Shown here piece by piece: positions 1-64,000 of a stretch of DNA of 64,000 bases. The stretch comes from an uncultured Phycisphaerae bacterium (GTDB lineage Bacteria; Planctomycetota; Phycisphaerae; SM23-33): the NCBI GenBank assembly GCA_963760365.1, contig CAVXDC010000007.1, positions 82,728 through 146,727 on the forward strand, read 5' to 3'. Positions within the stretch are counted from its first letter, which is position 1; each line of letters starts with the position of its first letter. The position numbers and the translations under genes are program-made. The notes below the pieces were generated by a model. That model had not been told where the DNA came from. It searched no databases and worked only from the letters and a program-made list of their open reading frames with translations.

Positions 1-737
1 CACCGGCACGATGATCCGCGAGGGCGTCGAGGCCATCGTCAACCCGCTGGACCTCTACGCCATCGAGCTGGCCCTGGGCCTGCGCGAGCAGCATGGCGGG
101 GAGGTCACGGTCGTCTCGATGGGCCCGCCCAAGGCCGACCGGGCCATCCGCGAGGCCATCGCCATGGGCTGCGACCGCGGCGTGCTGATCTCGGACAAGG
201 CCTTCGCCGGCAGCGACACCTGGGCCACCAGCTACGCCCTGGCCGGGGCGATCCGCAAACTGGGGGCGTTCGACCTGGTCATCTGCGGCGAGCGGGCCAC
301 CGACGGCGACACCGGCCAGGTGGGTCCGGGCATCGCCTCGTTCCTGGACCTGCCCGTCGCGACGTACGTCGGCAAGGTGGAGTCGGTCGCCCAAGGCAGC
401 ATCCGCGTGCACCGGCTCGTCGAGGACGGCCACGAGGTGCTGGAGGTCGACCTGCCGGCCGTGCTGACGGTGGTGAAGGAGGTCGCCGATCCGCGCCTGC
501 CCACGCTCCGCGGCAAGCAGACGGGCCAAGACCGCCGAGGTCCCCGTCTGGGTCCCCAGGGACATGGACCTGGACGCTTCCAAGCTGGGGCTGGACGGCA
601 GCCCCACGCGCGTCGTGAAGATTTTCAAGCCTAAGGTCGCCCGCCAGTGCCTCAAGGTCGTCGCCGGCGACGAGCAAGCCGTCGCCGCGGCCGCAGATGA
701 GCTGGTGGCGTTCCTTCAGACACGAGCGCTGCTGTAA
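1..737 (+). pseudogene. etfB: Electron transfer flavoprotein beta subunit (EtfB/LctB-like); 5' end outside the window; one frame break as assembled
   Basis: Frame 2 from the window edge reads TGTMIREGVEAIVNPLDLYAIELAL..VICGERATDGDTGQVGP, typical of Etf beta. After ~nt 522 the conserved continuation (AKTAEVPVW..DASKLGLDGSPTRVVKIFKP) is in frame 0 and ends at TAA 735-737. Confidence 0.85.
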
Positions 738-772
738 CCCCGCACGAGCAGCCAGCACTATCGGAGAAGATC

Positions 773-1771
773 GTGGAATACAAAGGCGTTTGGATCCTGG
801 CAGAGCAGGCCGGCGGGCGAATCCAGCGGATCAGCCACGAGCTGCTGACCCGCGGGCGCGAGCTGGCCGACAAGCGCCGGACCGACCTGTCGGCCATCGT
901 CCTGGGCCACAACATCACCAGGCGGACCTGCAAGAGCTGATCGACCGCGGCGCCGATCGCGTGATGGCGATGGAAGCGCCTGAACTAGAGCACTTCCTGG
1001 TCGAGCCTTACGCCGCCTGTTTGCTTTCGCTTATCACCGACCATCGGCCGGAAATCCTGATTGCCGGGGCGACCAGCACCGGGCGGACGCTGATGCCCTA
1101 CGTGGCCGTGCGGGCCAACGCCGGCCTGACGGCCGACTGCACCGTCCTGGACATCGAGCCGGATACCGGCAACCTGCTCCAGACCCGCCCCGCGATCGGT
1201 GGCAATATCCTGGCCACCATCAAGACGCCCCACCACCGTCCGCAGATGGCCACCGTCCGCCCGCGCTCGACCAAACCGGCGCCGAAGCAGCCCGGCCGGC
1301 GGGGCCAGGTCGTCCGCCTCAAGGCCCCGCAGGAGCTCCTTAGCCAGCCGGATCCGTCGCGTGGGTTTCGTGCCCCACGAGGACATCCACAGCCTCCAGG
1401 ATGCCGACGTGGTCGTGACCGTCGGGCGGGGGATCAAGAAGGGTGAGAACATCAAGCAGGTCGCCCCGCTGGTGGCGGCCCTGGACGCCTCGCTGGGCGC
1501 CACGCGCGATGTGGTGGACCGCGGCTGGTTGAGCTATCCGCACCAGGTGGGCCTGTCGGGAAAGACCGTCACGCCCAAGCTGTACATGGCCTTGGGCGTC
1601 TCTGGCAGCATCCAGCACCTGGCCGGCATGCAGACGGCGGAGACCATCGTGGCCGTGAACACCGACGCCGAGGCGCAGATCTTCCGCGTGGCCGACTTCG
1701 GCATCGTCGGCGACCTGTTCGAAATCGTGCCGGTGCTGGTGGAGAAGATTAGGAACGCGAAAAAGGCGTAA
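773..1771 (+). pseudogene. etfA: Electron transfer flavoprotein alpha subunit (EtfA/LctC-like); two frame breaks as assembled
   Basis: GTG 773 is preceded by GGAGAA. The protein reads EYKGVWILAEQAGGRIQ (frame 2), then ADLQELIDRGADRV..TGRTLMPYVAVRANAGLTADC..PAIGGNILATI (frame 1), then [41 protein letters not shown] (frame 2). Junctions are near 918 and 1340. Confidence 0.85.
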
Positions 1772-1844
1772 ATCGTCCTTATCGTTTCGGTGTTTGTTTC
1801 GGATTTCGAATTTCGAGATTCGGATTTGATGTACCCAGGCACTC

Positions 1845-3287
<1,443 letters not shown>

Positions 3288-3349
3288 CACGGGCATCCTT
3301 GTCCTGCGATGTTGCAAACGTAATGCAGCGGGGATAAATTCATCCATCC

Positions 3350-4693
3350 ATGGGCAAGTTGAGTGAAAAGCAATTGCGGGAGCAGGCGGTGCTTTTGACG
3401 CGCGGGAGCGAGGCCGTCTATACGGCTGCTGAGCTTCATCAGCGCCTGGCCGAGGCAGCCGAGACTGGCCGGCCGCTGCGGGTCAAGCTCGGATTGGACC
3501 CCACGGCCCCGGACATCCACTTGGGCCACACGGTCCAGCTCCGCAAGATCCGCCAGTTCCAGGACCTGGGCCACAAGGCCGTGCTGATCATCGGGGATTA
3601 CACCGCCCGCATTGGTGACCCCAGTGGCCAGAACACGATGCGCCCGATGCTCTCTCCTGAGCAGATCGAGGCCAACGCGGCCACCTACGTCGAACAGGCC
3701 GGCAAGGTGCTGGACACCTCGCCCGAGAAGCTGGAGATCCGTCGCAACAGTGAGTGGCTGGAGAAGCTGTCGTTTGCCGACGTGCTGAAGCTGGCCGCTC
3801 AGATGACCGTCGCGCGGATGATGGAGCGAGACACGTTCGAGCTGCGCTATCGCGACGGTGTGCCCATCGGCGTGCACGAGTTCCTCTACCCCCTCATGCA
3901 GGGCTACGACAGCGTGTGCATCCAGGCCGACGTGGAGCTGGGCGGCACGGACCAGACGTTCAACAACCTCATAGGCCGCCAGCTCCAAGCCAACGCCGGC
4001 CAGCGGCCTCAGATCGTGCTCATCATGCCTTTGCTGGTGGGGCTGGATGGCGCCGAAAAGATGAGCAAGTCCAAGGGCAACACTATCGGCGTGACCGACA
4101 GCCCCCGCGAGATGTTCGGCAAGATCATGTCGATCCCCGACACGCTCATGCGGAATTATTTCACGCTGCTGACCGACCTGCCGGTCCAGCAGATCAATGC
4201 GTTGCTGGACGAAAAGCAGACCCACCCCCGCGCGGCCAAGGCGACGCTGGGCAAGACCATCGTGGAGCGATACCACAGTCGATCCGCCGCCGAGGAGGCG
4301 GCCGCAGAGTTCGATCGCGTCTTTGCCGAAAAGGGCACGCCGAGCGAGATGATCCATATCTCTGTCACCCCCGGCACGACCGCCGTGGACGTCATTCAAG
4401 AACTCAAGTTCGCCGATAGCAAAAGTGAGGCTCGCCGTTTGATCACTGGGGGAGGCGTCACGCTTGACGGGGAGAGGATCACCGACTTCAATACCGATGT
4501 CTCCAAGAAGGACGGGGCGATACTCAAAGTTGGCAAAAGGCGCTTCGCGCATAAGCCGCAAGAAATAAATTACCGAGAAGGTGCCATGGCCTCGCGAAGC
4601 GTGGCCATGGAGAACTTGGGCACGAGAGGAATGGTTGATTGGGGTAGAGGTTCACCATGCCCAGGCTGCGCCAGGGCATGGCACCCCACCTAA
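3350..4693 (+). CDS. tyrS: Tyrosine--tRNA ligase
   Basis: Intact 447-aa ORF with the HLGH (HIGH) and KMSKS motifs and a C-terminal S4-like domain ([23 protein letters not shown]). The last ~40 aa look non-native and run across two hairpins. The true stop may be TAA 4566-4568, which would need a 1-nt correction. Confidence 0.9.
4584..4681. terminator. Two GC-rich hairpins between convergent tyrS and fba (candidate bidirectional terminators)
   Basis: CCATGGCC (4584-4591) pairs with GGCCATGG (4603-4610), with extra inner CGC/GCG pairs. CCATGCCC (4655-4662) pairs with GGGCATGG (4674-4681). Neither has a clear U-tract. Confidence 0.35.
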
Positions 4694-5802
4694 CGGCTGG
4701 ACTTCTTGGACTTCCTGACTTTCTTGGGCTTGCGGGTCTTCTTGGAAGGTTTGGCGGCCTTGCGAGCCTTTTTGACAGTAGCGGGCTTGTAGAAGGCGAT
4801 CATCTGGGCGCAGGTCTTGGGCTTGATCTTTCCGGCGTTGCCCGCCTGGCCGAAGGCGACCATCCGCTCCACGCAGACCTTCTTCATCGCGTCTCGCGCG
4901 GGGCCGAGGTACTTGCGCGGGTCGAACTCCCCGGGATTTTCGGTCAGGACCTGACGGATCGCCCCGGTCATTGCCAACCGACAGTCGGTGTCGATGTTGA
5001 CCTTCCGAACGCCGTGTTGGATGCCGCGCTGGATTTCTTCCAACGGCACGCCGTAAGTCTCCTTCATCTGCCCTCCGTGGCGGCGGATGATCTCCAAAAG
5101 CACCTGCGGCACGGAAGACGAGCCGTGCATCACCAGGTGGCAGTTGGGCAGACGGCGGTGGATTTCTTCGATCACGCTCATCACCAGCACCTCACCGGTG
5201 GGCCGGTGCGTGAACTTGTAGGCCCCGTGGCTGGTGCCGATGGCCACGGCCAGGGCGTCCACGCCCGTCTCGGCCACGAAACGCTCCGCCTGGGCCGGGT
5301 CGGTCAGATGCTTGCGGGCCTCTTCGGTGCTCAGGCCTGCCCCGTGGCCGTCCTCGATGCCGCCCAGGACGCCGATCTCTCCCTCCACCGTGACGCCCTT
5401 GGCGTGGGCGGCCTTGACCACCTGGCGGGTGGCCTGGACGTTGTAGTCGTACGTGCTGGGGGTCTTGGCATCGGGCATCAGCGAGCCATCCATCATCACC
5501 GAGGTGAAGCTCTGTTTGATGGCGCTGAAGCAGGTCTCCGGACTGTTGCCGTGGTCCTGGTGCATGACGATGGGCAGCTTGGGGTTCAGCTCCACCGCCG
5601 CCAGCATCAGGTGGCGGAGGTAGGCGTCGTTGGTGTAGGCGCGGGCGCCGCGCGAGGCCTGGACGATCACCGGGGAATCCGTCTCCGTGCCCGCCTCCAT
5701 GATTGCCTGGATCTGCTCCATGTTGTTGACGTTGAACGCCGCCAGGCCATAGCCATTTTCGGCGGCGTGATCCAACAGGATTCGCATCGGGACCAGGGGC
5801 AT
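4690..5802 (-). CDS. fba: Fructose-bisphosphate aldolase, class II, with a Lys-rich C-terminal tail
   Basis: Intact 370-aa ORF. Class II aldolase hallmarks: [33 protein letters not shown]. The tail reads [30 protein letters not shown]. Confidence 0.9.
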
Positions 5803-5979
5803 GTTTCACCTCATATCCTATTGTGTGCGGTCCGACGGTTCGTCGAACAGACGGAGGATTATACTGACACCTCCATCCGAACAGAAGACGTATGCTCCTT
5901 AAGGATCCAAGCCTCGCAGGGATTGGATTGCGGGTTGCGGATTGATTCGACAAAACTCCGAACCCTGACGGTCTTCCAG

Positions 5980-6669
5980 TCATCCGGTATTCCGGTCCAT
6001 CATGGTCGCGACGATCTCGGCCGGAATGCCGATGTCGGCCACAACGACTTTGCCGGTGTATTCACAGGCGCCGGGGGCGTCGAAGCCCTTCTTGCGGGCA
6101 ACGAATGTTATGGTCATCGCCGCCCGCACCGCCGGGCCCTCGGCCTGGCCGGTGTCGCAGTCCAGGCCGGTGGGGATGTCGATAGCCACCACGGGCTTGC
6201 CGGCGGCGTTGATGGCCTCCACCGCCGCCGCCATCTCGCCTCGCAGCGCCCCGCGGACGCCCGTGCCGCCCACGGCGTCCACCACCAGGTCGAACTGCGA
6301 TAAACGCTCAGCCAGCCTGCCAAGCTCCTGGTCGCCGACCGGTTTCACGTCATGTCCGAGTTTGCGGAGGAGAGCAAGGTTGGCGGCGGCATCGGCGGTG
6401 AGCTTGTCCGGCGGGCCGACCTGAAAAGTGACAACGTTTGCGCCCCGCATGGCCAGGTGCCGCGCGACGACAAAGCCATCGCCGCCGTTGTTGCCGCCAC
6501 CGGCGACGATGGCGATCTTCTTGGAAGAAACAGCCCCGTTCAAAAAATTCTCGATGGCGTCGGCGGCACCGCGCCCGGCGTTCTCCATCAGCACCAGGCC
6601 GCTGACGCCCAATGTCTGGATCGCGAGACGGTCGATTCGCCGGATTTCTTCGCGGCCAAGCGATTGCAT
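5980..6669 (-). CDS. nnrE: NAD(P)H-hydrate epimerase (YjeF N-terminal domain only)
   Basis: 229-aa ORF with IAIVAGGGNNGGDGFVVARHL, typical of YjeF_N. There is no fused C-terminal dehydratase domain. Confidence 0.8.
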   Translation of the reverse strand: MQSLGREEIRRIDRLAIQTLGVSGLVLMENAGRGAADAIENFLNGAVSSKKIAIVAGGGNNGGDGFVVARHLAMRGANVVTFQVGPPDKLTADAAANLALLRKLGHDVKPVGDQELGRLAERLSQFDLVVDAVGGTGVRGALRGEMAAAVEAINAAGKPVVAIDIPTGLDCDTGQAEGPAVRAAMTITFVARKKGFDAPGACEYTGKVVVADIGIPAEIVATMMDRNTG

Positions 6670-6706
6670 GCCATCTTCCCGTTTTCCTCGCAGGCCCTCT
6701 TCTCCT

Positions 6707-7042
6707 CTACCCCGCCAGCAGCACGTCCAGCGCCTCTTCGAAGGCTTTTTTGGGTTGAAGGCCGATGAACTTCTTGGTCACCTTGCCATCTTTGAACAGG
6801 ACCACCGTCGGGATGGCGCTGATCCCGAATTTCCCAGCCGTGTCGCGGGCGGTGTCGGTATCCACCTTGCCCACCTTCACCTTGCCGGCGTATTCCTTGG
6901 CCAGGTCCTCGATGGTGGGGGCGAGCATCTTGCAGGGCATGCACCACTCAGCCCAGAAGTCCACCATCGCCACGCCCTTGGTGTTGATGATTTCCGCTTC
7001 GAAGTTCTGATCCGTCAACTCGATTACATCCTCTGAGCTCAT
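6707..7042 (-). CDS. trxA: Thioredoxin with an atypical WCMPC active site
   Basis: 111 aa with thioredoxin-fold sequence (VDFWAEWCMPCK..AIPTVVLFKDGK). The active site is CMPC rather than CGPC. Confidence 0.85.
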   Translation of the reverse strand: MSSEDVIELTDQNFEAEIINTKGVAMVDFWAEWCMPCKMLAPTIEDLAKEYAGKVKVGKVDTDTARDTAGKFGISAIPTVVLFKDGKVTKKFIGLQPKKAFEEALDVLLAG

Positions 7043-7329
7043 GGCCGGCTCCTTCCGGTGGCAAGGTTTTTTATCAAACTGTCAAACAATCAAACGATCA
7101 GTCGATCAACCGTCCGTCAGTAAAAAATCCTAGGACCTAGCCGGCGATTTGTCAACGCAACGGCGGTTCCAGATTTCCTCGACCTGGATTTTGCGCGTCT
7201 TGGCGGCTTGGGCAGGCGTGGCCGGTGAGGAACGTACGTCAACTAATGGAAGCAACGGAGGGGAGTTATTCCCCACTTCCAGCGGTGAGGAGCGCGTTAG
7301 AATGGCCACGGGCGGGTTGGGAAAGACGC

Positions 7330-7695
7330 ATGAACCTCAAGGCAGGCAAGAAGTTTCGGCTCAGGCGGCAGGCGGACATCGACTTAGTGTTCCGTCAAGG
7401 CCGGCGGATGGGCAACGGCCAAATCACGCTCTTGGCCCGGCCTAACGGGCTGGGGTTCTCGCGGACGGCGGTGGCGGTGTCGTCTTCCCACGGTGGGGCG
7501 GTGAGGCGCAACCACCTCAAGCGCCTCTGCCGCGAGGCGCTGCGGTTGAGCTGGCCGGAGCTGCCAGCCGGCTGGGACTTTGTCGCCTTGCCGCGCCAGG
7601 GCGCGGAGCTGACGCTGGCGACGCTGCGGCCATCGGTGATCGCCCTGGCCGGGCGACTGACGACTTCCTGGCCCCTCAAGGACAGCCGACCATGA
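7330..7695 (+). CDS. rnpA: Ribonuclease P protein component
   Basis: From internal ATG 7330 the sequence reads [38 protein letters not shown]. The stop overlaps the yidD start (ATGA at 7692-7695). An upstream start at 7225 is possible. Confidence 0.75.
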
Positions 7696-7940
7696 CTCCA
7701 AGGCCTTTCCTTCGCACCTTGGTTCACCTGCCTGCCTTGGGGTTGATCCTCCTCGTAAGGCTGTACCAAGGCACGCTGTCTCCCCTGCTTGGCCGACAGT
7801 GCCGCTTCGTGCCCACGTGCAGCAACTATTTCATCGAGGCGGTGGAAAGGCATGGAGCGCTGGCCGGGGGATGGATGGGTCTGCTTCGTTTGCTACGATG
7901 CCATCCCTTCAGCCTAGGGGGCATCGATCCGGTTCCCTAA
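7692..7940 (+). CDS. yidD: Membrane protein insertion efficiency factor YidD
   Basis: 82 aa with [32 protein letters not shown], the YidD signature. It is coupled to rnpA. Confidence 0.85.
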
Positions 7941-8038
7941 AACGCCCCGGTGCGCCAGATGCTTGCTGCATCGGTGGGCGCCGCCTAAAATATCGTTGAT
8001 TCGTCTCGTGGAGGCCGTACCCGTCTCGAAGGTTTTTT

Positions 8039-8374
8039 ATGCCCTATCGCGGTGAGGAGCGAAGACGACACAAGCGCCACGCCTTGCCGTGTCCCGTCTG
8101 GCTGTTGAGTGACGACGGCGCCACGGTAACGGGCAAGTCCATCAATATCTCCGATGGCGGGGTGTTGGTGACGCTGTCGCAGCCGTCGCCGCCTGTCGAC
8201 GGCAGTTGGGTGGGGATCAATCTCTGCGTACCCCGCGCCACCCCCAACACATACATGCTCGAGGAATTCACTACTCGGGCGCGGGTGATCCGACGGCAGG
8301 TGATCCCCGACGGCGCCATGGCCGCGGTGGGGCTGGAGTTCGCCCGGCCTCTGGAACTGGTTCTGGAGGTGTAG
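8039..8374 (+). CDS. PilZ domain protein
   Basis: Contains RRRHKRHAL followed by INISDGGVLV, matching the RxxxR and D/NxSxxG c-di-GMP-binding motifs. Confidence 0.65.
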   Translation: MPYRGEERRRHKRHALPCPVWLLSDDGATVTGKSINISDGGVLVTLSQPSPPVDGSWVGINLCVPRATPNTYMLEEFTTRARVIRRQVIPDGAMAAVGLEFARPLELVLEV

Positions 8375-8390
8375 GCACCCGCAAGGCCGC

Positions 8391-9659
8391 TTAGTGGATA
8401 GCCTTGGTGGCGATGTCGTGGCGATAGTAGCAGTCCTGCCAGTGAATCTTAGCCACGGCTTGGTAGGCTTGTTGCTGCGCGGCCGCGATGGTCTGGCCCA
8501 AGGCTGTCACGCCCAACACCCGCCCGCCGGTGTTGACCAGTTTGCCATTTTGCATGGCGGTGCCGGCGTGGAAGACTTTCACGTCTTCGGTCTTCTCAGC
8601 CTGGTCGATGCCGGTGATCTCGAAGCCCTTGGCATACGGTCCGGGATAGCCTCCTGAGGCCATCACCACGCACACCGACGGGCGCGGGTCGAATTCGACG
8701 GCCACCTTGTCCAGGTGGTGCTCGGCCGTCGCCACCAGGGCCTCCACCAGGTCGCTGGCCAGGCGCATCATCAGCGGCTGGCATTCGGGGTCTCCGAAAC
8801 GGCAGTTAAACTCGATGACCTTGGGGCCGGCGGGAGTGAACATCAATCCGGCGTAGAGTACCCCCTCGTATCGGCCGAAGTCGCGGCGCATCGCATCGAC
8901 GATGGGCACGAGGATCTCCCGCTCGATGCGGTCCATCATCCGCTCGTCGATGAGGGGCACGGGGCTGTAGGCGCCCATGCCCCCGGTGTTCGGGCCGGTG
9001 TCGCCGTCGCCGACGGGCTTGTGGTCTTGGATCGGCGGCAGCGGGAAGATGTTCCTGCCGTCGCACAGGGCCAGCACCGTGGCCTCCTGTCCGGTGAGCA
9101 TCTCCTCGATGACCACGGTTGACCCAGCCTGGCCGAAGACCTTTTTGACCAACATGTCCTCCAGGGGCTTGACGGCCTGGTAAGGCTCGGGGCAGATGAC
9201 CACGCCCTTGCCTGCGGCCAGTCCCGAGGCCTTGACGGCCACGCCGTGGTCGCGGGAAAGGACGTAGTCCCTGGCCAGTTGCAGGTCGGTGAAGATCCTC
9301 GCCTCGGCCGTGGGGACGGCGGCGGCCCGCATGAGGGTCTTGGCGTAGGCCTTGTCCGCCTCGATGCGGGCGCCTGCGGCGCTAGGACCGAAACACAGCA
9401 TTCCCGCCTGTCGCACGGCGTCGGCCAGACCGGTGGCCAACGGCTCCTCCGGACCGACCACGACCAGGTCCACGGCGTTATCCTTGGCGAACGAGACGAT
9501 CCGCCCCACATCCGACACGGGGATATCCACACACTCGGCGTTCTGGGCGATGCCGGGATTGCCCGGAGCGGCCCACATCCTGTCACACAGCGGCGACTGC
9601 GCCATCTTCCAGGCCAAGGCGTGCTCGCGACCCCCACCGCCCACCAGCAATAGTTTCAT
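8391..9659 (-). CDS. purD: Phosphoribosylamine--glycine ligase
   Basis: Intact 422-aa ORF with full-length PurD-like sequence (MKLLLVGGGGREHALAWK..ATP-grasp..GGRVLGVTA). Confidence 0.92.
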   Translation of the reverse strand: MKLLLVGGGGREHALAWKMAQSPLCDRMWAAPGNPGIAQNAECVDIPVSDVGRIVSFAKDNAVDLVVVGPEEPLATGLADAVRQAGMLCFGPSAAGARIEADKAYAKTLMRAAAVPTAEARIFTDLQLARDYVLSRDHGVAVKASGLAAGKGVVICPEPYQAVKPLEDMLVKKVFGQAGSTVVIEEMLTGQEATVLALCDGRNIFPLPPIQDHKPVGDGDTGPNTGGMGAYSPVPLIDERMMDRIEREILVPIVDAMRRDFGRYEGVLYAGLMFTPAGPKVIEFNCRFGDPECQPLMMRLASDLVEALVATAEHHLDKVAVEFDPRPSVCVVMASGGYPGPYAKGFEITGIDQAEKTEDVKVFHAGTAMQNGKLVNTGGRVLGVTALGQTIAAAQQQAYQAVAKIHWQDCYYRHDIATKAIH

Positions 9660-9821
9660 TCAACCTTTCCTTTTGGCTCCGTGCTTTCCACTTGTTGACG
9701 TCTTGCTCGCGACGGAGGCAGTCTATACGAGCCAGGCGGTCGATTCCACAGCCGGCCTTACAACAGATCCAGGAGGTTGGGGGGAAATCCAAAAAGCTCT
9801 GTCCCCTCGACATCAGACCGC

Positions 9822-9850
9822 TTGACACTGGGTAAATTTTTTGATAATTT
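9822..9850 (+). promoter_or_regulatory. Candidate sigma-70 promoter with extended -10
   Basis: TTGACA (9822-9827), a 17-nt spacer ending in TGa, then TAATTT (9845-9850). It sits in an AT-rich spacer and points away from purD. Confidence 0.4.
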
Positions 9851-9866
9851 TCTTGCAAAATACCCC

Positions 9867-9894
9867 TTGCGGGCTTCGTTAATCCTTCTATAAT
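9867..9894 (+). promoter_or_regulatory. Second candidate sigma-70 promoter
   Basis: TTGCGG (9867-9872), a 16-nt spacer, then a perfect TATAAT (9889-9894). Confidence 0.4.
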
Positions 9895-9998
9895 TTCCCA
9901 TAGCCTGAGAACTATGGGTGCTAGGAAAGGGAATTAAGCCTTAAATAAGACCTGACCCTCTTTCGAACCGGTTCTCCCCCGGCCGGTTCGAATGTTGA

Positions 9999-10043
9999 GG
10001 CGGTGCCTGTCGTCCCCCCCCGCGGCAGGCCCGCCATTTTTTT
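9999..10043 (+). terminator. Rho-independent terminator
   Basis: GGCGG(T)GCCTG (9999-10009) pairs with CAGGC..CCGCC (10026-10035). It is followed by A plus seven T (10036-10043). Confidence 0.7.
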
Positions 10044-10325
10044 GGGGATCCAAAGCCAGGATGTACATCCAACTGCCTACCGATAAAGATGATAAAAGGT
10101 CAACTATTATAATTCGTTTGCACTAAAAGAGATATGTGATTTTATCGCTAGGAAATCATCGAAGTTGACACAAACCCCCTTTTGACAGCAGGGAAAGGCC
10201 AGACGTTAGGTGACACTAGATTGTCACCTCACAAGCGTTACTCGAAAACGATGTAGTCAGGAAAGACGATACCTGCGTCTAAAGGAACAGGAGGGTACGG
10301 TTTGTCTAAACGGAGGGGTGAAAAA

Positions 10326-11123
10326 CTATACCAGTTTTCCTTCCCTCTGGGCCCTGACATAGTTCATGCAGAACTCATCCCTGCCGGCGACGGCCTCGGC
10401 AGCGTAGATGGTAGCGATGACATCAGGAATGCATGGGTCGATGAGGGCAGCGTCCATGCCGTGGTAGATTGCCTGGGCCAGCAAGGCCAAGTTGATGTAC
10501 TTGCGCCTCGGCAGGCCAAAGCTGATGTTGGAGCATCCCCCGCCGATGTGCACCCCCGGCCACTCCCTGCGGACGGCGGCAATGGCGTCGATGACACACC
10601 GGCCGCTTGAGGCGTCGGTGGAGATAGCAAGGAAGCAGGGGTCGATGATGATGTCGCCCAGTTTTTTGCCGGCGGTGGTGAACTTGCCGATCAACTCCGC
10701 GGCGTTCCGCAGGCGGTCCTCCACGCCGCGAGGGGCGCCCTGGTCGCTCATCAGCAGGCCGATCACCATGCAGTCGTACTGTTCCAGCATGGGCAAAAGC
10801 GGGACGAGGCGGTTGCTCTCCAGCGAGATGCTGTTGAGGATGGGCCTGCCCTTGGCCTTGGACAGCCCCGTCTTGACGGCCTGGGGGTCGGCGGAGTCGA
10901 TGCACAGGGGCGCGTCGGTGTGGGCCTGAATCGTCTCGACCAGCCAGGCGATATTTTGGACCTCCCGGCCGGGGCGGGGATCGCCGCCGTTGACGTCCAG
11001 GTAGTGTGCGCCGGCTTGGACCTGCTGCCGGGCCGTCTGGACGATCCTTTCGGCGTTCCGGACCTCCAAGGCTTCGGCGATGACCTTCCGCGTGGCGTTG
11101 ATCTTTTCACCGATGACGATCAT
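10326..11123 (-). CDS. Methyltetrahydrofolate:corrinoid methyltransferase-like protein (pterin-binding domain, AcsE/MeTr family paralog)
   Basis: MIVIGEKINATRK, YLDVNGG, CIDSADP, ILNSISLE and GGCSNISFGLP run parallel to the acsE at 53186. GGAAGGA lies upstream of ATG 11123. The longer ORF to 11219 only adds a Cys-rich leader. Confidence 0.75.
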   Translation of the reverse strand: MIVIGEKINATRKVIAEALEVRNAERIVQTARQQVQAGAHYLDVNGGDPRPGREVQNIAWLVETIQAHTDAPLCIDSADPQAVKTGLSKAKGRPILNSISLESNRLVPLLPMLEQYDCMVIGLLMSDQGAPRGVEDRLRNAAELIGKFTTAGKKLGDIIIDPCFLAISTDASSGRCVIDAIAAVRREWPGVHIGGGCSNISFGLPRRKYINLALLAQAIYHGMDAALIDPCIPDVIATIYAAEAVAGRDEFCMNYVRAQREGKLV

Positions 11124-11246
11124 CCTGCATCCTTCCGACAGACCAATCAGCTTCGACCAGTAATGGAGACACCCATTTGATACCCCCGCGCACAGGCAGG
11201 GACAAGGGCAATCCGCCAAGGTTCTTCGCAGATGCCTCAGGGTCGG

Positions 11247-12036
11247 CTACGGTTCGCGGCGCCCGTACAGGTAGGTGTAGAACATGCCCACGAACAGCGC
11301 CCCGCCGAGGATGTTGCCCAGCGTGACGGGCAGAAGGTTGACCAGCAGGAACTGTCCCCAGGTGACCTTGGCGCCCAGGAAGATGCCCATTGGCACGAAG
11401 AACATGTTGGCCACGCTGTGCTCAAATCCCAAGGCCACGAACACCATGATCGGCCACCAGATGCCTAGGACTTTGCCCGCCACGTCGTCGGAGGCAATCG
11501 ACAGCCAGACGGCCAGGCACACCAGCCAGTTGCACCCGATGCCCTTCAGCAGCAGGGGCCAAAAGCCTTGAGTCACCTTGCCCTCGGCGATCCCCTTGGC
11601 ACAGGTCAGCCACGGATCGGCCGAGAGCAACCCCGTCAGGTACACCAGGCAATAGGCCACAAAGACCGATCCAATGAAGTTGCCCACGAACGACCACACC
11701 CAGTTCCGCACCAGCGCACCCCAGCTCGTTTTGCCCAGCAGCGTCGAGGGGATCATCAAGGCCGTGTTGCCGGTGAACAGCTCCGAACCGGCGATGACCA
11801 CCAGCATCAGCCCCACGGGAAAGACCCCCCCGAAGATCAGCTTGGCCAGCCCGGGGTTGTTCGGCCTTGAGGGACGGTGCCCCGCCGACCACCACCTCGG
11901 CCAGCAACCCTCCAAAGGCAATGTACGCCCCTGCCAAAAAACCCAGCAGCAGCAACTTGCCCAGGGGTAGCGTGCTCTTGAAGCTGCCGATGGACGTTAC
12001 GGTGCGAACGATCTCATCAGGGGTCTTGCAGGCCAT
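11247..12036 (-). pseudogene. Formate/nitrite transporter family channel (FocA/NirC-like); one frame break as assembled
   Basis: N-terminal piece (ORF 11422..12036) reads [20 protein letters not shown]-terminal piece (ORF 11247..11921) reads [42 protein letters not shown]. The junction is near 11868. Confidence 0.8.
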
Positions 12037-12158
12037 GGACGTCCTCTCACAAAGATGCCCGCGCCAACCATCTCAGCCGATGACCGACGATCGGATCGCG
12101 GTATTTTCGCTAGAAATTAGCGATTAGCGCCGCAGGGGTCAATACCGCCTGGCCGCAG

Positions 12159-14191
12159 TCAGGGAAAATACACCGGCGACGTCTTAATAAACTCCTGGTC
12201 GGTCAAGAGCACGTCATAGGCCGCTACGGCAGCCTGCGCGGCGATCCGATCCGCCAAGCCGCGGATTTCATCGACCGACCGGCCGTGGACCATGGCAAAG
12301 AGGTTGTAGTCGAATCCCGCCACCGGCCGGCGGCGGTAGCAATGGGACACCTGTGACAGCCGCGCCAAGGCTGAACCCGCCTCGTCGATGTGGCCGAGCG
12401 GCGCGCGAAATACCGCCAGGCCGTTGGCGACGCAGCCCAGGCGGCGATGGCTGACGACGGCGCCGATACGACGGATCACTCCTTCCGCCAGCCAGGACTT
12501 CACTTGGTCGGCCAATTGTTCAGCGGTCCAGCCGACGCTGCGGGCCGGTGCGTCGAATAGACGGTCCGCCAACGGCAAGTCCCCCGCCAGCAGCCGCACC
12601 AACGCTCGCTGGGAAGCGTCAAGCAGCACGGGCATCACCGACCGGGCCGGTATGGCGTCGGTGGGAATCTGGTCGCCGGAAACCGCCAGACCGGGAGGAA
12701 CGAACACGGCCCGAATCTTGTAAACCCTCTCCGCAGGCAAAGAGCGGATTTCCCCAATCCCGCTTCGCTGCCGCAAGTCGCTCAGGACTGCATGGATCCG
12801 GACCTGGTTCGGCGCCGTCAGGGTGAACCACAGGTTGTACCGGTGGCAGCGGCTGTAGCTATGTGTGACGCCGGGAATATCAGCCACCATCGCGGCCACC
12901 TGCTCCAGTCGGCCCTGCGGGACGGCGGCGGCGACGAGCGTCGTGACGAAACCCAGTCGGCGGGAGTCAAACACCGCCCCCAGGCGACGGATATATCCTT
13001 CCTTCCGAAGGCGGTGCAACCGCTCCAACACGTCCTGCGCCTCCATGCCCAGCCGCTGCCCCAGGAGTTTGAAAGGCTCTTCCACGACGGGAAAGTGGAC
13101 CTGGGCGGCCCAGAGGAGTTTTTTGTCCCTTTCATCCAGCTCATCCACCCCAGCAACGTCGGTTCGCGTGACGGGGGGATGGTAATGGGGTTGATAGACA
13201 CACAGCGGTTCCTCGTCCAGGTAATCGCCGCTGGCGGCCAGCGCCCTACCCCGGCAGCCGCCGCAGACATTGTGGAACTCGCAGACCCCGCATCGGCCGC
13301 GATAGCGGGTAGGATCGCGGAGCGCCAGGAAGACCGGCGATTTCCGCCAGATTTCCGCCAAGTTGTAACCGGCCTGGCGCAGCGTCGCCACAGGCCACCT
13401 CCAGGAATCCGCAGGCCTGGACTTTGCCGCGATGGGAGACGAAGGCAAACGACTGCCCGCCCATGCATCCCTTGGCCGAGCGATCCGTCACAAGGCCGCG
13501 CTGACGCAAGATGCGCTGAAAGTGCGGGCGCAGGTCACGCGAATCTCCATGCCGAAGCCTTGACGATCGGCCAGCCAAGTCAGCGTCTGCTCATACTGCT
13601 CCGCCGACAGGGCTTGATCCGCCAATCCTTGACCGCGGCCGGCGGGCACGAGCAGAAACGGGTTGAACGTCCGAGCCCCCACACCGGCGGCCAGCTCCAG
13701 GATGGCCGGAAGCTCCTGAACGTTGTCGCGCGTCACGGTGGTGTTGACTTGAAAGGCCAATCCTGCGCGTTTGGCTGAATCGATCCCCCGCATCGCCGCC
13801 TCGAACGCCCCTTCCCGCCCGCGGAAGGCATCGTGTGTGCGGGCCGTCGCCCCATCCAGCGACACCGAAATCATGGCCACGCCGCTATCGGCCAGGCGCT
13901 CGGCGGAGGCATCGTCCAGCACCGTCCCGCAGGTGGCCAGCACGACGCGCAGCTTCCTTCCGGCGGCGTGGGCGGCGAGGTCGTACACGTCGTTTCGAAG
14001 CAGCGGCTCCCCGCCGGTGAGGATGACGGTGGGCTGGGCGAAGCCGGCGACGTTGTCGATCAATCGCCGCCATTCCTGGCCCGTCAGCTCCTCCTCGTCT
14101 GCCCGCCCGCCGGCCGAGCGCGGCAGTGGCGGCAGTCCAGCACGCAACGGCGGGTGAGCTCCAGGGCAATCAGCCGCAGCGGCGGGGCCAT
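12159..14191 (-). pseudogene. Radical SAM/SPASM enzyme (AhbC/NirJ-like) fused in frame to two AhbA/AhbB (NirD/L-type) siroheme-decarboxylase-like domains; three frame breaks as assembled
   Basis: From ATG 14191 the protein reads MAPPLRLIALELTRRCVLDCRHC (CxxxCxxC), then TGGEPLL, then the SPASM motif CGVCEFHNVCGGCRG. The same frame continues without a stop into two Lrp/AsnC-like repeats (LLWAAQVHFPVVEEPF..; LVRLLAGDLPLADRLF..). Junctions are near 14100, 13530 and 13385. Confidence 0.65.
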
Positions 14192-14217
14192 CGGGGCCGA
14201 TGGGACTGACGTTCCGG

Positions 14218-15381
14218 TCACGGGGAAGGCTCCGGGGTGGAGATTTCCTCATCGGTCAGGTAGCAGGCCGGATCGTCTCCCCACAAATCCCCGGCCGCCT
14301 CAGCCCGCACGCGAAAGTTGCCGCCGCAGGCGTCCAGGAATCGGCACCGGCGGCAGCGGCCTTTCAAAAGCGGCCGACGGTCCCTAAGGGCTGCCAGCAA
14401 CGGGTTAGAGTGATCCGTCCAGATTTGGGAGAACGGCCGATCCTGCACGTTGCCCAGCGACACGTGGCGCCAGAACTGATCGGGATGGACCGCCCCGTCC
14501 CAGCCCACGCAGCCGATGCCCACCCCCGAGGCATTGCCACCGTTGACCCTCAGCAGCGACAGCGCTTCTTGAGCCCGGCGGTTGCCTTCGCGGACCATCC
14601 GCAGGACCAGGTAGGGACCGTCGGCGTGGTTGTCCACGGTGAGGATTTCCCTGGGCATGCCGCGGCGGTGCATATCGGCTGTACGGTCGATGAGCTGGTC
14701 CAGCACCTGGCGCGTGGCCTGGGGTTTCAGGTCCTCTTCTTGAAGATCGGCCCCTCGGCCGGCGTAAACCAAGTGATAAAAACAGGCCCGGGGAATCCCC
14801 TCATGGGCCAGCAGCGAAAAGATGCCATCGATTTCAGAGACATTGCGGCGGGTGAGGGTGAATCGCAGGCCCACCCTCAGGCCCGCCCGACGGCAATGGC
14901 GGATGCCCTCCAGCGCCCAGCCGAATGCACCGGCCTGGCCGCGGAAGTGATCGTGAACCGAGCCCAGGCCGTCCAGAGACACACCGACATACCCGACCCC
15001 CGCCCGCCGCAGCCGCTCCGCCGTGGGCGCATCGATCAACGTGCCGTTGGTGGATAGCACCGCCCGCAGGCCCAGCGACGTGGCCCGGCAGACCAGTTCG
15101 CAAAGGTCCGGCCGCAGGAGGGGCTCTCCGCCTGAAAAGAGCACCACCGGCACGCCGAACGCTGCCAGGTCCTCCAGCATGGCGGTGGCTGCGGCGGTGT
15201 CCATCTGGGGTTCGCTGCCGTCGGAGGCGGCGTAGCAGTGCACACAGTCCAGGTTGCACCGCGACGTGCAGTTCCACACGACCACCGGCCTGCGATCGGA
15301 GGCTGGCTTGTCGTTGTGGCCGTAGCGCAAGGCGTCCAAGGCCCCCGGTGTACCGCAGTATAAACGCGAGATGCTGATCAT
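14218..15381 (-). CDS. Radical SAM/SPASM enzyme, AhbD/AhbC/NirJ family (heme or heme d1 biosynthesis)
   Basis: Intact 387-aa ORF with CNLDCVHC, SGGEPLL and the C-terminal CRRCRFLDACGGN motif. It overlaps cobA/hemD by 4 nt. Confidence 0.75.
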   Translation of the reverse strand: MISISRLYCGTPGALDALRYGHNDKPASDRRPVVVWNCTSRCNLDCVHCYAASDGSEPQMDTAAATAMLEDLAAFGVPVVLFSGGEPLLRPDLCELVCRATSLGLRAVLSTNGTLIDAPTAERLRRAGVGYVGVSLDGLGSVHDHFRGQAGAFGWALEGIRHCRRAGLRVGLRFTLTRRNVSEIDGIFSLLAHEGIPRACFYHLVYAGRGADLQEEDLKPQATRQVLDQLIDRTADMHRRGMPREILTVDNHADGPYLVLRMVREGNRRAQEALSLLRVNGGNASGVGIGCVGWDGAVHPDQFWRHVSLGNVQDRPFSQIWTDHSNPLLAALRDRRPLLKGRCRRCRFLDACGGNFRVRAEAAGDLWGDDPACYLTDEEISTPEPSP

Positions 15382-16912
15382 CGCCGTCTCTCGTCGCCGT
15401 GGCTACAGGCAGCGACCATGGCTTGCACAAGGCCCACCATGGTATGCCTGGTTGCTTCGACGGTTTGAGCAAGACCCGCCTGGTGCAAGGCCGCGGAGGT
15501 CGTCGGGCCGATGCTGGCCAGGCGGACCGAGCGGTTGCGCAGCATCGCCGGATCGACGGCTGACAAAAGCCCGCTAACCGTCGAGGGGCTGGTCAACGTG
15601 ATCCAGTCTACCTGGCCCTCCTCCAGCAACCGGCGGAGCTGCTCCGAGCCGCCCGAGTCCATCCGCGTGCGATAGGCCACCACCGCCGTGACCTCCGCCC
15701 CGCGCGCGGTCAAGCGGTCGGCCAGTTCCGGCGGGGCAATGTCTGATCGCGGCAGCAGCACCCGCGCCCCGCGAAGGTCCGCTGCGGCAGCCAAGGCCTC
15801 CGCGAGGGCAGCGGTGGTGAAATCGGTTGGCTGAAGGTCGCTGCGCAGGCCGAACCGCCCCAGCCGGGCCGCTGTGGCCGGACCGACGCAGCACAGCTTG
15901 CATCCAGCCAGCGCCCGGCCGTCGCCGCCCGAATCGAATAAGGCCGCAAGGAGGGCGTCCACCGCATGGACGGAGGCAAAGACAATCCACTGAAACGTGT
16001 GCAGCATCCCAATAGCTTGCATCAGAGGCGACGGGTCGGCGGGCGGCTCGATGGCGATGGTGGGGCATTCCATCACCGCCGCCCCCAGCTCCTCCAGCCG
16101 ATCAGTCAGATCAGCGGCCTGGGCAACGGCCCGCGTCACGGCGATCCGTTGACCAAAGAGCGGCCGGCGCTGGAACCACTCCAGTTGCTCCCGCAGTGAT
16201 ACCACGTTGCCTATCAAGACAACGGCCGGCGGCTGAAGGTGCGCTTGATGAGCCTTTCCGGCGATGTCGGCCAAGGTGCCGGTCAGCACTTGCTGCCTGG
16301 CCGTGCCTGCCCATCGCACGATAGCGGCGGGCGTGGTTCCATCCTTGTCGGCCTGCATCAATCGGCGGCAGATCGCCTCCAGGTTGGCTGCGGCCATGTA
16401 GAACGCAAGCGTCCCCGGCCAGGCGGCCAGGGCAGTCCAATCCAGCTCGCCGCCTTCCTTGTCGAGCGACTCATGGCCGGTGACCAGCCCCAGGCAACTG
16501 GACATCCCCCGATGCGTCACGGGGATACCCGCGCAGGCCGCCGCGGCTGAGACGGCTGTGACACCGGGGACAATCTCAAAGTCCACCCCAGCCGACGCCA
16601 AGGCCAGCGCCTCCTCCCCGCCTCGTCCGAAGATCATCGGGTCGCCGCCCTTGAGCCGCACGACCGTCTTGCCGTGCGGGCCCGTTCCACCAGCAGGCGG
16701 TTGATTTGTTCTTGGTCCATGGCCGCGGCGGCGGTTCCCTTGCCGGCATAGATGAGCTCGGCGGATGCCGGGGCATGGCGGAGCAGACGAGGGTGAACCA
16801 GGCGATCATAGACAACCACGTCGGCCCGGCCCAGAAGCGTTGCGCCGCGGACGGTGATCAGGCCGGCATCACCGGGACCCGCACCCACAAGGTAAACCTT
16901 GCCTCGCTTCAT
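15378..16912 (-). pseudogene. cobA: Uroporphyrinogen-III C-methyltransferase fused to uroporphyrinogen-III synthase (CobA/HemD); one frame break as assembled
   Basis: The sequence reads MKRGKVYLVGAGPGDAGLITVRG, then after a break near 16680 VRLKGGDPMIFGRGGEE..VPGVTA, followed by a HemD-like C-terminal half. Confidence 0.85.
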
Positions 16913-17869
16913 GGCAGGTCCTCCGCCTGCTGGGAGGAGAGTGAGTCGAACTTTCGCAGGATGTCCTTAGCCCCGGCGTCCTTTAGACGATCCGCCAGCT
17001 TCAGGCCAAGTTCCTGCGCGGCTTGCGGGGTCGAGCAAGAACCTTTTTGTACCGTGTCCCTGAGCATGGGCGAGCCGTTCGGTGCCGCCGCCATGGCTGA
17101 GACAATCAGCGTCGCTCCGTCGTCGGCGAACCTGGCATACGCCCCCACGGGCAGACGGCACCCGCCGCCCAGGCCTGCCAGCACGGCCCGCTCGCAATCG
17201 GTGGCCAAGCGGGCACAGGGTTCGTCGATGGCCTCGACCAGACCCTGCACCCGCCGGTCGTCGGCCCGGCACTGCACGGCCAGCGCCCCCTGCCCCGCGG
17301 CTGGCAGAAAATCCTGCGGGTCCAGGCGACTGTTGATCCGGCCCTCCAGTCCCAGGCGCACGAGGCCCACTCGGGCAAGGATCATGGCCGCGGCGGAGGA
17401 CGCGTCGAACTTCGCTATCCGCGTGCCGATGTTGCCGCGGACGGTCTGGATCTTCAGGTCCGGGCGGCGGGCCAGCACCTGGGCCTGTCGCCTCAACGAG
17501 CCGCACCACATCGTCGCCCCGGCGGGCAGGTCCTCCAGCGCCGGCCCGTGAGACGAGCGCCTCGGCTGGGTCCTCGCGCAGCGGCACGGCCGCCAGGACT
17601 AAGTCCTCTGGCATGGTGATGGGCAAGTCCTTGAGGCTGTGCACGGCCAGGTCGATCCGGCCTTCCAGAAGGGCCAGCTCCAGCTCCTTCGTGAACGTGC
17701 CTTTGCCCCAACCCCCCCTGGCTGACTCTGGCGGCCGATCGCCTTGGGTCGTGATGACCTTCAGCTCGATGGCCACGCCCGCCGCCGACCGTTGCAAGGC
17801 CCGGTGGACCCAATCGGCCTGCCATGTCGCCAACGGCGAACCGCGCGTGCCGAGGATCAATCGACTCAT
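16909..17869 (-). pseudogene. hemC: Hydroxymethylbilane synthase (porphobilinogen deaminase); one frame break as assembled
   Basis: The sequence reads LILGTRGSPLATWQA..GKGTFTKELE..DLAVHSLKDLP, then after a break near 17550 GSLRRQAQVLARRPDLKIQTVRGNIGTRI..QGALAV. Confidence 0.88.
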
Positions 17870-17971
17870 AGCGTGCCATTATAACGATTGCGACAGGACA
17901 GCGAGGGCCTACCTCACTCACCGTTCCCGCCGCATCGCATAGGGTCAATTCCAGCGGCCTTCCAATTGCAA

Positions 17972-18001
17972 TTGACTTTCTACCGCGACGGGCGTTATCA
18001 T
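17972..18001 (+). promoter_or_regulatory. Candidate sigma-70 promoter for the metX leader
   Basis: TTGACT (17972-17977), an 18-nt spacer, then TATCAT (17996-18001), immediately upstream of the riboswitch P1 stem. Confidence 0.4.
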
Positions 18002-18004
18002 CAT

Positions 18005-18115
18005 GGCGGCATCAAGAGTGCGCGAGGGTCCTGGCCCGATGACCGCACGGCAACCTGCCCCCAGTTGGTCGAAGGGTAAGGTGCCGAAGCCAGCCCGACA
18101 GGGACCGATGTGGCC
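18005..18115 (+). promoter_or_regulatory. SAM-I (S-box) riboswitch aptamer
   Basis: GGCGGCAUCAAGAG-UGCGCGAGGGUCCUGGCCCGAUGACCGCAC-GGCAACC-UGCCC..GGGUA-AGGUGCCGAAGCC-AGCCCGACAGGGA-CCGAUGUGGCC matches the conserved S-box core (AUCAAGAG, AGGG..CUGGCCCGAUGA, GGCAACC, GGUGCC.A). A P1 stem is closed by 18005-18013 pairing with 18107-18115. It lies 150 nt upstream of metX. Confidence 0.8.
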
Positions 18116-18265
18116 CGTGGTGACGTGCTCGTGGGCAACGGGATGTCTGCCGCATCCGGCAGGCGTCAGGCGGCAAGAGCTAATTCCCGCCTATCGACGT
18201 CCCCTAAGGCTCAAGCGGCGTGGTTGCCCTGCACCCTGCGCTCCGACGATCGTGGAGAGTGATTC

Positions 18266-20095
18266 GTGAACAATGGAAAGAATGGTTTTTTGGACAGCAG
18301 CGACAGCGTGCGGAGCGCCGCGCCGCTGAAGTACGTCCACAGCGCGATGTTTGATCAACCGTTGGAGCTGGAGCTGGGCGGTCGGTTGGATCAGACGACG
18401 GTGGTCTACGAGACGTATGGGACCTTGAATCCGGGGCGAGACAACGCCGTGCTGATCTGCCACGCCATCAGCGGCGACTCACACGTGGCCCGCCACAACG
18501 AGCAAGACGATCCGGGCTGGTGGGAACTAGCCGGGGTCATCGGACCCGGCCGGCCGATCGACACGGACAAGCTCTTCGTGATCTGCCCCAACCTCCTGGG
18601 CGGGTGCCGCGGCACGACCGGACCCGGCAGCATCAACCCGGCCACGGGCAAGTCCTACGGGGCGGACTTTCCCACCCTCACCATCGGGGACATGGTGGCG
18701 CATCAGAAACAACTGATTGATCACCTGGGCATCCGCCGTCTGCGGGCCGTGATCGGCGGTTCCATGGGTGGCCACCTGGTGCTCCTGTGGGCCCTTCGGT
18801 ATCCGGAACAGGTCGCTGGCACCGTGGCTGTGGCCACGTCGGCGCGGTTGACCAGTCAGGCCTTGGCCTTCGACGTGGTGGGCCGCAACGCCATCCTGCA
18901 CGATCCGGACTTCCGCGACGGCCGTTACCAGGAAGAAGGCACGCGCCCGGTGGCGGGACTCGCCATCGCGCGGATGATCGGACACATCACGTACCTGTCG
19001 CCCCAGGCCATGCAGGAAAAGTTCGACATCGACCGCCTTCAGCCGCGGGAGGTGGCTACGCTGTTCGAGAAGGAATTCGAGAAAAAGTTCTCCGTCGGTT
19101 CCTACCTGGGCTACCAAGGCAGCAAGTTCGTGGAGCGATTCGACGCCAACAGCTACCTGACGCTGTCGATGGCGATGGACTTGTTCGACCTGGGCCAAGA
19201 CCGAGCGGAGATGATCGACGTCCTGGGCCGCAGCCACTGCCACTGGCTCATCCTCAGTTTCACCAGCGACTGGCTCTTTCCCCCCAGTCAATCGCAGGAC
19301 CTGGTCACGGCGTTGCTGGCTACCGGCAAGTCGGTGAGCTACTGCAACGTGGAAAGCGCCTGCGGGCACGACGCCTTCTTCCTGCCCGACGACGCCGACC
19401 GCTACGGAGAGCTGATCCGCGCGTTCCTGGCCAATCTGGGAGATGAACCCGTCGGATCGGTCCCGATCGAACCGACGGGTATAAGCCCCACCAGCATCTT
19501 CCAACCTCAGCGGCTGGACTACGACCGCATCGTCGAGCTGATCCCGCCGCACACCACCGTCCTGGACTTAGGCTGCGGCGACGGCCAGCTCCTGACCATG
19601 CTTCACCGGCGCGGCCACGAACACCTGGTGGGCGTGGAGCTGGACGAGCAGGCCGTCATCGCCTGCGTGTGGCGGGGCGTGGACGTCATCCAGGCCGACC
19701 TGAACAAGGGACTGGCCGCCTTCGGTGATCGGCAGTTCGACTTCGTGGTACTCTCGCAGACCCTCCAGGCTGTGCGCGACGTGGAAGGGATCGTCCGCGA
19801 GATGCTCCGCGTCGGCCGGAGATGCATCGTCAGCTTCCCCAACTTCGCCTACCACAAGCTGCGGAAAATCCTCGCCGAGCAGGGCCGGGCGCCGGAATCC
19901 CCGGGCCAGCTCCGCTACAAATGGTACGACTCGCCCAACATCCGCTTCTGTTCCATTGCGGACTTTCAGCAGTTCTGCGCCGAGCGGAGCATCGGCGTCC
20001 ATCGCATGATCGCCCTAGACACCGAGGCCGGCCAGGAGGTCCGGGACGATCCCAACTATTACGCCGATTTGGCTATCTTCGTCATCAGCCGATGA
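18266..20095 (+). CDS. metX: Homoserine O-acetyltransferase MetX fused to a MetW methyltransferase-like domain
   Basis: Intact 609-aa ORF starting at GTG 18266, after GGAGAG. The alpha/beta-hydrolase MetX part reads AVLICHAISGDSHV..GGSMGG. The C-terminal ~200 aa is MetW-like (VLDLGCGDGQLL..FPNFAY). Confidence 0.88.
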   Translation: MNNGKNGFLDSSDSVRSAAPLKYVHSAMFDQPLELELGGRLDQTTVVYETYGTLNPGRDNAVLICHAISGDSHVARHNEQDDPGWWELAGVIGPGRPIDTDKLFVICPNLLGGCRGTTGPGSINPATGKSYGADFPTLTIGDMVAHQKQLIDHLGIRRLRAVIGGSMGGHLVLLWALRYPEQVAGTVAVATSARLTSQALAFDVVGRNAILHDPDFRDGRYQEEGTRPVAGLAIARMIGHITYLSPQAMQEKFDIDRLQPREVATLFEKEFEKKFSVGSYLGYQGSKFVERFDANSYLTLSMAMDLFDLGQDRAEMIDVLGRSHCHWLILSFTSDWLFPPSQSQDLVTALLATGKSVSYCNVESACGHDAFFLPDDADRYGELIRAFLANLGDEPVGSVPIEPTGISPTSIFQPQRLDYDRIVELIPPHTTVLDLGCGDGQLLTMLHRRGHEHLVGVELDEQAVIACVWRGVDVIQADLNKGLAAFGDRQFDFVVLSQTLQAVRDVEGIVREMLRVGRRCIVSFPNFAYHKLRKILAEQGRAPESPGQLRYKWYDSPNIRFCSIADFQQFCAERSIGVHRMIALDTEAGQEVRDDPNYYADLAIFVISR

Positions 20096-20204
20096 CGGAC
20101 GACGAAAACACCGGCCAGGGATGCCCTCACCAGGTCAGGCTTTGGCATCCAAACGGGCTGGATGTACCGTACTATTTAAATAGAAGACAGAGTTGGAGTA
20201 ACTC

Positions 20205-21206
20205 ATGGAAACCGTAGAGACTTTGGCAAAACTTGAACCTTCACTTCGCCACAAGATTCAGATTATGCAGAGCTGTCTGAAGCGGCTGGGGCGGGTGGTT
20301 GTGGCGTTTTCCGGCGGGGTCGATAGCACGTTACTGCTTGCCATTGCAGCAGATACGCTCGGAAAAACCAACGTCTTGGCGGCGATGGGCGTCTCGGCGA
20401 CCCACCCGCATCGCGAGCGCCAGGCGGGGAGGGAGATCGCCAGCCAGTTAGGGGTGGAGCTGGTGGAACTGGAGACGAACGAACTGGCCGATCCGCAGTT
20501 CCTGGCCAATCCCCCCCAGCGCTGCTACATCTGCAAGCGGCACGTGATGGGGCCGATGATCGAGCTGGCCGGGCGTCGCGGCCTGCGCACCGTCATCAGC
20601 GGCACCAACGCCGACGACCTGGGCGACTATCGACCCGGGATTCGCGCGGCAGAAGAACTGGGGATCGTCAACCCGCTCATCGAAGCGAGCATGACCAAGG
20701 CCGACATCCGCGCCACCTCCAAGGCCCTGGGGCTGCCCACCTGGGACAAGCCTTCGATGGCCTGCCTGGCCTCGCGGGTGCCCTACGGCCAGCCACTGAC
20801 CAAGGAAACCCTCCAGCGGGTCGAGCAGGCCGAGAACGCCCTCAGAGACCTGGGCTTTGCCACCTGCCGCGTGCGCGACCACTTCCCCGTGGCCCGGATC
20901 GAGGTCGCGGGCGATCGGCTTTCCTTGGCGATGGAGTTGCGGCAGGCGATCATCGAGCGGGTCAAGTCGGCGGGCTACACGTTCGTGGCCCTGGACCTGG
21001 AAGGCTTTCGCAGCGGATCGCTGAACCAGGCGCTTCCCCCCAGCCGCCCAAAGCCTAGCGGCTCTTGGACGAGGAAGGCAGGATCACGCCCGATCCGGTC
21101 ATCGGGCCGGTTTCGACCCGATCATCCTTGCGGGTGCTGTTCTTTCGGTACCAGCGCATCCAGGGGCTTTCGTTGGTCACGACCCGGTCCTGTTCCGTGC
21201 GGCTGA
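20205..21206 (+). CDS. larE: ATP-dependent sacrificial sulfur transferase LarE-like (PP-loop ATPase); 3' end probably over-extended
   Basis: PP-loop VAFSGGVDST and family-like sequence run to ..GFRSGSLNQAL (~aa 275). The remaining ~58 aa are Arg/Ser/Pro-rich and overlap the convergent gene. Adding one C to the C6 run at 21036-21041 would end the protein at TAG 21056-21058. Confidence 0.75.
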   Translation: METVETLAKLEPSLRHKIQIMQSCLKRLGRVVVAFSGGVDSTLLLAIAADTLGKTNVLAAMGVSATHPHRERQAGREIASQLGVELVELETNELADPQFLANPPQRCYICKRHVMGPMIELAGRRGLRTVISGTNADDLGDYRPGIRAAEELGIVNPLIEASMTKADIRATSKALGLPTWDKPSMACLASRVPYGQPLTKETLQRVEQAENALRDLGFATCRVRDHFPVARIEVAGDRLSLAMELRQAIIERVKSAGYTFVALDLEGFRSGSLNQALPPSRPKPSGSWTRKAGSRPIRSSGRFRPDHPCGCCSFGTSASRGFRWSRPGPVPCG

Positions 21207-24200
21207 TGCGGGCGTTGGTCTGGCCCCGACCATCGGATGAGCCCAGCACGGTAATGACGTCCTGCTTCCGCTCGTAGGTGAGCTTCTCGCCGACGACATC
21301 CCACGGATCGTCCTTCAGCAGCACGGATCCCTTGGCCACGAACAGGTCCAGCGGACCGATGAGATTCAATCCCGCCCGCAGCTCATCTTCCGGTGCGGTA
21401 CTGGGCTGTGAGGCGGCAGGAGGCGGTTTGGCGCCGGAAGGCGTCGGCGGGGCGAACTGCGCCAGCAAGCTGTTGCATCGCAGGTCGGTCAACCGGCCCG
21501 CCGGCAGCGGGTCGGGCCAGTCCTGGATGTGCCACTTTTCCTTCAGCGCGTCGCGCTCGACGATCTGGTCTCCGCCGGCGTGCCGCATCCACACGTCGCC
21601 CGTCAGTTGCACCAGGCGCGTCTCCATGCCCAGGTGCATGGCCTTGCTCCATTCAAAATACGTCTGCGAGGGACTTTCTAAGTCTCCCGCCGGCATCCGG
21701 TCCGACGCGCCGGCCTGCGCCACTGGCTTGAGGCTTTTGCTGCGTTGCCTGCGGCGGGCGGAGGTCCTGCACTAACAACCATCCGTCGTCGGCATCGGCG
21801 AGCTTGGCTACGGCGTCGTAGACCAGCGAGTTGGTGCGCAATTCCACTAAGCCCAGCATGCGTCCCTGGCGGTCGAGGCGCTGGCTCTTGAGCACCACGT
21901 CCTGGTAGGCATAGACCTTCCACAGGGAGCCACCGTAGTTGATGTTCCCCAGGTTCAGGCTGCGCGAGTCGCCTCGGGGGGCCTGCGCGGGTCCCTTTTC
22001 CGCAGCGCCGGCTGGAGCGGCAGGGCCGGCGAACGTGGCCCGCATCTCCTCGCTGGTCATTTCCTCGCTACCGCTGGTCAGATGCACCTGTCCGGAGAAC
22101 GAGGCCATGGCCGGCGCCCCTTCCTGGCCTTCCCGCGGCCCCAAGGCGGATCGGCCGTAGTCAATGTAGCGCATCTCCCGTACCCAGGTGATTGTGGCGG
22201 GGCGAGGCGTCGCCAGTTGGGTGCCGCTAAGGTCCTTGTCAATCGGCATCCGGAGCGTGCCTTCTCCCGTCACCTGGGCCATGCCGGCCCCACGAATGAA
22301 CGAGCCATCTACGTCCTTGAAGGCCCGGAAGTGGATCTCCTTGCCGCTCAGCGTGCTGTTACGGCTGAAAAGCTGCGCCGGTTCTCCGCTGAGCACCGCC
22401 ATTCCCTCCGTCGGATCGCCCCACAGGCGGCCGGCGAAGGCCCGCCATTTTCCCTCCCCCTGACCGCCGCGGACCATGACGTTGCCCTCGGCCAGGACGG
22501 ACCGGACGGACGTGCGAAGACCACCCCTGCCGCTGGCCTTGCGCCTTTCGACCCCCACGTTCAGCCTGTCGCACCGCAGACCCTCGCCGCGGTCGCTGCC
22601 GGACAGTTCCACATCGCCCCGGAAGTGGGCCTGACGAATGTACACCTGGTCCCGGACGAACTCATCGCGACCCAGCAGCACGTTCACGGAGTCCATCCAG
22701 CTAATGCACTCAACGTCCCCGGGCGCCGCCTGTCCCTGGCTGCCTCGCTCCGCGATGGCCAAGTCACCCAAAGAGCTCCCTTCGGCCGGCCTGGAGATGT
22801 ATCCTTCGCCGTCCAGCCTGGCCGAGTCGCCCGTGGGTGATAGCTCGAAGCGCATCGACCGGCAGACGATCTCCTCTCCCCCGGCAAGGGCCAACAGGGC
22901 CGGGCAATCGGCGGTGCCGACGAGTCGGCCTTGGCGGCGGTCGCCGGTTGCGTCGGCCTTGCGGCGAAACTCGAACTGGTGGCACAAGGCCGTCGTGTTG
23001 CCGTCAAACAAGGTGACAGCATTGCCTTGGCCCAACACGGCCACGTTCTTCCGCGAAGGGTTTTCGGTGTAGCCCGTCGGCACGATCTCCAGCGGGCCGG
23101 TCCAGGTGATGGTGATAGGTTCCCCCATCGGCTGACTGGCCGGGGTGGTCGAGGCTTGCAGGGTGGCAGGAGTTTCCACCTTGGCAGGCGTTTTCTCCAC
23201 CGGCACAATCGCCGGGACTTCGCCTCCCGATCCGGCGGGCATGACTAGTTCCCCGGGCGTGACGATAGCCGGCGGCGGCTCGGCGCGTTCCTCGTCCCGG
23301 CGAGAGCGGGCCCATTGGAACTCCAGCGCCAACGTATCGGCCCCGTGCACATACCGGTTGCCCTGTTCCACCCGGACCTGGCCGCGGAACTCCGCCGTAT
23401 AGATGTTTCGCACCCGGTGGCGCGGGGGAGGCTGAGACGGCTGGCGTTCCGCTGCCTCCTGGCTGGGCGGGGGCGAGGAGGGCCCTTCGTCCAAGGCCAT
23501 GGCCGCTGCCTCGTCGCTCAAATCCGGTGCCGCTGGAGCGGTTTCCGCCTCGGTGGGACCTGCCCCTTCGGTTGGAGCTTCCGCGGCGCTTCGTTTTTCT
23601 CCACCCGGCAAGGCCACCAACTCGACTTCCTCCCCCGGCACGTACCGAATCACCATGCCGTCCCCCTGCTCCAGCCGCAGCACCTGAAGCTCCTGAGGAT
23701 CCTCGTTCCACCGGACCGACAGCCCCCGACCCGACATCTCAATCTGCTGCGACGTGACGCGGACGCGGTCGTTGGTATATAGCAGGAGCTTTTCGTTGTC
23801 GAAGTGGATGTTGTCGGCGGAGGCGACCAGGACGTTGGGGTCGTCGGTTCTTTGCTCCACCGGTGGCCTGTTGGGCTCGGTGGAACGGTCGAAATACACC
23901 ATCACGTGGCCTTGGAGCTCTCCTTGCTTGACGGCCAAGCGGGCCGAACCTTCCACCGTGCGGCGGGACTCGCTGTAAACCGTCCCCTGGTCGGCGGAGA
24001 TCTGGATCTGCTGGCCGTCGCTCTGGTAGATCACGGCCTTGGGCTCATTGAGCACGTACACGCCTTGGCCTTTGTTCTCATAGTAGGGGGCGGTGAAGAG
24101 GCGCTTCAGCCGGCCTTCCTTGTCGCGGTTCACGGCGCGGAAGTCGGTGCCTTCCTGCGGCGCCATCGCTTCCCGGGAGGTCGGCGCTCGAGACGGGGCC

Positions 24201-24327
24201 GCCGCTTCGGTGCCGGCGGGGCAGGTTCAGGCCGGCCGACTCCAAGACCGACGATCGACAGGCAGACCGCAAACACCAGCAGGATCGCACCCAGGCTGCC
24301 CATCAGCAGCAGCAATCGACGTTTCAT
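21055..24327 (-). pseudogene. Giant (~1090 aa) membrane-anchored LptC/LptA (OstA-like) repeat protein; two frame breaks as assembled
   Basis: N-terminal anchor MKRRLLLLMGSLGAILLVFAVCLSIVGL, then several OstA-like beta-rich segments (e.g. ADNIHFDNEKLLLYTNDRVRVTSQQIEMSGRGLSVRW) separated by Pro/Ala/Glu-rich linkers. Its start overlaps the kdsC stop by 4 nt. Junctions are near 24180 and 21715. The family call rests on context plus by-eye similarity. Confidence 0.5.
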
Positions 24328-24863
24328 GATGGCTGCTCCAGGCCGGGCCTACGGTAGCGGGCCAGGATGGCCTCCCAGGACCCGGTTTGTCTAAGGATCA
24401 TCTCGACCACCTCGCGCACGGCCCCGGTTCCGCCGGCGGCCTTGGTCACATAGACCGCCGCGGCGCGGACCTCCTCCGCGGCATCCGCCACTGCCACCGG
24501 CAAGGCACAGCGGTGCATCAGTGGCAGGTCAGGCAGATCATCGCCCACGACGGCCGTCTGTGCTTCACTCAGCTTCAGTTCCTCCAGCACCGCCAGATAG
24601 GCCGGCAGCTTGCTCCGGGCGTCGAGCTTGACAACGTCCACGTCCAGCTCCTTGGCCCGATGGATCACGGCCGGCGCGGACCGCCCGCTGATCATCGCCA
24701 GCCGACCGCCCGCACGCTTCCAGTACTTCATGCCCGTGCCGTCGCGGACGTGAAACGCTTTGGTCTCCCGCCCGTCGGCGTCCAAAAGGATTTTTCCGTC
24801 GGTCAGCACGCCGTCGACGTCCAGGACCAGCAGCTTAATGTTGGCGTAATCAATCGGGGCCAT
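24324..24863 (-). CDS. kdsC: 3-deoxy-D-manno-octulosonate 8-phosphate phosphatase (HAD-IIIA, KdsC)
   Basis: LLVLDVDGVLTDGKI..FHVRDGTGMK..ISGR..VGDDLPDLP..GGTGAVREV is the typical KdsC pattern. Confidence 0.85.
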   Translation of the reverse strand: MAPIDYANIKLLVLDVDGVLTDGKILLDADGRETKAFHVRDGTGMKYWKRAGGRLAMISGRSAPAVIHRAKELDVDVVKLDARSKLPAYLAVLEELKLSEAQTAVVGDDLPDLPLMHRCALPVAVADAAEEVRAAAVYVTKAAGGTGAVREVVEMILRQTGSWEAILARYRRPGLEQPS

Positions 24864-25860
24864 CGCTCATCGTCTTGAAGCCTAGCAGGTCCTGCACGTC
24901 AAAGATGCCCACCGGCCGGCCGTCCCCGTCCACCACAGGCAGCTCGTCGATGCGGTAGCGGTTCATGATGGCCAGGGCTTCGCTGACCAGCTCCCCGGCG
25001 CGGATGCACTTGGGGGAGCGCTTCATGAACTGGGCCACGGGTTGTTCCAGCACGTCGCTGCGCCGATGCGCCAGCAGCAGCCGGCGGAGGTCGGCGTCGG
25101 TCAGGATGCCGCTGAGCTGACCCTGCTCATCCACAAATAGCATCGCCCCGCTGCGCCGGGGCACTTTCTCCGCCTCGGCCAGGGCGTCGCCCAGCAAGGC
25201 GGTCTGGGGAATCGGGCACAGATTCGTCCCCCTGCGGAACATCATCGCCTGCTCGACCGTCATCAGCCGCCTGCCCAGCGACCCGCCGGGATGGAAGGCA
25301 ACAAAGTCCTCCGGGCGGAAGTGGCGCATCTCCATCACGGTCAGCGCCAGCGCGTCGCCCAGGGCCAGCATGACCGAGGTGGACACCGTCGGGGCCAATC
25401 CCAGCGGGCAGGCCTCCTCCACTTGGCCATAGGCCATGGTGATGTCGGCGTAGCGGGCCAGGGGCGAGTCGCAGCTCCCCGTCAAGGCGACCAGGGTGGC
25501 GCCGCGGGCCTTGATGTGGTCCAGCAGGCGCACGATCTCGTGCGTCTCGCCGCTGTGGGAAAGAGCCACCACCACGTCGCCCCGCTGAACCCTCCCCAGG
25601 TCGCCGTGCACGGCCTCGGCCGGGTGCAGGAAGATACTCTGCGTGCCGGTGGAGGCCAGCGTCGCGGAGATTTTTCGGGCGATGATCCCGGCCTTGCCCA
25701 TGCCCGTCAGGATGACTTTGCCGGGACATTCGAAAAGGCACTGGGCGGCCCGGGCGAAGGGCTGACCCAACCGATCCGCCAGCGAGGCAATGGCCTGGCC
25801 CTCCGTCCGTAGGGTCCGGCGCGCCAGTTCCAGATCGATTTCGCAAGCATCCATCTTCAT
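24850..25860 (-). CDS. kdsD: Arabinose-5-phosphate isomerase (SIS plus tandem CBS domains, KdsD/KpsF)
   Basis: GKVILTGMGKAGIIARKISATLASTGT..HGDLG..SHSGET, followed by two CBS domains. The likely start is ATG 25860; the ORF extends to 25920. Confidence 0.85.
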   Translation of the reverse strand: MKMDACEIDLELARRTLRTEGQAIASLADRLGQPFARAAQCLFECPGKVILTGMGKAGIIARKISATLASTGTQSIFLHPAEAVHGDLGRVQRGDVVVALSHSGETHEIVRLLDHIKARGATLVALTGSCDSPLARYADITMAYGQVEEACPLGLAPTVSTSVMLALGDALALTVMEMRHFRPEDFVAFHPGGSLGRRLMTVEQAMMFRRGTNLCPIPQTALLGDALAEAEKVPRRSGAMLFVDEQGQLSGILTDADLRRLLLAHRRSDVLEQPVAQFMKRSPKCIRAGELVSEALAIMNRYRIDELPVVDGDGRPVGIFDVQDLLGFKTMSDGPD

Positions 25861-25965
25861 CGCGTTCGTTCCGTCAGGATGGGAGGATTGGATTATCCGA
25901 CGGCTGACGGGTGGGGTCAAGCCAAACGCCCCCGCTCCCCCTCGCCGTGACCCGCAGTCGGGCAG

Positions 25966-26574
25966 CTACCTCGGCCGGTCGGCGCAGGTGCGGCAGGTGC
26001 GGAAGGTCACCTCCCGGCACCGCCGCCCCGCCCGGGGGCAGCGGGCTTGCAGCAGACGCACGTAGTGCGAGCGGATCGGCGGATTATCCAGAGCCAGCGC
26101 ACGGCGAACCCGCTCGATCGCTTCTTGGTTAGGGCCTTCGATCTCCACAAAGCAGCCAAGCACGGGCAGCTCATCCAGCTCCACGAGGCAGCGGCCCAGG
26201 CGATAGCTGGCGCGGCGCTTCTGGAGCCTCAGCATGGGCCTCAGCCCGCAGGCCTCTAAAACCATCGTGACGGCGGAGGCGTCGTCCACGCGGCTCTGGT
26301 GCTCCGAACGCACCTTGGCCTTGGCGTATCGGCTCGCGGGACCTTTGTACGTCAGTTCGGCGCGGGTGTCGGGCGTCCGACACCCGGCCCGTAGCAGGCG
26401 CTGAGCCCGCAGCCGCAGGCCACAACCCCTCCGAAGCAGACCACGCCGCGGGGTGTCAAAGTAGCAGTCCTCCTGAAGGACGGTATAGAGCCGCCTGGCC
26501 CCCACCGCACGCAGCCGCCTCGCGACCTGGGCCAGGCTTTCGACCGCGAACTTCATCTCCGTCTCGTGCGGCAT
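25966..26574 (-). CDS. CYTH domain protein (class IV adenylyl cyclase / triphosphatase family)
   Basis: N-terminal ETEMKF (ExExK) motif and CYTH-like length. It has a Cys/Arg-rich C-terminal tail. Confidence 0.6.
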   Translation of the reverse strand: MPHETEMKFAVESLAQVARRLRAVGARRLYTVLQEDCYFDTPRRGLLRRGCGLRLRAQRLLRAGCRTPDTRAELTYKGPASRYAKAKVRSEHQSRVDDASAVTMVLEACGLRPMLRLQKRRASYRLGRCLVELDELPVLGCFVEIEGPNQEAIERVRRALALDNPPIRSHYVRLLQARCPRAGRRCREVTFRTCRTCADRPR

Positions 26575-26656
26575 GAAGGCATCCTATCCGGGATTCTCCC
26601 CACCTACCAGGAAGCTTTCCAAGCGGCGCACTCAACCGAGCCGGATCTATCCCTGT

Positions 26657-28251
26657 CTAGTCCTCCTGGTCCTTCTGGTCCTCTTGGACATCGTTCCTGC
26701 CCCATCCGAACACGCGCAAGGGGTAGAACATTCGGGCGGAGACGGCGTTGGAGACGTTCGCCGTCAGGTACCGCAGCATGAGCCGCACGGGCTGGGCACC
26801 CGGGTCGGGCATGTGCACCAGCCACGCCAGCGATGCCAACCGCACGATCAGCGACACCAAGAACGAGGCTTGCCAGTGGTTCCACTCAAACGGCCCCCAC
26901 CGGATCGGGTTGGTTCGCAGGAACTCCAGCGACTGCACCATTACCCCACCCAGCAGGCCTCCCAATACCCCCCCGCAACTGATCAGCACAGCCGAGGCGG
27001 CCACATACTTGCTCCGGCCCCGGCCGTCGGCAAAGTGCAACGTGATACCCGTCTGGGCCAGGCCCACCCCGCCCCAGGCGATCCCACCCAGCACGCAGGC
27101 CAACGCCCCCAGCAGGTAGGCCGACACCGGCGCCGCCGGCGAGAGCAGCGTCCCGGCGCCGCTGACGTGCGCCCAGGCCCAATTGACGGCATCCAGCAGC
27201 GGCCGGGGGTTGGGTAGATGACGCGAGGTGAAGAACCACGGCACTATCGACAGGCACGTGCCGATGGTGGCCAGGACCAGCACAGGCCGGCGTCCCCAGC
27301 GATCCTGAAGCTTGCCCCACCCTTGGATGGCCACGTTCCCCGCCAAAGGGCCGATCACCATGAACAGGCAGTTCGTCCCCAGCTTGCTGAAGCCCAGGCC
27401 TTCGGTGGAGTGGCGCCAGAAGTACCAGCCGGAGAAGGTGGCCGTGAAGGCGATCGTGGCCCCGTAGCTGACGTAATTGCGGAAGACTTTGTCCTTCAAC
27501 GGTTCCACCAGCAGCTCGCGCATGGCGGAGAACGCCGAACCCGTTGGCGGCTGCGGCGGTTTGTGCGGAACAAGATCGCGGACTTTTCGGAACATCAGGA
27601 TGTCCACCGCCCCCAGCACTGCCCCGACGGCGAAAATGGCACAGATGACCCCCATCAGCCGACCTTGTAAGGCCAGCGTCTCAGCGCCTTGCGATCGGTC
27701 GCGGCGTCCAGCGCCAGGCTCAGCAGGATGACCACGACGATCTGCACGCGCTGGGCCCACAGCAGCCGGCGGGCGAAGTACCGCCCCCGGATGCGCCGGG
27801 GGATCAGGTCGCTCATCCAGGTGAGCCAACCCGGCGTGGCCATCGCGCCCAGGAAGTGGCTGATCGACAGGACGCCCAGCATGACGAGGATCGCCCCCAA
27901 CCCCGGCCGGAGCACCAAAGGCACGGCCGCGACAGCTAGCCAAAGCAAGCGGTGAATGGTGCCCCACAGGATGAAGGTGACCTTGCGCAGCCCCGTCCGC
28001 TCGATCACCAGGGCGGCCTGGAGCTGGCCCAGGGTGGCTAGAAACGGCAGTGCCCCCAGCACCCCGAAGGCAAAATCATTGAATCCCAGCATCCGGGCGA
28101 ACGCCCGCACCTGGTCGCCGGAGGTGCAGGACATCCAGGTCACACCGAACATCCACGCCACGGTCACTCGGCGCAGCGATTGACGCAGCGCCCGCCGCCG
28201 TACGCTCAGGGCGGGCAACACTTCGTAGTCCTGACTTATCCAGCGTTTCAC
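26657..28251 (-). pseudogene. MFS transporter; one frame break as assembled
   Basis: Two hydrophobic multi-TM halves (ORF 27655..28251 and the 3' part of ORF 26657..27967) join near 27665. The loop motif is LIPRRIRGRYF. The protein ends with an acidic tail, VQEDQKDQED. Confidence 0.65.
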
Positions 28252-28541
28252 ACAGCAGACCTTGCGACAGATCGTCTCCTACGTCGCTTAAAGCTAGACA
28301 ATATATCTCTCCGGGATAGAAGAACTATAACGGTTTTTCCGCCCTCCAGACCATAACCCCCATGCCACAAGGCCTAATCGATGATCCAAAGGCCGATCCG
28401 GCTGCCGGCATAACCCGCATAAAAGGACTTTTCCGTAATCAAGTCGGTTATCCGCCGGTCCGATGAGGGTCCCCAGGTCAAGGTATAGCCAATGCATCAC
28501 GGGTTTTCGCCTGCTGGTACCACGACATCAAGGGCACATTC

Positions 28542-29909
28542 ATGACTAGGAGATCTACCATGGATGCCTTCAAGGATGTGAACCAAGGACGACTTCCGTA
28601 CTCGCGCAAACCGTCGAGTTCCCCTTCAAGTCGCCTGATCTGGCCCACCACGCTATGGGCGATGCTGTTGGTCTTGGCCATGGGGTTTGGACCGGCTGGG
28701 GCTGCGAACGATCCGTTACCCGTAACGGTAGGTCTAGCGCCGCAAGCCAGCGCTACTTCCTCCCCATCAGACAAGGCTCCAACGGCACCCCCGAATAGCG
28801 CCGACGCCGGCGACTGGTTCAAGGCCTGGCAAAAGATGAAGAAGGACTTGGAGCAGACCACCGGGACAAGCTTCTCGCTGAATTTAGACGAACACATGCA
28901 ATGCGTGTTGAACGGACCGGGCGAAGGGAATGAACGCGATCTGTTTTGGTGGAACCTGACCGTGACGCAGAAGCTCTGGAAGGACGCCAAGCTGATCGTG
29001 CGCGTCCGAGGCAGCTCCCACGCCCACGGTCAGCATAATCCCGCCCCGCCCCACGGCATCAGTCCGCTGGTCAACCCCAAGCTCAACCTGGACTGGATGT
29101 GGTCGGAAACCACGTGCATCTACGTCGCCAACCTCTACGTGGAGCAAAAGCTGCTGGACAACAAACTGATGATCGCCGTGGGCAAGATCAACGAGTCGGT
29201 GTACTTCGACACCAACGACTTGGGCAGTTGGGACTTCCTGTCCCACTCGATCGCCAAGAATCAGGCCTTCCCGCACAAGTACCACACCATCGGCGCCGTG
29301 GTCCGCTACGACCCGACCGACTGGCTGTACTTCCAAGCTGGGGCGATCGATGCCCAGGGCATCCGCTCGGAGATGGGCACCAACACGGCGTTTACGGGCC
29401 CGGCCTGGTTTCAATCCATGTACGAGGTCGGCTTGAAGTCTAACTTTGCGGGCAAGAAGGGCAACTACCGATTCGAGCTCTGGCATGACCCCAGTCACCT
29501 GACTCGATGGGACGGCCACGGCACCGAAAACAGCACCGTCGGGTTCGGCATCAGCTTCGATCAGATGATTACCGACAAGCTGGGGGCGTTCCTGAAGTAT
29601 GGGCTGACGGATGGCGACGTCCGGACGTTCGGTAACACCTGGTGCGTGGGCGCCATATACAAAGGCCTGCTGCCTGGTCGCCCGAAGGATGTGCTGGCCT
29701 TGGGCTTCTGCCAGGGTATCCCCGATGACCCCTATCGCGTCTCCAAGCATTCCAAAGCCCAGGAGTCGCTCTTTGAGACGTATTACAAGATTCAGGTTAC
29801 CGATTGGTGCACGATTTATCCGGACGTCCAGGTCTTGCTCAATCCGGGCATGAATCCGGTAAACGACGTGGGCGTCTTTGCGGGCATACGCGTCAAGTTG
29901 GATTTCTAA
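28542..29909 (+). CDS. OprB-family (carbohydrate-selective) outer-membrane porin
   Basis: Has a signal peptide (..GFGPAGA), alternating beta-strand composition and a terminal ..IRVKLDF. The call is by by-eye similarity to OprB porins. Confidence 0.55.
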   Translation: MTRRSTMDAFKDVNQGRLPYSRKPSSSPSSRLIWPTTLWAMLLVLAMGFGPAGAANDPLPVTVGLAPQASATSSPSDKAPTAPPNSADAGDWFKAWQKMKKDLEQTTGTSFSLNLDEHMQCVLNGPGEGNERDLFWWNLTVTQKLWKDAKLIVRVRGSSHAHGQHNPAPPHGISPLVNPKLNLDWMWSETTCIYVANLYVEQKLLDNKLMIAVGKINESVYFDTNDLGSWDFLSHSIAKNQAFPHKYHTIGAVVRYDPTDWLYFQAGAIDAQGIRSEMGTNTAFTGPAWFQSMYEVGLKSNFAGKKGNYRFELWHDPSHLTRWDGHGTENSTVGFGISFDQMITDKLGAFLKYGLTDGDVRTFGNTWCVGAIYKGLLPGRPKDVLALGFCQGIPDDPYRVSKHSKAQESLFETYYKIQVTDWCTIYPDVQVLLNPGMNPVNDVGVFAGIRVKLDF

Positions 29910-29996
29910 ATCACCAGGACCCCTAAAGGGCTCCCCGGCCGCGCCTGCCATGGCGGCGGAGGCGCCTGAGCTTATCAAGAACGAAAGGAACCAAAC

Positions 29997-31109
29997 ATGT
30001 TACAGTGGAACCGATCAACCGCCGGCAAGCTGATGGCCGCTCTCGTGGCGGTCGCGCTCGTGGCCGTTGCCATCGTGGGCGTGCGTTGGAACAGCAGCAC
30101 CCCCGCCACCATAACGGCGGCCCAAAAGCATCCCATCAGCGCCACTCCGGCCCCACCGGTCACTGACCGGCAGTTCAAGGTGTTACATGTCATGAGCTTT
30201 CACTCCCCCTGGGAATGGACCGAAAGCCAGCTCAACGGTTTCAAGGACAGCCTGCGCGACGTGAAGGTGGAGTACAAAGTCTATGAGATGGACGCCAAGC
30301 GTCAAAGCTCTAAAGACCATCTCCAGCAGGCCGGCCAGGAAGCCCAGAAGCTCATCGAGGAATGGAAGCCGGACCTGGTCTTTGCTGACGACGACCCCGC
30401 TCAGCAGTACATCGGGGTGAACTACGTTAACAAGGATCTCCCGATCGTCTTCTGCGGGGTCAACGCCGACCCGCAGGATTACAAATACGTCGGCGCGAAG
30501 AACGTCTCAGGCGTGCTGGAGCGCGAGCACTTCATTCAATCGGTGCGCCTGTTGAAGCAGCTCGTGCCGAACGTCCAGAAGATCGCCATCATCTCCGACA
30601 CCGCCCCCATGTGGCAGCGCGTCATCCGACGCATGAAGGAGAGCCAGAGCGAACTCCAAGGTGTCAAAGTAGTCGGCTACGACGTGATCGACACGTTTGA
30701 GCAGTACAAGCAGGTCGTCAAGGCCTATGAAGGCAAGGTGGACGCCCTGGGGTTCCTTGGCATTTTTGAGTTCAAGGACGCCGACGGCAAGAACGTCCCG
30801 TACCAGGACGTCTGCCGCTGGACGGCCGAGAACATCGCCCTGCCGGACTTCTCGTTCTGGGTGGACCGCGTGGACTACGGGACGCTGTGCGCCGTGACCG
30901 TCTCGGCCATCAACCAGGGCCAGGAGGCGGGCAAGATTGCTCGGGGCATCCTGGTGGAAGGCAAGAGCCCCTCCAGCTTCCCCATGGAACCGACGACCAA
31001 GGGCGAACCGGTCATCAGCCTGGCCAGGGCGCGCCAACTGGGCCTAGTCCCCAATTCCAGCGTCCTGCTGACGGCAAGAGTCTTCACGAAATACAAATGG
31101 GATAACTGA
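29997..31109 (+). CDS. Membrane-anchored periplasmic binding protein (ABC_sub_bind / PF04392-like)
   Basis: An N-terminal TM helix, then KVLHVMSFHSPWEWT..IVFCGVNADP..NVSGVLE..KIAIISD. This pattern is typical of the uncharacterised ABC-type binding proteins that partner with sensor kinases. Confidence 0.6.
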   Translation: MLQWNRSTAGKLMAALVAVALVAVAIVGVRWNSSTPATITAAQKHPISATPAPPVTDRQFKVLHVMSFHSPWEWTESQLNGFKDSLRDVKVEYKVYEMDAKRQSSKDHLQQAGQEAQKLIEEWKPDLVFADDDPAQQYIGVNYVNKDLPIVFCGVNADPQDYKYVGAKNVSGVLEREHFIQSVRLLKQLVPNVQKIAIISDTAPMWQRVIRRMKESQSELQGVKVVGYDVIDTFEQYKQVVKAYEGKVDALGFLGIFEFKDADGKNVPYQDVCRWTAENIALPDFSFWVDRVDYGTLCAVTVSAINQGQEAGKIARGILVEGKSPSSFPMEPTTKGEPVISLARARQLGLVPNSSVLLTARVFTKYKWDN

Positions 31110-31111
31110 GT

Positions 31112-33457
31112 GTGCTGGGTGTCCGCGGAAAAATTCTGTCGATTTCCGCCTCGGTCGTGCTCCTGGGAATGGGCGTTGCCGCTTTTCTGAACGGCAAGAC
31201 GTTCGAAAAGGAGTACTCCGAGAGTCTGCGCCTGGAAGTGGTGGTGATCGCCCGCAACGTCCATGCCCAGCTCGAACGCATCCTGCAGCTGGGATTGGAC
31301 GTGGACGACATCAGGGGCTTCGAGTCGCAGTGCCAGGATGTGGTCCGTCAGTATCCTACCCTCAGCTATGCCATGGTCGTTCGCAGTAACGGTTATATTC
31401 TGTTCCACAACGACACGACGCTCCAAGGAAAGGTGCTGAGGTCGTTGGCGTGGCTCGGTACCGCGTCCACCAATCAGGATTCTTTCCACATATCCAGGGA
31501 TGACAAGGGGGAGGAGTTCTGTGACGTGGCGGTCTTTTCTCACACCGACGCCCACGGAAACGTCTTCACTGTGGTGGGGTATCCTTCCAGCATCGTGAAC
31601 GCCAAGGTCCATGAGCTGGTCGTCAAGTCCGCGTTCTTTGCCGGCATCGCGATCGTGCTGGTCATCGTTCTGCTGCTGGTCTCCCTGACCGCCTCGGTCA
31701 CCAACCCCCTTTCCCAACTGGTCGGAACGATTCGCGAGATCCAGGCCAGCGGCAATCTCCGCAAGAGGGTGAACGTCAAGTCCAGGGACGAAATCGGCAC
31801 TCTGGCCGCCAGCTTCAACGAGATGATCAGCTCGCTCCAGAAGGCGTACGACGAATTGGAGGACCGCGTCGCCCAGCGCACGGAGGAGCTGACGAAGGCC
31901 AACCAGGACCTGCGGCAGGAGATCGCCGAGCGCACCCGCGCGGAGCAGGCCTTGCGCGAAAGCGAGGAGCGCTACCGCCTCGTGGCCGAAAGGACGGGGC
32001 AGCTCATTTACGACTACGACGTCTCCACCGGACACATCCAATGGGCCGGGGCAATCACGGAACTCACCGGCCACAGCGCGGAGGAGTTCGCCCAGGTGGA
32101 CATCCATGGATGGGAGGAGAGGATCCATCCGGAGGACCGCCAACGGGTCGCGGACTACCTAGCAGGGATGTTGCGCCATGGAAACACGTTCGACGCGCCC
32201 CACCGCTTCCGGCACAAGGACGGCCGCTACCTGCACGTCGAGCACAGCGCCGTAATCCTAAGAACCCCCCAGGGCGAAGCCAACCGGATGCTGGGTACGA
32301 TGAAGGACATCACCCTGCGCAAGGCGGCGGAGGATGAGTTGAAGCAATCCCACGAACACCTGGAGCATCGCGTCCAGGAGCGCACGGCGGATCTGGTGCG
32401 GGCCAACGAGCAGATCCGCCAGGCGCAAGCCGATCTGGTCCAGGCGGAGAAGATGGGCATGTTGGGGCAGCTTGTGGCCGGTGTGGCGCACGAGATCAAC
32501 ACGCCGACCGGAGCGATTATGAACGTGGCCAACGACGCCGCCCTGCATCTGCGGGAGCTGGCGGCCGCGGCGGCGGAGCTGATCCAGTTGCCGGACGACC
32601 TGCGCCAGTGGCTGGCCAAGGCAGTGCCCGAAATCCTCAGCCGAGACGTCGCCTTCGCCGAGCTGACGGACCGCAAGGCCCGCCGGCAGATCGAATCGGA
32701 CCTCCAACGCCACGGTATCGCAGACGTCAGGCACGTCACCGACGTTTTGATCGACTGCGGCTTGAGCACCTCCGACGAAAATGCCATCCGCTGCCTGTCT
32801 CACGAGAAGGGACTAAGATTCCTCGATCACCTCGTCGCCCTCAGGGCCGGCGTGGGGATATCCCTGGTCAGCGTGCAGAAGATCGTCAGGATTGTCCGAG
32901 CCCTGCGGTACTACAGCCGCAGCGGCGAGGGAGAGCTGTTCGACGTGAACCTCAACGAAAGCCTCGACAACACCCTGGTCATCCTCCAGAACCGCATCAA
33001 GCACACCGCCCAGGTCGAGAAATGCTACGACGAAAACATTTCCTCGGTGCAATGCGGCTCCGACATCTCACAGGTCTGGACCAACATCCTGTCCAACGCC
33101 TGCGACGCCATTGAAGGTTCCGACAGTCAAGGAGAGGGACTGATCAAGATCACCACCAGCATGAAGGACCAGCAGGTGGTGGTCCAAATCTTCAACGTCG
33201 GCCCCCCGATACCCCCGGAAACGATGCCGAAAATCTTCGACCCGTTCTTCACCACCAAGCCCATTGGCAAGGGCACCGGCCTGGGCCTGAGCATCTGCAC
33301 GGGCATTTTGCGCAAATACCATGGGATGATCTCCGCCCGCAACGAGCCAACAGGAGTCACCTTCGAAGTCACCCTACCCGTAAACCAAGGCACGACGTCT
33401 GCGGCGACGAGTTCCCAAACCAAGGTTGAGGAACCGGTTGCCCAGGCCAGTGGCTAA
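31112..33457 (+). CDS. Sensor histidine kinase (periplasmic/TM region, HAMP, PAS, HisKA, HATPase_c)
   Basis: HAMP (ASFNEMISSLQKA), PAS (YRLVAERTGQLIYDY..HRFRHKDGRY), H-box GVAHEINTP, and the N/G boxes (NILSNACDAI, GKGTGLGLSI). Confidence 0.85.
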   Translation: MLGVRGKILSISASVVLLGMGVAAFLNGKTFEKEYSESLRLEVVVIARNVHAQLERILQLGLDVDDIRGFESQCQDVVRQYPTLSYAMVVRSNGYILFHNDTTLQGKVLRSLAWLGTASTNQDSFHISRDDKGEEFCDVAVFSHTDAHGNVFTVVGYPSSIVNAKVHELVVKSAFFAGIAIVLVIVLLLVSLTASVTNPLSQLVGTIREIQASGNLRKRVNVKSRDEIGTLAASFNEMISSLQKAYDELEDRVAQRTEELTKANQDLRQEIAERTRAEQALRESEERYRLVAERTGQLIYDYDVSTGHIQWAGAITELTGHSAEEFAQVDIHGWEERIHPEDRQRVADYLAGMLRHGNTFDAPHRFRHKDGRYLHVEHSAVILRTPQGEANRMLGTMKDITLRKAAEDELKQSHEHLEHRVQERTADLVRANEQIRQAQADLVQAEKMGMLGQLVAGVAHEINTPTGAIMNVANDAALHLRELAAAAAELIQLPDDLRQWLAKAVPEILSRDVAFAELTDRKARRQIESDLQRHGIADVRHVTDVLIDCGLSTSDENAIRCLSHEKGLRFLDHLVALRAGVGISLVSVQKIVRIVRALRYYSRSGEGELFDVNLNESLDNTLVILQNRIKHTAQVEKCYDENISSVQCGSDISQVWTNILSNACDAIEGSDSQGEGLIKITTSMKDQQVVVQIFNVGPPIPPETMPKIFDPFFTTKPIGKGTGLGLSICTGILRKYHGMISARNEPTGVTFEVTLPVNQGTTSAATSSQTKVEEPVAQASG

Positions 33458-33460
33458 TGA

Positions 33461-35392
33461 ATGACCATGACAGAAGGCGTTCCAAAATTTCGTATCGCGG
33501 TCGCTGGGGTGGGGCAGGTAGACCTCCATGGCTTGGACGAAGCGGCGCCTTCCAAGGGATGCACCCTTACTTACGCCGACAACATCGCCCAAGTAGTGGC
33601 CTTGGCCCAGGCCGGCCAGTGCGAGGGAATCATCGTGGCGACCGACGCCCCTTCCCAGCTTTCGCGGGAAGCCGTCCAGGACCTGTGGCGGCTGGTTCCG
33701 GACGTCATGGTCATATTTATCCTGCCCCCAGGATACAGCGGGGCCAACTGCCCGGCGTTCTTGGGCGTTACGTCCGAATTTATATGGTATACCAATGAAT
33801 CGCCCCAGGCGTTGATGGCGGGCATGCGAAGGGCGGTGGAAAGCATCCGGGCTCATCGACCCGAGTACTGTGTCCTGTGCGTGGACGACGACTTGGAGTT
33901 CCTGGCCTCGCTGAGACGATTGCTGGTTTCCTCCGCAGAGCATTCCTTCTCGCAGTTCAGTCTGGACTTCCTTTTCGCCTCCAATCCCAAAGAGGCCTTG
34001 GCTCTCGTGAAGACGCTGGACAAGCCTCTGGCTGTGGTTGTCTGCGACCAGGTCATGCCTCAGATGAACGGCTTGGACTTCCTGGGCCAACTGAAAAACA
34101 CCCATTCCTCCACACGACGGGTTCTCCTCACAGGTTACGCCGGAATCGAGTCGGCAATCCGGGCCGTCAACGAACGATTGCTGGACAGGTACCTCACCAA
34201 ACCGGTGGAGAACCCCTCCGAGTTCACGGATGTCGTCCGGCGCCTGGTTCGTGAGTTTCATCTCCAGTCCCAGGCCACTCTGAGCCGCCACAGGACTCTG
34301 GCCCAGTTCGAGTTCATCCAAACGGTCACGAGCGCGGAAACTCTGGAGGCGGCCCTGGACACCACGACCCACTTCCTCCTGAGACAGCTTGGCGTCCCGT
34401 GGGTGGCCTTGTTTTTGCCCGAGAACGACCAGTGCGAGCTTCGCTCCACGGCGGGGCATCCACCGAAGTCCGTCACCCTGCTACACCGAGCCTTGCAGGA
34501 GCATGTCCGAGACTGTGAATTTTGCCGCAGGATTCTCCCCGAGATGTTGCCGAAATGCCCTGTCAACGATTCGGAGAAGGACGATCAGACTCCCGTGGAT
34601 GTCGCCACCGTGGCCGCTTTGACCGTGCGACAACGGGTTCTGGGGGCCATCGTCGTCGGCAACGACAAGCCCGGGCAGTTGTTGACCCCGGAGAACCGGA
34701 TGCTGACGACCTCCGTAGCCGATATCGCGGCCATGACGATCATCCGGTTCCAGGATCATGAGACCCTGGAGAGCATTTACGTCGGCACGATGGCCAGCCT
34801 GATGGACGTCGTCGAGGCCAAAGACCCCTACACTCGAGGCCACACCGACCGCGTGGTCAACCTGGCCGTCGCGCTGGCCAAAGCGGCGGGGGTGAGCGAG
34901 GAGGTGCTGAAGGACATCCGCTACGCCGCTGCCCTGCACGACCTGGGCAAGCTGGCCGTGCCCGAAAGCATCCTCCGCAAGCCCGGGAATCTGAGCCCAA
35001 AAGAACAGGCCATCGTGATGGAGCATCCGGGCCGCGCGGACACGATTCTCAAGCACCTGCGGTTCCTGGATGTCGCGCGTCTCATCATCCGTAGTCACCA
35101 TGAACGGTTCGACGGTCAGGGTTATCCCGACCGACTGGTCGGAGAGGAAATCCCCCTGGGGGCGAGGATTCTGGCCATCGTCGATGCCTACGACGCCATG
35201 ACGTCGAGCCGACCTTATCGACAAACCATGAATACCGCGCAGGCCCTGGCCCAGATCCGGGCCTGTGCGGGCACGCAGTTCGACCTGGCTTTGGCGACGT
35301 TATTTGTGGAGATGATGCAGGCCAGTAACATGAAACAACAGGCTGGATCGCGGATCGGTCCCATAGAACCGGTGGAGGTTTCGCAATCATGA
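33461..35392 (+). CDS. Response regulator (pseudo-receiver, receiver, GAF-like region) with an HD-GYP phosphodiesterase domain
   Basis: Receiver VLCVDDD..VVVCDQVMPQMNG..LTGY..TKP. HD-GYP domain HTDRV..AAALHDLGK..HHERFDGQGYP. Confidence 0.8.
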   Translation: MTMTEGVPKFRIAVAGVGQVDLHGLDEAAPSKGCTLTYADNIAQVVALAQAGQCEGIIVATDAPSQLSREAVQDLWRLVPDVMVIFILPPGYSGANCPAFLGVTSEFIWYTNESPQALMAGMRRAVESIRAHRPEYCVLCVDDDLEFLASLRRLLVSSAEHSFSQFSLDFLFASNPKEALALVKTLDKPLAVVVCDQVMPQMNGLDFLGQLKNTHSSTRRVLLTGYAGIESAIRAVNERLLDRYLTKPVENPSEFTDVVRRLVREFHLQSQATLSRHRTLAQFEFIQTVTSAETLEAALDTTTHFLLRQLGVPWVALFLPENDQCELRSTAGHPPKSVTLLHRALQEHVRDCEFCRRILPEMLPKCPVNDSEKDDQTPVDVATVAALTVRQRVLGAIVVGNDKPGQLLTPENRMLTTSVADIAAMTIIRFQDHETLESIYVGTMASLMDVVEAKDPYTRGHTDRVVNLAVALAKAAGVSEEVLKDIRYAAALHDLGKLAVPESILRKPGNLSPKEQAIVMEHPGRADTILKHLRFLDVARLIIRSHHERFDGQGYPDRLVGEEIPLGARILAIVDAYDAMTSSRPYRQTMNTAQALAQIRACAGTQFDLALATLFVEMMQASNMKQQAGSRIGPIEPVEVSQS

Positions 35393-36906
35393 ACACGAAC
35401 GGAAAAAGATACTTGACCATCTGCATTGACGACGACCCGGAGTTCCTGGGCTCTCTGAAGAGAACGTTACCTGACAAGGTGACGCCATTGTGCCAGGAAT
35501 TTTCCGCCGAGTTCGATTTTGTCACGAGCGCCCAGGAGGTGCAAGACCTGCTCTCGGAGACCACCGAACGAGACATCCTCCCGGCCATGCTCATCTCCGA
35601 CCAGATCATGCCCGGCATCAGCGGCTTGGACCTGATCGAGCAGCTCAAGAGCAAGTATCCCGATCTGGTGTGCGTGCTTCTGACAGGCCACGCCGGACTG
35701 GAACAGGCCAAGCGAGCCATCAACCGGCACTTGCTGGACCAGTACATCACCAAGCCGATCGAGGACATGCAAGAGTTCGCCGCAATGGTGTCTAACCTAT
35801 TAAAGCGACACCACTTACAACTTGAGGAACGCCAGCGCACAAGCCAACTCGCCGAGACCGTGGAGCAGTTGCGCACCTCCAATGAAAAGATCCGCGCGAT
35901 GCATTCGGCGGCCGAGCAGATTGCCATGCTGAGCAAGGGGCTCAAATGCGTGGACCTGGACGAGGTCGTCCGGTTGATCACCAACGAAGTGCCCAAGCTG
36001 TTTGACGCGGAGTTCGGCGTGTTGTGTCTGCGGGATGCTCAAGGCACTCCGAGCTGTTCCTCCGCCATGATTGCCAGGCACCACTGCCCCGCCACGGATC
36101 AGTTCGTGGCCGAACGACCCGAGGCGGAGGGGCTGCCAGACCAAACGTCGATCGTGTTGCGTAACGTACCCAACTCTTGCGAGGCCCTGGGCGGAAAGCC
36201 CCCCAGCGTGGTCATCCCCTTGCAGGTCAAGGAATTCGACGGGAATGGCAGCGGGCAGCAGCGGGCGTACATGTGTCTCTGCCGTGCGGCTCAATCTCCC
36301 GCGATGTCGGAGGACCTGTTCCTCTACAAGGCCAGCCTCATTCGGGAGGTTCTCAGCGCCAATCTGACCAACGCGGTGCTTTACCGGATTGCCCTGCTCC
36401 AGAGCGAGGTAGATTCGCTCACCGGCACCTGCACCCGAAGGGTGTTGGAGGAAAGGCTCCAGTCGGAGTTCGATCGGGCGTCGCGGTACGGGCGGCCTTT
36501 CTGCATCGCGGTAGTCGACATCGACGAGTTCAAGACCGTCAACGACCGGTTCGGACATGCCACAGGGGATCGTGTCCTGCGCGACTTGGCCGACCTCATG
36601 CAGCAGGAGATGCGCAGCACGGACACGCTCGCGCGATACGGTGGAGATGAATTCGTCTGGATCCTGCCGGAGACCGAGACCGCCTCCGCCGTCACAGCCA
36701 TGGAGCGGCTGCGGAAAAGCGTAGCGTCGCAACAGGCTGCCGACCGACCGCCCGTGACGGTGAGCTGCGGCGTGGCTGAATGGCTAGGCTCACCCCAAGA
36801 TACCGCCGCCGAGGTGCTCCGCCGCGCCGATGCAGCCATGTATCAGGCCAAGCACGCCGGCCGCAACCGCGTGGAAGTCCACCCCAAACAACCCGTCTGT
36901 TCCTGA
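35389..36906 (+). CDS. Response regulator with a GGDEF diguanylate cyclase domain
   Basis: The receiver (ICIDDD..LISDQIMPGISG..LTGH..TKP) is paralogous to the preceding gene. The GGDEF domain reads DIDEFKTVNDRFGHATGD..RYGGDEF. It overlaps the upstream gene by 4 nt. Confidence 0.85.
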   Translation: MNTNGKRYLTICIDDDPEFLGSLKRTLPDKVTPLCQEFSAEFDFVTSAQEVQDLLSETTERDILPAMLISDQIMPGISGLDLIEQLKSKYPDLVCVLLTGHAGLEQAKRAINRHLLDQYITKPIEDMQEFAAMVSNLLKRHHLQLEERQRTSQLAETVEQLRTSNEKIRAMHSAAEQIAMLSKGLKCVDLDEVVRLITNEVPKLFDAEFGVLCLRDAQGTPSCSSAMIARHHCPATDQFVAERPEAEGLPDQTSIVLRNVPNSCEALGGKPPSVVIPLQVKEFDGNGSGQQRAYMCLCRAAQSPAMSEDLFLYKASLIREVLSANLTNAVLYRIALLQSEVDSLTGTCTRRVLEERLQSEFDRASRYGRPFCIAVVDIDEFKTVNDRFGHATGDRVLRDLADLMQQEMRSTDTLARYGGDEFVWILPETETASAVTAMERLRKSVASQQAADRPPVTVSCGVAEWLGSPQDTAAEVLRRADAAMYQAKHAGRNRVEVHPKQPVCS

Positions 36907-36930
36907 ACAGAATTTCCCGACATTGAATGA

Positions 36931-36974
36931 GGGCGGCGGACTCGTGAGAACGAGCCAGCCGCCCTTCTCTTTGG
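36931..36974 (+). terminator. Intrinsic terminator after the GGDEF gene, between convergent genes
   Basis: A long stem, GGGCGGCGGACTCGT..ACGAGCCaGCCGCCC (36931-36964), followed by TTCTCTTT. Confidence 0.5.
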
Positions 36975-36990
36975 AAAGCCCGTCGGTGGT

Positions 36991-38736
36991 CTAAAACATG
37001 CCCACGACGCCGCCGTTTTCGTCCAGGTCCACGTCCATGAAGGCCGGGCGCGACGGCAGCCCCGGCATCGTCCGCATCATGCCTAGTATCGGATACAAAA
37101 ATCCCGCCCCCGCCGAGGCGCGCACCTCGCGGATGGGTACGGTGAACCCCTTGGGCACCCCCTTGAGGGTCGGGTCGTGCGACAGGCTCAGGTGCGTCTT
37201 GGCCATGCAGATGGGCAGGCGGTTGAGCCCGGCCTTTTCGTACAGACCGATCTGGCGCTCCGCCAGCGGCTCGTAGGTGATCCGCTCGGCCTGATAGACC
37301 TTTTTGGCAATCGTCTCGATCTTGGCCTTGATGGGGAGGTCATCCGCGTAGAGGAACTGGAACTTGCTGGGCTTTTCGCAGGCGGCGGTCACGGCCTTGG
37401 CCAGTTCCACGGCGCCCTGGCCGCCTTTGGCCCAGTGTTCGCAGGGCACGGCGTCTTCCGCCCCGGCCGACTGGGCTGCCTTGCGGACGAACTCCGCCTC
37501 GGCGGCGGTGTCCGTGGGGAACTGGTTCACCGCCACCACCACCGGCACGCCGAACATCTTGACGATCTCGATGTGCCGCACCAGGTTGCAGACGCCTTTC
37601 TCCAGCAGGGCCATGTTCTCTTTGGTGTAGGCCGCATCCAGGGGTTTGCCCGGCACGACTTTGGGGCCGCCCCCGTGCATCTTCAGTGCGCGGATGGTCG
37701 CTATCAGCACCACGCAGTTGGGAATAAGCCCGCTGATGCGGCACTTGATGTCGAAGAACTTCTCCATGCCGATGTCGGCTCCGAAGCCGCTCTCGGTGAC
37801 CACGTAGTCGGCCAGCTTCAAGGCGATCCGATCGGCGACGATGGAATTGTTGCCGTGGGCGATGTTGGCAAAGGGTCCGGCGTGCACAAAGGCGGGTTGG
37901 CCCTCCAACGTCTGCATGAGGTTAGGCTTGATGGCGTCCTTCATCAGCACGGCCATGGCCCCATGGACGCCCAGGTCCTTGGCCGTGATGAACTTTCCCC
38001 GGCGGTCCGTGCCGATGACGATCCGCCCCAGGCGCTCGCGCATGTCCTTCAGGTCGGTCGCCAGCGCCAGGATGGCCATGACCTCGCTGGAGACGGAGAT
38101 GTCGAAGCCCGTCTGTCTCGGTCGGCCGTCTTCGGCGGTGCCCAGCCCCACCACGATGTTGCGCAGCGCCCGGTCGTTGACGTCCACCACCCGCCGCCAG
38201 GTGATGCTATAGGGGTCGATGTCCAGCCGCTTCAGCTTGGCCTTGTCCAGTTCCTTGTCCGACATCTGATCCTCATGCATGATGCGGGCGTCGATGGCCG
38301 CTGCCAGAAGATTGTGCGCGATGGAGACGGCGTGGATATCGCCGGTCAGGTGCAGGTTGAACTCCTCCATCGGGATGACCTGACTATACCCGCCGCCCGC
38401 CGCCCCGCCCTTGATCCCGAACGTCGGTCCCATCGAAGGCTGGCGAATGCACAGAAAGACCTTCTTACCCAGCAGTCCCATCGCCTGCGTCAGGCCCACG
38501 GAGGTGGTGGTCTTGCCCTCTCCCAGCGGCGTCGGCGTGATGGCCGTCACGTCGATGTACTTCCCGTTGGGCCGGTTGGCCAGGCGCTCCAGGATGCTCA
38601 ACTTCACCTTGGCCTTGATGTCGCCGTACGGCTCCAACTCCTCCGGCAGGATGCCGGCTTGCTTGGCGATCTGGGCAATCGGCCGCGGGGTGGCGGCGTG
38701 AGAGATCTCGATGTCCGAGGGAACGGATGCGGCCAT
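36991..38736 (-). CDS. fhs: Formate--tetrahydrofolate ligase
   Basis: Intact 581-aa ORF with [16 protein letters not shown] and family-wide similarity. Confidence 0.93.
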
Positions 38737-38777
38737 AGCCTATCTCCTTTTCCTGGCGCGGCTCGGCGCCGACGTAC

Positions 38778-39614
38778 CTAGGGGTTCTGCCTTTCATGGG
38801 TTCTGTCAGCTAGTCCGGGCGGGCGCCCTTGGCCTTGCATCCGGGCTGCAATCTCCGAAAGGATTCCTTCCACGGCTTTGCGATGGTCCACGAGAACCTC
38901 ACATGGCTCTGCCTTGCCATCGGGAGTCCTCTTGAAGATCCCCCTCGCCAAGCGATCATCCGTCGGCAGATGCCCCAGCAGCGGGATATCCTGAAGCTCG
39001 CCAACGATCTTCTCGATCTCCGCCGGCCGGTTCACCCGGTTGGCCACCGCGTACAGGCGGCGCATCCCCAGGTCTCCGGCCAGCTTCTGCACGCGCCGGG
39101 CGGTCTGCGTGCTCCAAGCGGTGGGGTCCACAACGACAATGAGCCCATCCATGGTCTGGGCGGTGGCCCGGCCGAGATGCTCTAGGCCGGCCTCCATGTC
39201 CATGACCAAAGCCTCCTCCCGGCCGAGCACCAGGTGGACCAACAAGGCCTTCAGCAACGCGGTCGCCGGGCACAGGCAGCCTTCTCCGCCTTTGGCGATA
39301 CCCCCCAGCACGAGCAACCGAATGCCGCCGATCCGCCGGCAATACCGATCGGGGATGTCCTCCACGTGCGGATTCAGTTTGAAGAACGTCCCGTATCCTT
39401 CCTTGGCGCCCGTGCGCTCCTGAATGAGCTCCCGCATGGCGGCCAGGGGGGTGATCGGCTCACTGTCCGGAATCCCCAGGGCCGAGGCTAAATTGGCGTC
39501 CGGATCGGCGTCGATGGCCACAACGCTGTGCCCCTGGAGGCTCAAGGCCGCCGCCAACATGGCCGACAGCGTGGTCTTGCCCACGCCACCTTTGCCGGAT
39601 ATGGCCAACTTCAT
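38778..39614 (-). CDS. cooC: CO dehydrogenase/ACS nickel-insertion accessory ATPase CooC
   Basis: P-loop ISGKGGVGKTT and the CxC metal motif (GEGCLCPA). MinD/ParA-like fold. Confidence 0.85.
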   Translation of the reverse strand: MKLAISGKGGVGKTTLSAMLAAALSLQGHSVVAIDADPDANLASALGIPDSEPITPLAAMRELIQERTGAKEGYGTFFKLNPHVEDIPDRYCRRIGGIRLLVLGGIAKGGEGCLCPATALLKALLVHLVLGREEALVMDMEAGLEHLGRATAQTMDGLIVVVDPTAWSTQTARRVQKLAGDLGMRRLYAVANRVNRPAEIEKIVGELQDIPLLGHLPTDDRLARGIFKRTPDGKAEPCEVLVDHRKAVEGILSEIAARMQGQGRPPGLADRTHERQNP

Positions 39615-40066
39615 CGCCGTGCCAGTTCCGCCCTTTTAACCTTTTGACCTTAAAGAATTGCCGCCGTGCCCCTAGGCGTCGGCGGCCTGTGACGGACATG
39701 CAAACCATTGCCGGACTGCGCCGTCCGCACGCAGAAGCATACCCTTCCTTCCCCCCCGCCTGCAAGAGATTCCCCAGGCCAGCGCTACGACGTCGCCGCT
39801 CTTCCGACCCGTCTAGCCGACTTTCCGAAAGCTGACGGCAAAGGGTCAGCAAAAGGATCAAAACAGTGCCATTTCACAAACACCCAAACAAAAAACTTGC
39901 CTGGGGAACGGCATTTTTGCTACTTTGCATAGGTAGATTCATCGTTGAATTAGGCCGGAGGAGACGGCCGTTGTAACCGTTCCCGCCAAGGAAGGACTCG
40001 CAGGTCTAGTGTGTGTTCGGACCAGATGCCTCCCGATCTGGCGCCCATTCAGAAAGAGGTGCAGTC

Positions 40067-42016
40067 GTGAAAACGCCGGAGCAACGCAGCGTGGACCCCG
40101 CCACCGTCACCATGCTCACCGAAGCCGCCTCCCAAGGCCTGACCGTGGCCTGGGATCGCCAGGAGGCGATGGAACCACAATGCGGTTTCGGGCAGTTGGG
40201 GATCTGTTGTCGCATTTGCCGGATGGGTCCCTGCCGCATCGACCCCTTCGGCGACGGCACGACCGAGGGCATCTGCGGGGCGACCGCCGACATCATCGCC
40301 GCCCGAAACCTGGTACGGATGATCGCCAGCGGCGCCTCGGCCCATTCCGATCACGGCCGGGACATCGCCCATACGCTGCTTATGGCCGCCGAGAGGGCCG
40401 ATTGCGACTATCGCATCAAGGACCCAATCAAACTCCGCGCCCTGGCCAAGGAGCTGGGCGTGCCCACCGAGGGCAAGGACCTGCGCGAGATCGCCCGCGG
40501 CGTGGCCACCATCGCCTTCAGCCAATTCGGCCAGCAGCACGGGGAGCTGGTCTTCACGGCCCGGGCGCCGCAGGACCAGCGCAGGAGATGGCGCGAGGCG
40601 GGTGTGACGCCCCGCGGCGTGGACCGCGAAGTCGTTGAGATCATGCACCGAACCAACATGGGCGTGGACAACGACCCCGTCAACCTCATCCTCCAGGGCA
40701 TTCGGGCGGCCTTGGCGGACGGCTGGGGCGGTTCGATGATCGCCACGGAGCTGTCCGACGTGCTGTTCCGCTCGCCTACCTGGGTCCGCAGCCGGGCCAA
40801 CCTGGGCATCCTGGATCCGGCGGCCGTGAACATCATCGTCCACGGGCACGAGCCGACACTCTCGGAGATGATTGTCGCGGCCGCCCAGGACAAGGATCTC
40901 CTGGCCTTGGCCAAGAGCAAGGGCGCCAGCGGCATCAATCTGGGGGGCATCTGCTGCACGGCCAACGAGATCCTCATGCGCCACGGCATCCCCCTGGCCG
41001 GGAACTTCCTCCAGCAGGAGCTGGCCGTCGCGACCGGCGTTGTCGAGGCGATGGTGGTGGACGTGCAATGCGTCTTCCCGGCCTTGGGCAAGCTGACCCA
41101 GCAGTTCCACACCAAGTTCATCTCCACCTCTCCCAAGGCCAAGTTCCCTTACGCCCAACACGTCGAGTTCGATGAATCCCGGGCCCTGGAGATCGCCAAA
41201 AAGATCGTCCGCATGGCCATCGAGAACTTCCCCAACCGCAAGACCACCCCCCACGTGCCCCCCGACAGCAACCCGCTGGTGGCCGGTTTCACGGCCGAGA
41301 ACATCGCCACCATGCTGGGTGGACGGTACCGTCCCAGCTATCGGCCCCTCAACGACGCCATCATCTCCGGCCGACTTCGAGGCGTGGCCGGGGTGGTCGG
41401 GTGCAATAACCCGCGTCTTCGCCACGACTACGGCCACCTGGCCATGGCCAAGGAGCTGCTGGCCAACGACGTGCTGGTGGCCGTGACGGGCTGCTCCGCC
41501 GTCGCCGACGCCAAGGCGGGATTGCTTACCCCCGAGGCGGCGGAGCAGTATGGCGGTGCGGGCGTGCAGGAAATCTGCCGGGCCGTCGGCATCCCTCCCG
41601 TGCTGCACCTGGGGTCCTGCGTGGACATCAGCCGGATTCTGGTAGTCCTGTCCAACGTCGTGGCCGAGGGCGGATTAGGACAAAGCATCGCCGACCTGCC
41701 CGTCGCGGGGGCGGCGCCGGAATGGATGAGCGAAAAGGCCGTGTCCATCGGCTTCTACGTCATCGCCTCGGGCGTCTACACGGTGCTGGGCGAGCCGCTG
41801 CCGATCCAGGGCGCCACGCAACTGACGAATTTCCTGTGCGGCGGGATCGAGAAGATGTTCGGTGGCAAGTTCGCCTTCGAGCCGGACCCCGTCAAGGCCG
41901 CCCACCTGATGATCGACCACATCGACGCCAAGCGCGCCGCCCTGCACCTACCGGCTCCGATGTACCCCGTCCCCTACGCCCCGCGCACGGTGGACAAGGC
42001 CAAGGTCGCCGTCTAG
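40067..42016 (+). CDS. cooS: Anaerobic carbon-monoxide dehydrogenase catalytic subunit (CooS/AcsA)
   Basis: CGFGQLGICCRICRMGPCRI (B/D-cluster region), HGHEP, and family-wide similarity. GTG 40067 follows AAGAGG; the ORF opens at 40013. Confidence 0.9.
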   Translation: MKTPEQRSVDPATVTMLTEAASQGLTVAWDRQEAMEPQCGFGQLGICCRICRMGPCRIDPFGDGTTEGICGATADIIAARNLVRMIASGASAHSDHGRDIAHTLLMAAERADCDYRIKDPIKLRALAKELGVPTEGKDLREIARGVATIAFSQFGQQHGELVFTARAPQDQRRRWREAGVTPRGVDREVVEIMHRTNMGVDNDPVNLILQGIRAALADGWGGSMIATELSDVLFRSPTWVRSRANLGILDPAAVNIIVHGHEPTLSEMIVAAAQDKDLLALAKSKGASGINLGGICCTANEILMRHGIPLAGNFLQQELAVATGVVEAMVVDVQCVFPALGKLTQQFHTKFISTSPKAKFPYAQHVEFDESRALEIAKKIVRMAIENFPNRKTTPHVPPDSNPLVAGFTAENIATMLGGRYRPSYRPLNDAIISGRLRGVAGVVGCNNPRLRHDYGHLAMAKELLANDVLVAVTGCSAVADAKAGLLTPEAAEQYGGAGVQEICRAVGIPPVLHLGSCVDISRILVVLSNVVAEGGLGQSIADLPVAGAAPEWMSEKAVSIGFYVIASGVYTVLGEPLPIQGATQLTNFLCGGIEKMFGGKFAFEPDPVKAAHLMIDHIDAKRAALHLPAPMYPVPYAPRTVDKAKVAV

Positions 42017-42040
42017 GCGTCGCCAGGAGCTTTCGAAATC

Positions 42041-42595
42041 ATGGCCAAGATGATCGTCATCAACGAGCAACGTTGCCTGGGATGCAAGACCTGCGTGTTG
42101 GAATGCGCCATGGCCCACACCGAGGCCAAAAGCCTGGCCGAGGCCGTCGGCAGCCCCTCGCCCCCCCAGTCGCGCGTCCACGTGGAACCCGCCGGTGCGT
42201 ATGGCATCCCCCTCCAGTGCCGCCACTGCCAGGACGCCCCGTGCATGACGGTCTGTCCGACCGAGGCGATCCGCCGCCCCGTCGAGAACGGTCCGGTGCT
42301 CATGGAGGCCGATCGCTGCATAGGCTGTCGGTTCTGCCTGCTGGTGTGCCCCTTCGGCGTCATTGACATGTCGCGGGACGGCAAGGCGATGGTGAAGTGC
42401 GACCTGTGCCTTCAGCGCACCCAGGAGGGCGAGGACCCGGCCTGCGTGGCCGGCTGCCCCACGGGGGCCCTGGAGTATTGCGATGTGAATGACTGGTTGC
42501 GTCGGCGACGCCAGGAGGCCGCCGCCAAGATCGCCGCCGGTGAGGACGCCGCCCGGTTGGCTTTGGAAAACATGGAGAAAAAACGTGAGCGTTGA
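42041..42595 (+). CDS. cooF: CooF-like 4Fe-4S ferredoxin-type electron-transfer protein
   Basis: Multiple CxxCxxCxxxCP motifs (CLGCKTCVLEC, CRHCQDAPC, CIGCRFCLLVCP, CDLC..CVAGCP). Confidence 0.8.
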   Translation: MAKMIVINEQRCLGCKTCVLECAMAHTEAKSLAEAVGSPSPPQSRVHVEPAGAYGIPLQCRHCQDAPCMTVCPTEAIRRPVENGPVLMEADRCIGCRFCLLVCPFGVIDMSRDGKAMVKCDLCLQRTQEGEDPACVAGCPTGALEYCDVNDWLRRRRQEAAAKIAAGEDAARLALENMEKKRER

Positions 42596-43067
42596 CCTGG
42601 AGCTTATCCCCCCGCTGTGTCGCGAGCACCGCGCCGCCGGCGGCAGCTTGGTGATGCTCCTCCAGGAGACGCAGAAGCGCTACGGCTACCTGCCGCGCGA
42701 GGCCCTGCGGGCGATCAGTCGCGAGATGAACATCCCGCTGGCCCGGCTGTACGGGCTGGCGACCTTTTACCGCTCGTTCAGCCTCACCCCCCGAGGCCGG
42801 CACGAGATCACCGTGTGCACCGGCACGGCCTGCCACGTCCGCGGGGCCGCGACGATCCTGGAGCACCTCCAGCGCCGATTACAGGTCCCACCCGGAGGCA
42901 CCACGGCGAACAATGAATTCACGCTGATTACGGTCAACTGCCTGGGGGCCTGCGCCCTGGGGCCCGTGGTGGTCCTGGACGGCAAGTATCACGGAAAGAT
43001 GACGGTGGCCAAGACGGATGAGGTGCTGACGGCCGCGACAGCCCCGTCGGTGGAGGCGGATCGGTGA
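42585..43067 (+). CDS. nuoE: NuoE/HydC-like [2Fe-2S] thioredoxin-like protein
   Basis: LQETQKRYGYLP..ATFY..VCTGTACHVRGA..VNCLGACALGPV. GTG 42585 follows GGAGAA and overlaps cooF by 11 nt. Confidence 0.8.
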   Translation: MSVDLELIPPLCREHRAAGGSLVMLLQETQKRYGYLPREALRAISREMNIPLARLYGLATFYRSFSLTPRGRHEITVCTGTACHVRGAATILEHLQRRLQVPPGGTTANNEFTLITVNCLGACALGPVVVLDGKYHGKMTVAKTDEVLTAATAPSVEADR

Positions 43068-44935
43068 TTGCCCCAGCCAAGGCCAAAATCGCGTCGGCCG
43101 CCGATCTGATCGCCTGGCGCGACCGCCTGACCTCCGCCGGCCGCCGCTACACCAAGACCGTGGCCGTGTGCGGCGGCACAGGCTGCCAGGCCTACGGCTG
43201 CCAGCAAGTGGTCGATGCCTTCGCCAACGAGCTGGCCCGCCGGGGGCTGGGCGACACGGTCCGCCTGCGCTCCACGGGGTGTCACGGGTTCTGCGAGCGC
43301 GGGCCGCTGGCCGTCCTTGGGCCTTCCGGAATCTTCTACCAGCAAATCCGCGTCGAGGACGTACCGCAGATCGTCGACAAGACACTGCTGGGCGGAGAGG
43401 TCATCGAGACACTTCTATACCGCGATCCCAATACCAAGGCCCGCGTGCAGCAGGAACACGAAGTCCCCTTCTACAAGCACCAAAGCCGCTTAGTCTTCGG
43501 TGCCAACGGCCTGATCGACCCGACCCGCATTGATGAGTACGTCGCGATCGGCGGGTACACCGCTCTGGCCAAAGTCCTGGCAAGCATCTCACCCGAGCAG
43601 GTCATCGAGCAAGTCGAGCGGAGCGGCCTTCGCGGCCGGGGCGGAGGGGGTTTCCCCACCGGCAGGAAATGGCGCATCTGCCGCTCCAAAACCGGAGATA
43701 AGAAATTCATCGTCTGCAACGCCGACGAGGGCGACCCCGGCGCCTACATGGACCGCTCCATCCTGGAAGGCAACCCCCACAGCGTGCTGGAAGGCATGCT
43801 GATCGGCGCCTACGCCATCGGCGCCCAGGAAGGCTACGTGTACGTCCGGGCCGAGTACCCCCTGGCCGTGCACAACGTGACCGTCGCCATCGAACAGACC
43901 GAGGCTTACGGCTTGCTAGGCGAGGGCATTTTAGGAAGCCCGTTGAACTTTCACGTGCACGTCAGCCGGGGGGCTGGGGCATTTGTCTGCGGGGAGGAGA
44001 CGGCCCTGATGGCCAGCATCGAAGGTCGATTAGGCACGCCTTCGCCCAAGCCCCCCTACCCCGCCGAGCGGGGCCTGTGGGGCAAGCCCACCGTGATCAA
44101 CAACGTCGAGACTTGGGCCAACGTGCCGCTGATCCTGAATCGCGGGGCCGATTGGTTCGCCGGCATCGGCACGGAAAAGAGCAAGGGCACGAAGGTCTTC
44201 TCGCTGGTGGGCAAGATCAACAACACCGGGCTGGTCGAGGTGCCGATGGGCATCCACCTCCGCGAGATCATCTTCGACATCGGCGGCGGCGTGCCCAAGG
44301 GGCGGAAGTTCAAGGCCGTCCAGACCGGCGGGCCCTCCGGCGGGGTGATCCCCGAATCGCTGCTAGACCTGCCCATCGACTTCGAGGCGCTGACCGAGGT
44401 CGGGGCGATGATGGGTTCGGGCGGCATGATCGTCATGGACGACCGCACCTGCATTGTGGACGTGGCCCGGTACTTCATGAACTTCCTGAGGGAGGAATCC
44501 TGCGGCAAGTGCACCCCCTGCCGCGAGGGCATCAAGAACATGCTGCACGTTTTGACGCGGATCTGCGGCGGCCAGGGCAGCGAGCAGGACCTCGCCCGTC
44601 TGGAGGCCCTGGCGGTGGGCGTTAAAACTGGCTCGCTGTGCGGTCTGGGGACGACGGCGCCCAATCCGGTCCTCAGCACGCTGAAATACTTCAAAGACGA
44701 ATACCTGGCGCACGTGGTGGACAAGCGATGTCCGGCCGGGGTGTGCACGGCCTTGATCCACCTGAGCATCGACCAGGAGACGTGCAAGGCCTGCGGGCGA
44801 TGCCTGAAGGTTTGTCCGACCGACGCGATCCGCGACGGGACGAACAAAGTCCCCGCCAAGATCGAGGCGGACAAGTGCATCCGCTGCCGGGCGTGTTTTG
44901 AAACCTGTCCGTTCGAGGCCGTCGTGATTAACTAG
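43064..44935 (+). CDS. nuoF: NuoF/HydB-like NAD(P)H-binding flavoprotein with an extra N-terminal 2Fe-2S domain and C-terminal 2x[4Fe-4S]
   Basis: N-terminal CGGTGCQAYGC..CHGFCERGP; GRGGGGFPTGRKW and NADEGDPGAYMDR (FMN/NADH site); ESCGKCTPCREG; C-terminal CKACGRCLKVCP and CIRCRACFETCP. Confidence 0.85.
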   Translation: MIAPAKAKIASAADLIAWRDRLTSAGRRYTKTVAVCGGTGCQAYGCQQVVDAFANELARRGLGDTVRLRSTGCHGFCERGPLAVLGPSGIFYQQIRVEDVPQIVDKTLLGGEVIETLLYRDPNTKARVQQEHEVPFYKHQSRLVFGANGLIDPTRIDEYVAIGGYTALAKVLASISPEQVIEQVERSGLRGRGGGGFPTGRKWRICRSKTGDKKFIVCNADEGDPGAYMDRSILEGNPHSVLEGMLIGAYAIGAQEGYVYVRAEYPLAVHNVTVAIEQTEAYGLLGEGILGSPLNFHVHVSRGAGAFVCGEETALMASIEGRLGTPSPKPPYPAERGLWGKPTVINNVETWANVPLILNRGADWFAGIGTEKSKGTKVFSLVGKINNTGLVEVPMGIHLREIIFDIGGGVPKGRKFKAVQTGGPSGGVIPESLLDLPIDFEALTEVGAMMGSGGMIVMDDRTCIVDVARYFMNFLREESCGKCTPCREGIKNMLHVLTRICGGQGSEQDLARLEALAVGVKTGSLCGLGTTAPNPVLSTLKYFKDEYLAHVVDKRCPAGVCTALIHLSIDQETCKACGRCLKVCPTDAIRDGTNKVPAKIEADKCIRCRACFETCPFEAVVIN

Positions 44936-44948
44936 GAAGCAATCCGAC

Positions 44949-45761
44949 ATGACTGATGAGACGTTCCAACTCACCGTGGACGGTCAGAAGGTTGAAGCTC
45001 GCTCGGGCAAGACGCTCCTTGCGGTCTGCCGCCGGATGGGCAAGGACATCCCCACCCTCTGCCACCACGAGTCGTTGGAGCCCTACGCGGCCTGCCGCGT
45101 GTGCCTGGTGGAGGTGAGCTCTGCCGGCAGGAGTAGCCTGGTGCCCTCCTGCCAATATCCAGCCTCGGAGGATTTAGAGGTTCAGACGGACTCCCCAGCC
45201 GTCCGGCAGGTGCGGCGGATCGTCCTGGAGCTGCTGTTGGCGCACTGCCCGGCCAGCGATGTGGTACGGGACCTGGCGGCCAAGTACGGGGTGACGGAAA
45301 CGCCCTATCCGACCGACGACCCCAACGAGACTTGCATCGTCTGCGGGCTGTGCGTCCGCGCCTGCGAGGAGGTCCTTCGCATCGCGGCCATCGGCTTCGC
45401 CGGAAGGGGCGTGGAACGCCGGGTGGGCTCCCCGTTCGACGAGGCCTCGGACGTCTGCATCGGATGCGGCGCCTGCGTGGCCGTCTGCCCCACCGGACAT
45501 GTCGCCACCATCGACGATGGGCCGCTGCGTCGGATGAAGACGTGGAAGACCAACGTGGACCTGGCCCGCTGCCAGACCTGCGGGCGGCCGTTCGCCCCGC
45601 TGCGGCAACTGGAGCACATCCGCCCCCTCCTGCCCCAGCACGTGCCGCTGGAGCAAGTCTGTCCCCTCTGCCGGCGGTCGCAGACGGCCCAGCGTGTAGC
45701 CAAGGGTGAAATCGAAGCCCTCTTAAACAGCACCTCAAGCGGAGCAGCTTTAAAGCGATAG
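44949..45761 (+). CDS. 2Fe-2S plus 4Fe-4S iron-sulfur protein (NuoG/HydA N-terminal-like, no catalytic domain)
   Basis: Plant-type 2Fe-2S N-terminus (TLCHHESLEPYAACRVCLVEV), then CIVCGLCVRACE and CIGCGACVAVCP. At 270 aa it is too short to carry a hydrogenase or FDH domain. Confidence 0.7.
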   Translation: MTDETFQLTVDGQKVEARSGKTLLAVCRRMGKDIPTLCHHESLEPYAACRVCLVEVSSAGRSSLVPSCQYPASEDLEVQTDSPAVRQVRRIVLELLLAHCPASDVVRDLAAKYGVTETPYPTDDPNETCIVCGLCVRACEEVLRIAAIGFAGRGVERRVGSPFDEASDVCIGCGACVAVCPTGHVATIDDGPLRRMKTWKTNVDLARCQTCGRPFAPLRQLEHIRPLLPQHVPLEQVCPLCRRSQTAQRVAKGEIEALLNSTSSGAALKR

Positions 45762-45776
45762 ATAGGAGTCTGTGTT

Positions 45777-47957
45777 ATGTCGAAGCAAGTCATAGCGTCG
45801 GTCATTCGGGGCTCTCACGCCTTCGTCCAGGAGGCTGAATCGGGCCTGGCCCAAGCCATCAAGGACAAAGGGGAGGATTTTAAAATTCAGTTCCCTGAGA
45901 CGGCCTTTTTCCTGCCGATGACCTATTCCCTGATGGGCCTGGAGGTCCGGTCGCTGGCCGACATGAAACCCCTGATGGCACACTGCCGCGAGCTGCTGCC
46001 GCAAGAGCCATCCGAGCGCCTGTGGCTGCCGTACCTGGGCGACGGCCTGGACGCCGGGATTGCGACCCTGCTGGCCCTGGAGGCCACGTGCGCCCTCCGT
46101 TACGCCAACAAGGAATCCATCGAGGAGGGTTGCACAGGCTTCATCTCCGACACGGTGCTCCGCGAGTTGGGCATCCAGTTAGTGGACGGCCGGATGCCAG
46201 GCTTTGCCGCCATCCTGGGCCCGGCCCCCAGCAACGCCGTCGCCGTGAACACGGTCCGCGAGCTTCAGAAGCGAAGCATCCTGACCTTCCTGCTGTGCGC
46301 CCGCGATGGTAAGAGCATGAAGGACCAGCTCATCGCCGAGGGCGTGGAGCTGGGCTGGGACACATACATCGTGCCCGTCGGGAGGGACACGCACTCGGCT
46401 ATCTACGTGCTGGACTGGGCCATTCGCGGGGCGCTGATGTTTGGCGGCCACAAGAAGGGCGAGTGGCGCAACTGCCTGAAATACTGCAAGGACCGCATCT
46501 TCGCCTTCGGCATCACGTTCGGGCCGATCCCCGACGACTGGTACGCCGTGGGCGCCGGGGCCATCGCGATGGGCTTCCCGGTCATCAGCGATCACGAATC
46601 CACCCCGGAAGTCCATCCCACGGGCGTCACGACCTACGAGGCCCTGGTCCGCCAGACCGATCCGGCGCAGTTGGTGCCCACGTGCGTGCAGGTGCGGGGC
46701 GTGAAGGTCAAGGTCGAGGAGGTCAACATCCCGGTGTCCTATTCCCCGGCCTTTGAGGGCGAGCGGATCCGTCGGGAAGACATGCACGCGCAGTTCGGCG
46801 GGAAGTACTCCCGCGCGGTGGAGCTGCTGGAATCCGCCCCCCTGGAGGAGATCACCGACGGCCAGATCACCGTTCGCGGCCAGGACCTGGACGCCGTCGC
46901 CGAGGGCGGGGCGGCCGACCTGGCCGTGCACGTCCGCGTGGCGGGACGGAAAATGAAAAAGGACTTCGAGGGCATCCTGGAACGCCAGATCCACCGCTAC
47001 TGCAACGGCGCGATGGGCTTCATGCACACCGGTCAGCGCGACCAGATTTGGTGCCGCGTCAGCAAGGCGGCGATCAAGGCGGGGTTCCGCCTCAAACACA
47101 TCGGCACGATCCTCCACGCCAAGCTGCACGATGAATACGGCGGCATCGTGGACAAGATCGCCGTCGCCCTCACGACCCACAGCGACAAGGTGGCCGCCTT
47201 GATCCAGCGCGCCAAGCCCATCTGCAATGCCCGCGACGAGCGGGTGGCGGACATGACGGATGAGTCCGTGGACACCTTCTACTCTTGCACGCTGTGCCAG
47301 TCCTTCGCCCCCAACCACGTGTGCATCATCACACCCGAGCGGCTGGGGTTGTGCGGGGCGTACAACTGGCTGGACGGCCAGGCGGCGTACGAGATCAACC
47401 CCACTGGTTGCAACCAGCCGGTGCCAAAGAGCCGATGCATCAACGAGCCGAACGGCGAGTGGGAGGGCGTCAACAAGTTCGTGCACGAACGCTCCAACGG
47501 CTCGGTGAACCAGTTCAGCGCCTACAGCCTGCTGCAATCCCCCATGACCTCCTGCGGGTGCTTCGAATGCATCATCGCGATCGTCCCCGAGGCCAACGGG
47601 GTGATGGTCGTCAACCGCGAGTACACCGGCGACACGCCGATCGGCATGCCGTTCTCGACGCTGGCCGGCAGCGTCGGCGGCGGGGCACAGACGCCGGGCT
47701 TTTTGGGCGTCGGCCGACTGTACCTGTCCAGCCGGAAGTTCATCCGGGCCGAGGGCGGACTGCCCCGGCTGGTCTGGATGCCCAAGGAACTCAAGGAATA
47801 CATGCGCGAGCGGCTGGAAAAACGCGCCGCCGAGATGAAATTGACGGCCTTTGTGGACAAGATTGCCGATGAGACCGTCGCGACGACTTCAGACCAGCTC
47901 CTGGAGCACCTCCAACGCGTGGGACACCCGGCCTTGAGCATGAGCTCGCTGATGTAG
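45777..47957 (+). CDS. acsB: CO-methylating acetyl-CoA synthase (AcsB)
   Basis: Intact 726-aa ORF with AcsB-like sequence throughout, including the A-cluster Cys-Gly-Cys segment (SPMTSCGCFECI). Confidence 0.9.
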   Translation: MSKQVIASVIRGSHAFVQEAESGLAQAIKDKGEDFKIQFPETAFFLPMTYSLMGLEVRSLADMKPLMAHCRELLPQEPSERLWLPYLGDGLDAGIATLLALEATCALRYANKESIEEGCTGFISDTVLRELGIQLVDGRMPGFAAILGPAPSNAVAVNTVRELQKRSILTFLLCARDGKSMKDQLIAEGVELGWDTYIVPVGRDTHSAIYVLDWAIRGALMFGGHKKGEWRNCLKYCKDRIFAFGITFGPIPDDWYAVGAGAIAMGFPVISDHESTPEVHPTGVTTYEALVRQTDPAQLVPTCVQVRGVKVKVEEVNIPVSYSPAFEGERIRREDMHAQFGGKYSRAVELLESAPLEEITDGQITVRGQDLDAVAEGGAADLAVHVRVAGRKMKKDFEGILERQIHRYCNGAMGFMHTGQRDQIWCRVSKAAIKAGFRLKHIGTILHAKLHDEYGGIVDKIAVALTTHSDKVAALIQRAKPICNARDERVADMTDESVDTFYSCTLCQSFAPNHVCIITPERLGLCGAYNWLDGQAAYEINPTGCNQPVPKSRCINEPNGEWEGVNKFVHERSNGSVNQFSAYSLLQSPMTSCGCFECIIAIVPEANGVMVVNREYTGDTPIGMPFSTLAGSVGGGAQTPGFLGVGRLYLSSRKFIRAEGGLPRLVWMPKELKEYMRERLEKRAAEMKLTAFVDKIADETVATTSDQLLEHLQRVGHPALSMSSLM

Positions 47958-47977
47958 TAGGAACAAGGAGTGCAGAC

Positions 47978-49320
47978 ATGGCCCTGACGGGATTGGACAT
48001 CTACAAGCGCCTCCCGAAAGAGAACTGCCGCGAGTGCGGCGTGCCGACGTGCCTGGCGTTTGCGATGAAGGTCGCCTCCGGCCAGGCGGGACTGGACGCC
48101 TGCCCGCGTTTGTCGGCCGAGGCCCGCGCCGAGCTGAGCGAGGCCTCCGCCCCGCCGCAGCGGCTGGTGAAAATCGGACCGGACCCCAATCCCCTCCAGG
48201 TGGGTCAGGAGACGGTCCTGTTCCGCCACGACGACAAGTTTTACAACCCCCCCGCCGTGGCGTTGAGACTCTGCGATACCCACCCGCCCGACGTGTTGCG
48301 GCAGGCGTGCGCGGTGTTCAAGCAACTCCAGTTCCCCCGCGTCGGTGAGATTCTCCACCCGGACATGATCGCGCTGGTCAACGAGTCCGGCTCCCTCGAC
48401 AAGTTCCAAGCAGCCGCGGAGATCCTCCACAAAGAGCTGGGCGTGCCTATGGTGTTGATGAGCCAACAGCTCGATAGCCTTACGGCCGTAGCGACAAGCG
48501 TGCTGGCCGGCGCCAGGCCCGTGCTCTACGCCACCGGCCAGGCATCGGTGGAAGACTTGGCGGGCTTGGCTGAAAAGACCGGCGCGCCCTGTGCGTGGCG
48601 GGCCCGTTGGAGGCCATCGCGGAGCGTGTCGAGGCGTTGGGCGCCAAGGGCGTCAAGAACGTCCTGATCTCTCCGGGCGACGCAAGGCCGTCACAGGCGT
48701 TGGCCTTTTTGACCCAGACCCGCCGGGCCGCGCTGAACAAGAAGTTCCGTCCCTTGGGGTGTCCGGTGCTGGCCATTGCCTGCGGGGATGATAAAGACGC
48801 CGCTGCCCTGGACGCCTGCGCGTACGTCTGTAAGTACGCCGCCGTCGTCATCTCCGACGCCTGGCAGCCGTACCAGCTCCTGCCGATCCTGACCACGCGA
48901 CAGAACATCTACACCGATCCCCAAAAGCCGGTGCAGGTCGAAGCCAAACTCTACGAGATCGGCGACATCGCCGACACCAGCCCCCTGCTGGTGACTACGA
49001 ACTTCTCGCTGAGCTACTACGCGGTGGAGTCGGAGGTGGAAGCCTCGCGCATCCCCTGCCGCATCCTGGCGGTGGACACCGAAGGCACCAGCGTGCTGAC
49101 GAGCTGGGCGGCGGACAAGTTCAACCCCAAGACGATCACCGCTGCCTTGAAGGCCAGCGGCGTCAAGGAGAAGATGAACCGCCGTCGCCTTATCATTCCC
49201 GGCCTGGTGGCCGTCATGTCCGCCTCGCTGGCGGATGAATCGGGCTGGGAGGTCCTGGTCGGTCCCAAAGAGGCTTCGGGGATCGGACCGTTCCTCAAGA
49301 CCGAGTGGAAAAGCACCTGA
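47978..49320 (+). pseudogene. acsC: Corrinoid iron-sulfur protein large subunit (AcsC); one frame break as assembled
   Basis: N-terminal Fe-S motif LPKENCRECGVPTCLAFAMKV, followed by TIM-barrel and corrinoid-binding parts. The junction is near 48588, where gcgccctgtgcg appears to need one more C. Confidence 0.85.
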
Positions 49321-49431
49321 CGGGGCGGCGGGTTTGATTGTCGCAGCAAAGTCAACACGCCGCTAGACCGCTGACCGGCAGTCACCGACGCTCCAAAGCT
49401 TCAGCGACGGAGCGACGACAACTCGAGCACG

Positions 49432-51372
49432 ATGGCCAAAACTTACACAGTGGAGTTCAGGCCCGACGGGGTGACGGTGGAGGTCCCCGCCGGGTACGAC
49501 GATCCTGGCCGCCGCGGCCAAGGCGGGCGTGTTCATCAACTCCTTGTGCGGCGGCGAGGGCGTCTGCGGGCGCTGCCGCGTGATCGTCCGCGCAGGGGAC
49601 GGTCTCCGGCGGCTCCATCGAGTTCTTCACCCGCCAGGAGATTCAGCAGGGCTACATCCTGGCCTGCCAGGGACGCGTCGAGTCGGACCTGGTGGTGGAG
49701 ATCCCCCCCGAGACCCGCCTGGCCGGCGCGCCGGAACACGTGCCGGGCGAAGTGCCCTTCCTGGCCGACCTGGCAAGTTGGCCGGCCGGGGCGTGCCGCT
49801 GTCCCCGCTGGTCCGCAAGACGCTACCTTGACTTGACGCCCCCCAGCCTGGAGGACAACGTCTCCGACCTGCAGCGGCTGGAGCAGGTGCTGGGTAAGGC
49901 CATTGGCTGCAAGGACTTCCAGATGGGGCTGAAGGTCACCCGCCTGCTGCCCGCACCTGCTGCGCAAGGCCGACTGGAAGGTGACCGCCGTGACCGGCTA
50001 TCGCGGGCCGCTGACGGAGATCATCGACGTGGAGGCCGGCGACACCAGCACGGCGGAACTTCTGCATCGCCGCCGACATCGGCACCACCACCGTGGTCTG
50101 CCACCTGGTGGACCTGCGCGACGGGCAGACGCTGGGCCGGGCGGCCAAGTACAACTCCCAGGCCGCCTACGGCGCCGACGTGATCCGCCGGATCATCCAC
50201 GCCTCCCAAAGCCCCGACAACGAACGGGCCCTGCGGGAGGCGATCGTCGGCGACCTCAACGAGCTGATCCGGGAGCTGACGACCCGCTACCGGCTGGGAC
50301 CGGCGGACATCTCGCTGATCTCCGCGGCCGGCAACACCACGATGATGCACCTGATGCTGGGGCTGCCGGCGGAGAACATCCGCAAGGAGCCCTACGTCGG
50401 GCGCGGCCTACCACCTGCCGCCCTTCCGCGCGGCGGAGGTCGGGCTGCAGATCAACCCGCGCGGGCTGCTGTACTGCCTGCCGTGCGTGGCCGGGTTCGT
50501 GGGGGCGGACCTGGTGGCCGGCATCTACGCCACGGGCCTGGCGCACAGCGACGAGGTGCGCATGCTGATCGACATCGGCACCAACGGGGAGATCGTCATC
50601 GGCAACCAGGACTTCCTGGTCTGCGCCAGCGCCTCGGCCGGGCCGGCCTTCGAGGGGGCCGAATGCCGCAGCGGCATGCGGGCCACCCGCGGGGCGATCG
50701 ACCACATCCGCCTGGCCGACGCCGAGCACGTGCTGAACTACTCCACGGTCGGCTCGGCGCCGCCGGCGGGCATCTGCGGCACCGGCTACGTGGACCTGGT
50801 GGCGGAGATGCTGCGGGTGGGCCTGATCGACAGGACCGGGCGGCTGAACCGCGATGCCGCGGCCGGAAGGATCCGCCTCGGCCGGCACGGCGAGCTGGAG
50901 TGGCTGGTCGTTCCGGCCGCGCAGACCGGCACCACAGGCGGACATCACCATCACCCAGGGCGACATCAACAACCTCCTGCGGGCCAAGGGGGCGATCTAC
51001 GCGGCCGCGACGGTCCTGCTGAACGCCCTGAACATGACCTTCGACGGACGTGGCGGAGATCATGGTGGCCGGGGCGTTCGGCAACTTCCTGAACCTCGGC
51101 AACGCCGTGTTCATCGGCCTGCTGCCGGACGTGTCCCCCGGACCGCCTGCGTTTCGTGGGCAACACCTCCATCGCCGGGGCGAAGCTGGCGGCCACTGTG
51201 CACCGAGTGCTACGAGGAGATGTTCGACATCGCCGCGCGAACGACGTACTTCGAGCTGAGCACCGATCCGACGTTCATGGACCAGTTCGTCTCGGCCTGC
51301 TTCTTCCCGCACACGAACATCGAGCTGTTCCCGCGCGTCATGGCCGAGATGGCGGCCGGGAGGCGAGCCTAG
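49432..51372 (+). pseudogene. Reductive activator of the corrinoid Fe-S protein (RACo / orf7-type, 2Fe-2S plus ASKHA ATPase); ~11 frame breaks as assembled
   Basis: The sequence reads MAKTYTVEFRPDG, then CGGEGVCGRCRV (2Fe-2S), ADIGTTTVV, IDIGTNGEIV, GICGTGYVDL, ITQGDINNLLRAKGAIYAA and ends FFPHTNIELFP. The pieces are spread over all three frames (ORFs 49432, 49529, 49692, 49981, 50093, 50487, 50854, 51050, 51156). Confidence 0.75.
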
Positions 51373-51374
51373 AG

Positions 51375-52172
51375 ATGGCCGAGTACGCATCCTGGCATTC
51401 AGCGGCAAAGGCGGCTCGGGCAAGACCACGCTGGCGGCGATGGTCCTGCGGCAGCTGGTCCGCGCGGGGATCAAGCCCATCCTGGCCGTGGACGCCGACC
51501 CCAACGCGACGCTGGGCCTGACGCTGGGCGTGCCCGTGGAGGACACGATCGCCGACCTCCGCGACCGGATGGGCCAGGCCGCCGCCAAGGTCAGCGAAAT
51601 CCCCAAGGAGCGGCTGATGGACCAGTGGCTGGCCGAGGTGCTCACCGAGGAGCAGCGGCTTTGACCTGCTGACGATGGGCCGGCCGGAAGGCCCCAAGTG
51701 CTACTGCTACGTCAACGGCCTGCTGCGGCGCTACCTCAAGGAGCTGCGCGGCGCCTATCCGGTCGTGGTGGTGGACTGCGAGGCGGGGATGGAGTATCTT
51801 TCGCGCCTGACGGTGGACGACGTGGACGTGCTGGTCCTGGTGGCCGAGGCCACGTCGGTCGGGCTGACCAGCGCCCGCCGCATCGCCCAACTGGCCGATC
51901 GCTCTGCCGGTCCGCGTCGGACGCCGCGTGCTGGTGCTGAACAAGGTCGGCCAGCCGGGCCTGGCCGGAGACTGCTTCCGAAGGCGAAGACCTGGACGTC
52001 CCGGGCGTCAGCGCGATCGTTCGCGTGCCGTTCGACGAGGACCTGTACCGCCGCTGCGCCCAGGGCCTGCCGCTGGACGATCAGGCCGGCCAGGCGGCGC
52101 GGCCGGCCATCGAGGCGCTGGCCCGGCTGTGCCTGCCGCAACCTGCACCCGGACGCGCCAACGCACCGGTAA
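51375..52172 (+). pseudogene. Second CooC/AcsF-type Ni-insertion ATPase; ~5 frame breaks as assembled
   Basis: ILAFSGKGGSGKTTLAAMV..ILAVDADPNATLG..GPKCYCYVNG (CxC)..VVVVDCEAGMEYLSR. The probable stop is TAA 52170-52172, just before the AAGGAG ribosome-binding site (RBS) of acsD. Confidence 0.7.
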
Positions 52173-52183
52173 AAGGAGCGCTC

Positions 52184-53170
52184 ATGCCATCCAGCGTTCC
52201 CGACGTTTCGGAGAAGTGGACCAGCACGATCAACACCGTGGTCCTCGGGGCCACGGCCGAAGAGGGCGGCACGCGGACCAGCACGGTCACCATCGGCGGG
52301 GCCGCGGCGCTGCCGTTCCTGGCCTTCGAGGGCTCGGTCGGCCAGCGGCCCGCCATCGCCGTGGAGGTCTGGGACAGCGGCGGGGAGACCTGGCCCGAGC
52401 CGCTCCGCAAGGCCTACGGCGACGGCCCTGGCCTCGCCCGGGCAGCTGGGCCAAGAAGGCCGTCGAGTTCGGCGCCGAGCTGATCTGCCTGCGCCTGGCC
52501 GGGGCGCATCCCGATTCCGGCGACCGCTCCGCCCCAGCAGTGCGCCGAGACCGTCAAGGAGGTCCTCGCGGCCGTGGGCGTGCCGCTGATCATCTGGGGC
52601 TGCGGCGTGGACGAGAAGGACAACCAGGTCCTGCCGGCCGCCTCGGCCGCCGGCCAAGAACGAGAACTGCCTCATCGGCACGGCCCGGGAGAAGAACTAC
52701 CGCACCCTGGTGGCCGTGTGCCTGGCCGACAAGCACAAGCTCATCGCCGAAAGCCCGCTGGACATCAACATCGCCAAGCAGGTCAACATCCTCTGCTCCG
52801 ACGCGGGCTTCCCGCTGAAGGACATCGTGATCTTCCCCACCACCAGCGCGCTGGGCTACGGCATGGAGTACGTCTACAGCATCCAGGAGCGGGGCCGGCT
52901 GGCCGGCGCTGCGGGGCGACAAGCTGCTGGCCCAGCCGGTGATCTGCGACGTGGGGTTCGAGGCCTGGCGCGTCAAGGAGGCCAAGGCCCCGGCCTTCGC
53001 CAGCGTCACCGACGAGAACCGCCCGCGGTGGGGCGTCGATGTGGGAGGCGGCCACGGCCATGGTGCTGCTGCAGGCCGGGGCGGAACTGCTGGTCCTGCG
53101 GCATCCCGAGGCCATCCAGGAAGCCAAGAAGGCCATCGACCGCTTCACGCCCGGCGGATCGAAGACCTAG
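52184..53170 (+). pseudogene. acsD: Corrinoid iron-sulfur protein small subunit (AcsD); ~5 frame breaks as assembled
   Basis: ATG 52184 follows AAGGAG. The sequence reads WTSTINTVVLGAT..TIGG..AIAVEVWD, then [49 protein letters not shown], and ends LRHPEAI. Confidence 0.75.
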
Positions 53171-53185
53171 GAAAGGACGAAACCC

Positions 53186-53977
<792 letters not shown>

Positions 53978-54018
53978 GGCGACCCAGAACACCATGACGA
54001 TGCAAATGTCCAGGCCGG

Positions 54019-54336
54019 ATGATGCCGCGGAACCTGGACAGCGTCCTGGTGCCTTGCCCTTCCTGCGGGCGGATCGTGGAGTTCTTCACCGACGAACCCA
54101 AGCGGACCTGCCGATGCGGGCACGTGCTGCTGCGGGAAGCGCTGCCGCGGTGCGCCGATTGGTGCCCGGCCGCGGCCCAATGCCTGGGCGAGGCCGTGGA
54201 CGTGCGGGAGCTGGAGCGAAGGCTCTCTCAGGTCAAGAACGACCCCCGCGCCAAGCAGTGTCTGGAGAGCATCCAGCAGCGGCTGAAGGGCAAAGGCGAT
54301 GCGGATGCAAATGCACATGCAAAAAGGTCCAAATGA
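54019..54336 (+). CDS. Small Cys-rich (zinc-ribbon-like) protein of unknown function
   Basis: 105 aa with CPSCGR..CRCGH followed by CADWCPAAAQC. I recognise no family. The 3' end overlaps the DUF3786 start. Confidence 0.4.
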   Translation: MMPRNLDSVLVPCPSCGRIVEFFTDEPKRTCRCGHVLLREALPRCADWCPAAAQCLGEAVDVRELERRLSQVKNDPRAKQCLESIQQRLKGKGDADANAHAKRSK

Positions 54337-55012
54337 ACCCGCCGGCCGGATCACCGTGCCTCCTCCGCAGCAAAACTACGACGAGGCGGCGGCGCAGGCC
54401 CTGATGGCTATCCGCGTGCAGCCGGCCGAGCAGCTCCAGTGGTTGGGCGCCTCCGGGACCGGTCAGGCCTGGACGATCCCCGTCCTGGACGACGTGTGGA
54501 CCGTGGAGCTGGACGGCGGCGGGGTGCGCGACTCGTCCGGCCAGCCGGTCGGGCCTTGGTGGCGGGTCCTGACGTTGCATTACCTGGGCGTGTCCAGCCG
54601 GCCCGAGCCAGGCCCCCCACGATCACCTTCGCCGATCTTCCGGGAGGCCGAGGGTATGCCGGTGTCTATCAACAGCGCGTGATCGAGCGTCTCTGCCGGA
54701 CGGTCGGGCGCGACGGCCAGGCGCTTCGCTGCGCGGCTGAGGCGCTGGGCGGCAGGGTGCTGAGAGACACCGTCGCAGGCTTTGCCTCACCGGCTGCCCC
54801 ACCGGGCGGCGACATGGTGATCGAGTTTCAAGTCTTTCCCCGCTTGCGCGTGCGCCTGGCGTGGTACGCCGGCGACGAGGAGCTTGCCCCCTCGGCCGCC
54901 CTGCTGCTGCCGGCGAACATCGAGTCGTTCTTGGGTCTGGAAGACATCGTCGTCCTGTCGGAGCAACTGGTGGCCCGCCTGGCCAAGCAGGCGCGTGCAG
55001 TCCCAGAGGTGA
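54299..55012 (+). pseudogene. DUF3786-like protein; one or two frame breaks as assembled
   Basis: NYDEAAAQAL..LQWLGA..WTIPVLDDVWTVEL..WRVLTLHYL, then after the C6 run at 54613-54618 ITFADLPGGRGYAGVYQQRV..LLLPANIESFL. The probable stop is TAGA-frame TGA 55010-55012, reached if the CCC at 55002-55004 is really CC. Family assignment is by memory of the DUF3786 pattern. Confidence 0.5.
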
Positions 55013-55020
55013 GACAGACC

Positions 55021-56117
55021 GTGAAGCCACTCTACATCGTCGGCACGCAGCGGGACGTGGGCAAGACGACGTTCTGCATCGGGCTGATCAGCGCCCTCCA
55101 GCAGCGCGGCCTGAGGGTGGGCTACACCAAGCCGCTGGGCCAGCGGGTGAGCGTGGTCAACGGGCACCCGCTTCACGAGGACGCCCTGCTGGTGACGCGG
55201 GTCATGCACATGGACCGGGCGGAGTCGGCGTCCATGGCCGTGCCGCTGACCCGCGGGCGCGTGGAGCATGAGATCTACGACCTGCACGTGCCGGAGCTGG
55301 CGGAGAAGGTCGTCGGCCGTCTGCCGGCGCCTCGCCGCAGACAACGACGTGGTCGTCATCGAAGGGATGGGGCACGTGGCGATGGGATCGGTGCTGAAGC
55401 TCTCGGCCGCGGACGTGGCCAAGCTCATCGGCGCCCGGGCGCTGCTCATCAGCGGCGGCGGCATCGGCCGGGCCATCGACGACATCTCCCTGTGCGCGGA
55501 CCTTCCTCACCGCCCGCGGCGCCGACCTGATGGGCGTCGTCGTCAACAAGGTCTGGCCGGAGAAGTACGACCGCGTCAAGGAGGCCACCACCAAGGGGCT
55601 GGAGAACCTGGGCATCCGCTCCTTCGGCACCGTGCCGTACAAGCAGACGCTGGCGTCTCCCACCGTCGGCCAGGTGGCCCAGCAGTTGGGAGGGCGGATC
55701 CTGTGCGGCACCGCGGCGCTGGGCAACCGCGTCGGCAAGGTCATCGTGGCCGGCATGGAGGCCAGCCACATGGTCTCCTACCTGAAAGACGGCACGCTGG
55801 TCATCACCCCCGGCGACCGCAACGACAACATCCTGGCCATCGTGAGCACCTACATGCTGGTCAAGACCTCCCCCCCGCCGGTGGTCGGGCTGGTGCTCAC
55901 CGGCGGGTTTGTGCCCATGGGCAACGTGATGAACCTGCTGGTGGAATCGGGCCTGCCGACCATCCAGTGCAGCGAGGACACCTACACCCTGGCGGCCCGG
56001 CTGCAGGAAACGGTCTTCAAGATCACCCCCGACGACGAGCAGCGCATCCAGGAGGCCAGGGAACTGATCGGCAACTACGTGGACATCTCCGGCATCCTGG
56101 AAGGCCTGAGCGAATAG
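55021..56117 (+). pseudogene. Stand-alone phosphotransacetylase N-terminal-type protein (P-loop AAA_26/BioD-like plus DRTGG domains, no PTA_PTB catalytic domain); two frame breaks as assembled
   Basis: GTG 55021 follows AGAGGTGA. YIVGTQRDVGKTTFCIGL..KPLGQ..VVIEGMG..VVVNKV..LVITPGDRNDNILA..GLVLTGG runs parallel to the N-terminal ~350 aa of E. coli Pta. Junctions are near 55318 and 55505. Confidence 0.65.
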
Positions 56118-56145
56118 CCATCCCCCAGGGGTCGTTCCCGCTGGA

Positions 56146-56577
56146 TCAAAGGCAACGTGACCCACCCGACGCATCGCCACCGAGGGCATCGCTCAGCCAG
56201 CGGGGCGGGCGGACGCACTTGCCGGACCTGTCGGTGATGGCGTGCAGCGTGTAGCCGCGGAGGATTTCCCTGCCGCTGGCGGCGTCGGTGACGCAGATGT
56301 CGAACCGCACCGACGCCTTGCCCGGCATGGTGGCCGTGGCCGTCGTCTGAAGCTCCTGGTCGAAGCCCGCCCGGCTGAGGTAGTCCACGTGGGCCTGGAC
56401 CACCGGCAGGTGCGCCCCCTGCTGCTCCATCCAGTCATACGGCAGGCCGATGGCCCGCAGCAGCTCCACCCGCGCGGCCTCGAACCACTCCAAGGCCCGC
56501 GAGTTGTAGACCGCACCCATCCGGTCCACCTCGCTGTAGCGGACTCGGAAACGCATGACGTGCTTCGGTGTGCCCAT
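56146..56577 (-). CDS. Acyl-CoA thioesterase (4HBT/YbgC hot-dog fold)
   Basis: [41 protein letters not shown]. The likely start is ATG 56577; the ORF opens at 56619. Confidence 0.7.
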
Positions 56578-56779
56578 CGTGGAATCCTGTTCCACGCGAA
56601 CCGGCTGGAACCGTTGCAAGGAAGGTACCTTTACCCTTCCCCGCGAGGCACATCAAGACCATCCGGTGATGAAGCGGCTGGCCGGTTGATTGCCCGGCCG
56701 CGAAGGCTTAACATGCTTGGTCCGCTGGTCCGGCCCGGAGGGGCTGGACATGCGAAAACAACAGACACGCGAGCGAACC

Positions 56780-58129
56780 ATGGGCATGACGATCACGGAA
56801 AAGATCCTGGCCGCCCACGCGGACAGGCCCTCGGTCGCGGTGGGCGAGAACGTCTGGTGCCGCGTGGACGTGCTGATGACCCACGACGTCTGCGGGCCGG
56901 GCACGATCGGCATCTTCGAGGAGCAGTTCGGCCGCGACGGCAAGGTCTTCGACCCGGAGAAGATCGTGATCATCCCCGACCACTACATCTTCACCGCCGA
57001 CGCCAAGGCCCACCGCAACGTCGACATCCTCCGCGACTTCGCCAAGCGCCAGGGCATCCGGCATTACTACGACCCCGACTTCATGCCGCCGGGCCGAGGG
57101 CATGCCCAACCCCTACACCGATCCCGCAGCAGACCAGCTACCGGGGCGTCTGCCACGTCGCCCTGCCCCAGAGCGGCCACACGCGGCCCGGCGAGCTGCT
57201 GCTGGGCACCGACAGCCACACCTGCACCCACGGGGCGTTCGGCGAGTTCGCCACGGGCATCGGCAACACCGAGGCGGCCTTCGTCATGGGCACGGGCAAG
57301 CTGTGGCTGAAGGTCCCGCCGACGCTGAGGTTCGTCTTCCACGGCCGCATGCCGCCGTACCTGATGGCCAAGGACCTGATCCTGCACGTCATCGGCGAGA
57401 TCGGCGTGGACGGGGCGACCTACTGCGCGATGGAGTTCGCCGGCGAGGCCGTCGCCGCGCTGAACATGGACGAGCGGATGACGCTGTGCAACATGGCCAT
57501 CGAGGCCGGCGGCAAGAACGGCATCATCGCCGCCGACGCAGGTCACGCTGGACTACGTCCGCGCGCGGACCGACAAGCCCTTTCAGCGGTCTACCAGTCC
57601 GACCCCGACGCCACCTACGCCGAAGGTGTACGAGTTCGACGCCTCGCCGACTGGAGCCGACGGTCGCCCAGCCGCACTCGCCCGACCGCCGCGCCACCGC
57701 CCGGCAGCTGAAGGACGTGCGGATCGACCGCGTCTACATCGGCTCCTGCACCGGCGGCAAGACCACCGACTTCCTGGCCGCGGCGACGGTCCTGGCCGGC
57801 AGGACGGTCAAGGTGGACACCTTCATCGTCCCGGCCACCGTCGAGGTGGACGCCGACCTGGACCGCCTCGCAGGTCGGCGGCAAGACGCTGCGGCAGATC
57901 TTCCAGGACGCCGGCTGCCAGCATCGGCCCGGCCAGTTGCGCCGCCTGCCTGGGCGGCCCGGCGGACACCTTCGGGCGGGTCAACGAGCCGATCAAGGTC
58001 GTCTCCACCACCAACCGCAACTTCCCCGGCCGCATGGGGCACAAGCACGCGGGCATCTACCTGGCCAGCCCCCTGACCGCCGCCGCCAGCGCCGTCACCG
58101 GCCACATCACCGACCCCAGGGACGTTTAA
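56780..58129 (+). pseudogene. leuC: Aconitase-family dehydratase large subunit (3-isopropylmalate dehydratase/homoaconitase LeuC/HacA-like); ~8 frame breaks as assembled
   Basis: [70 protein letters not shown]. The pieces are spread over ORFs 56690, 57102, 56242 and 57626. No small-subunit gene follows. Confidence 0.75.
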
Positions 58130-58162
58130 CGAACGAACCGCCCAAGCCTCGCCTGATTGTTC

Positions 58163-58202
58163 GCGCAAAAGACAGGCGAGCCGGCGTACGCATCGGCTCG
58201 CC
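58163..58202 (-). terminator. Intrinsic terminator downstream of the PEP-CTERM gene
   Basis: GGCGAGCCG (58175-58183) pairs with CGGCTCGCC (58194-58202). On the minus strand the hairpin is followed by TGTCTTTTG. Confidence 0.45.
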
Positions 58203-58227
58203 CAAAACATCAATCGCAGTTAGGAAA

Positions 58228-58863
58228 TTACGACCGGCGCCGCCTCCACAGCGCCAACCCACCCAGGGCCAACAGGGTCAACGTGGCCGGCTCGGGGATA
58301 GGGTTCATCTCCTGCTCATACTGGATACTGCCCGTGAAAGACATTTTGTAGCTGAAGCTCAGGCTGCCTCCGCTGGTCGGGACGGGCGTGCCTCCGGTGT
58401 AATCCACCACACCCATATAGCTCCAGAGACGTCCGTCCGCGTCGTAGATCGTCGAAGGCGAGCCCAAAGGCTGGGTCACGACCGACGCCCAACCGGATGG
58501 CGCGAACACCTGTGCGTTGGACAGCGTGAACTTCTTGCCCATGTACACGTTCACCACGTACTCAGTCCACGCAAACACCGTGTCGTTGTCCACGAAGGTG
58601 ATCAGTGTCACGTTGGGATCCTCTTCCGTGTCGGTGGTGAAGTCTCCCAACATGTGGCCTGGGCCCCAATACTGGTTGCCCGTCATGGTTAACTCGTAGG
58701 TGTTGGAGTCCCACGAGGCCACGCAGTCAATAGCGCCATCGCTATCGGCTGCGCAACTATAGTCAGTGATGCTGGCCTGAGCCGGAAGCGATAAACCGGC
58801 GATCAAAAGAGAACCCAGAGCCAGGGGTAAAAGATAGGACCTCATCTTGCCACTCCTTCTCAT
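58228..58863 (-). CDS. PEP-CTERM sorting-domain secreted protein
   Basis: Signal peptide (..GLSLPAQA) and the C-terminal IPEPATLTLLALGGLALWRRRRS motif. Confidence 0.8.
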   Translation of the reverse strand: MRRSGKMRSYLLPLALGSLLIAGLSLPAQASITDYSCAADSDGAIDCVASWDSNTYELTMTGNQYWGPGHMLGDFTTDTEEDPNVTLITFVDNDTVFAWTEYVVNVYMGKKFTLSNAQVFAPSGWASVVTQPLGSPSTIYDADGRLWSYMGVVDYTGGTPVPTSGGSLSFSYKMSFTGSIQYEQEMNPIPEPATLTLLALGGLALWRRRRS

Positions 58864-59162
58864 ACGGCAAAAAGCCTAACAAACACTTCAACACAGGGGG
58901 CAAGAGAGGTGAGCAGCCTTTCAGCCTCCCAGGATGCTCAAGCTAAGCATCCTGTAACAACACTCCTCCGACAACATGACATATTTTATGCGGTATTGTA
59001 CTCATTGTCAATGACTATCAGGGACAAAATCCGAATTCTCTGATAAAACAACCTGTCTGTTTGCCAGGGCGGTAGTTCCCTGTGACACTTCATGGCATTA
59101 AAATAATATAATACCCTTATTATAAATAAGTTATGTAAACACAGCATTGCCCCCCCTAGTCC

Positions 59163-60824
59163 TTAGGTCAGGGGGGCATACCTTTGGGCGATGGGCATCC
59201 GTCGGCCGCTGCCGAAGGCTCGGCGGGTAACCTTCAGGACGGGGGCGGCCTGGCGGCGCTTGAACTCGGCACTATCCACCATCTGCACGATGCGCTGGAC
59301 GGTTGCAGGGTCGAACCCCTCGGTGATGATCTGCTGAACCGTGTAATCGTCCTCGATGTACCGCCGCAGGATTTCATCCAAAAGATCGTAAGGGGGCAGC
59401 TTATCCTGGTCGCGCTGGTTGGGCTTCAGCTCGGCGCTGGGGGGTTTTTCAAAAACGCACCGCGGGATCATCTGCCACGTGGACTCGGCGTTGAGTTGCT
59501 CAGCCAGCTTGTACACCACGGTCTTGAGCACGTCGCCGATGGGCGACAACCCCCCGGCCATGTCGCCATACAGCGTGCAATAGCCGGTGGACAGTTCCGA
59601 CTTGTTCCCCGTGGCGATGGCCAGGTGGCCGTACTTGTTGCTGTGGGCCATCACGATGTTGCCGCGGATGCGGGCCTGGATGTTTTCTTCCGTGGACTCG
59701 CAAGACCCCAGCGGCATCGTTTGGCCCAGCACCAGACCGTAGGCGGCATGGACCGGTTCGATGGGCAGGACGCGCAGCTCGATGCCCAGGTTGTCCGCCA
59801 CAGCCCGGGCATCTTCCAGGCTATGGGCAGAACTGTAGCGGCTGGGCATGGCCAAGGCCAGCACGTTGGCCGGTCCCAGGGCGTCGGCGGCCAGTACGGC
59901 CACGACGGAGGAGTCGATCCCCCCCGACAGCCCCATCACTACGCTATGGAACCCACACTTGTGGACGTAGTCCGCCAGGCCGAGTTTCAACGCCGCCGAC
60001 AGCCGCGCCATCTCTTGACCCACCGGCTCGACTCGGCCGCCTGACTCCAGGTCCGCCACCAACAGGTCTTCGCGGAAGCTGCCTGTCCGGGCTAGTGCCT
60101 TACCCTCAGCCCCCATCAGGCAACTGCCCCCGTCGAAGATCAGCTTGTCGTTTCCACCGACCTGGTTGACGTACACAATCGGGCAGCCGGTGCGGACGGC
60201 TTGGCGGGCCAGCAGCTCCTCGCGGAGGGCGGCCTTGGCCATCTGATACGGGCTGGCGGCCATGTTGACGATCACCTGCGCCCCGGCCGCCTTCAACTCG
60301 GCCATCGGGTCGCGCCCGTAAAGCTCCCTGCCCAGGGCGATGGCGTCCCACAGGTCCTCGCAAATGCTCAGCCCAATCTTTAGGCCGCCAAACTCCACGC
60401 ACTCCCCGGCCGGGCCGGGCTGGAAGTACCGCGTCTCGTCGAAGACGTCATAGGTGGGCAGCAGGCTCTTGACGTGGACGTGTCGAACCGTCCCCCCGGC
60501 CAGCAAGGCCGCGACGTTCTGGAGCGGCCGGCCCGTCTTTGCCGGCGCGGGCCGGACGTATCCCACCAAGGCCGCGACTTTCGTGCAACGCCGGGCCAGG
60601 TCGTCCACGGCTGCGACGTTGTCGGCAACGAACTGCTCCTTCCGCAGCAGGTCTCGCGGCGGATACCCCACCACCGACAATTCCGAAAAAACCACCAGGT
60701 CCGCCCCGGCTGCCTCGGCCTTGGTGAGGCACTCGACCATCTTGGCCGCGTTCCCCGCGATGTCGCCAACAATCGGATTGATCTGCGCCAGAGCGATCTT
60801 CATGCATTCGGCCTGCGGTATCAT
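59163..60824 (-). CDS. nadE: Glutamine-dependent NAD+ synthetase
   Basis: CN-hydrolase domain (KIALAQINP..LSICEDLW) plus the NAD synthetase PP-loop (VMGLSGGIDSS). The likely start is ATG 60803. Confidence 0.9.
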   Translation of the reverse strand: MIPQAECMKIALAQINPIVGDIAGNAAKMVECLTKAEAAGADLVVFSELSVVGYPPRDLLRKEQFVADNVAAVDDLARRCTKVAALVGYVRPAPAKTGRPLQNVAALLAGGTVRHVHVKSLLPTYDVFDETRYFQPGPAGECVEFGGLKIGLSICEDLWDAIALGRELYGRDPMAELKAAGAQVIVNMAASPYQMAKAALREELLARQAVRTGCPIVYVNQVGGNDKLIFDGGSCLMGAEGKALARTGSFREDLLVADLESGGRVEPVGQEMARLSAALKLGLADYVHKCGFHSVVMGLSGGIDSSVVAVLAADALGPANVLALAMPSRYSSAHSLEDARAVADNLGIELRVLPIEPVHAAYGLVLGQTMPLGSCESTEENIQARIRGNIVMAHSNKYGHLAIATGNKSELSTGYCTLYGDMAGGLSPIGDVLKTVVYKLAEQLNAESTWQMIPRCVFEKPPSAELKPNQRDQDKLPPYDLLDEILRRYIEDDYTVQQIITEGFDPATVQRIVQMVDSAEFKRRQAAPVLKVTRRAFGSGRRMPIAQRYAPLT

Positions 60825-60947
60825 AAATGGATTAGGGAACCACCGCCGGTCCAGGCGATAATATTAGTTGAAGGGAGCCTTGTTTTCCAAGCTTTCGCCC
60901 GGTGAAGGCCGAAGGGCTTACCGGCCGCAAGGAGACGATCAGGACCC

Positions 60948-61259
60948 ATGAACACTGTTAACGCAATTTCCAAGGTGCGTTTCGCCTCAGCCAAGCCGCA
61001 GGTGGTCCACCTCCACAAGGGCCGATTCATCTTGGCGGACTTGCTGTGCATGGAGCCCGGCCAGAAGCTCGACGTCCCGGCCGCCGAGCGATTGTATTAC
61101 GTGGTCACCGGCACGGCCAAGGTGGCGGGCAAAGGCGCCGAAACCACCGTCCCCGCCGGGCAATTGGCGGCCACGACAGGGGACGAACCCCACCGCCTGA
61201 CCAATACCAGCCCGCAGCGGCTGGTTTGTGTGGTGATCCGCTGCGCGTCGGGACGATAA
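60948..61259 (+). CDS. Cupin domain protein
   Basis: 103 aa with a cupin_2-like core (LYYVVTGTAKV..VPAGQLA..EPHRLTN). Confidence 0.6.
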   Translation: MNTVNAISKVRFASAKPQVVHLHKGRFILADLLCMEPGQKLDVPAAERLYYVVTGTAKVAGKGAETTVPAGQLAATTGDEPHRLTNTSPQRLVCVVIRCASGR

Positions 61260-61292
61260 GGAATCTGGCATCCGGAATGGCCCATGGGAAAG

Positions 61293-61665
61293 ATGATCAC
61301 CATCTCCGTCGGACGATCTCGTCGCCCAGGCTGAGCTGAGCGATACTCCCTGCGCTTCCGCCGTCGTCCAGGCCTTGCCCATCGAAAGCACGGTCAACAC
61401 CTGGGGCGATGAGGTGTACTTCGACACGCCCGTGACCTGCCCCCTGGCTAAGGACGCTCGCAGCGACATGGAGGTCGGTGAGCTGGCCTATTGGCCGCCG
61501 GGCAAGGCGGTGTGCATCTTCTTCGGTCCGACACCCGTCAGCGGCAAAAAGGGCAAACCCCGGGCGGCCAGCAAGGTCAACCCTATCGGCCGCGTGACAG
61601 GCGATGCGACCGTCTTCAAGGCGGCCCGGGATGGGGAGCGAATCGTCCTGTCGGGCAAGGCCTGA
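61293..61665 (+). pseudogene. Cyclophilin-like (PF04126-type) small protein; one frame break as assembled
   Basis: MITISV (frame 0), then DDLVAQAELSDTPCASAVVQALPIESTVNTWGDEVYF..GELAYWPPG..IFFG (frame 1). The junction is at the GG at 61311-61312. Confidence 0.55.
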
Positions 61666-61692
61666 GTCCGCCTTTCGGGGAGCATCGGTATC

Positions 61693-62502
61693 ATGCGAAT
61701 AGGCCTGGCCACGACATCCGCCGGAACGGTTGAACCGGACGCCGCCTTTGCCCTGGCCCGCCAGGCGGCCGCCGAAGGCATCGAAGTCGTCTACGGCGGT
61801 GAGAAAGCCGCTGAAGCTCTGGACCAGTGGTCCGCGGAGGCCGAGCGTCTGACGACCCTCTCCCAGAAACACCACGTAGCGCTGGCGGGTCTGAATCTGG
61901 CCTTTCTGTGCCATCGACCCTCCCTGGTTACCGCAGGCCGTCGAGCTATCCGCAGTCAGCAGACCATCCGTGACGCCTTGACTGTGGCCTCGGCAGCCCA
62001 GGCGGGCGTGGTGCTCGTGCCTTTCTTCGGGCACAACGCCATTGAGACCCAGGACCACCTGAACCGCGCCGCCGCGGCCTTGGCGGACCTTGTCGAGGGG
62101 GCCGAGGAGGCCGGCGTCGTCCTGGGCATCGAGAGCACCTTGAACTTTGACCAGCAGCAGTTCCTGCTGGACTTCCTGGGCAACTCCCCATTCGCGAAAG
62201 TGTACTACGACACGGGCGACGCCCTGGCCCGGAAGCTGGACGCCCCCACAGGCATCCGCGACCTGGGCAAGGAGCGGATCGCCCAGGTGCATCTCAAGGA
62301 CGTCCGCATCGCCGAAGGCCAGCCGCCGGACTTCGCCGTCGCTTTAGGAGAAGGCAACGTGGACTTCCGCGCCGTCGCCCAGGCGCTGCGGGCTGTGGGC
62401 TTTGACGGCTGGGTAATCCTGGAAACCCCACCGGGTAACGACCCGGCTGCCTCCGCGCAGAAAAACATCACCTTCACCCGTCAACTGCTAACCGGAACGT
62501 AA
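61693..62502 (+). CDS. Sugar phosphate isomerase/epimerase (xylose isomerase-like TIM barrel)
   Basis: LGIESTLN, VYYDTGDA, HLKD and GFDGWVILE, the pattern of AP_endonuc_2 family proteins. Confidence 0.65.
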   Translation: MRIGLATTSAGTVEPDAAFALARQAAAEGIEVVYGGEKAAEALDQWSAEAERLTTLSQKHHVALAGLNLAFLCHRPSLVTAGRRAIRSQQTIRDALTVASAAQAGVVLVPFFGHNAIETQDHLNRAAAALADLVEGAEEAGVVLGIESTLNFDQQQFLLDFLGNSPFAKVYYDTGDALARKLDAPTGIRDLGKERIAQVHLKDVRIAEGQPPDFAVALGEGNVDFRAVAQALRAVGFDGWVILETPPGNDPAASAQKNITFTRQLLTGT

Positions 62503-62540
62503 CAGAGGCATTTCGGAATTCAGATTTACCTTTCCCGCCG

Positions 62541-63827
62541 TTACACGTCCCGCTCCGCCGACAGGAGGTCGTCGTAATTCTCGCGGCGGCGGATGATCCG
62601 CCAAGCATCGCCCTCTACGAGCACCTCAGCCGCCCGGGGTCGGGAGTTGTATTGGCTGGACATGACAAACCCATACGCCCCGGCTGAAAAAACAGCCATC
62701 AGGTCACCGCGGTCCAGGGGCGGCAGGACGCGGTCCTTGGCCAGAAAATCACTGTTCTCGCAAACTCCCCCGACGATGTCCACTTTCTGGCCGTTGGGGG
62801 CGGCGTAGTCGGGGCGGCGCTGCGGCGGTGGCAGGTGTGGGTCAAGACGGGCGGGGTAGATCAGGTGCTGGGCGTCGTACAAGACCGGACGGATCAGGTC
62901 CGTCATGGCCGCATCGACGACCACGAACCGTTTTTCCCCCGTTTCCTTGACGTACTGCACGGTCGTCAGCAGGATCCCGGCGTTGCAGGCGATGAAGCGA
63001 CCCGGTTCCAGGATAAACTTCAGATCCGTTCCGCGGAGCAGCGGGAGGATCGGCGCGGCGTACTCCGTCGCCGCGGGCGACCGGCCGCGCTCGTAGTCGG
63101 CCGCAAACCCCCCGCCGATGATCAGCAACCGCAAGTCAAAGCCGCGATCCCGGAGAATTTCGATCAGCGGCAGTGTTTTGGTCAGGGCCTCCACGTAGGG
63201 ATCGGCGGAGTAGATCGGCGAGCCGAGATGGAAGTGGATGCCCTCCAACCGCACGTGGGCATCGCGCCCGTAGCGGTTAAAGAACGCCTCAGCGGCCTCG
63301 ATGTCCACGCCGAATTTCGTCTCTTTCCTGCCGGTGGCGGTGTACCGATGCGTCCGGAGATCGTAGACGTCGGGGTTGATCCGCAGAGCGGCCGTCGGCT
63401 GCTTGCCCGCCGCGGCGGCCAGGCGCGAGAGATTCTCGAACTCCTGCGATGACTCCACGTTGAAGCAGCCGATGCCAAACTCCAAGGCCTCGGCGATCTC
63501 GCGATCGGTCTTGCCCACGCCGGCAAAGACCACCTTCGAGCCGTCCGCCCCGATCTCGCGCACGCGGGCCAGTTCCCCCCCGCTGACCACGTCAAAGCCG
63601 CTTCCAACCTCGGCCAGGAGCTTCAGGATGTGAATGTTCGACAGGCTCTTGACGGAAAAGCAGACTAAAGGCTCCAGCTCCCCGAACGCCTCGGAGATGG
63701 CCCGGTAGTGATGCCGCAGTGTCGCAGCCGAGTACACGTACACCGGCGTGCCGACGGCCTGAGCAATCTGGGCCACGGGCACCTGCTCGCAGAACAGCTC
63801 ACCATTGCGGTACTCGAAGTAATCCAT
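62541..63827 (-). CDS. lysA: Diaminopimelate decarboxylase
   Basis: From ATG 63827 the sequence reads MDYFEYRNGELFCEQVP..TPVYVYS..CFSVKSLSN..HFHLGS..GGGFA..EPGR. The ORF opens further upstream at TTG 63935. Confidence 0.9.
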   Translation of the reverse strand: MDYFEYRNGELFCEQVPVAQIAQAVGTPVYVYSAATLRHHYRAISEAFGELEPLVCFSVKSLSNIHILKLLAEVGSGFDVVSGGELARVREIGADGSKVVFAGVGKTDREIAEALEFGIGCFNVESSQEFENLSRLAAAAGKQPTAALRINPDVYDLRTHRYTATGRKETKFGVDIEAAEAFFNRYGRDAHVRLEGIHFHLGSPIYSADPYVEALTKTLPLIEILRDRGFDLRLLIIGGGFAADYERGRSPAATEYAAPILPLLRGTDLKFILEPGRFIACNAGILLTTVQYVKETGEKRFVVVDAAMTDLIRPVLYDAQHLIYPARLDPHLPPPQRRPDYAAPNGQKVDIVGGVCENSDFLAKDRVLPPLDRGDLMAVFSAGAYGFVMSSQYNSRPRAAEVLVEGDAWRIIRRRENYDDLLSAERDV

Positions 63828-64000
63828 GCGGTAACTCGTTCCCATGCAGTCATGCGGCCTTAGAGAACTCCAAGTTACCGATGCGGATATCGGCGGGCAA
63901 GTGTTTAGGAGATAGGTGTAACGCGAAATATCCAAGGCCCGGTGTCCGGTGCCTATCTTGGGGTCATCGACGAGGGGTGAATTTCTGGACCGCCTCGGCC

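What the first reader, a model, noticed from the sequence alone, without database searches (positions are those of the whole stretch)
42041..45761. CooF plus a HydC/HydB-type (NuoE/NuoF) flavoprotein plus an Fe-S protein wedged between acsA and acsB: a candidate NAD(P)H-linked, possibly bifurcating CODH/ACS
What the sequence shows: four intact genes sit between cooS/acsA and acsB and are packed tightly. The junctions are a 24-nt gap, an 11-nt overlap, a 4-nt overlap, a 13-nt gap and a 15-nt gap to acsB, so co-translation with the CODH and ACS genes is likely. The NuoF-like protein has the FMN/NADH motifs (GGGGFPTGRKW, NADEGDPGAYMDR). It also has an extra N-terminal thioredoxin-like 2Fe-2S domain and two C-terminal 4Fe-4S motifs. 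The 270-aa partner has only the 2Fe-2S/4Fe-4S part of NuoG/HydA, without any catalytic domain.
Established knowledge: this NuoE/NuoF architecture is the diaphorase/bifurcating module of HydABC-type hydrogenases and related formate dehydrogenases.
Inference: no hydrogenase or FDH catalytic subunit is present in the locus, so the only available catalytic partner is the Ni-CODH (via CooF). That suggests CO/CO2 redox chemistry coupled to NAD(P)(H), with or without ferredoxin, and physically tied to ACS. I do not know of a characterised complex with exactly this composition.
Basis: partly seen in the sequence, partly recalled or inferred. Interest (0 to 1): 0.7.

Follow-up and report, generated by a model that had tools for sequence, protein, structure and literature searches.

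The report
Electron-bifurcating module inside a CODH/ACS operon
Between the CO dehydrogenase and acetyl-CoA synthase genes of a probable planctomycete lies a complete HydABC-type (Bfu) flavin/iron-sulfur module plus a CooF wire. This suggests that its carbon-fixing enzyme exchanges electrons with NADH and ferredoxin together, which has been proposed for stand-alone CO dehydrogenases but never shown, and not described for the acetyl-CoA synthase complex.

Summary

- **What the genes are.** The three "Nuo-like" genes are a full BfuC/BfuB/BfuA set of the HydABC ("Bfu") electron-bifurcating family. BfuB keeps every cofactor site, including the Cys4-His site that the family's authors report as absent from non-bifurcating homologues.
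- **Closest structure.** BfuA is a short "type 2" subunit. Its closest solved relative over the full length is WorA of the bifurcating tungsten aldehyde oxidoreductase WorABCSL (PDB 9MQX). CooF is homologous to that enzyme's WorS wire subunit.
- **Conservation.** The window's gene string recurs in nine other loci: probable Phycisphaerae contigs, an Actinomycetes MAG and three untyped metagenome contigs. Other orders (bfuCBA-cooS-acsB) occur in an Anaerolineales MAG and three further metagenome contigs. Two distinct BfuB lineages are involved.
- **No rival catalytic partner.** The 64-kb window holds no hydrogenase or formate dehydrogenase.
- **Prior work.** A "Codh-Bfu/CodhABCSF" enzyme was already proposed from genomes (2022, 2025). 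It covered only Firmicutes, had no acetyl-CoA synthase and was never purified.

My verdict is a new variant of a known, still uncharacterised kind. Function is inferred, not shown. The acs genes downstream of acsB are frame-broken in this assembly, probably through sequence errors.

The parts
36991..38736 (-). [quoted passage not shown]
   Evidence: 581-aa ORF. It is 92% identical to the PF01268 FTHFS gene of L001 in the same position.
38778..39614 (-). CooC-type Ni-insertion ATPase, divergent from cooS
   Evidence: 88% identical to the CbiA/ArsA_ATPase-family gene of L001. The same position is kept in L004, L083, L084 and L086.
40067..42016 (+). CooS/AcsA, Ni-Fe CO dehydrogenase catalytic subunit (ORF opens at 40013; likely start GTG 40067 behind AGAGG)
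   Evidence: Matches TIGR01702 at 643 bits (cut-off 478) and Prismane at 8e-165. The best solved relative is 6t7j_B; the next two, 6ytt_B and 9fzy_B, are named CODH subunits of CODH/ACS complexes. It is the only CODH gene in the window. P0126 is 100% identical and 649 aa long.
42041..42595 (+). CooF, polyferredoxin with 16 Cys in four CxxCxxCxxxC(P)-type motifs, predicted to bind four [4Fe-4S] clusters, plus a charged C-terminal tail
   Evidence: Fer4_11 at 3e-22. Homologous to HycB3/HycB4 (3.5e-26), AorA (8c0z_C) and WorS 9mqx_E (3e-23, residues 1-165 against 1-150 of 152). Cys positions.
42585..43067 (+). BfuC (HydC/NuoE-like), [2Fe-2S] subunit; overlaps cooF by 11 nt
   Evidence: PF01257 at 3e-45. 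Below the NCBIfam cut-offs for HoxE and NuoE. Cluster Cys at 78, 83, 119 and 123. The same 11-nt overlap occurs in L082 and L083.
43064..44935 (+). BfuB (HydB/NuoF-like) flavoprotein. It carries an N-terminal [2Fe-2S] (B5), the FMN/NAD(H) site, the B1 [4Fe-4S], the Cys4-His B2/Zn site and a C-terminal 2x[4Fe-4S] (B3, B4) ferredoxin-docking domain.
   Evidence: Pfam domains. Best solved relatives are subunits of bifurcating enzymes: 7t2r_B (830 bits), 7q4v_B, 9mqx_B and 8a6t_B. Ligands C463, C501, H550, C556 and C561 align with A. mobile C438, C476, H525, C531 and C536. FMN/NADH motifs are at residues 193, 219 and 303.
44949..45761 (+). BfuA, short 'type 2' form. It has the A1 [2Fe-2S], two [4Fe-4S] (A2, A4), no His-ligated A3 cluster, a C-terminal Cys4 zinc-finger-like site and a long terminal helix.
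   Evidence: Full-length match to WorA 9mqx_A (3e-46, residues 6-249 against 5-241). AlphaFold2 model has pLDDT 95 with helix 239-265. Foldseek top hit is 9mqx_A with TM 0.83/0.90 and rmsd 2.1 A. Invariant Cys are 38/49/52/68, 129/132/135/139, 170/173/176/180 and 208/211/238/241.
45777..47957 (+). AcsB, acetyl-CoA synthase (A-cluster) subunit with the N-terminal CODH-contacting domain
   Evidence: NF040764 at 976 bits (cut-off 800); also CODH_A_N, CdhC and ACS_CODH_B_C.
47978..49320 (+). AcsC (corrinoid Fe-S protein large subunit), split by a 1-nt deletion near 48587 in this assembly
   Evidence: Two tblastn pieces in different frames, 89-90% identical to the intact 447-aa AcsC of L001.
49432..53971 (+). 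RACo, AcsF/CooC-type ATPase, AcsD and AcsE. All are recognisable but broken by about 20 uncompensated 1-nt indels.
   Evidence: tblastn against L001 proteins switches frame 3-4 times per gene while keeping mostly 84-98% identity (lower in RACo and at the start of AcsD). Indel list; codon-phase plot.

Best explanation
**Proposed enzyme.** The five genes cooS-cooF-bfuC-bfuB-bfuA encode a 'Codh-Bfu' enzyme built on the plan of the solved WorABCSL complex.

**Proposed electron path.**
- The CooS dimer interconverts CO2 and CO at its Ni-Fe C-cluster.
- Electrons pass through the four [4Fe-4S] clusters of CooF to clusters A4-A2-A1 of the short BfuA. BfuA is predicted to hold CooF through its zinc-finger and terminal-helix end.
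- From BfuA they reach the BfuBC core (FMN, B1, B5, C1). There four mid-potential electrons are split, or in reverse merged, between NAD(H) at the FMN and ferredoxin at the C-terminal B3/B4 domain.
- Overall: 2 CO + 2 H2O + NAD+ + 2 Fd(ox) <-> 2 CO2 + NADH + 2 Fd(red) + 3 H+.

**Link to acetyl-CoA synthase.** This CooS is the only CODH of the operon and sits next to an AcsB that has the CODH-docking domain. The same CODH is therefore inferred to feed or drain the CO tunnel of acetyl-CoA synthase. [quoted passage not shown]

**Thermodynamic rationale (my inference from textbook values, not computed here).** CO2/CO alone is about -520 mV. CO2 reduction coupled to the exergonic ACS step (about -20 kJ/mol) gives an effective couple near -400 mV. 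That is the same mid-potential range as H2 and formate, the classical third substrates of Bfu enzymes.

**Shown versus inferred.**
- Shown: gene content, cofactor ligands, homology, fold and conserved linkage.
- Inferred: complex formation, bifurcation, direction of flow and coupling to ACS.
For: 1. **Bfu family features are all present in the sequence.**
   - The domain set is complete.
   - BfuB's top solved relatives are subunits of bifurcating complexes.
   - BfuB keeps the His and four Cys of the B2/Zn site, which Schut et al. report as absent from non-bifurcating homologues.
   - It also keeps the N-terminal 2Fe-2S and C-terminal 2x[4Fe-4S] domains.
2. **There is a structural precedent.**
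   - BfuA matches WorA (9MQX_A) over its full length in sequence (3e-46) and in fold (TM 0.83/0.90). The match includes the Cys4 finger and a terminal helix.
   - CooF is homologous to WorS. The 9MQX paper itself predicts a CodhABCSF built this way.
3. **The linkage is conserved and does not depend on gene order.**
   - The same order occurs in L001, L082, L083, L084, L004 (Actinomycetes), L110 and L143.
   - It occurs with a regulatory insert in L085, L086 and L166.
   - bfuCBA-cooS-acsB occurs in L073 (Anaerolineales), L128, L147 and L157.
   - Two separate BfuB lineages occupy this position.
4. **The genes look like one operon.** Junctions range from -11 to +24 nt, every gene has a ribosome-binding site, and no + strand terminator is found.
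5. **No alternative catalytic partner is nearby.** The window has no hydrogenase, FDH, Hdr or MetF and only one CODH gene.
6. **CooS resembles ACS-bound CODHs (6ytt, 9fzy)**, and AcsB carries the CODH_A_N domain.
Against: - No Codh-Bfu has ever been purified, so nothing here is biochemical.
- For free CO the couple (-520 mV) is already below ferredoxin, so bifurcation is not needed. Schut et al. raise this puzzle themselves.
- CODH-linked BfuB sequences are not monophyletic. They nest among Por- and Hdr-linked modules. This could also be read as a portable NADH/ferredoxin-balancing unit that is merely co-regulated with ferredoxin-dependent enzymes.
- In L085 and L086 three regulatory genes separate cooF from bfuC.
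- NAD versus NADP specificity was not determined.
- I could not compute any interface with CooF, CooS or AcsB.
- In this assembly the acs genes after acsB are frame-broken, so function in this particular genome cannot be taken for granted.
Confidence: 0.55

Rival explanations
1. BfuCBA is a soluble NADH:ferredoxin oxidoreductase that stands alone or associates only loosely. It would be co-expressed with an ordinary ferredoxin-dependent CODH/ACS to balance the NADH and ferredoxin pools. Electrons would then reach the CODH through free ferredoxin, not through a fixed CooF-BfuA wire.
For: The nearest BfuB/BfuA relatives sit next to quite different ferredoxin-dependent enzymes (POR, Hdr), and CODH-linked modules are polyphyletic. 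This fits a portable redox-balancing unit. Regulatory genes interrupt the string in L085 and L086.
Against: - A BfuABC with no third substrate has no thermodynamic reason to bifurcate.
- The short BfuA with zinc finger and terminal helix is, in the one solved case, a docking device for a CooF-like subunit.
- CODH-linked BfuA proteins carry a C-terminal tail that the two Por-linked ones aligned here lack.
- In the loci where a CooF gene was detected it is encoded with the module, beside cooS or upstream of bfuC, as WorS is in WOR.
Confidence: 0.2
2. The module is attached to CooS through CooF but does not bifurcate. It would act as a plain NAD(P)+-reducing diaphorase (CO:NAD(P)+ oxidoreductase), functionally like the CooS-CooF-FNOR systems or the HoxEFU diaphorase.
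For: CO has ample driving force to reduce NAD+ directly. The NCBIfam hits include HoxE and HoxU models. Source annotations call BfuA relatives 'bidirectional hydrogenase diaphorase subunit'.
Against: - The HoxE and HoxU scores are far below the curated cut-offs (146 against 224; 115 against 333).
- BfuB keeps the extra N- and C-terminal cluster domains and the His/Cys4 site that mark the bifurcating family, and that are reported as absent from non-bifurcating homologues.
- No FNOR-type FAD/NAD(P) oxidoreductase gene is present.
Confidence: 0.15
3. The Bfu module serves another partner. That could be a hydrogenase or methylene-THF reductase encoded elsewhere, or the reductive activation of the corrinoid protein by RACo. 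Its position in the operon would then reflect only co-regulation of Wood-Ljungdahl functions.
For: One relative (L086) has [NiFe]-hydrogenase large and small subunits, HycI, MTHFR and DUF5981 just upstream on the other strand. RACo needs a low-potential electron source.
Against: Those genes are absent from the window and from L001, L083 and L084. Across gene orders the module stays next to cooS/cooF, not next to RACo or acsCD. A bifurcating NiFe enzyme uses a long BfuA with the A3 and A5 clusters, not this short form.
Confidence: 0.07

Closest known systems
WorABCSL, the electron-bifurcating tungsten aldehyde oxidoreductase of Acetomicrobium mobile (PDB 9MQX; PMC12318220)
   Same: The BfuBC core is the same. 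BfuA is the same short form, with no A3 cluster, a Cys4 zinc finger and a terminal helix: 38% identity, TM 0.83/0.90. The CooF-like polyferredoxin (WorS against CooF, 3e-23) links the catalytic subunit to BfuA.
   Different: The catalytic subunit here is a Ni-Fe CODH, not a tungstopterin enzyme. The genes also lie inside a CODH/ACS operon. Stoichiometry and any nanowire formation are unknown.
Predicted 'Codh-Bfu' (Schut et al. 2022, PMC9304861), also called 'CodhABCSF' (PNAS 2025, PMC12318220). Source organisms are Acetohalobium arabaticum, Clostridium cellulovorans and Sporomusa silvacetica.
   Same: BfuABC plus CooS plus Fe-S subunit(s) in one gene cluster. The proposed reaction is CO oxidation coupled to NAD+ and ferredoxin reduction. 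It is likewise uncharacterised.
   Different: - Only 4 sequences were reported, all from Firmicutes.
- In two of those clusters the CODH genes sit between bfuB and bfuA.
- Acetyl-CoA synthase is not mentioned.
- Here the module is wedged between cooS/cooF and acsB, in probable Planctomycetota and also in Actinomycetes and Anaerolineales MAGs.
- The nearest BfuB relatives are Por- and Hdr-linked.
- Common descent with the Firmicutes set was not tested.
HydABC bifurcating [FeFe]-hydrogenases, NiFe-HydABCSL and the HylABC-FdhF2 formate dehydrogenase
   Same: BfuB is most similar to A. mobile NiFe-HydB (830 bits) and A. woodii HydB (783 bits), with all cofactor ligands kept. The logic of a third substrate feeding BfuA is the same.
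   Different: There is no H-cluster, NiFe or molybdopterin domain or subunit. BfuA is truncated to its cluster-binding N-terminal part.
Por-Bfu (pyruvate:ferredoxin oxidoreductase-linked Bfu of Chloroflexi and Syntrophia)
   Same: These are among the closest sequence relatives of BfuB (57-63%) and BfuA (40-47%). BfuA has the same short architecture with the Cys4 finger.
   Different: The partner genes are porGAB rather than cooS/cooF/acsB. In the two Por-linked BfuA aligned, the protein ends right after the second CxxC, without the C-terminal tail.
Classical ferredoxin-dependent bacterial CODH/ACS (Moorella thermoacetica, Clostridium autoethanogenum, Carboxydothermus hydrogenoformans)
   Same: CooS is most similar to the CODH subunits of these complexes. 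AcsB, AcsC, AcsD, AcsE, RACo and CooC/AcsF are present in the usual order.
   Different: As far as I know, none of these operons carries cooF-bfuCBA between acsA and acsB. Their CODH is reduced by free ferredoxin (established knowledge, not tested here).
CooS-CooF-FNOR and CooS-CooF-Ech systems (for example Rhodospirillum rubrum)
   Same: A CooS-CooF pair acts as the CO-oxidising, electron-wiring unit.
   Different: The acceptor here is a Bfu flavoprotein module, not an FAD/NAD(P) oxidoreductase or a membrane hydrogenase. Neither of those is present.

Membership tests
Bfu (BfuABC/HydABC) electron-bifurcating family, as defined in PMC9304861 | BfuB carries the Nuo51 FMN-binding, SLBB, Nuo51 4Fe-4S-binding and 4Fe-4S ferredoxin-type domains | tested here: met
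   Complex1_51K at 3e-45, NADH_4Fe-4S at 4e-32 and C-terminal Fer4 domains are clear. SLBB is only weak (E 6e-4, 20 bits against cut-off 27). The full-length alignment to HydB/WorB structures covers that region.
Bfu (BfuABC/HydABC) electron-bifurcating family | BfuC has the NuoE-type thioredoxin-like [2Fe-2S] domain. BfuA has at least a 2Fe-2S ferredoxin-type domain and a 4Fe-4S ferredoxin-type domain. All three are encoded together. | tested here: met
   PF01257 at 3e-45 for BfuC; Fer2_4 plus Fer4_7 for BfuA. The genes are contiguous, with a 4-nt overlap and a 13-nt gap.
Bfu (BfuABC/HydABC) electron-bifurcating family | The conserved His plus Cys ligands of the B2/Zn site in BfuB, reported as absent from non-bifurcating homologues, together with the extra N-terminal 2Fe-2S and C-terminal 2x[4Fe-4S] | tested here: met
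   C463, C501, H550, C556 and C561 align with A. mobile C438, C476, H525, C531 and C536. Cys 36/41/73/77 and 574-615 are present.
Bfu (BfuABC/HydABC) electron-bifurcating family | Catalyses mutually dependent reduction of NAD+ and ferredoxin by a third substrate | not testable with these tools
   This needs the purified enzyme.
Codh-Bfu / CodhABCSF (predicted subtype) | CooS and Fe-S (CooF-type) subunit genes lie inside the same cluster as bfuABC, with a type 2 BfuA | tested here: met
   The arrangement is conserved in relatives.
Codh-Bfu / CodhABCSF (predicted subtype) | BfuB belongs to the published Codh sub-clade (clade 49, Firmicutes) | not tested
The host is probably Planctomycetota. BfuB's best solved relative is a clade-49 enzyme (7t2r_B), but its nearest genomic relatives are Por- and Hdr-linked.
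Respiratory complex I N-module (NuoE/NuoF/NuoG) | Scores above the NuoE/NuoF/NuoG equivalog cut-offs, with adjacent nuoA-N genes | tested here: not met
   NuoF TIGR01959 scores 489 against cut-off 559, NuoE NF005722 scores 135 against 141, and NuoG TIGR01973 scores 92 against 470. No other nuo genes were seen among the ORFs scanned across the window.
HoxEFU diaphorase of bidirectional [NiFe]-hydrogenase | Scores above the HoxE and HoxU equivalog cut-offs, with adjacent hoxYH genes | tested here: not met
   HoxE scores 146 against 224 and HoxU scores 115 against 333. No hydrogenase genes are in the window.
Bacterial CODH/ACS | A CooS/AcsA catalytic subunit and an AcsB with the CODH-contacting N-terminal domain, plus AcsC, AcsD, AcsE and maturation genes | tested here: met
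   TIGR01702 scores 643 (cut-off 478) and NF040764 scores 976 (cut-off 800), with CODH_A_N present. AcsC, RACo, AcsF, AcsD and AcsE are all recognisable but frame-broken in this assembly; they are intact in L001, L082 and L084.
CooS-CooF-FNOR | An FAD/NAD(P)-dependent pyridine-nucleotide oxidoreductase gene next to cooS-cooF | tested here: not met
   No such domain appears in any operon protein.

The most novel reading that the evidence does not exclude
In Phycisphaerae-like Planctomycetota, and in some Actinomycetota and Chloroflexota, the acetyl-CoA synthase complex is a single bifurcating or confurcating machine (ACS-CODH-CooF-BfuABC). Its CO2/acetyl-CoA half-reaction would be coupled to NADH and ferredoxin together. 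That would halve the ferredoxin cost of the carbonyl branch, or let acetyl-CoA cleavage make reduced ferredoxin. This would be a bioenergetic variant of the Wood-Ljungdahl pathway that has not been described.
Probability: 0.4. Interest if true: 0.8.

Novelty: new variant of a known kind. Interest (0 to 1): 0.6.

Why it matters
Energy budgets of the Wood-Ljungdahl pathway assume that CO2 reduction to CO costs two low-potential ferredoxin electrons. That assumption sets how close acetogens, syntrophic acetate oxidisers and many uncultured subsurface bacteria live to the thermodynamic limit.

- If the CODH of the acetyl-CoA synthase complex is wired to a Bfu module, half of those electrons could come from, or go to, NADH. 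That would change predicted ATP yields and the need for Rnf, Ech or Nfn in these lineages.
- **A possible answer to an open puzzle.** The Bfu authors asked why a -520 mV substrate would need bifurcation. Coupled to the ACS step, the effective potential is near -400 mV, in the range of H2 and formate.
- **A test case.** The locus gives an expressible example for the still uncharacterised Codh-Bfu class. It also bears on engineering NADH-linked CO2 fixation.

Tried and rejected
**Searches that led nowhere**
- An exact look-up of the window's BfuB in the contig index found no record, although a 100%-identical cluster (P0001) exists. I therefore could not recover the source contig or its taxonomy directly.
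- The cluster-member look-up gave no accession or organism name.
The window's own species is not among the loci returned.
It still yielded 9 CODH-linked loci out of 80.
- I looked for a prior description of bfu/nuoEF genes inside the acs operon. The only find was a COG-level remark in Inoue et al. [quoted passage not shown] Subscription journals were not searchable.

**Readings considered and rejected**
- Complex I N-module and HoxEFU diaphorase: the scores fall below curated cut-offs and no partner genes are present.
- FNOR-type CODH: no such domain is present.
- Recent insertion of a hydrogenase or FDH diaphorase: the arrangement is conserved and no such catalytic genes are nearby.
- Old pseudogenisation of the downstream acs genes: in AcsC, AcsF, AcsE and most of AcsD the fragments keep roughly 84-98% identity to the intact relative, like the intact genes. 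The indels are almost all single inserted bases, and similar frame switches occur elsewhere in the window.

**Not attempted**
- Multimer structure prediction, because the tool folds single chains only.
- NAD versus NADP specificity.

Full report
**1.

On the + strand the window carries these genes:

| Gene | Coordinates | Note |
|---|---|---|
| cooS | ORF 40013-42016 | likely start GTG 40067 behind AGAGG, giving 649 aa, the length of the 100%-identical database protein P0126 |
| cooF | 42041-42595 | |
| NuoE-like | 42585-43067 | |
| NuoF-like | 43064-44935 | |
| 270-aa Fe-S protein | 44949-45761 | |
| acsB | 45777-47957 | |

- The junctions are a 24-nt gap, an 11-nt overlap, a 4-nt overlap, a 13-nt gap and a 15-nt gap, exactly as reported.
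- Each start has a GGAG-type ribosome-binding site.
- The simple scan finds no terminator-like site on the + strand between 39400 and 48200.
- Codon-position GC (GC3 0.83-0.89, GC2 0.43-0.51) marks all of them as real genes in this 65% GC sequence.
The two quoted flavoprotein motifs are at residues 193 and 219.
- cooC (38778-39614) and fhs (36991-38736) lie divergently upstream.

**2. The three "Nuo-like" genes are a Bfu module**

They are not complex I or Hox genes. All NuoE/F/G and HoxE/U equivalog scores fall below the curated cut-offs. Instead they meet the published definition of the BfuABC (formerly HydABC) electron-bifurcating family.

*BfuB*
- The 623-aa protein is most similar to subunits of solved bifurcating enzymes: A. 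mobile NiFe-HydB 7t2r_B (830 bits), A. woodii HydB, WorB 9mqx_B and T. kivui HydB. Complex I NuoF scores about half as much.
- It keeps the N-terminal [2Fe-2S] ligands, the FMN/NADH motifs, the B1 cluster motif and the eight Cys of the C-terminal ferredoxin-like domain.
- It also keeps all five ligands of the B2/Zn site (C463, C501, H550, C556, C561). The family's authors report that this His is present in virtually all BfuB sequences and absent from non-bifurcating homologues.

*BfuA*
- The 270-aa protein is a short "type 2" BfuA. It has the A1 [2Fe-2S] and two [4Fe-4S] sites.
- The His-ligated A3 site is lost: the sequence reads LLAHCP, which is not conserved in relatives.
- There is a C-terminal Cys4 site (C208, C211, C238, C241), invariant in 50 homologues.
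- Its best solved relative, over the full length, is WorA of the electron-bifurcating tungsten aldehyde oxidoreductase (9mqx_A, 3e-46).
- An AlphaFold2 model (pLDDT 95) ends in a long helix at residues 239-265. It superposes on WorA with TM 0.83/0.90 and rmsd 2.1 A, well ahead of any other structure.
- In WorABCSL that zinc finger and terminal helix recruit WorS, a polyferredoxin that carries the catalytic subunit.

*CooF*
- The window's CooF has 16 Cys in four cluster motifs. It is homologous to WorS (3e-23, nearly full length), HycB3/4 and AorA.

**3. CooS and AcsB look like a normal CODH/ACS pair**

- CooS's best solved relative is 6t7j_B. The next two, 6ytt_B and 9fzy_B, are named as CODH subunits of CODH/ACS complexes.
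- AcsB has the N-terminal CODH-contacting domain.
- No second CODH gene is in the window.
- No hydrogenase, formate dehydrogenase, Hdr or MetF gene appears among the ORFs scanned across the 64 kb.

**4. The linkage is conserved and independent of gene order**

*Same order as the window*
- L001, whose BfuB is 93% identical, has the same string from fhs to acsE with every gene intact.
- So do L082 (77%) and L083 (75%), and L084, whose CooS is 89% identical.
- The Actinomycetes MAG L004 has the same order, as do metagenome loci L110 and L143.

*Other orders*
- bfuCBA-cooS-acsB occurs in the Anaerolineales MAG L073 and in L128, L147 and L157.

*A mosaic version*
- CooS relatives at 75% identity (L085, L086) keep the arrangement, but with three regulatory genes (a 95-aa protein, a PAS protein and a SpoIIE-type phosphatase) between cooF and bfuC.
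- Their BfuB and AcsB are only 59% and 48-50% identical to the window's. The cooS part and the bfuCBA-acsB part therefore have different histories.

*Tree and sampling*
- In a neighbour-joining tree of 85 BfuB sequences, the CODH-linked ones fall into two separate clades among Por-linked and Hdr-linked modules. Joint monophyly has 5% bootstrap support.
- Nine of 80 metagenome loci recovered with a BfuA profile are CODH-linked.
- Repeated association in different orders and with different module lineages is the strongest computational argument for a functional coupling.

*Host*
- Named close relatives of CooS and BfuA come from Phycisphaerae/Planctomycetota MAGs.
- The window also has LptC, KdsD-like and OprB genes of a diderm bacterium.
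- The host is therefore probably a member of the Phycisphaerae. This is an inference.

**5. Mechanism proposed**

By analogy with WorABCSL, the CooS dimer passes electrons through the four clusters of CooF to A4-A2-A1 of BfuA, and on to the BfuBC core. There electron pairs are partitioned between NAD(H) at the FMN and ferredoxin at the B3/B4 domain.

Because this CooS is the operon's only CODH and neighbours a docking-competent AcsB, the same CODH should serve acetyl-CoA synthase.

Schut et al. noted that bifurcation is hard to rationalise for free CO at -520 mV. My inference uses textbook free energies that I did not verify here. Coupling to the exergonic ACS step (roughly -20 kJ/mol) lifts the effective couple to about -400 mV. 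That lies between NADH and ferredoxin, like H2 and formate, so a Bfu module makes energetic sense in either direction of the pathway.

The steps that are shown are gene content, ligands, homology, fold and conserved synteny. Complex formation, bifurcation, nucleotide specificity and the ACS link are inferred.

**6. Rivals**

- A free NADH/ferredoxin balancing unit, merely co-regulated with CODH/ACS (0.2).
- An attached but non-bifurcating diaphorase (0.15).
- A module serving another partner, such as the hydrogenase/MetF genes seen next to fhs in L086 only (0.07).

The docking-type BfuA, the presence of CooF wherever it was detected, the bifurcation-type BfuB signature and the constant adjacency to cooS/cooF argue against them. 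None of the rivals is excluded.

**7. Comparison with the literature**

- A "Codh-Bfu" was proposed from four Firmicutes gene clusters. In two of them the CODH genes sit between bfuB and bfuA, and ACS is not mentioned (PMC9304861).
- A "CodhABCSF" modelled on WorABCSL was proposed for Sporomusa silvacetica and was explicitly not purified (PMC12318220).
- Inoue et al. 2019 listed NuoEFG-type COGs among proteins in the Wood-Ljungdahl context group of CODHs.
- In the searchable literature I found no description of the module wedged into the acs operon, nor of its presence in Planctomycetota, Actinomycetota or Chloroflexota.
- I therefore rate it a new variant of a known but uncharacterised kind.

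**8. Caveat on this assembly**

- From 48587 to about 54000 the genes for AcsC, RACo, AcsF, AcsD and AcsE are interrupted by about 20 uncompensated single-base indels relative to L001. Most fragments stay 84-98% identical at the protein level, with lower values in RACo and at the start of AcsD.
- Similar codon-phase switches occur at 0-3.3 kb, 16.9-17.9 kb and 54-58 kb.
- This pattern fits patchy assembly or sequencing error better than decay, but only read mapping can decide.
- The eight genes from fhs to acsB are intact.

Noticed in passing
window 48587-54000 (also 1-3300, 16900-17900, 54300-58200): The acs genes after acsB (AcsC, RACo, AcsF, AcsD, AcsE) are broken by about 20 uncompensated 1-nt indels, mostly single inserted bases, relative to the intact 93%-related locus L001. 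Most fragments keep 84-98% protein identity. Codon-phase switches of the same kind occur in other patches of the window. This looks like patchy assembly error rather than pseudogenes.
   Followed up: partly
L085:11990-17699 and L086:11976-17709: In Phycisphaerae relatives with 75% identical CooS, three regulatory genes (a 95-aa protein, a PAS protein and a SpoIIE/PP2C phosphatase) sit between cooF and bfuC. The bfuCBA-acsB block belongs to a different lineage (BfuB 59%, AcsB 48-50%) that groups with an Anaerolineales MAG. The operon is therefore mosaic.
   Followed up: partly
L086:2090-6717: One relative has [NiFe]-hydrogenase small and large subunits, HycI, DUF5981 and MTHFR directly beside fhs on the opposite strand. 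These genes are absent from the window and from L001, L083 and L084.
   Followed up: no
window 18006-18114 (+): A SAM riboswitch (RF00162, 61.8 bits) lies upstream of a fused MetX-like hydrolase/MetW gene at 18266-20095.
   Followed up: no
window 12159-17869 (-): A cluster of tetrapyrrole genes typical of the siroheme-dependent (alternative) haem pathway. It comprises a fused NirDL/AhbAB-like protein, two radical-SAM proteins (one with a SPASM domain), a fused TP_methylase/HemD and HemC. HemC appears frame-shifted.
   Followed up: no
window 10326-11921 (-): A second pterin-binding methyltransferase (31% identical to AcsE of L001) lies next to a FocA-type formate/nitrite transporter, about 25 kb upstream of the acs operon.
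   Followed up: no
window 31112-36906 (+): A sensor kinase (HAMP-PAS-HATPase), a response regulator with GAF and HD domains, and a response regulator with GGDEF lie directly upstream of fhs. The same three genes occupy this position in L001, so they may regulate the Wood-Ljungdahl genes.
   Followed up: no
window 54439-56117 (+): After acsE come a small conserved hypothetical gene, then DUF3786, AAA_26 and DRTGG-domain genes. DUF3786 also follows acsE in L001 and L082. Its function is unknown.
   Followed up: no
L005, L012, L020 and about 20 other loci; L013 and others: Among the 80 genome loci recovered by BfuB similarity (55-65% identity), 22 sit next to porGAB (Por-Bfu) and 31 next to hdrA/hdrB-type genes. 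Many of these loci have short type-2 BfuA subunits. This gives a sense of how widely the module is re-used.
   Followed up: partly
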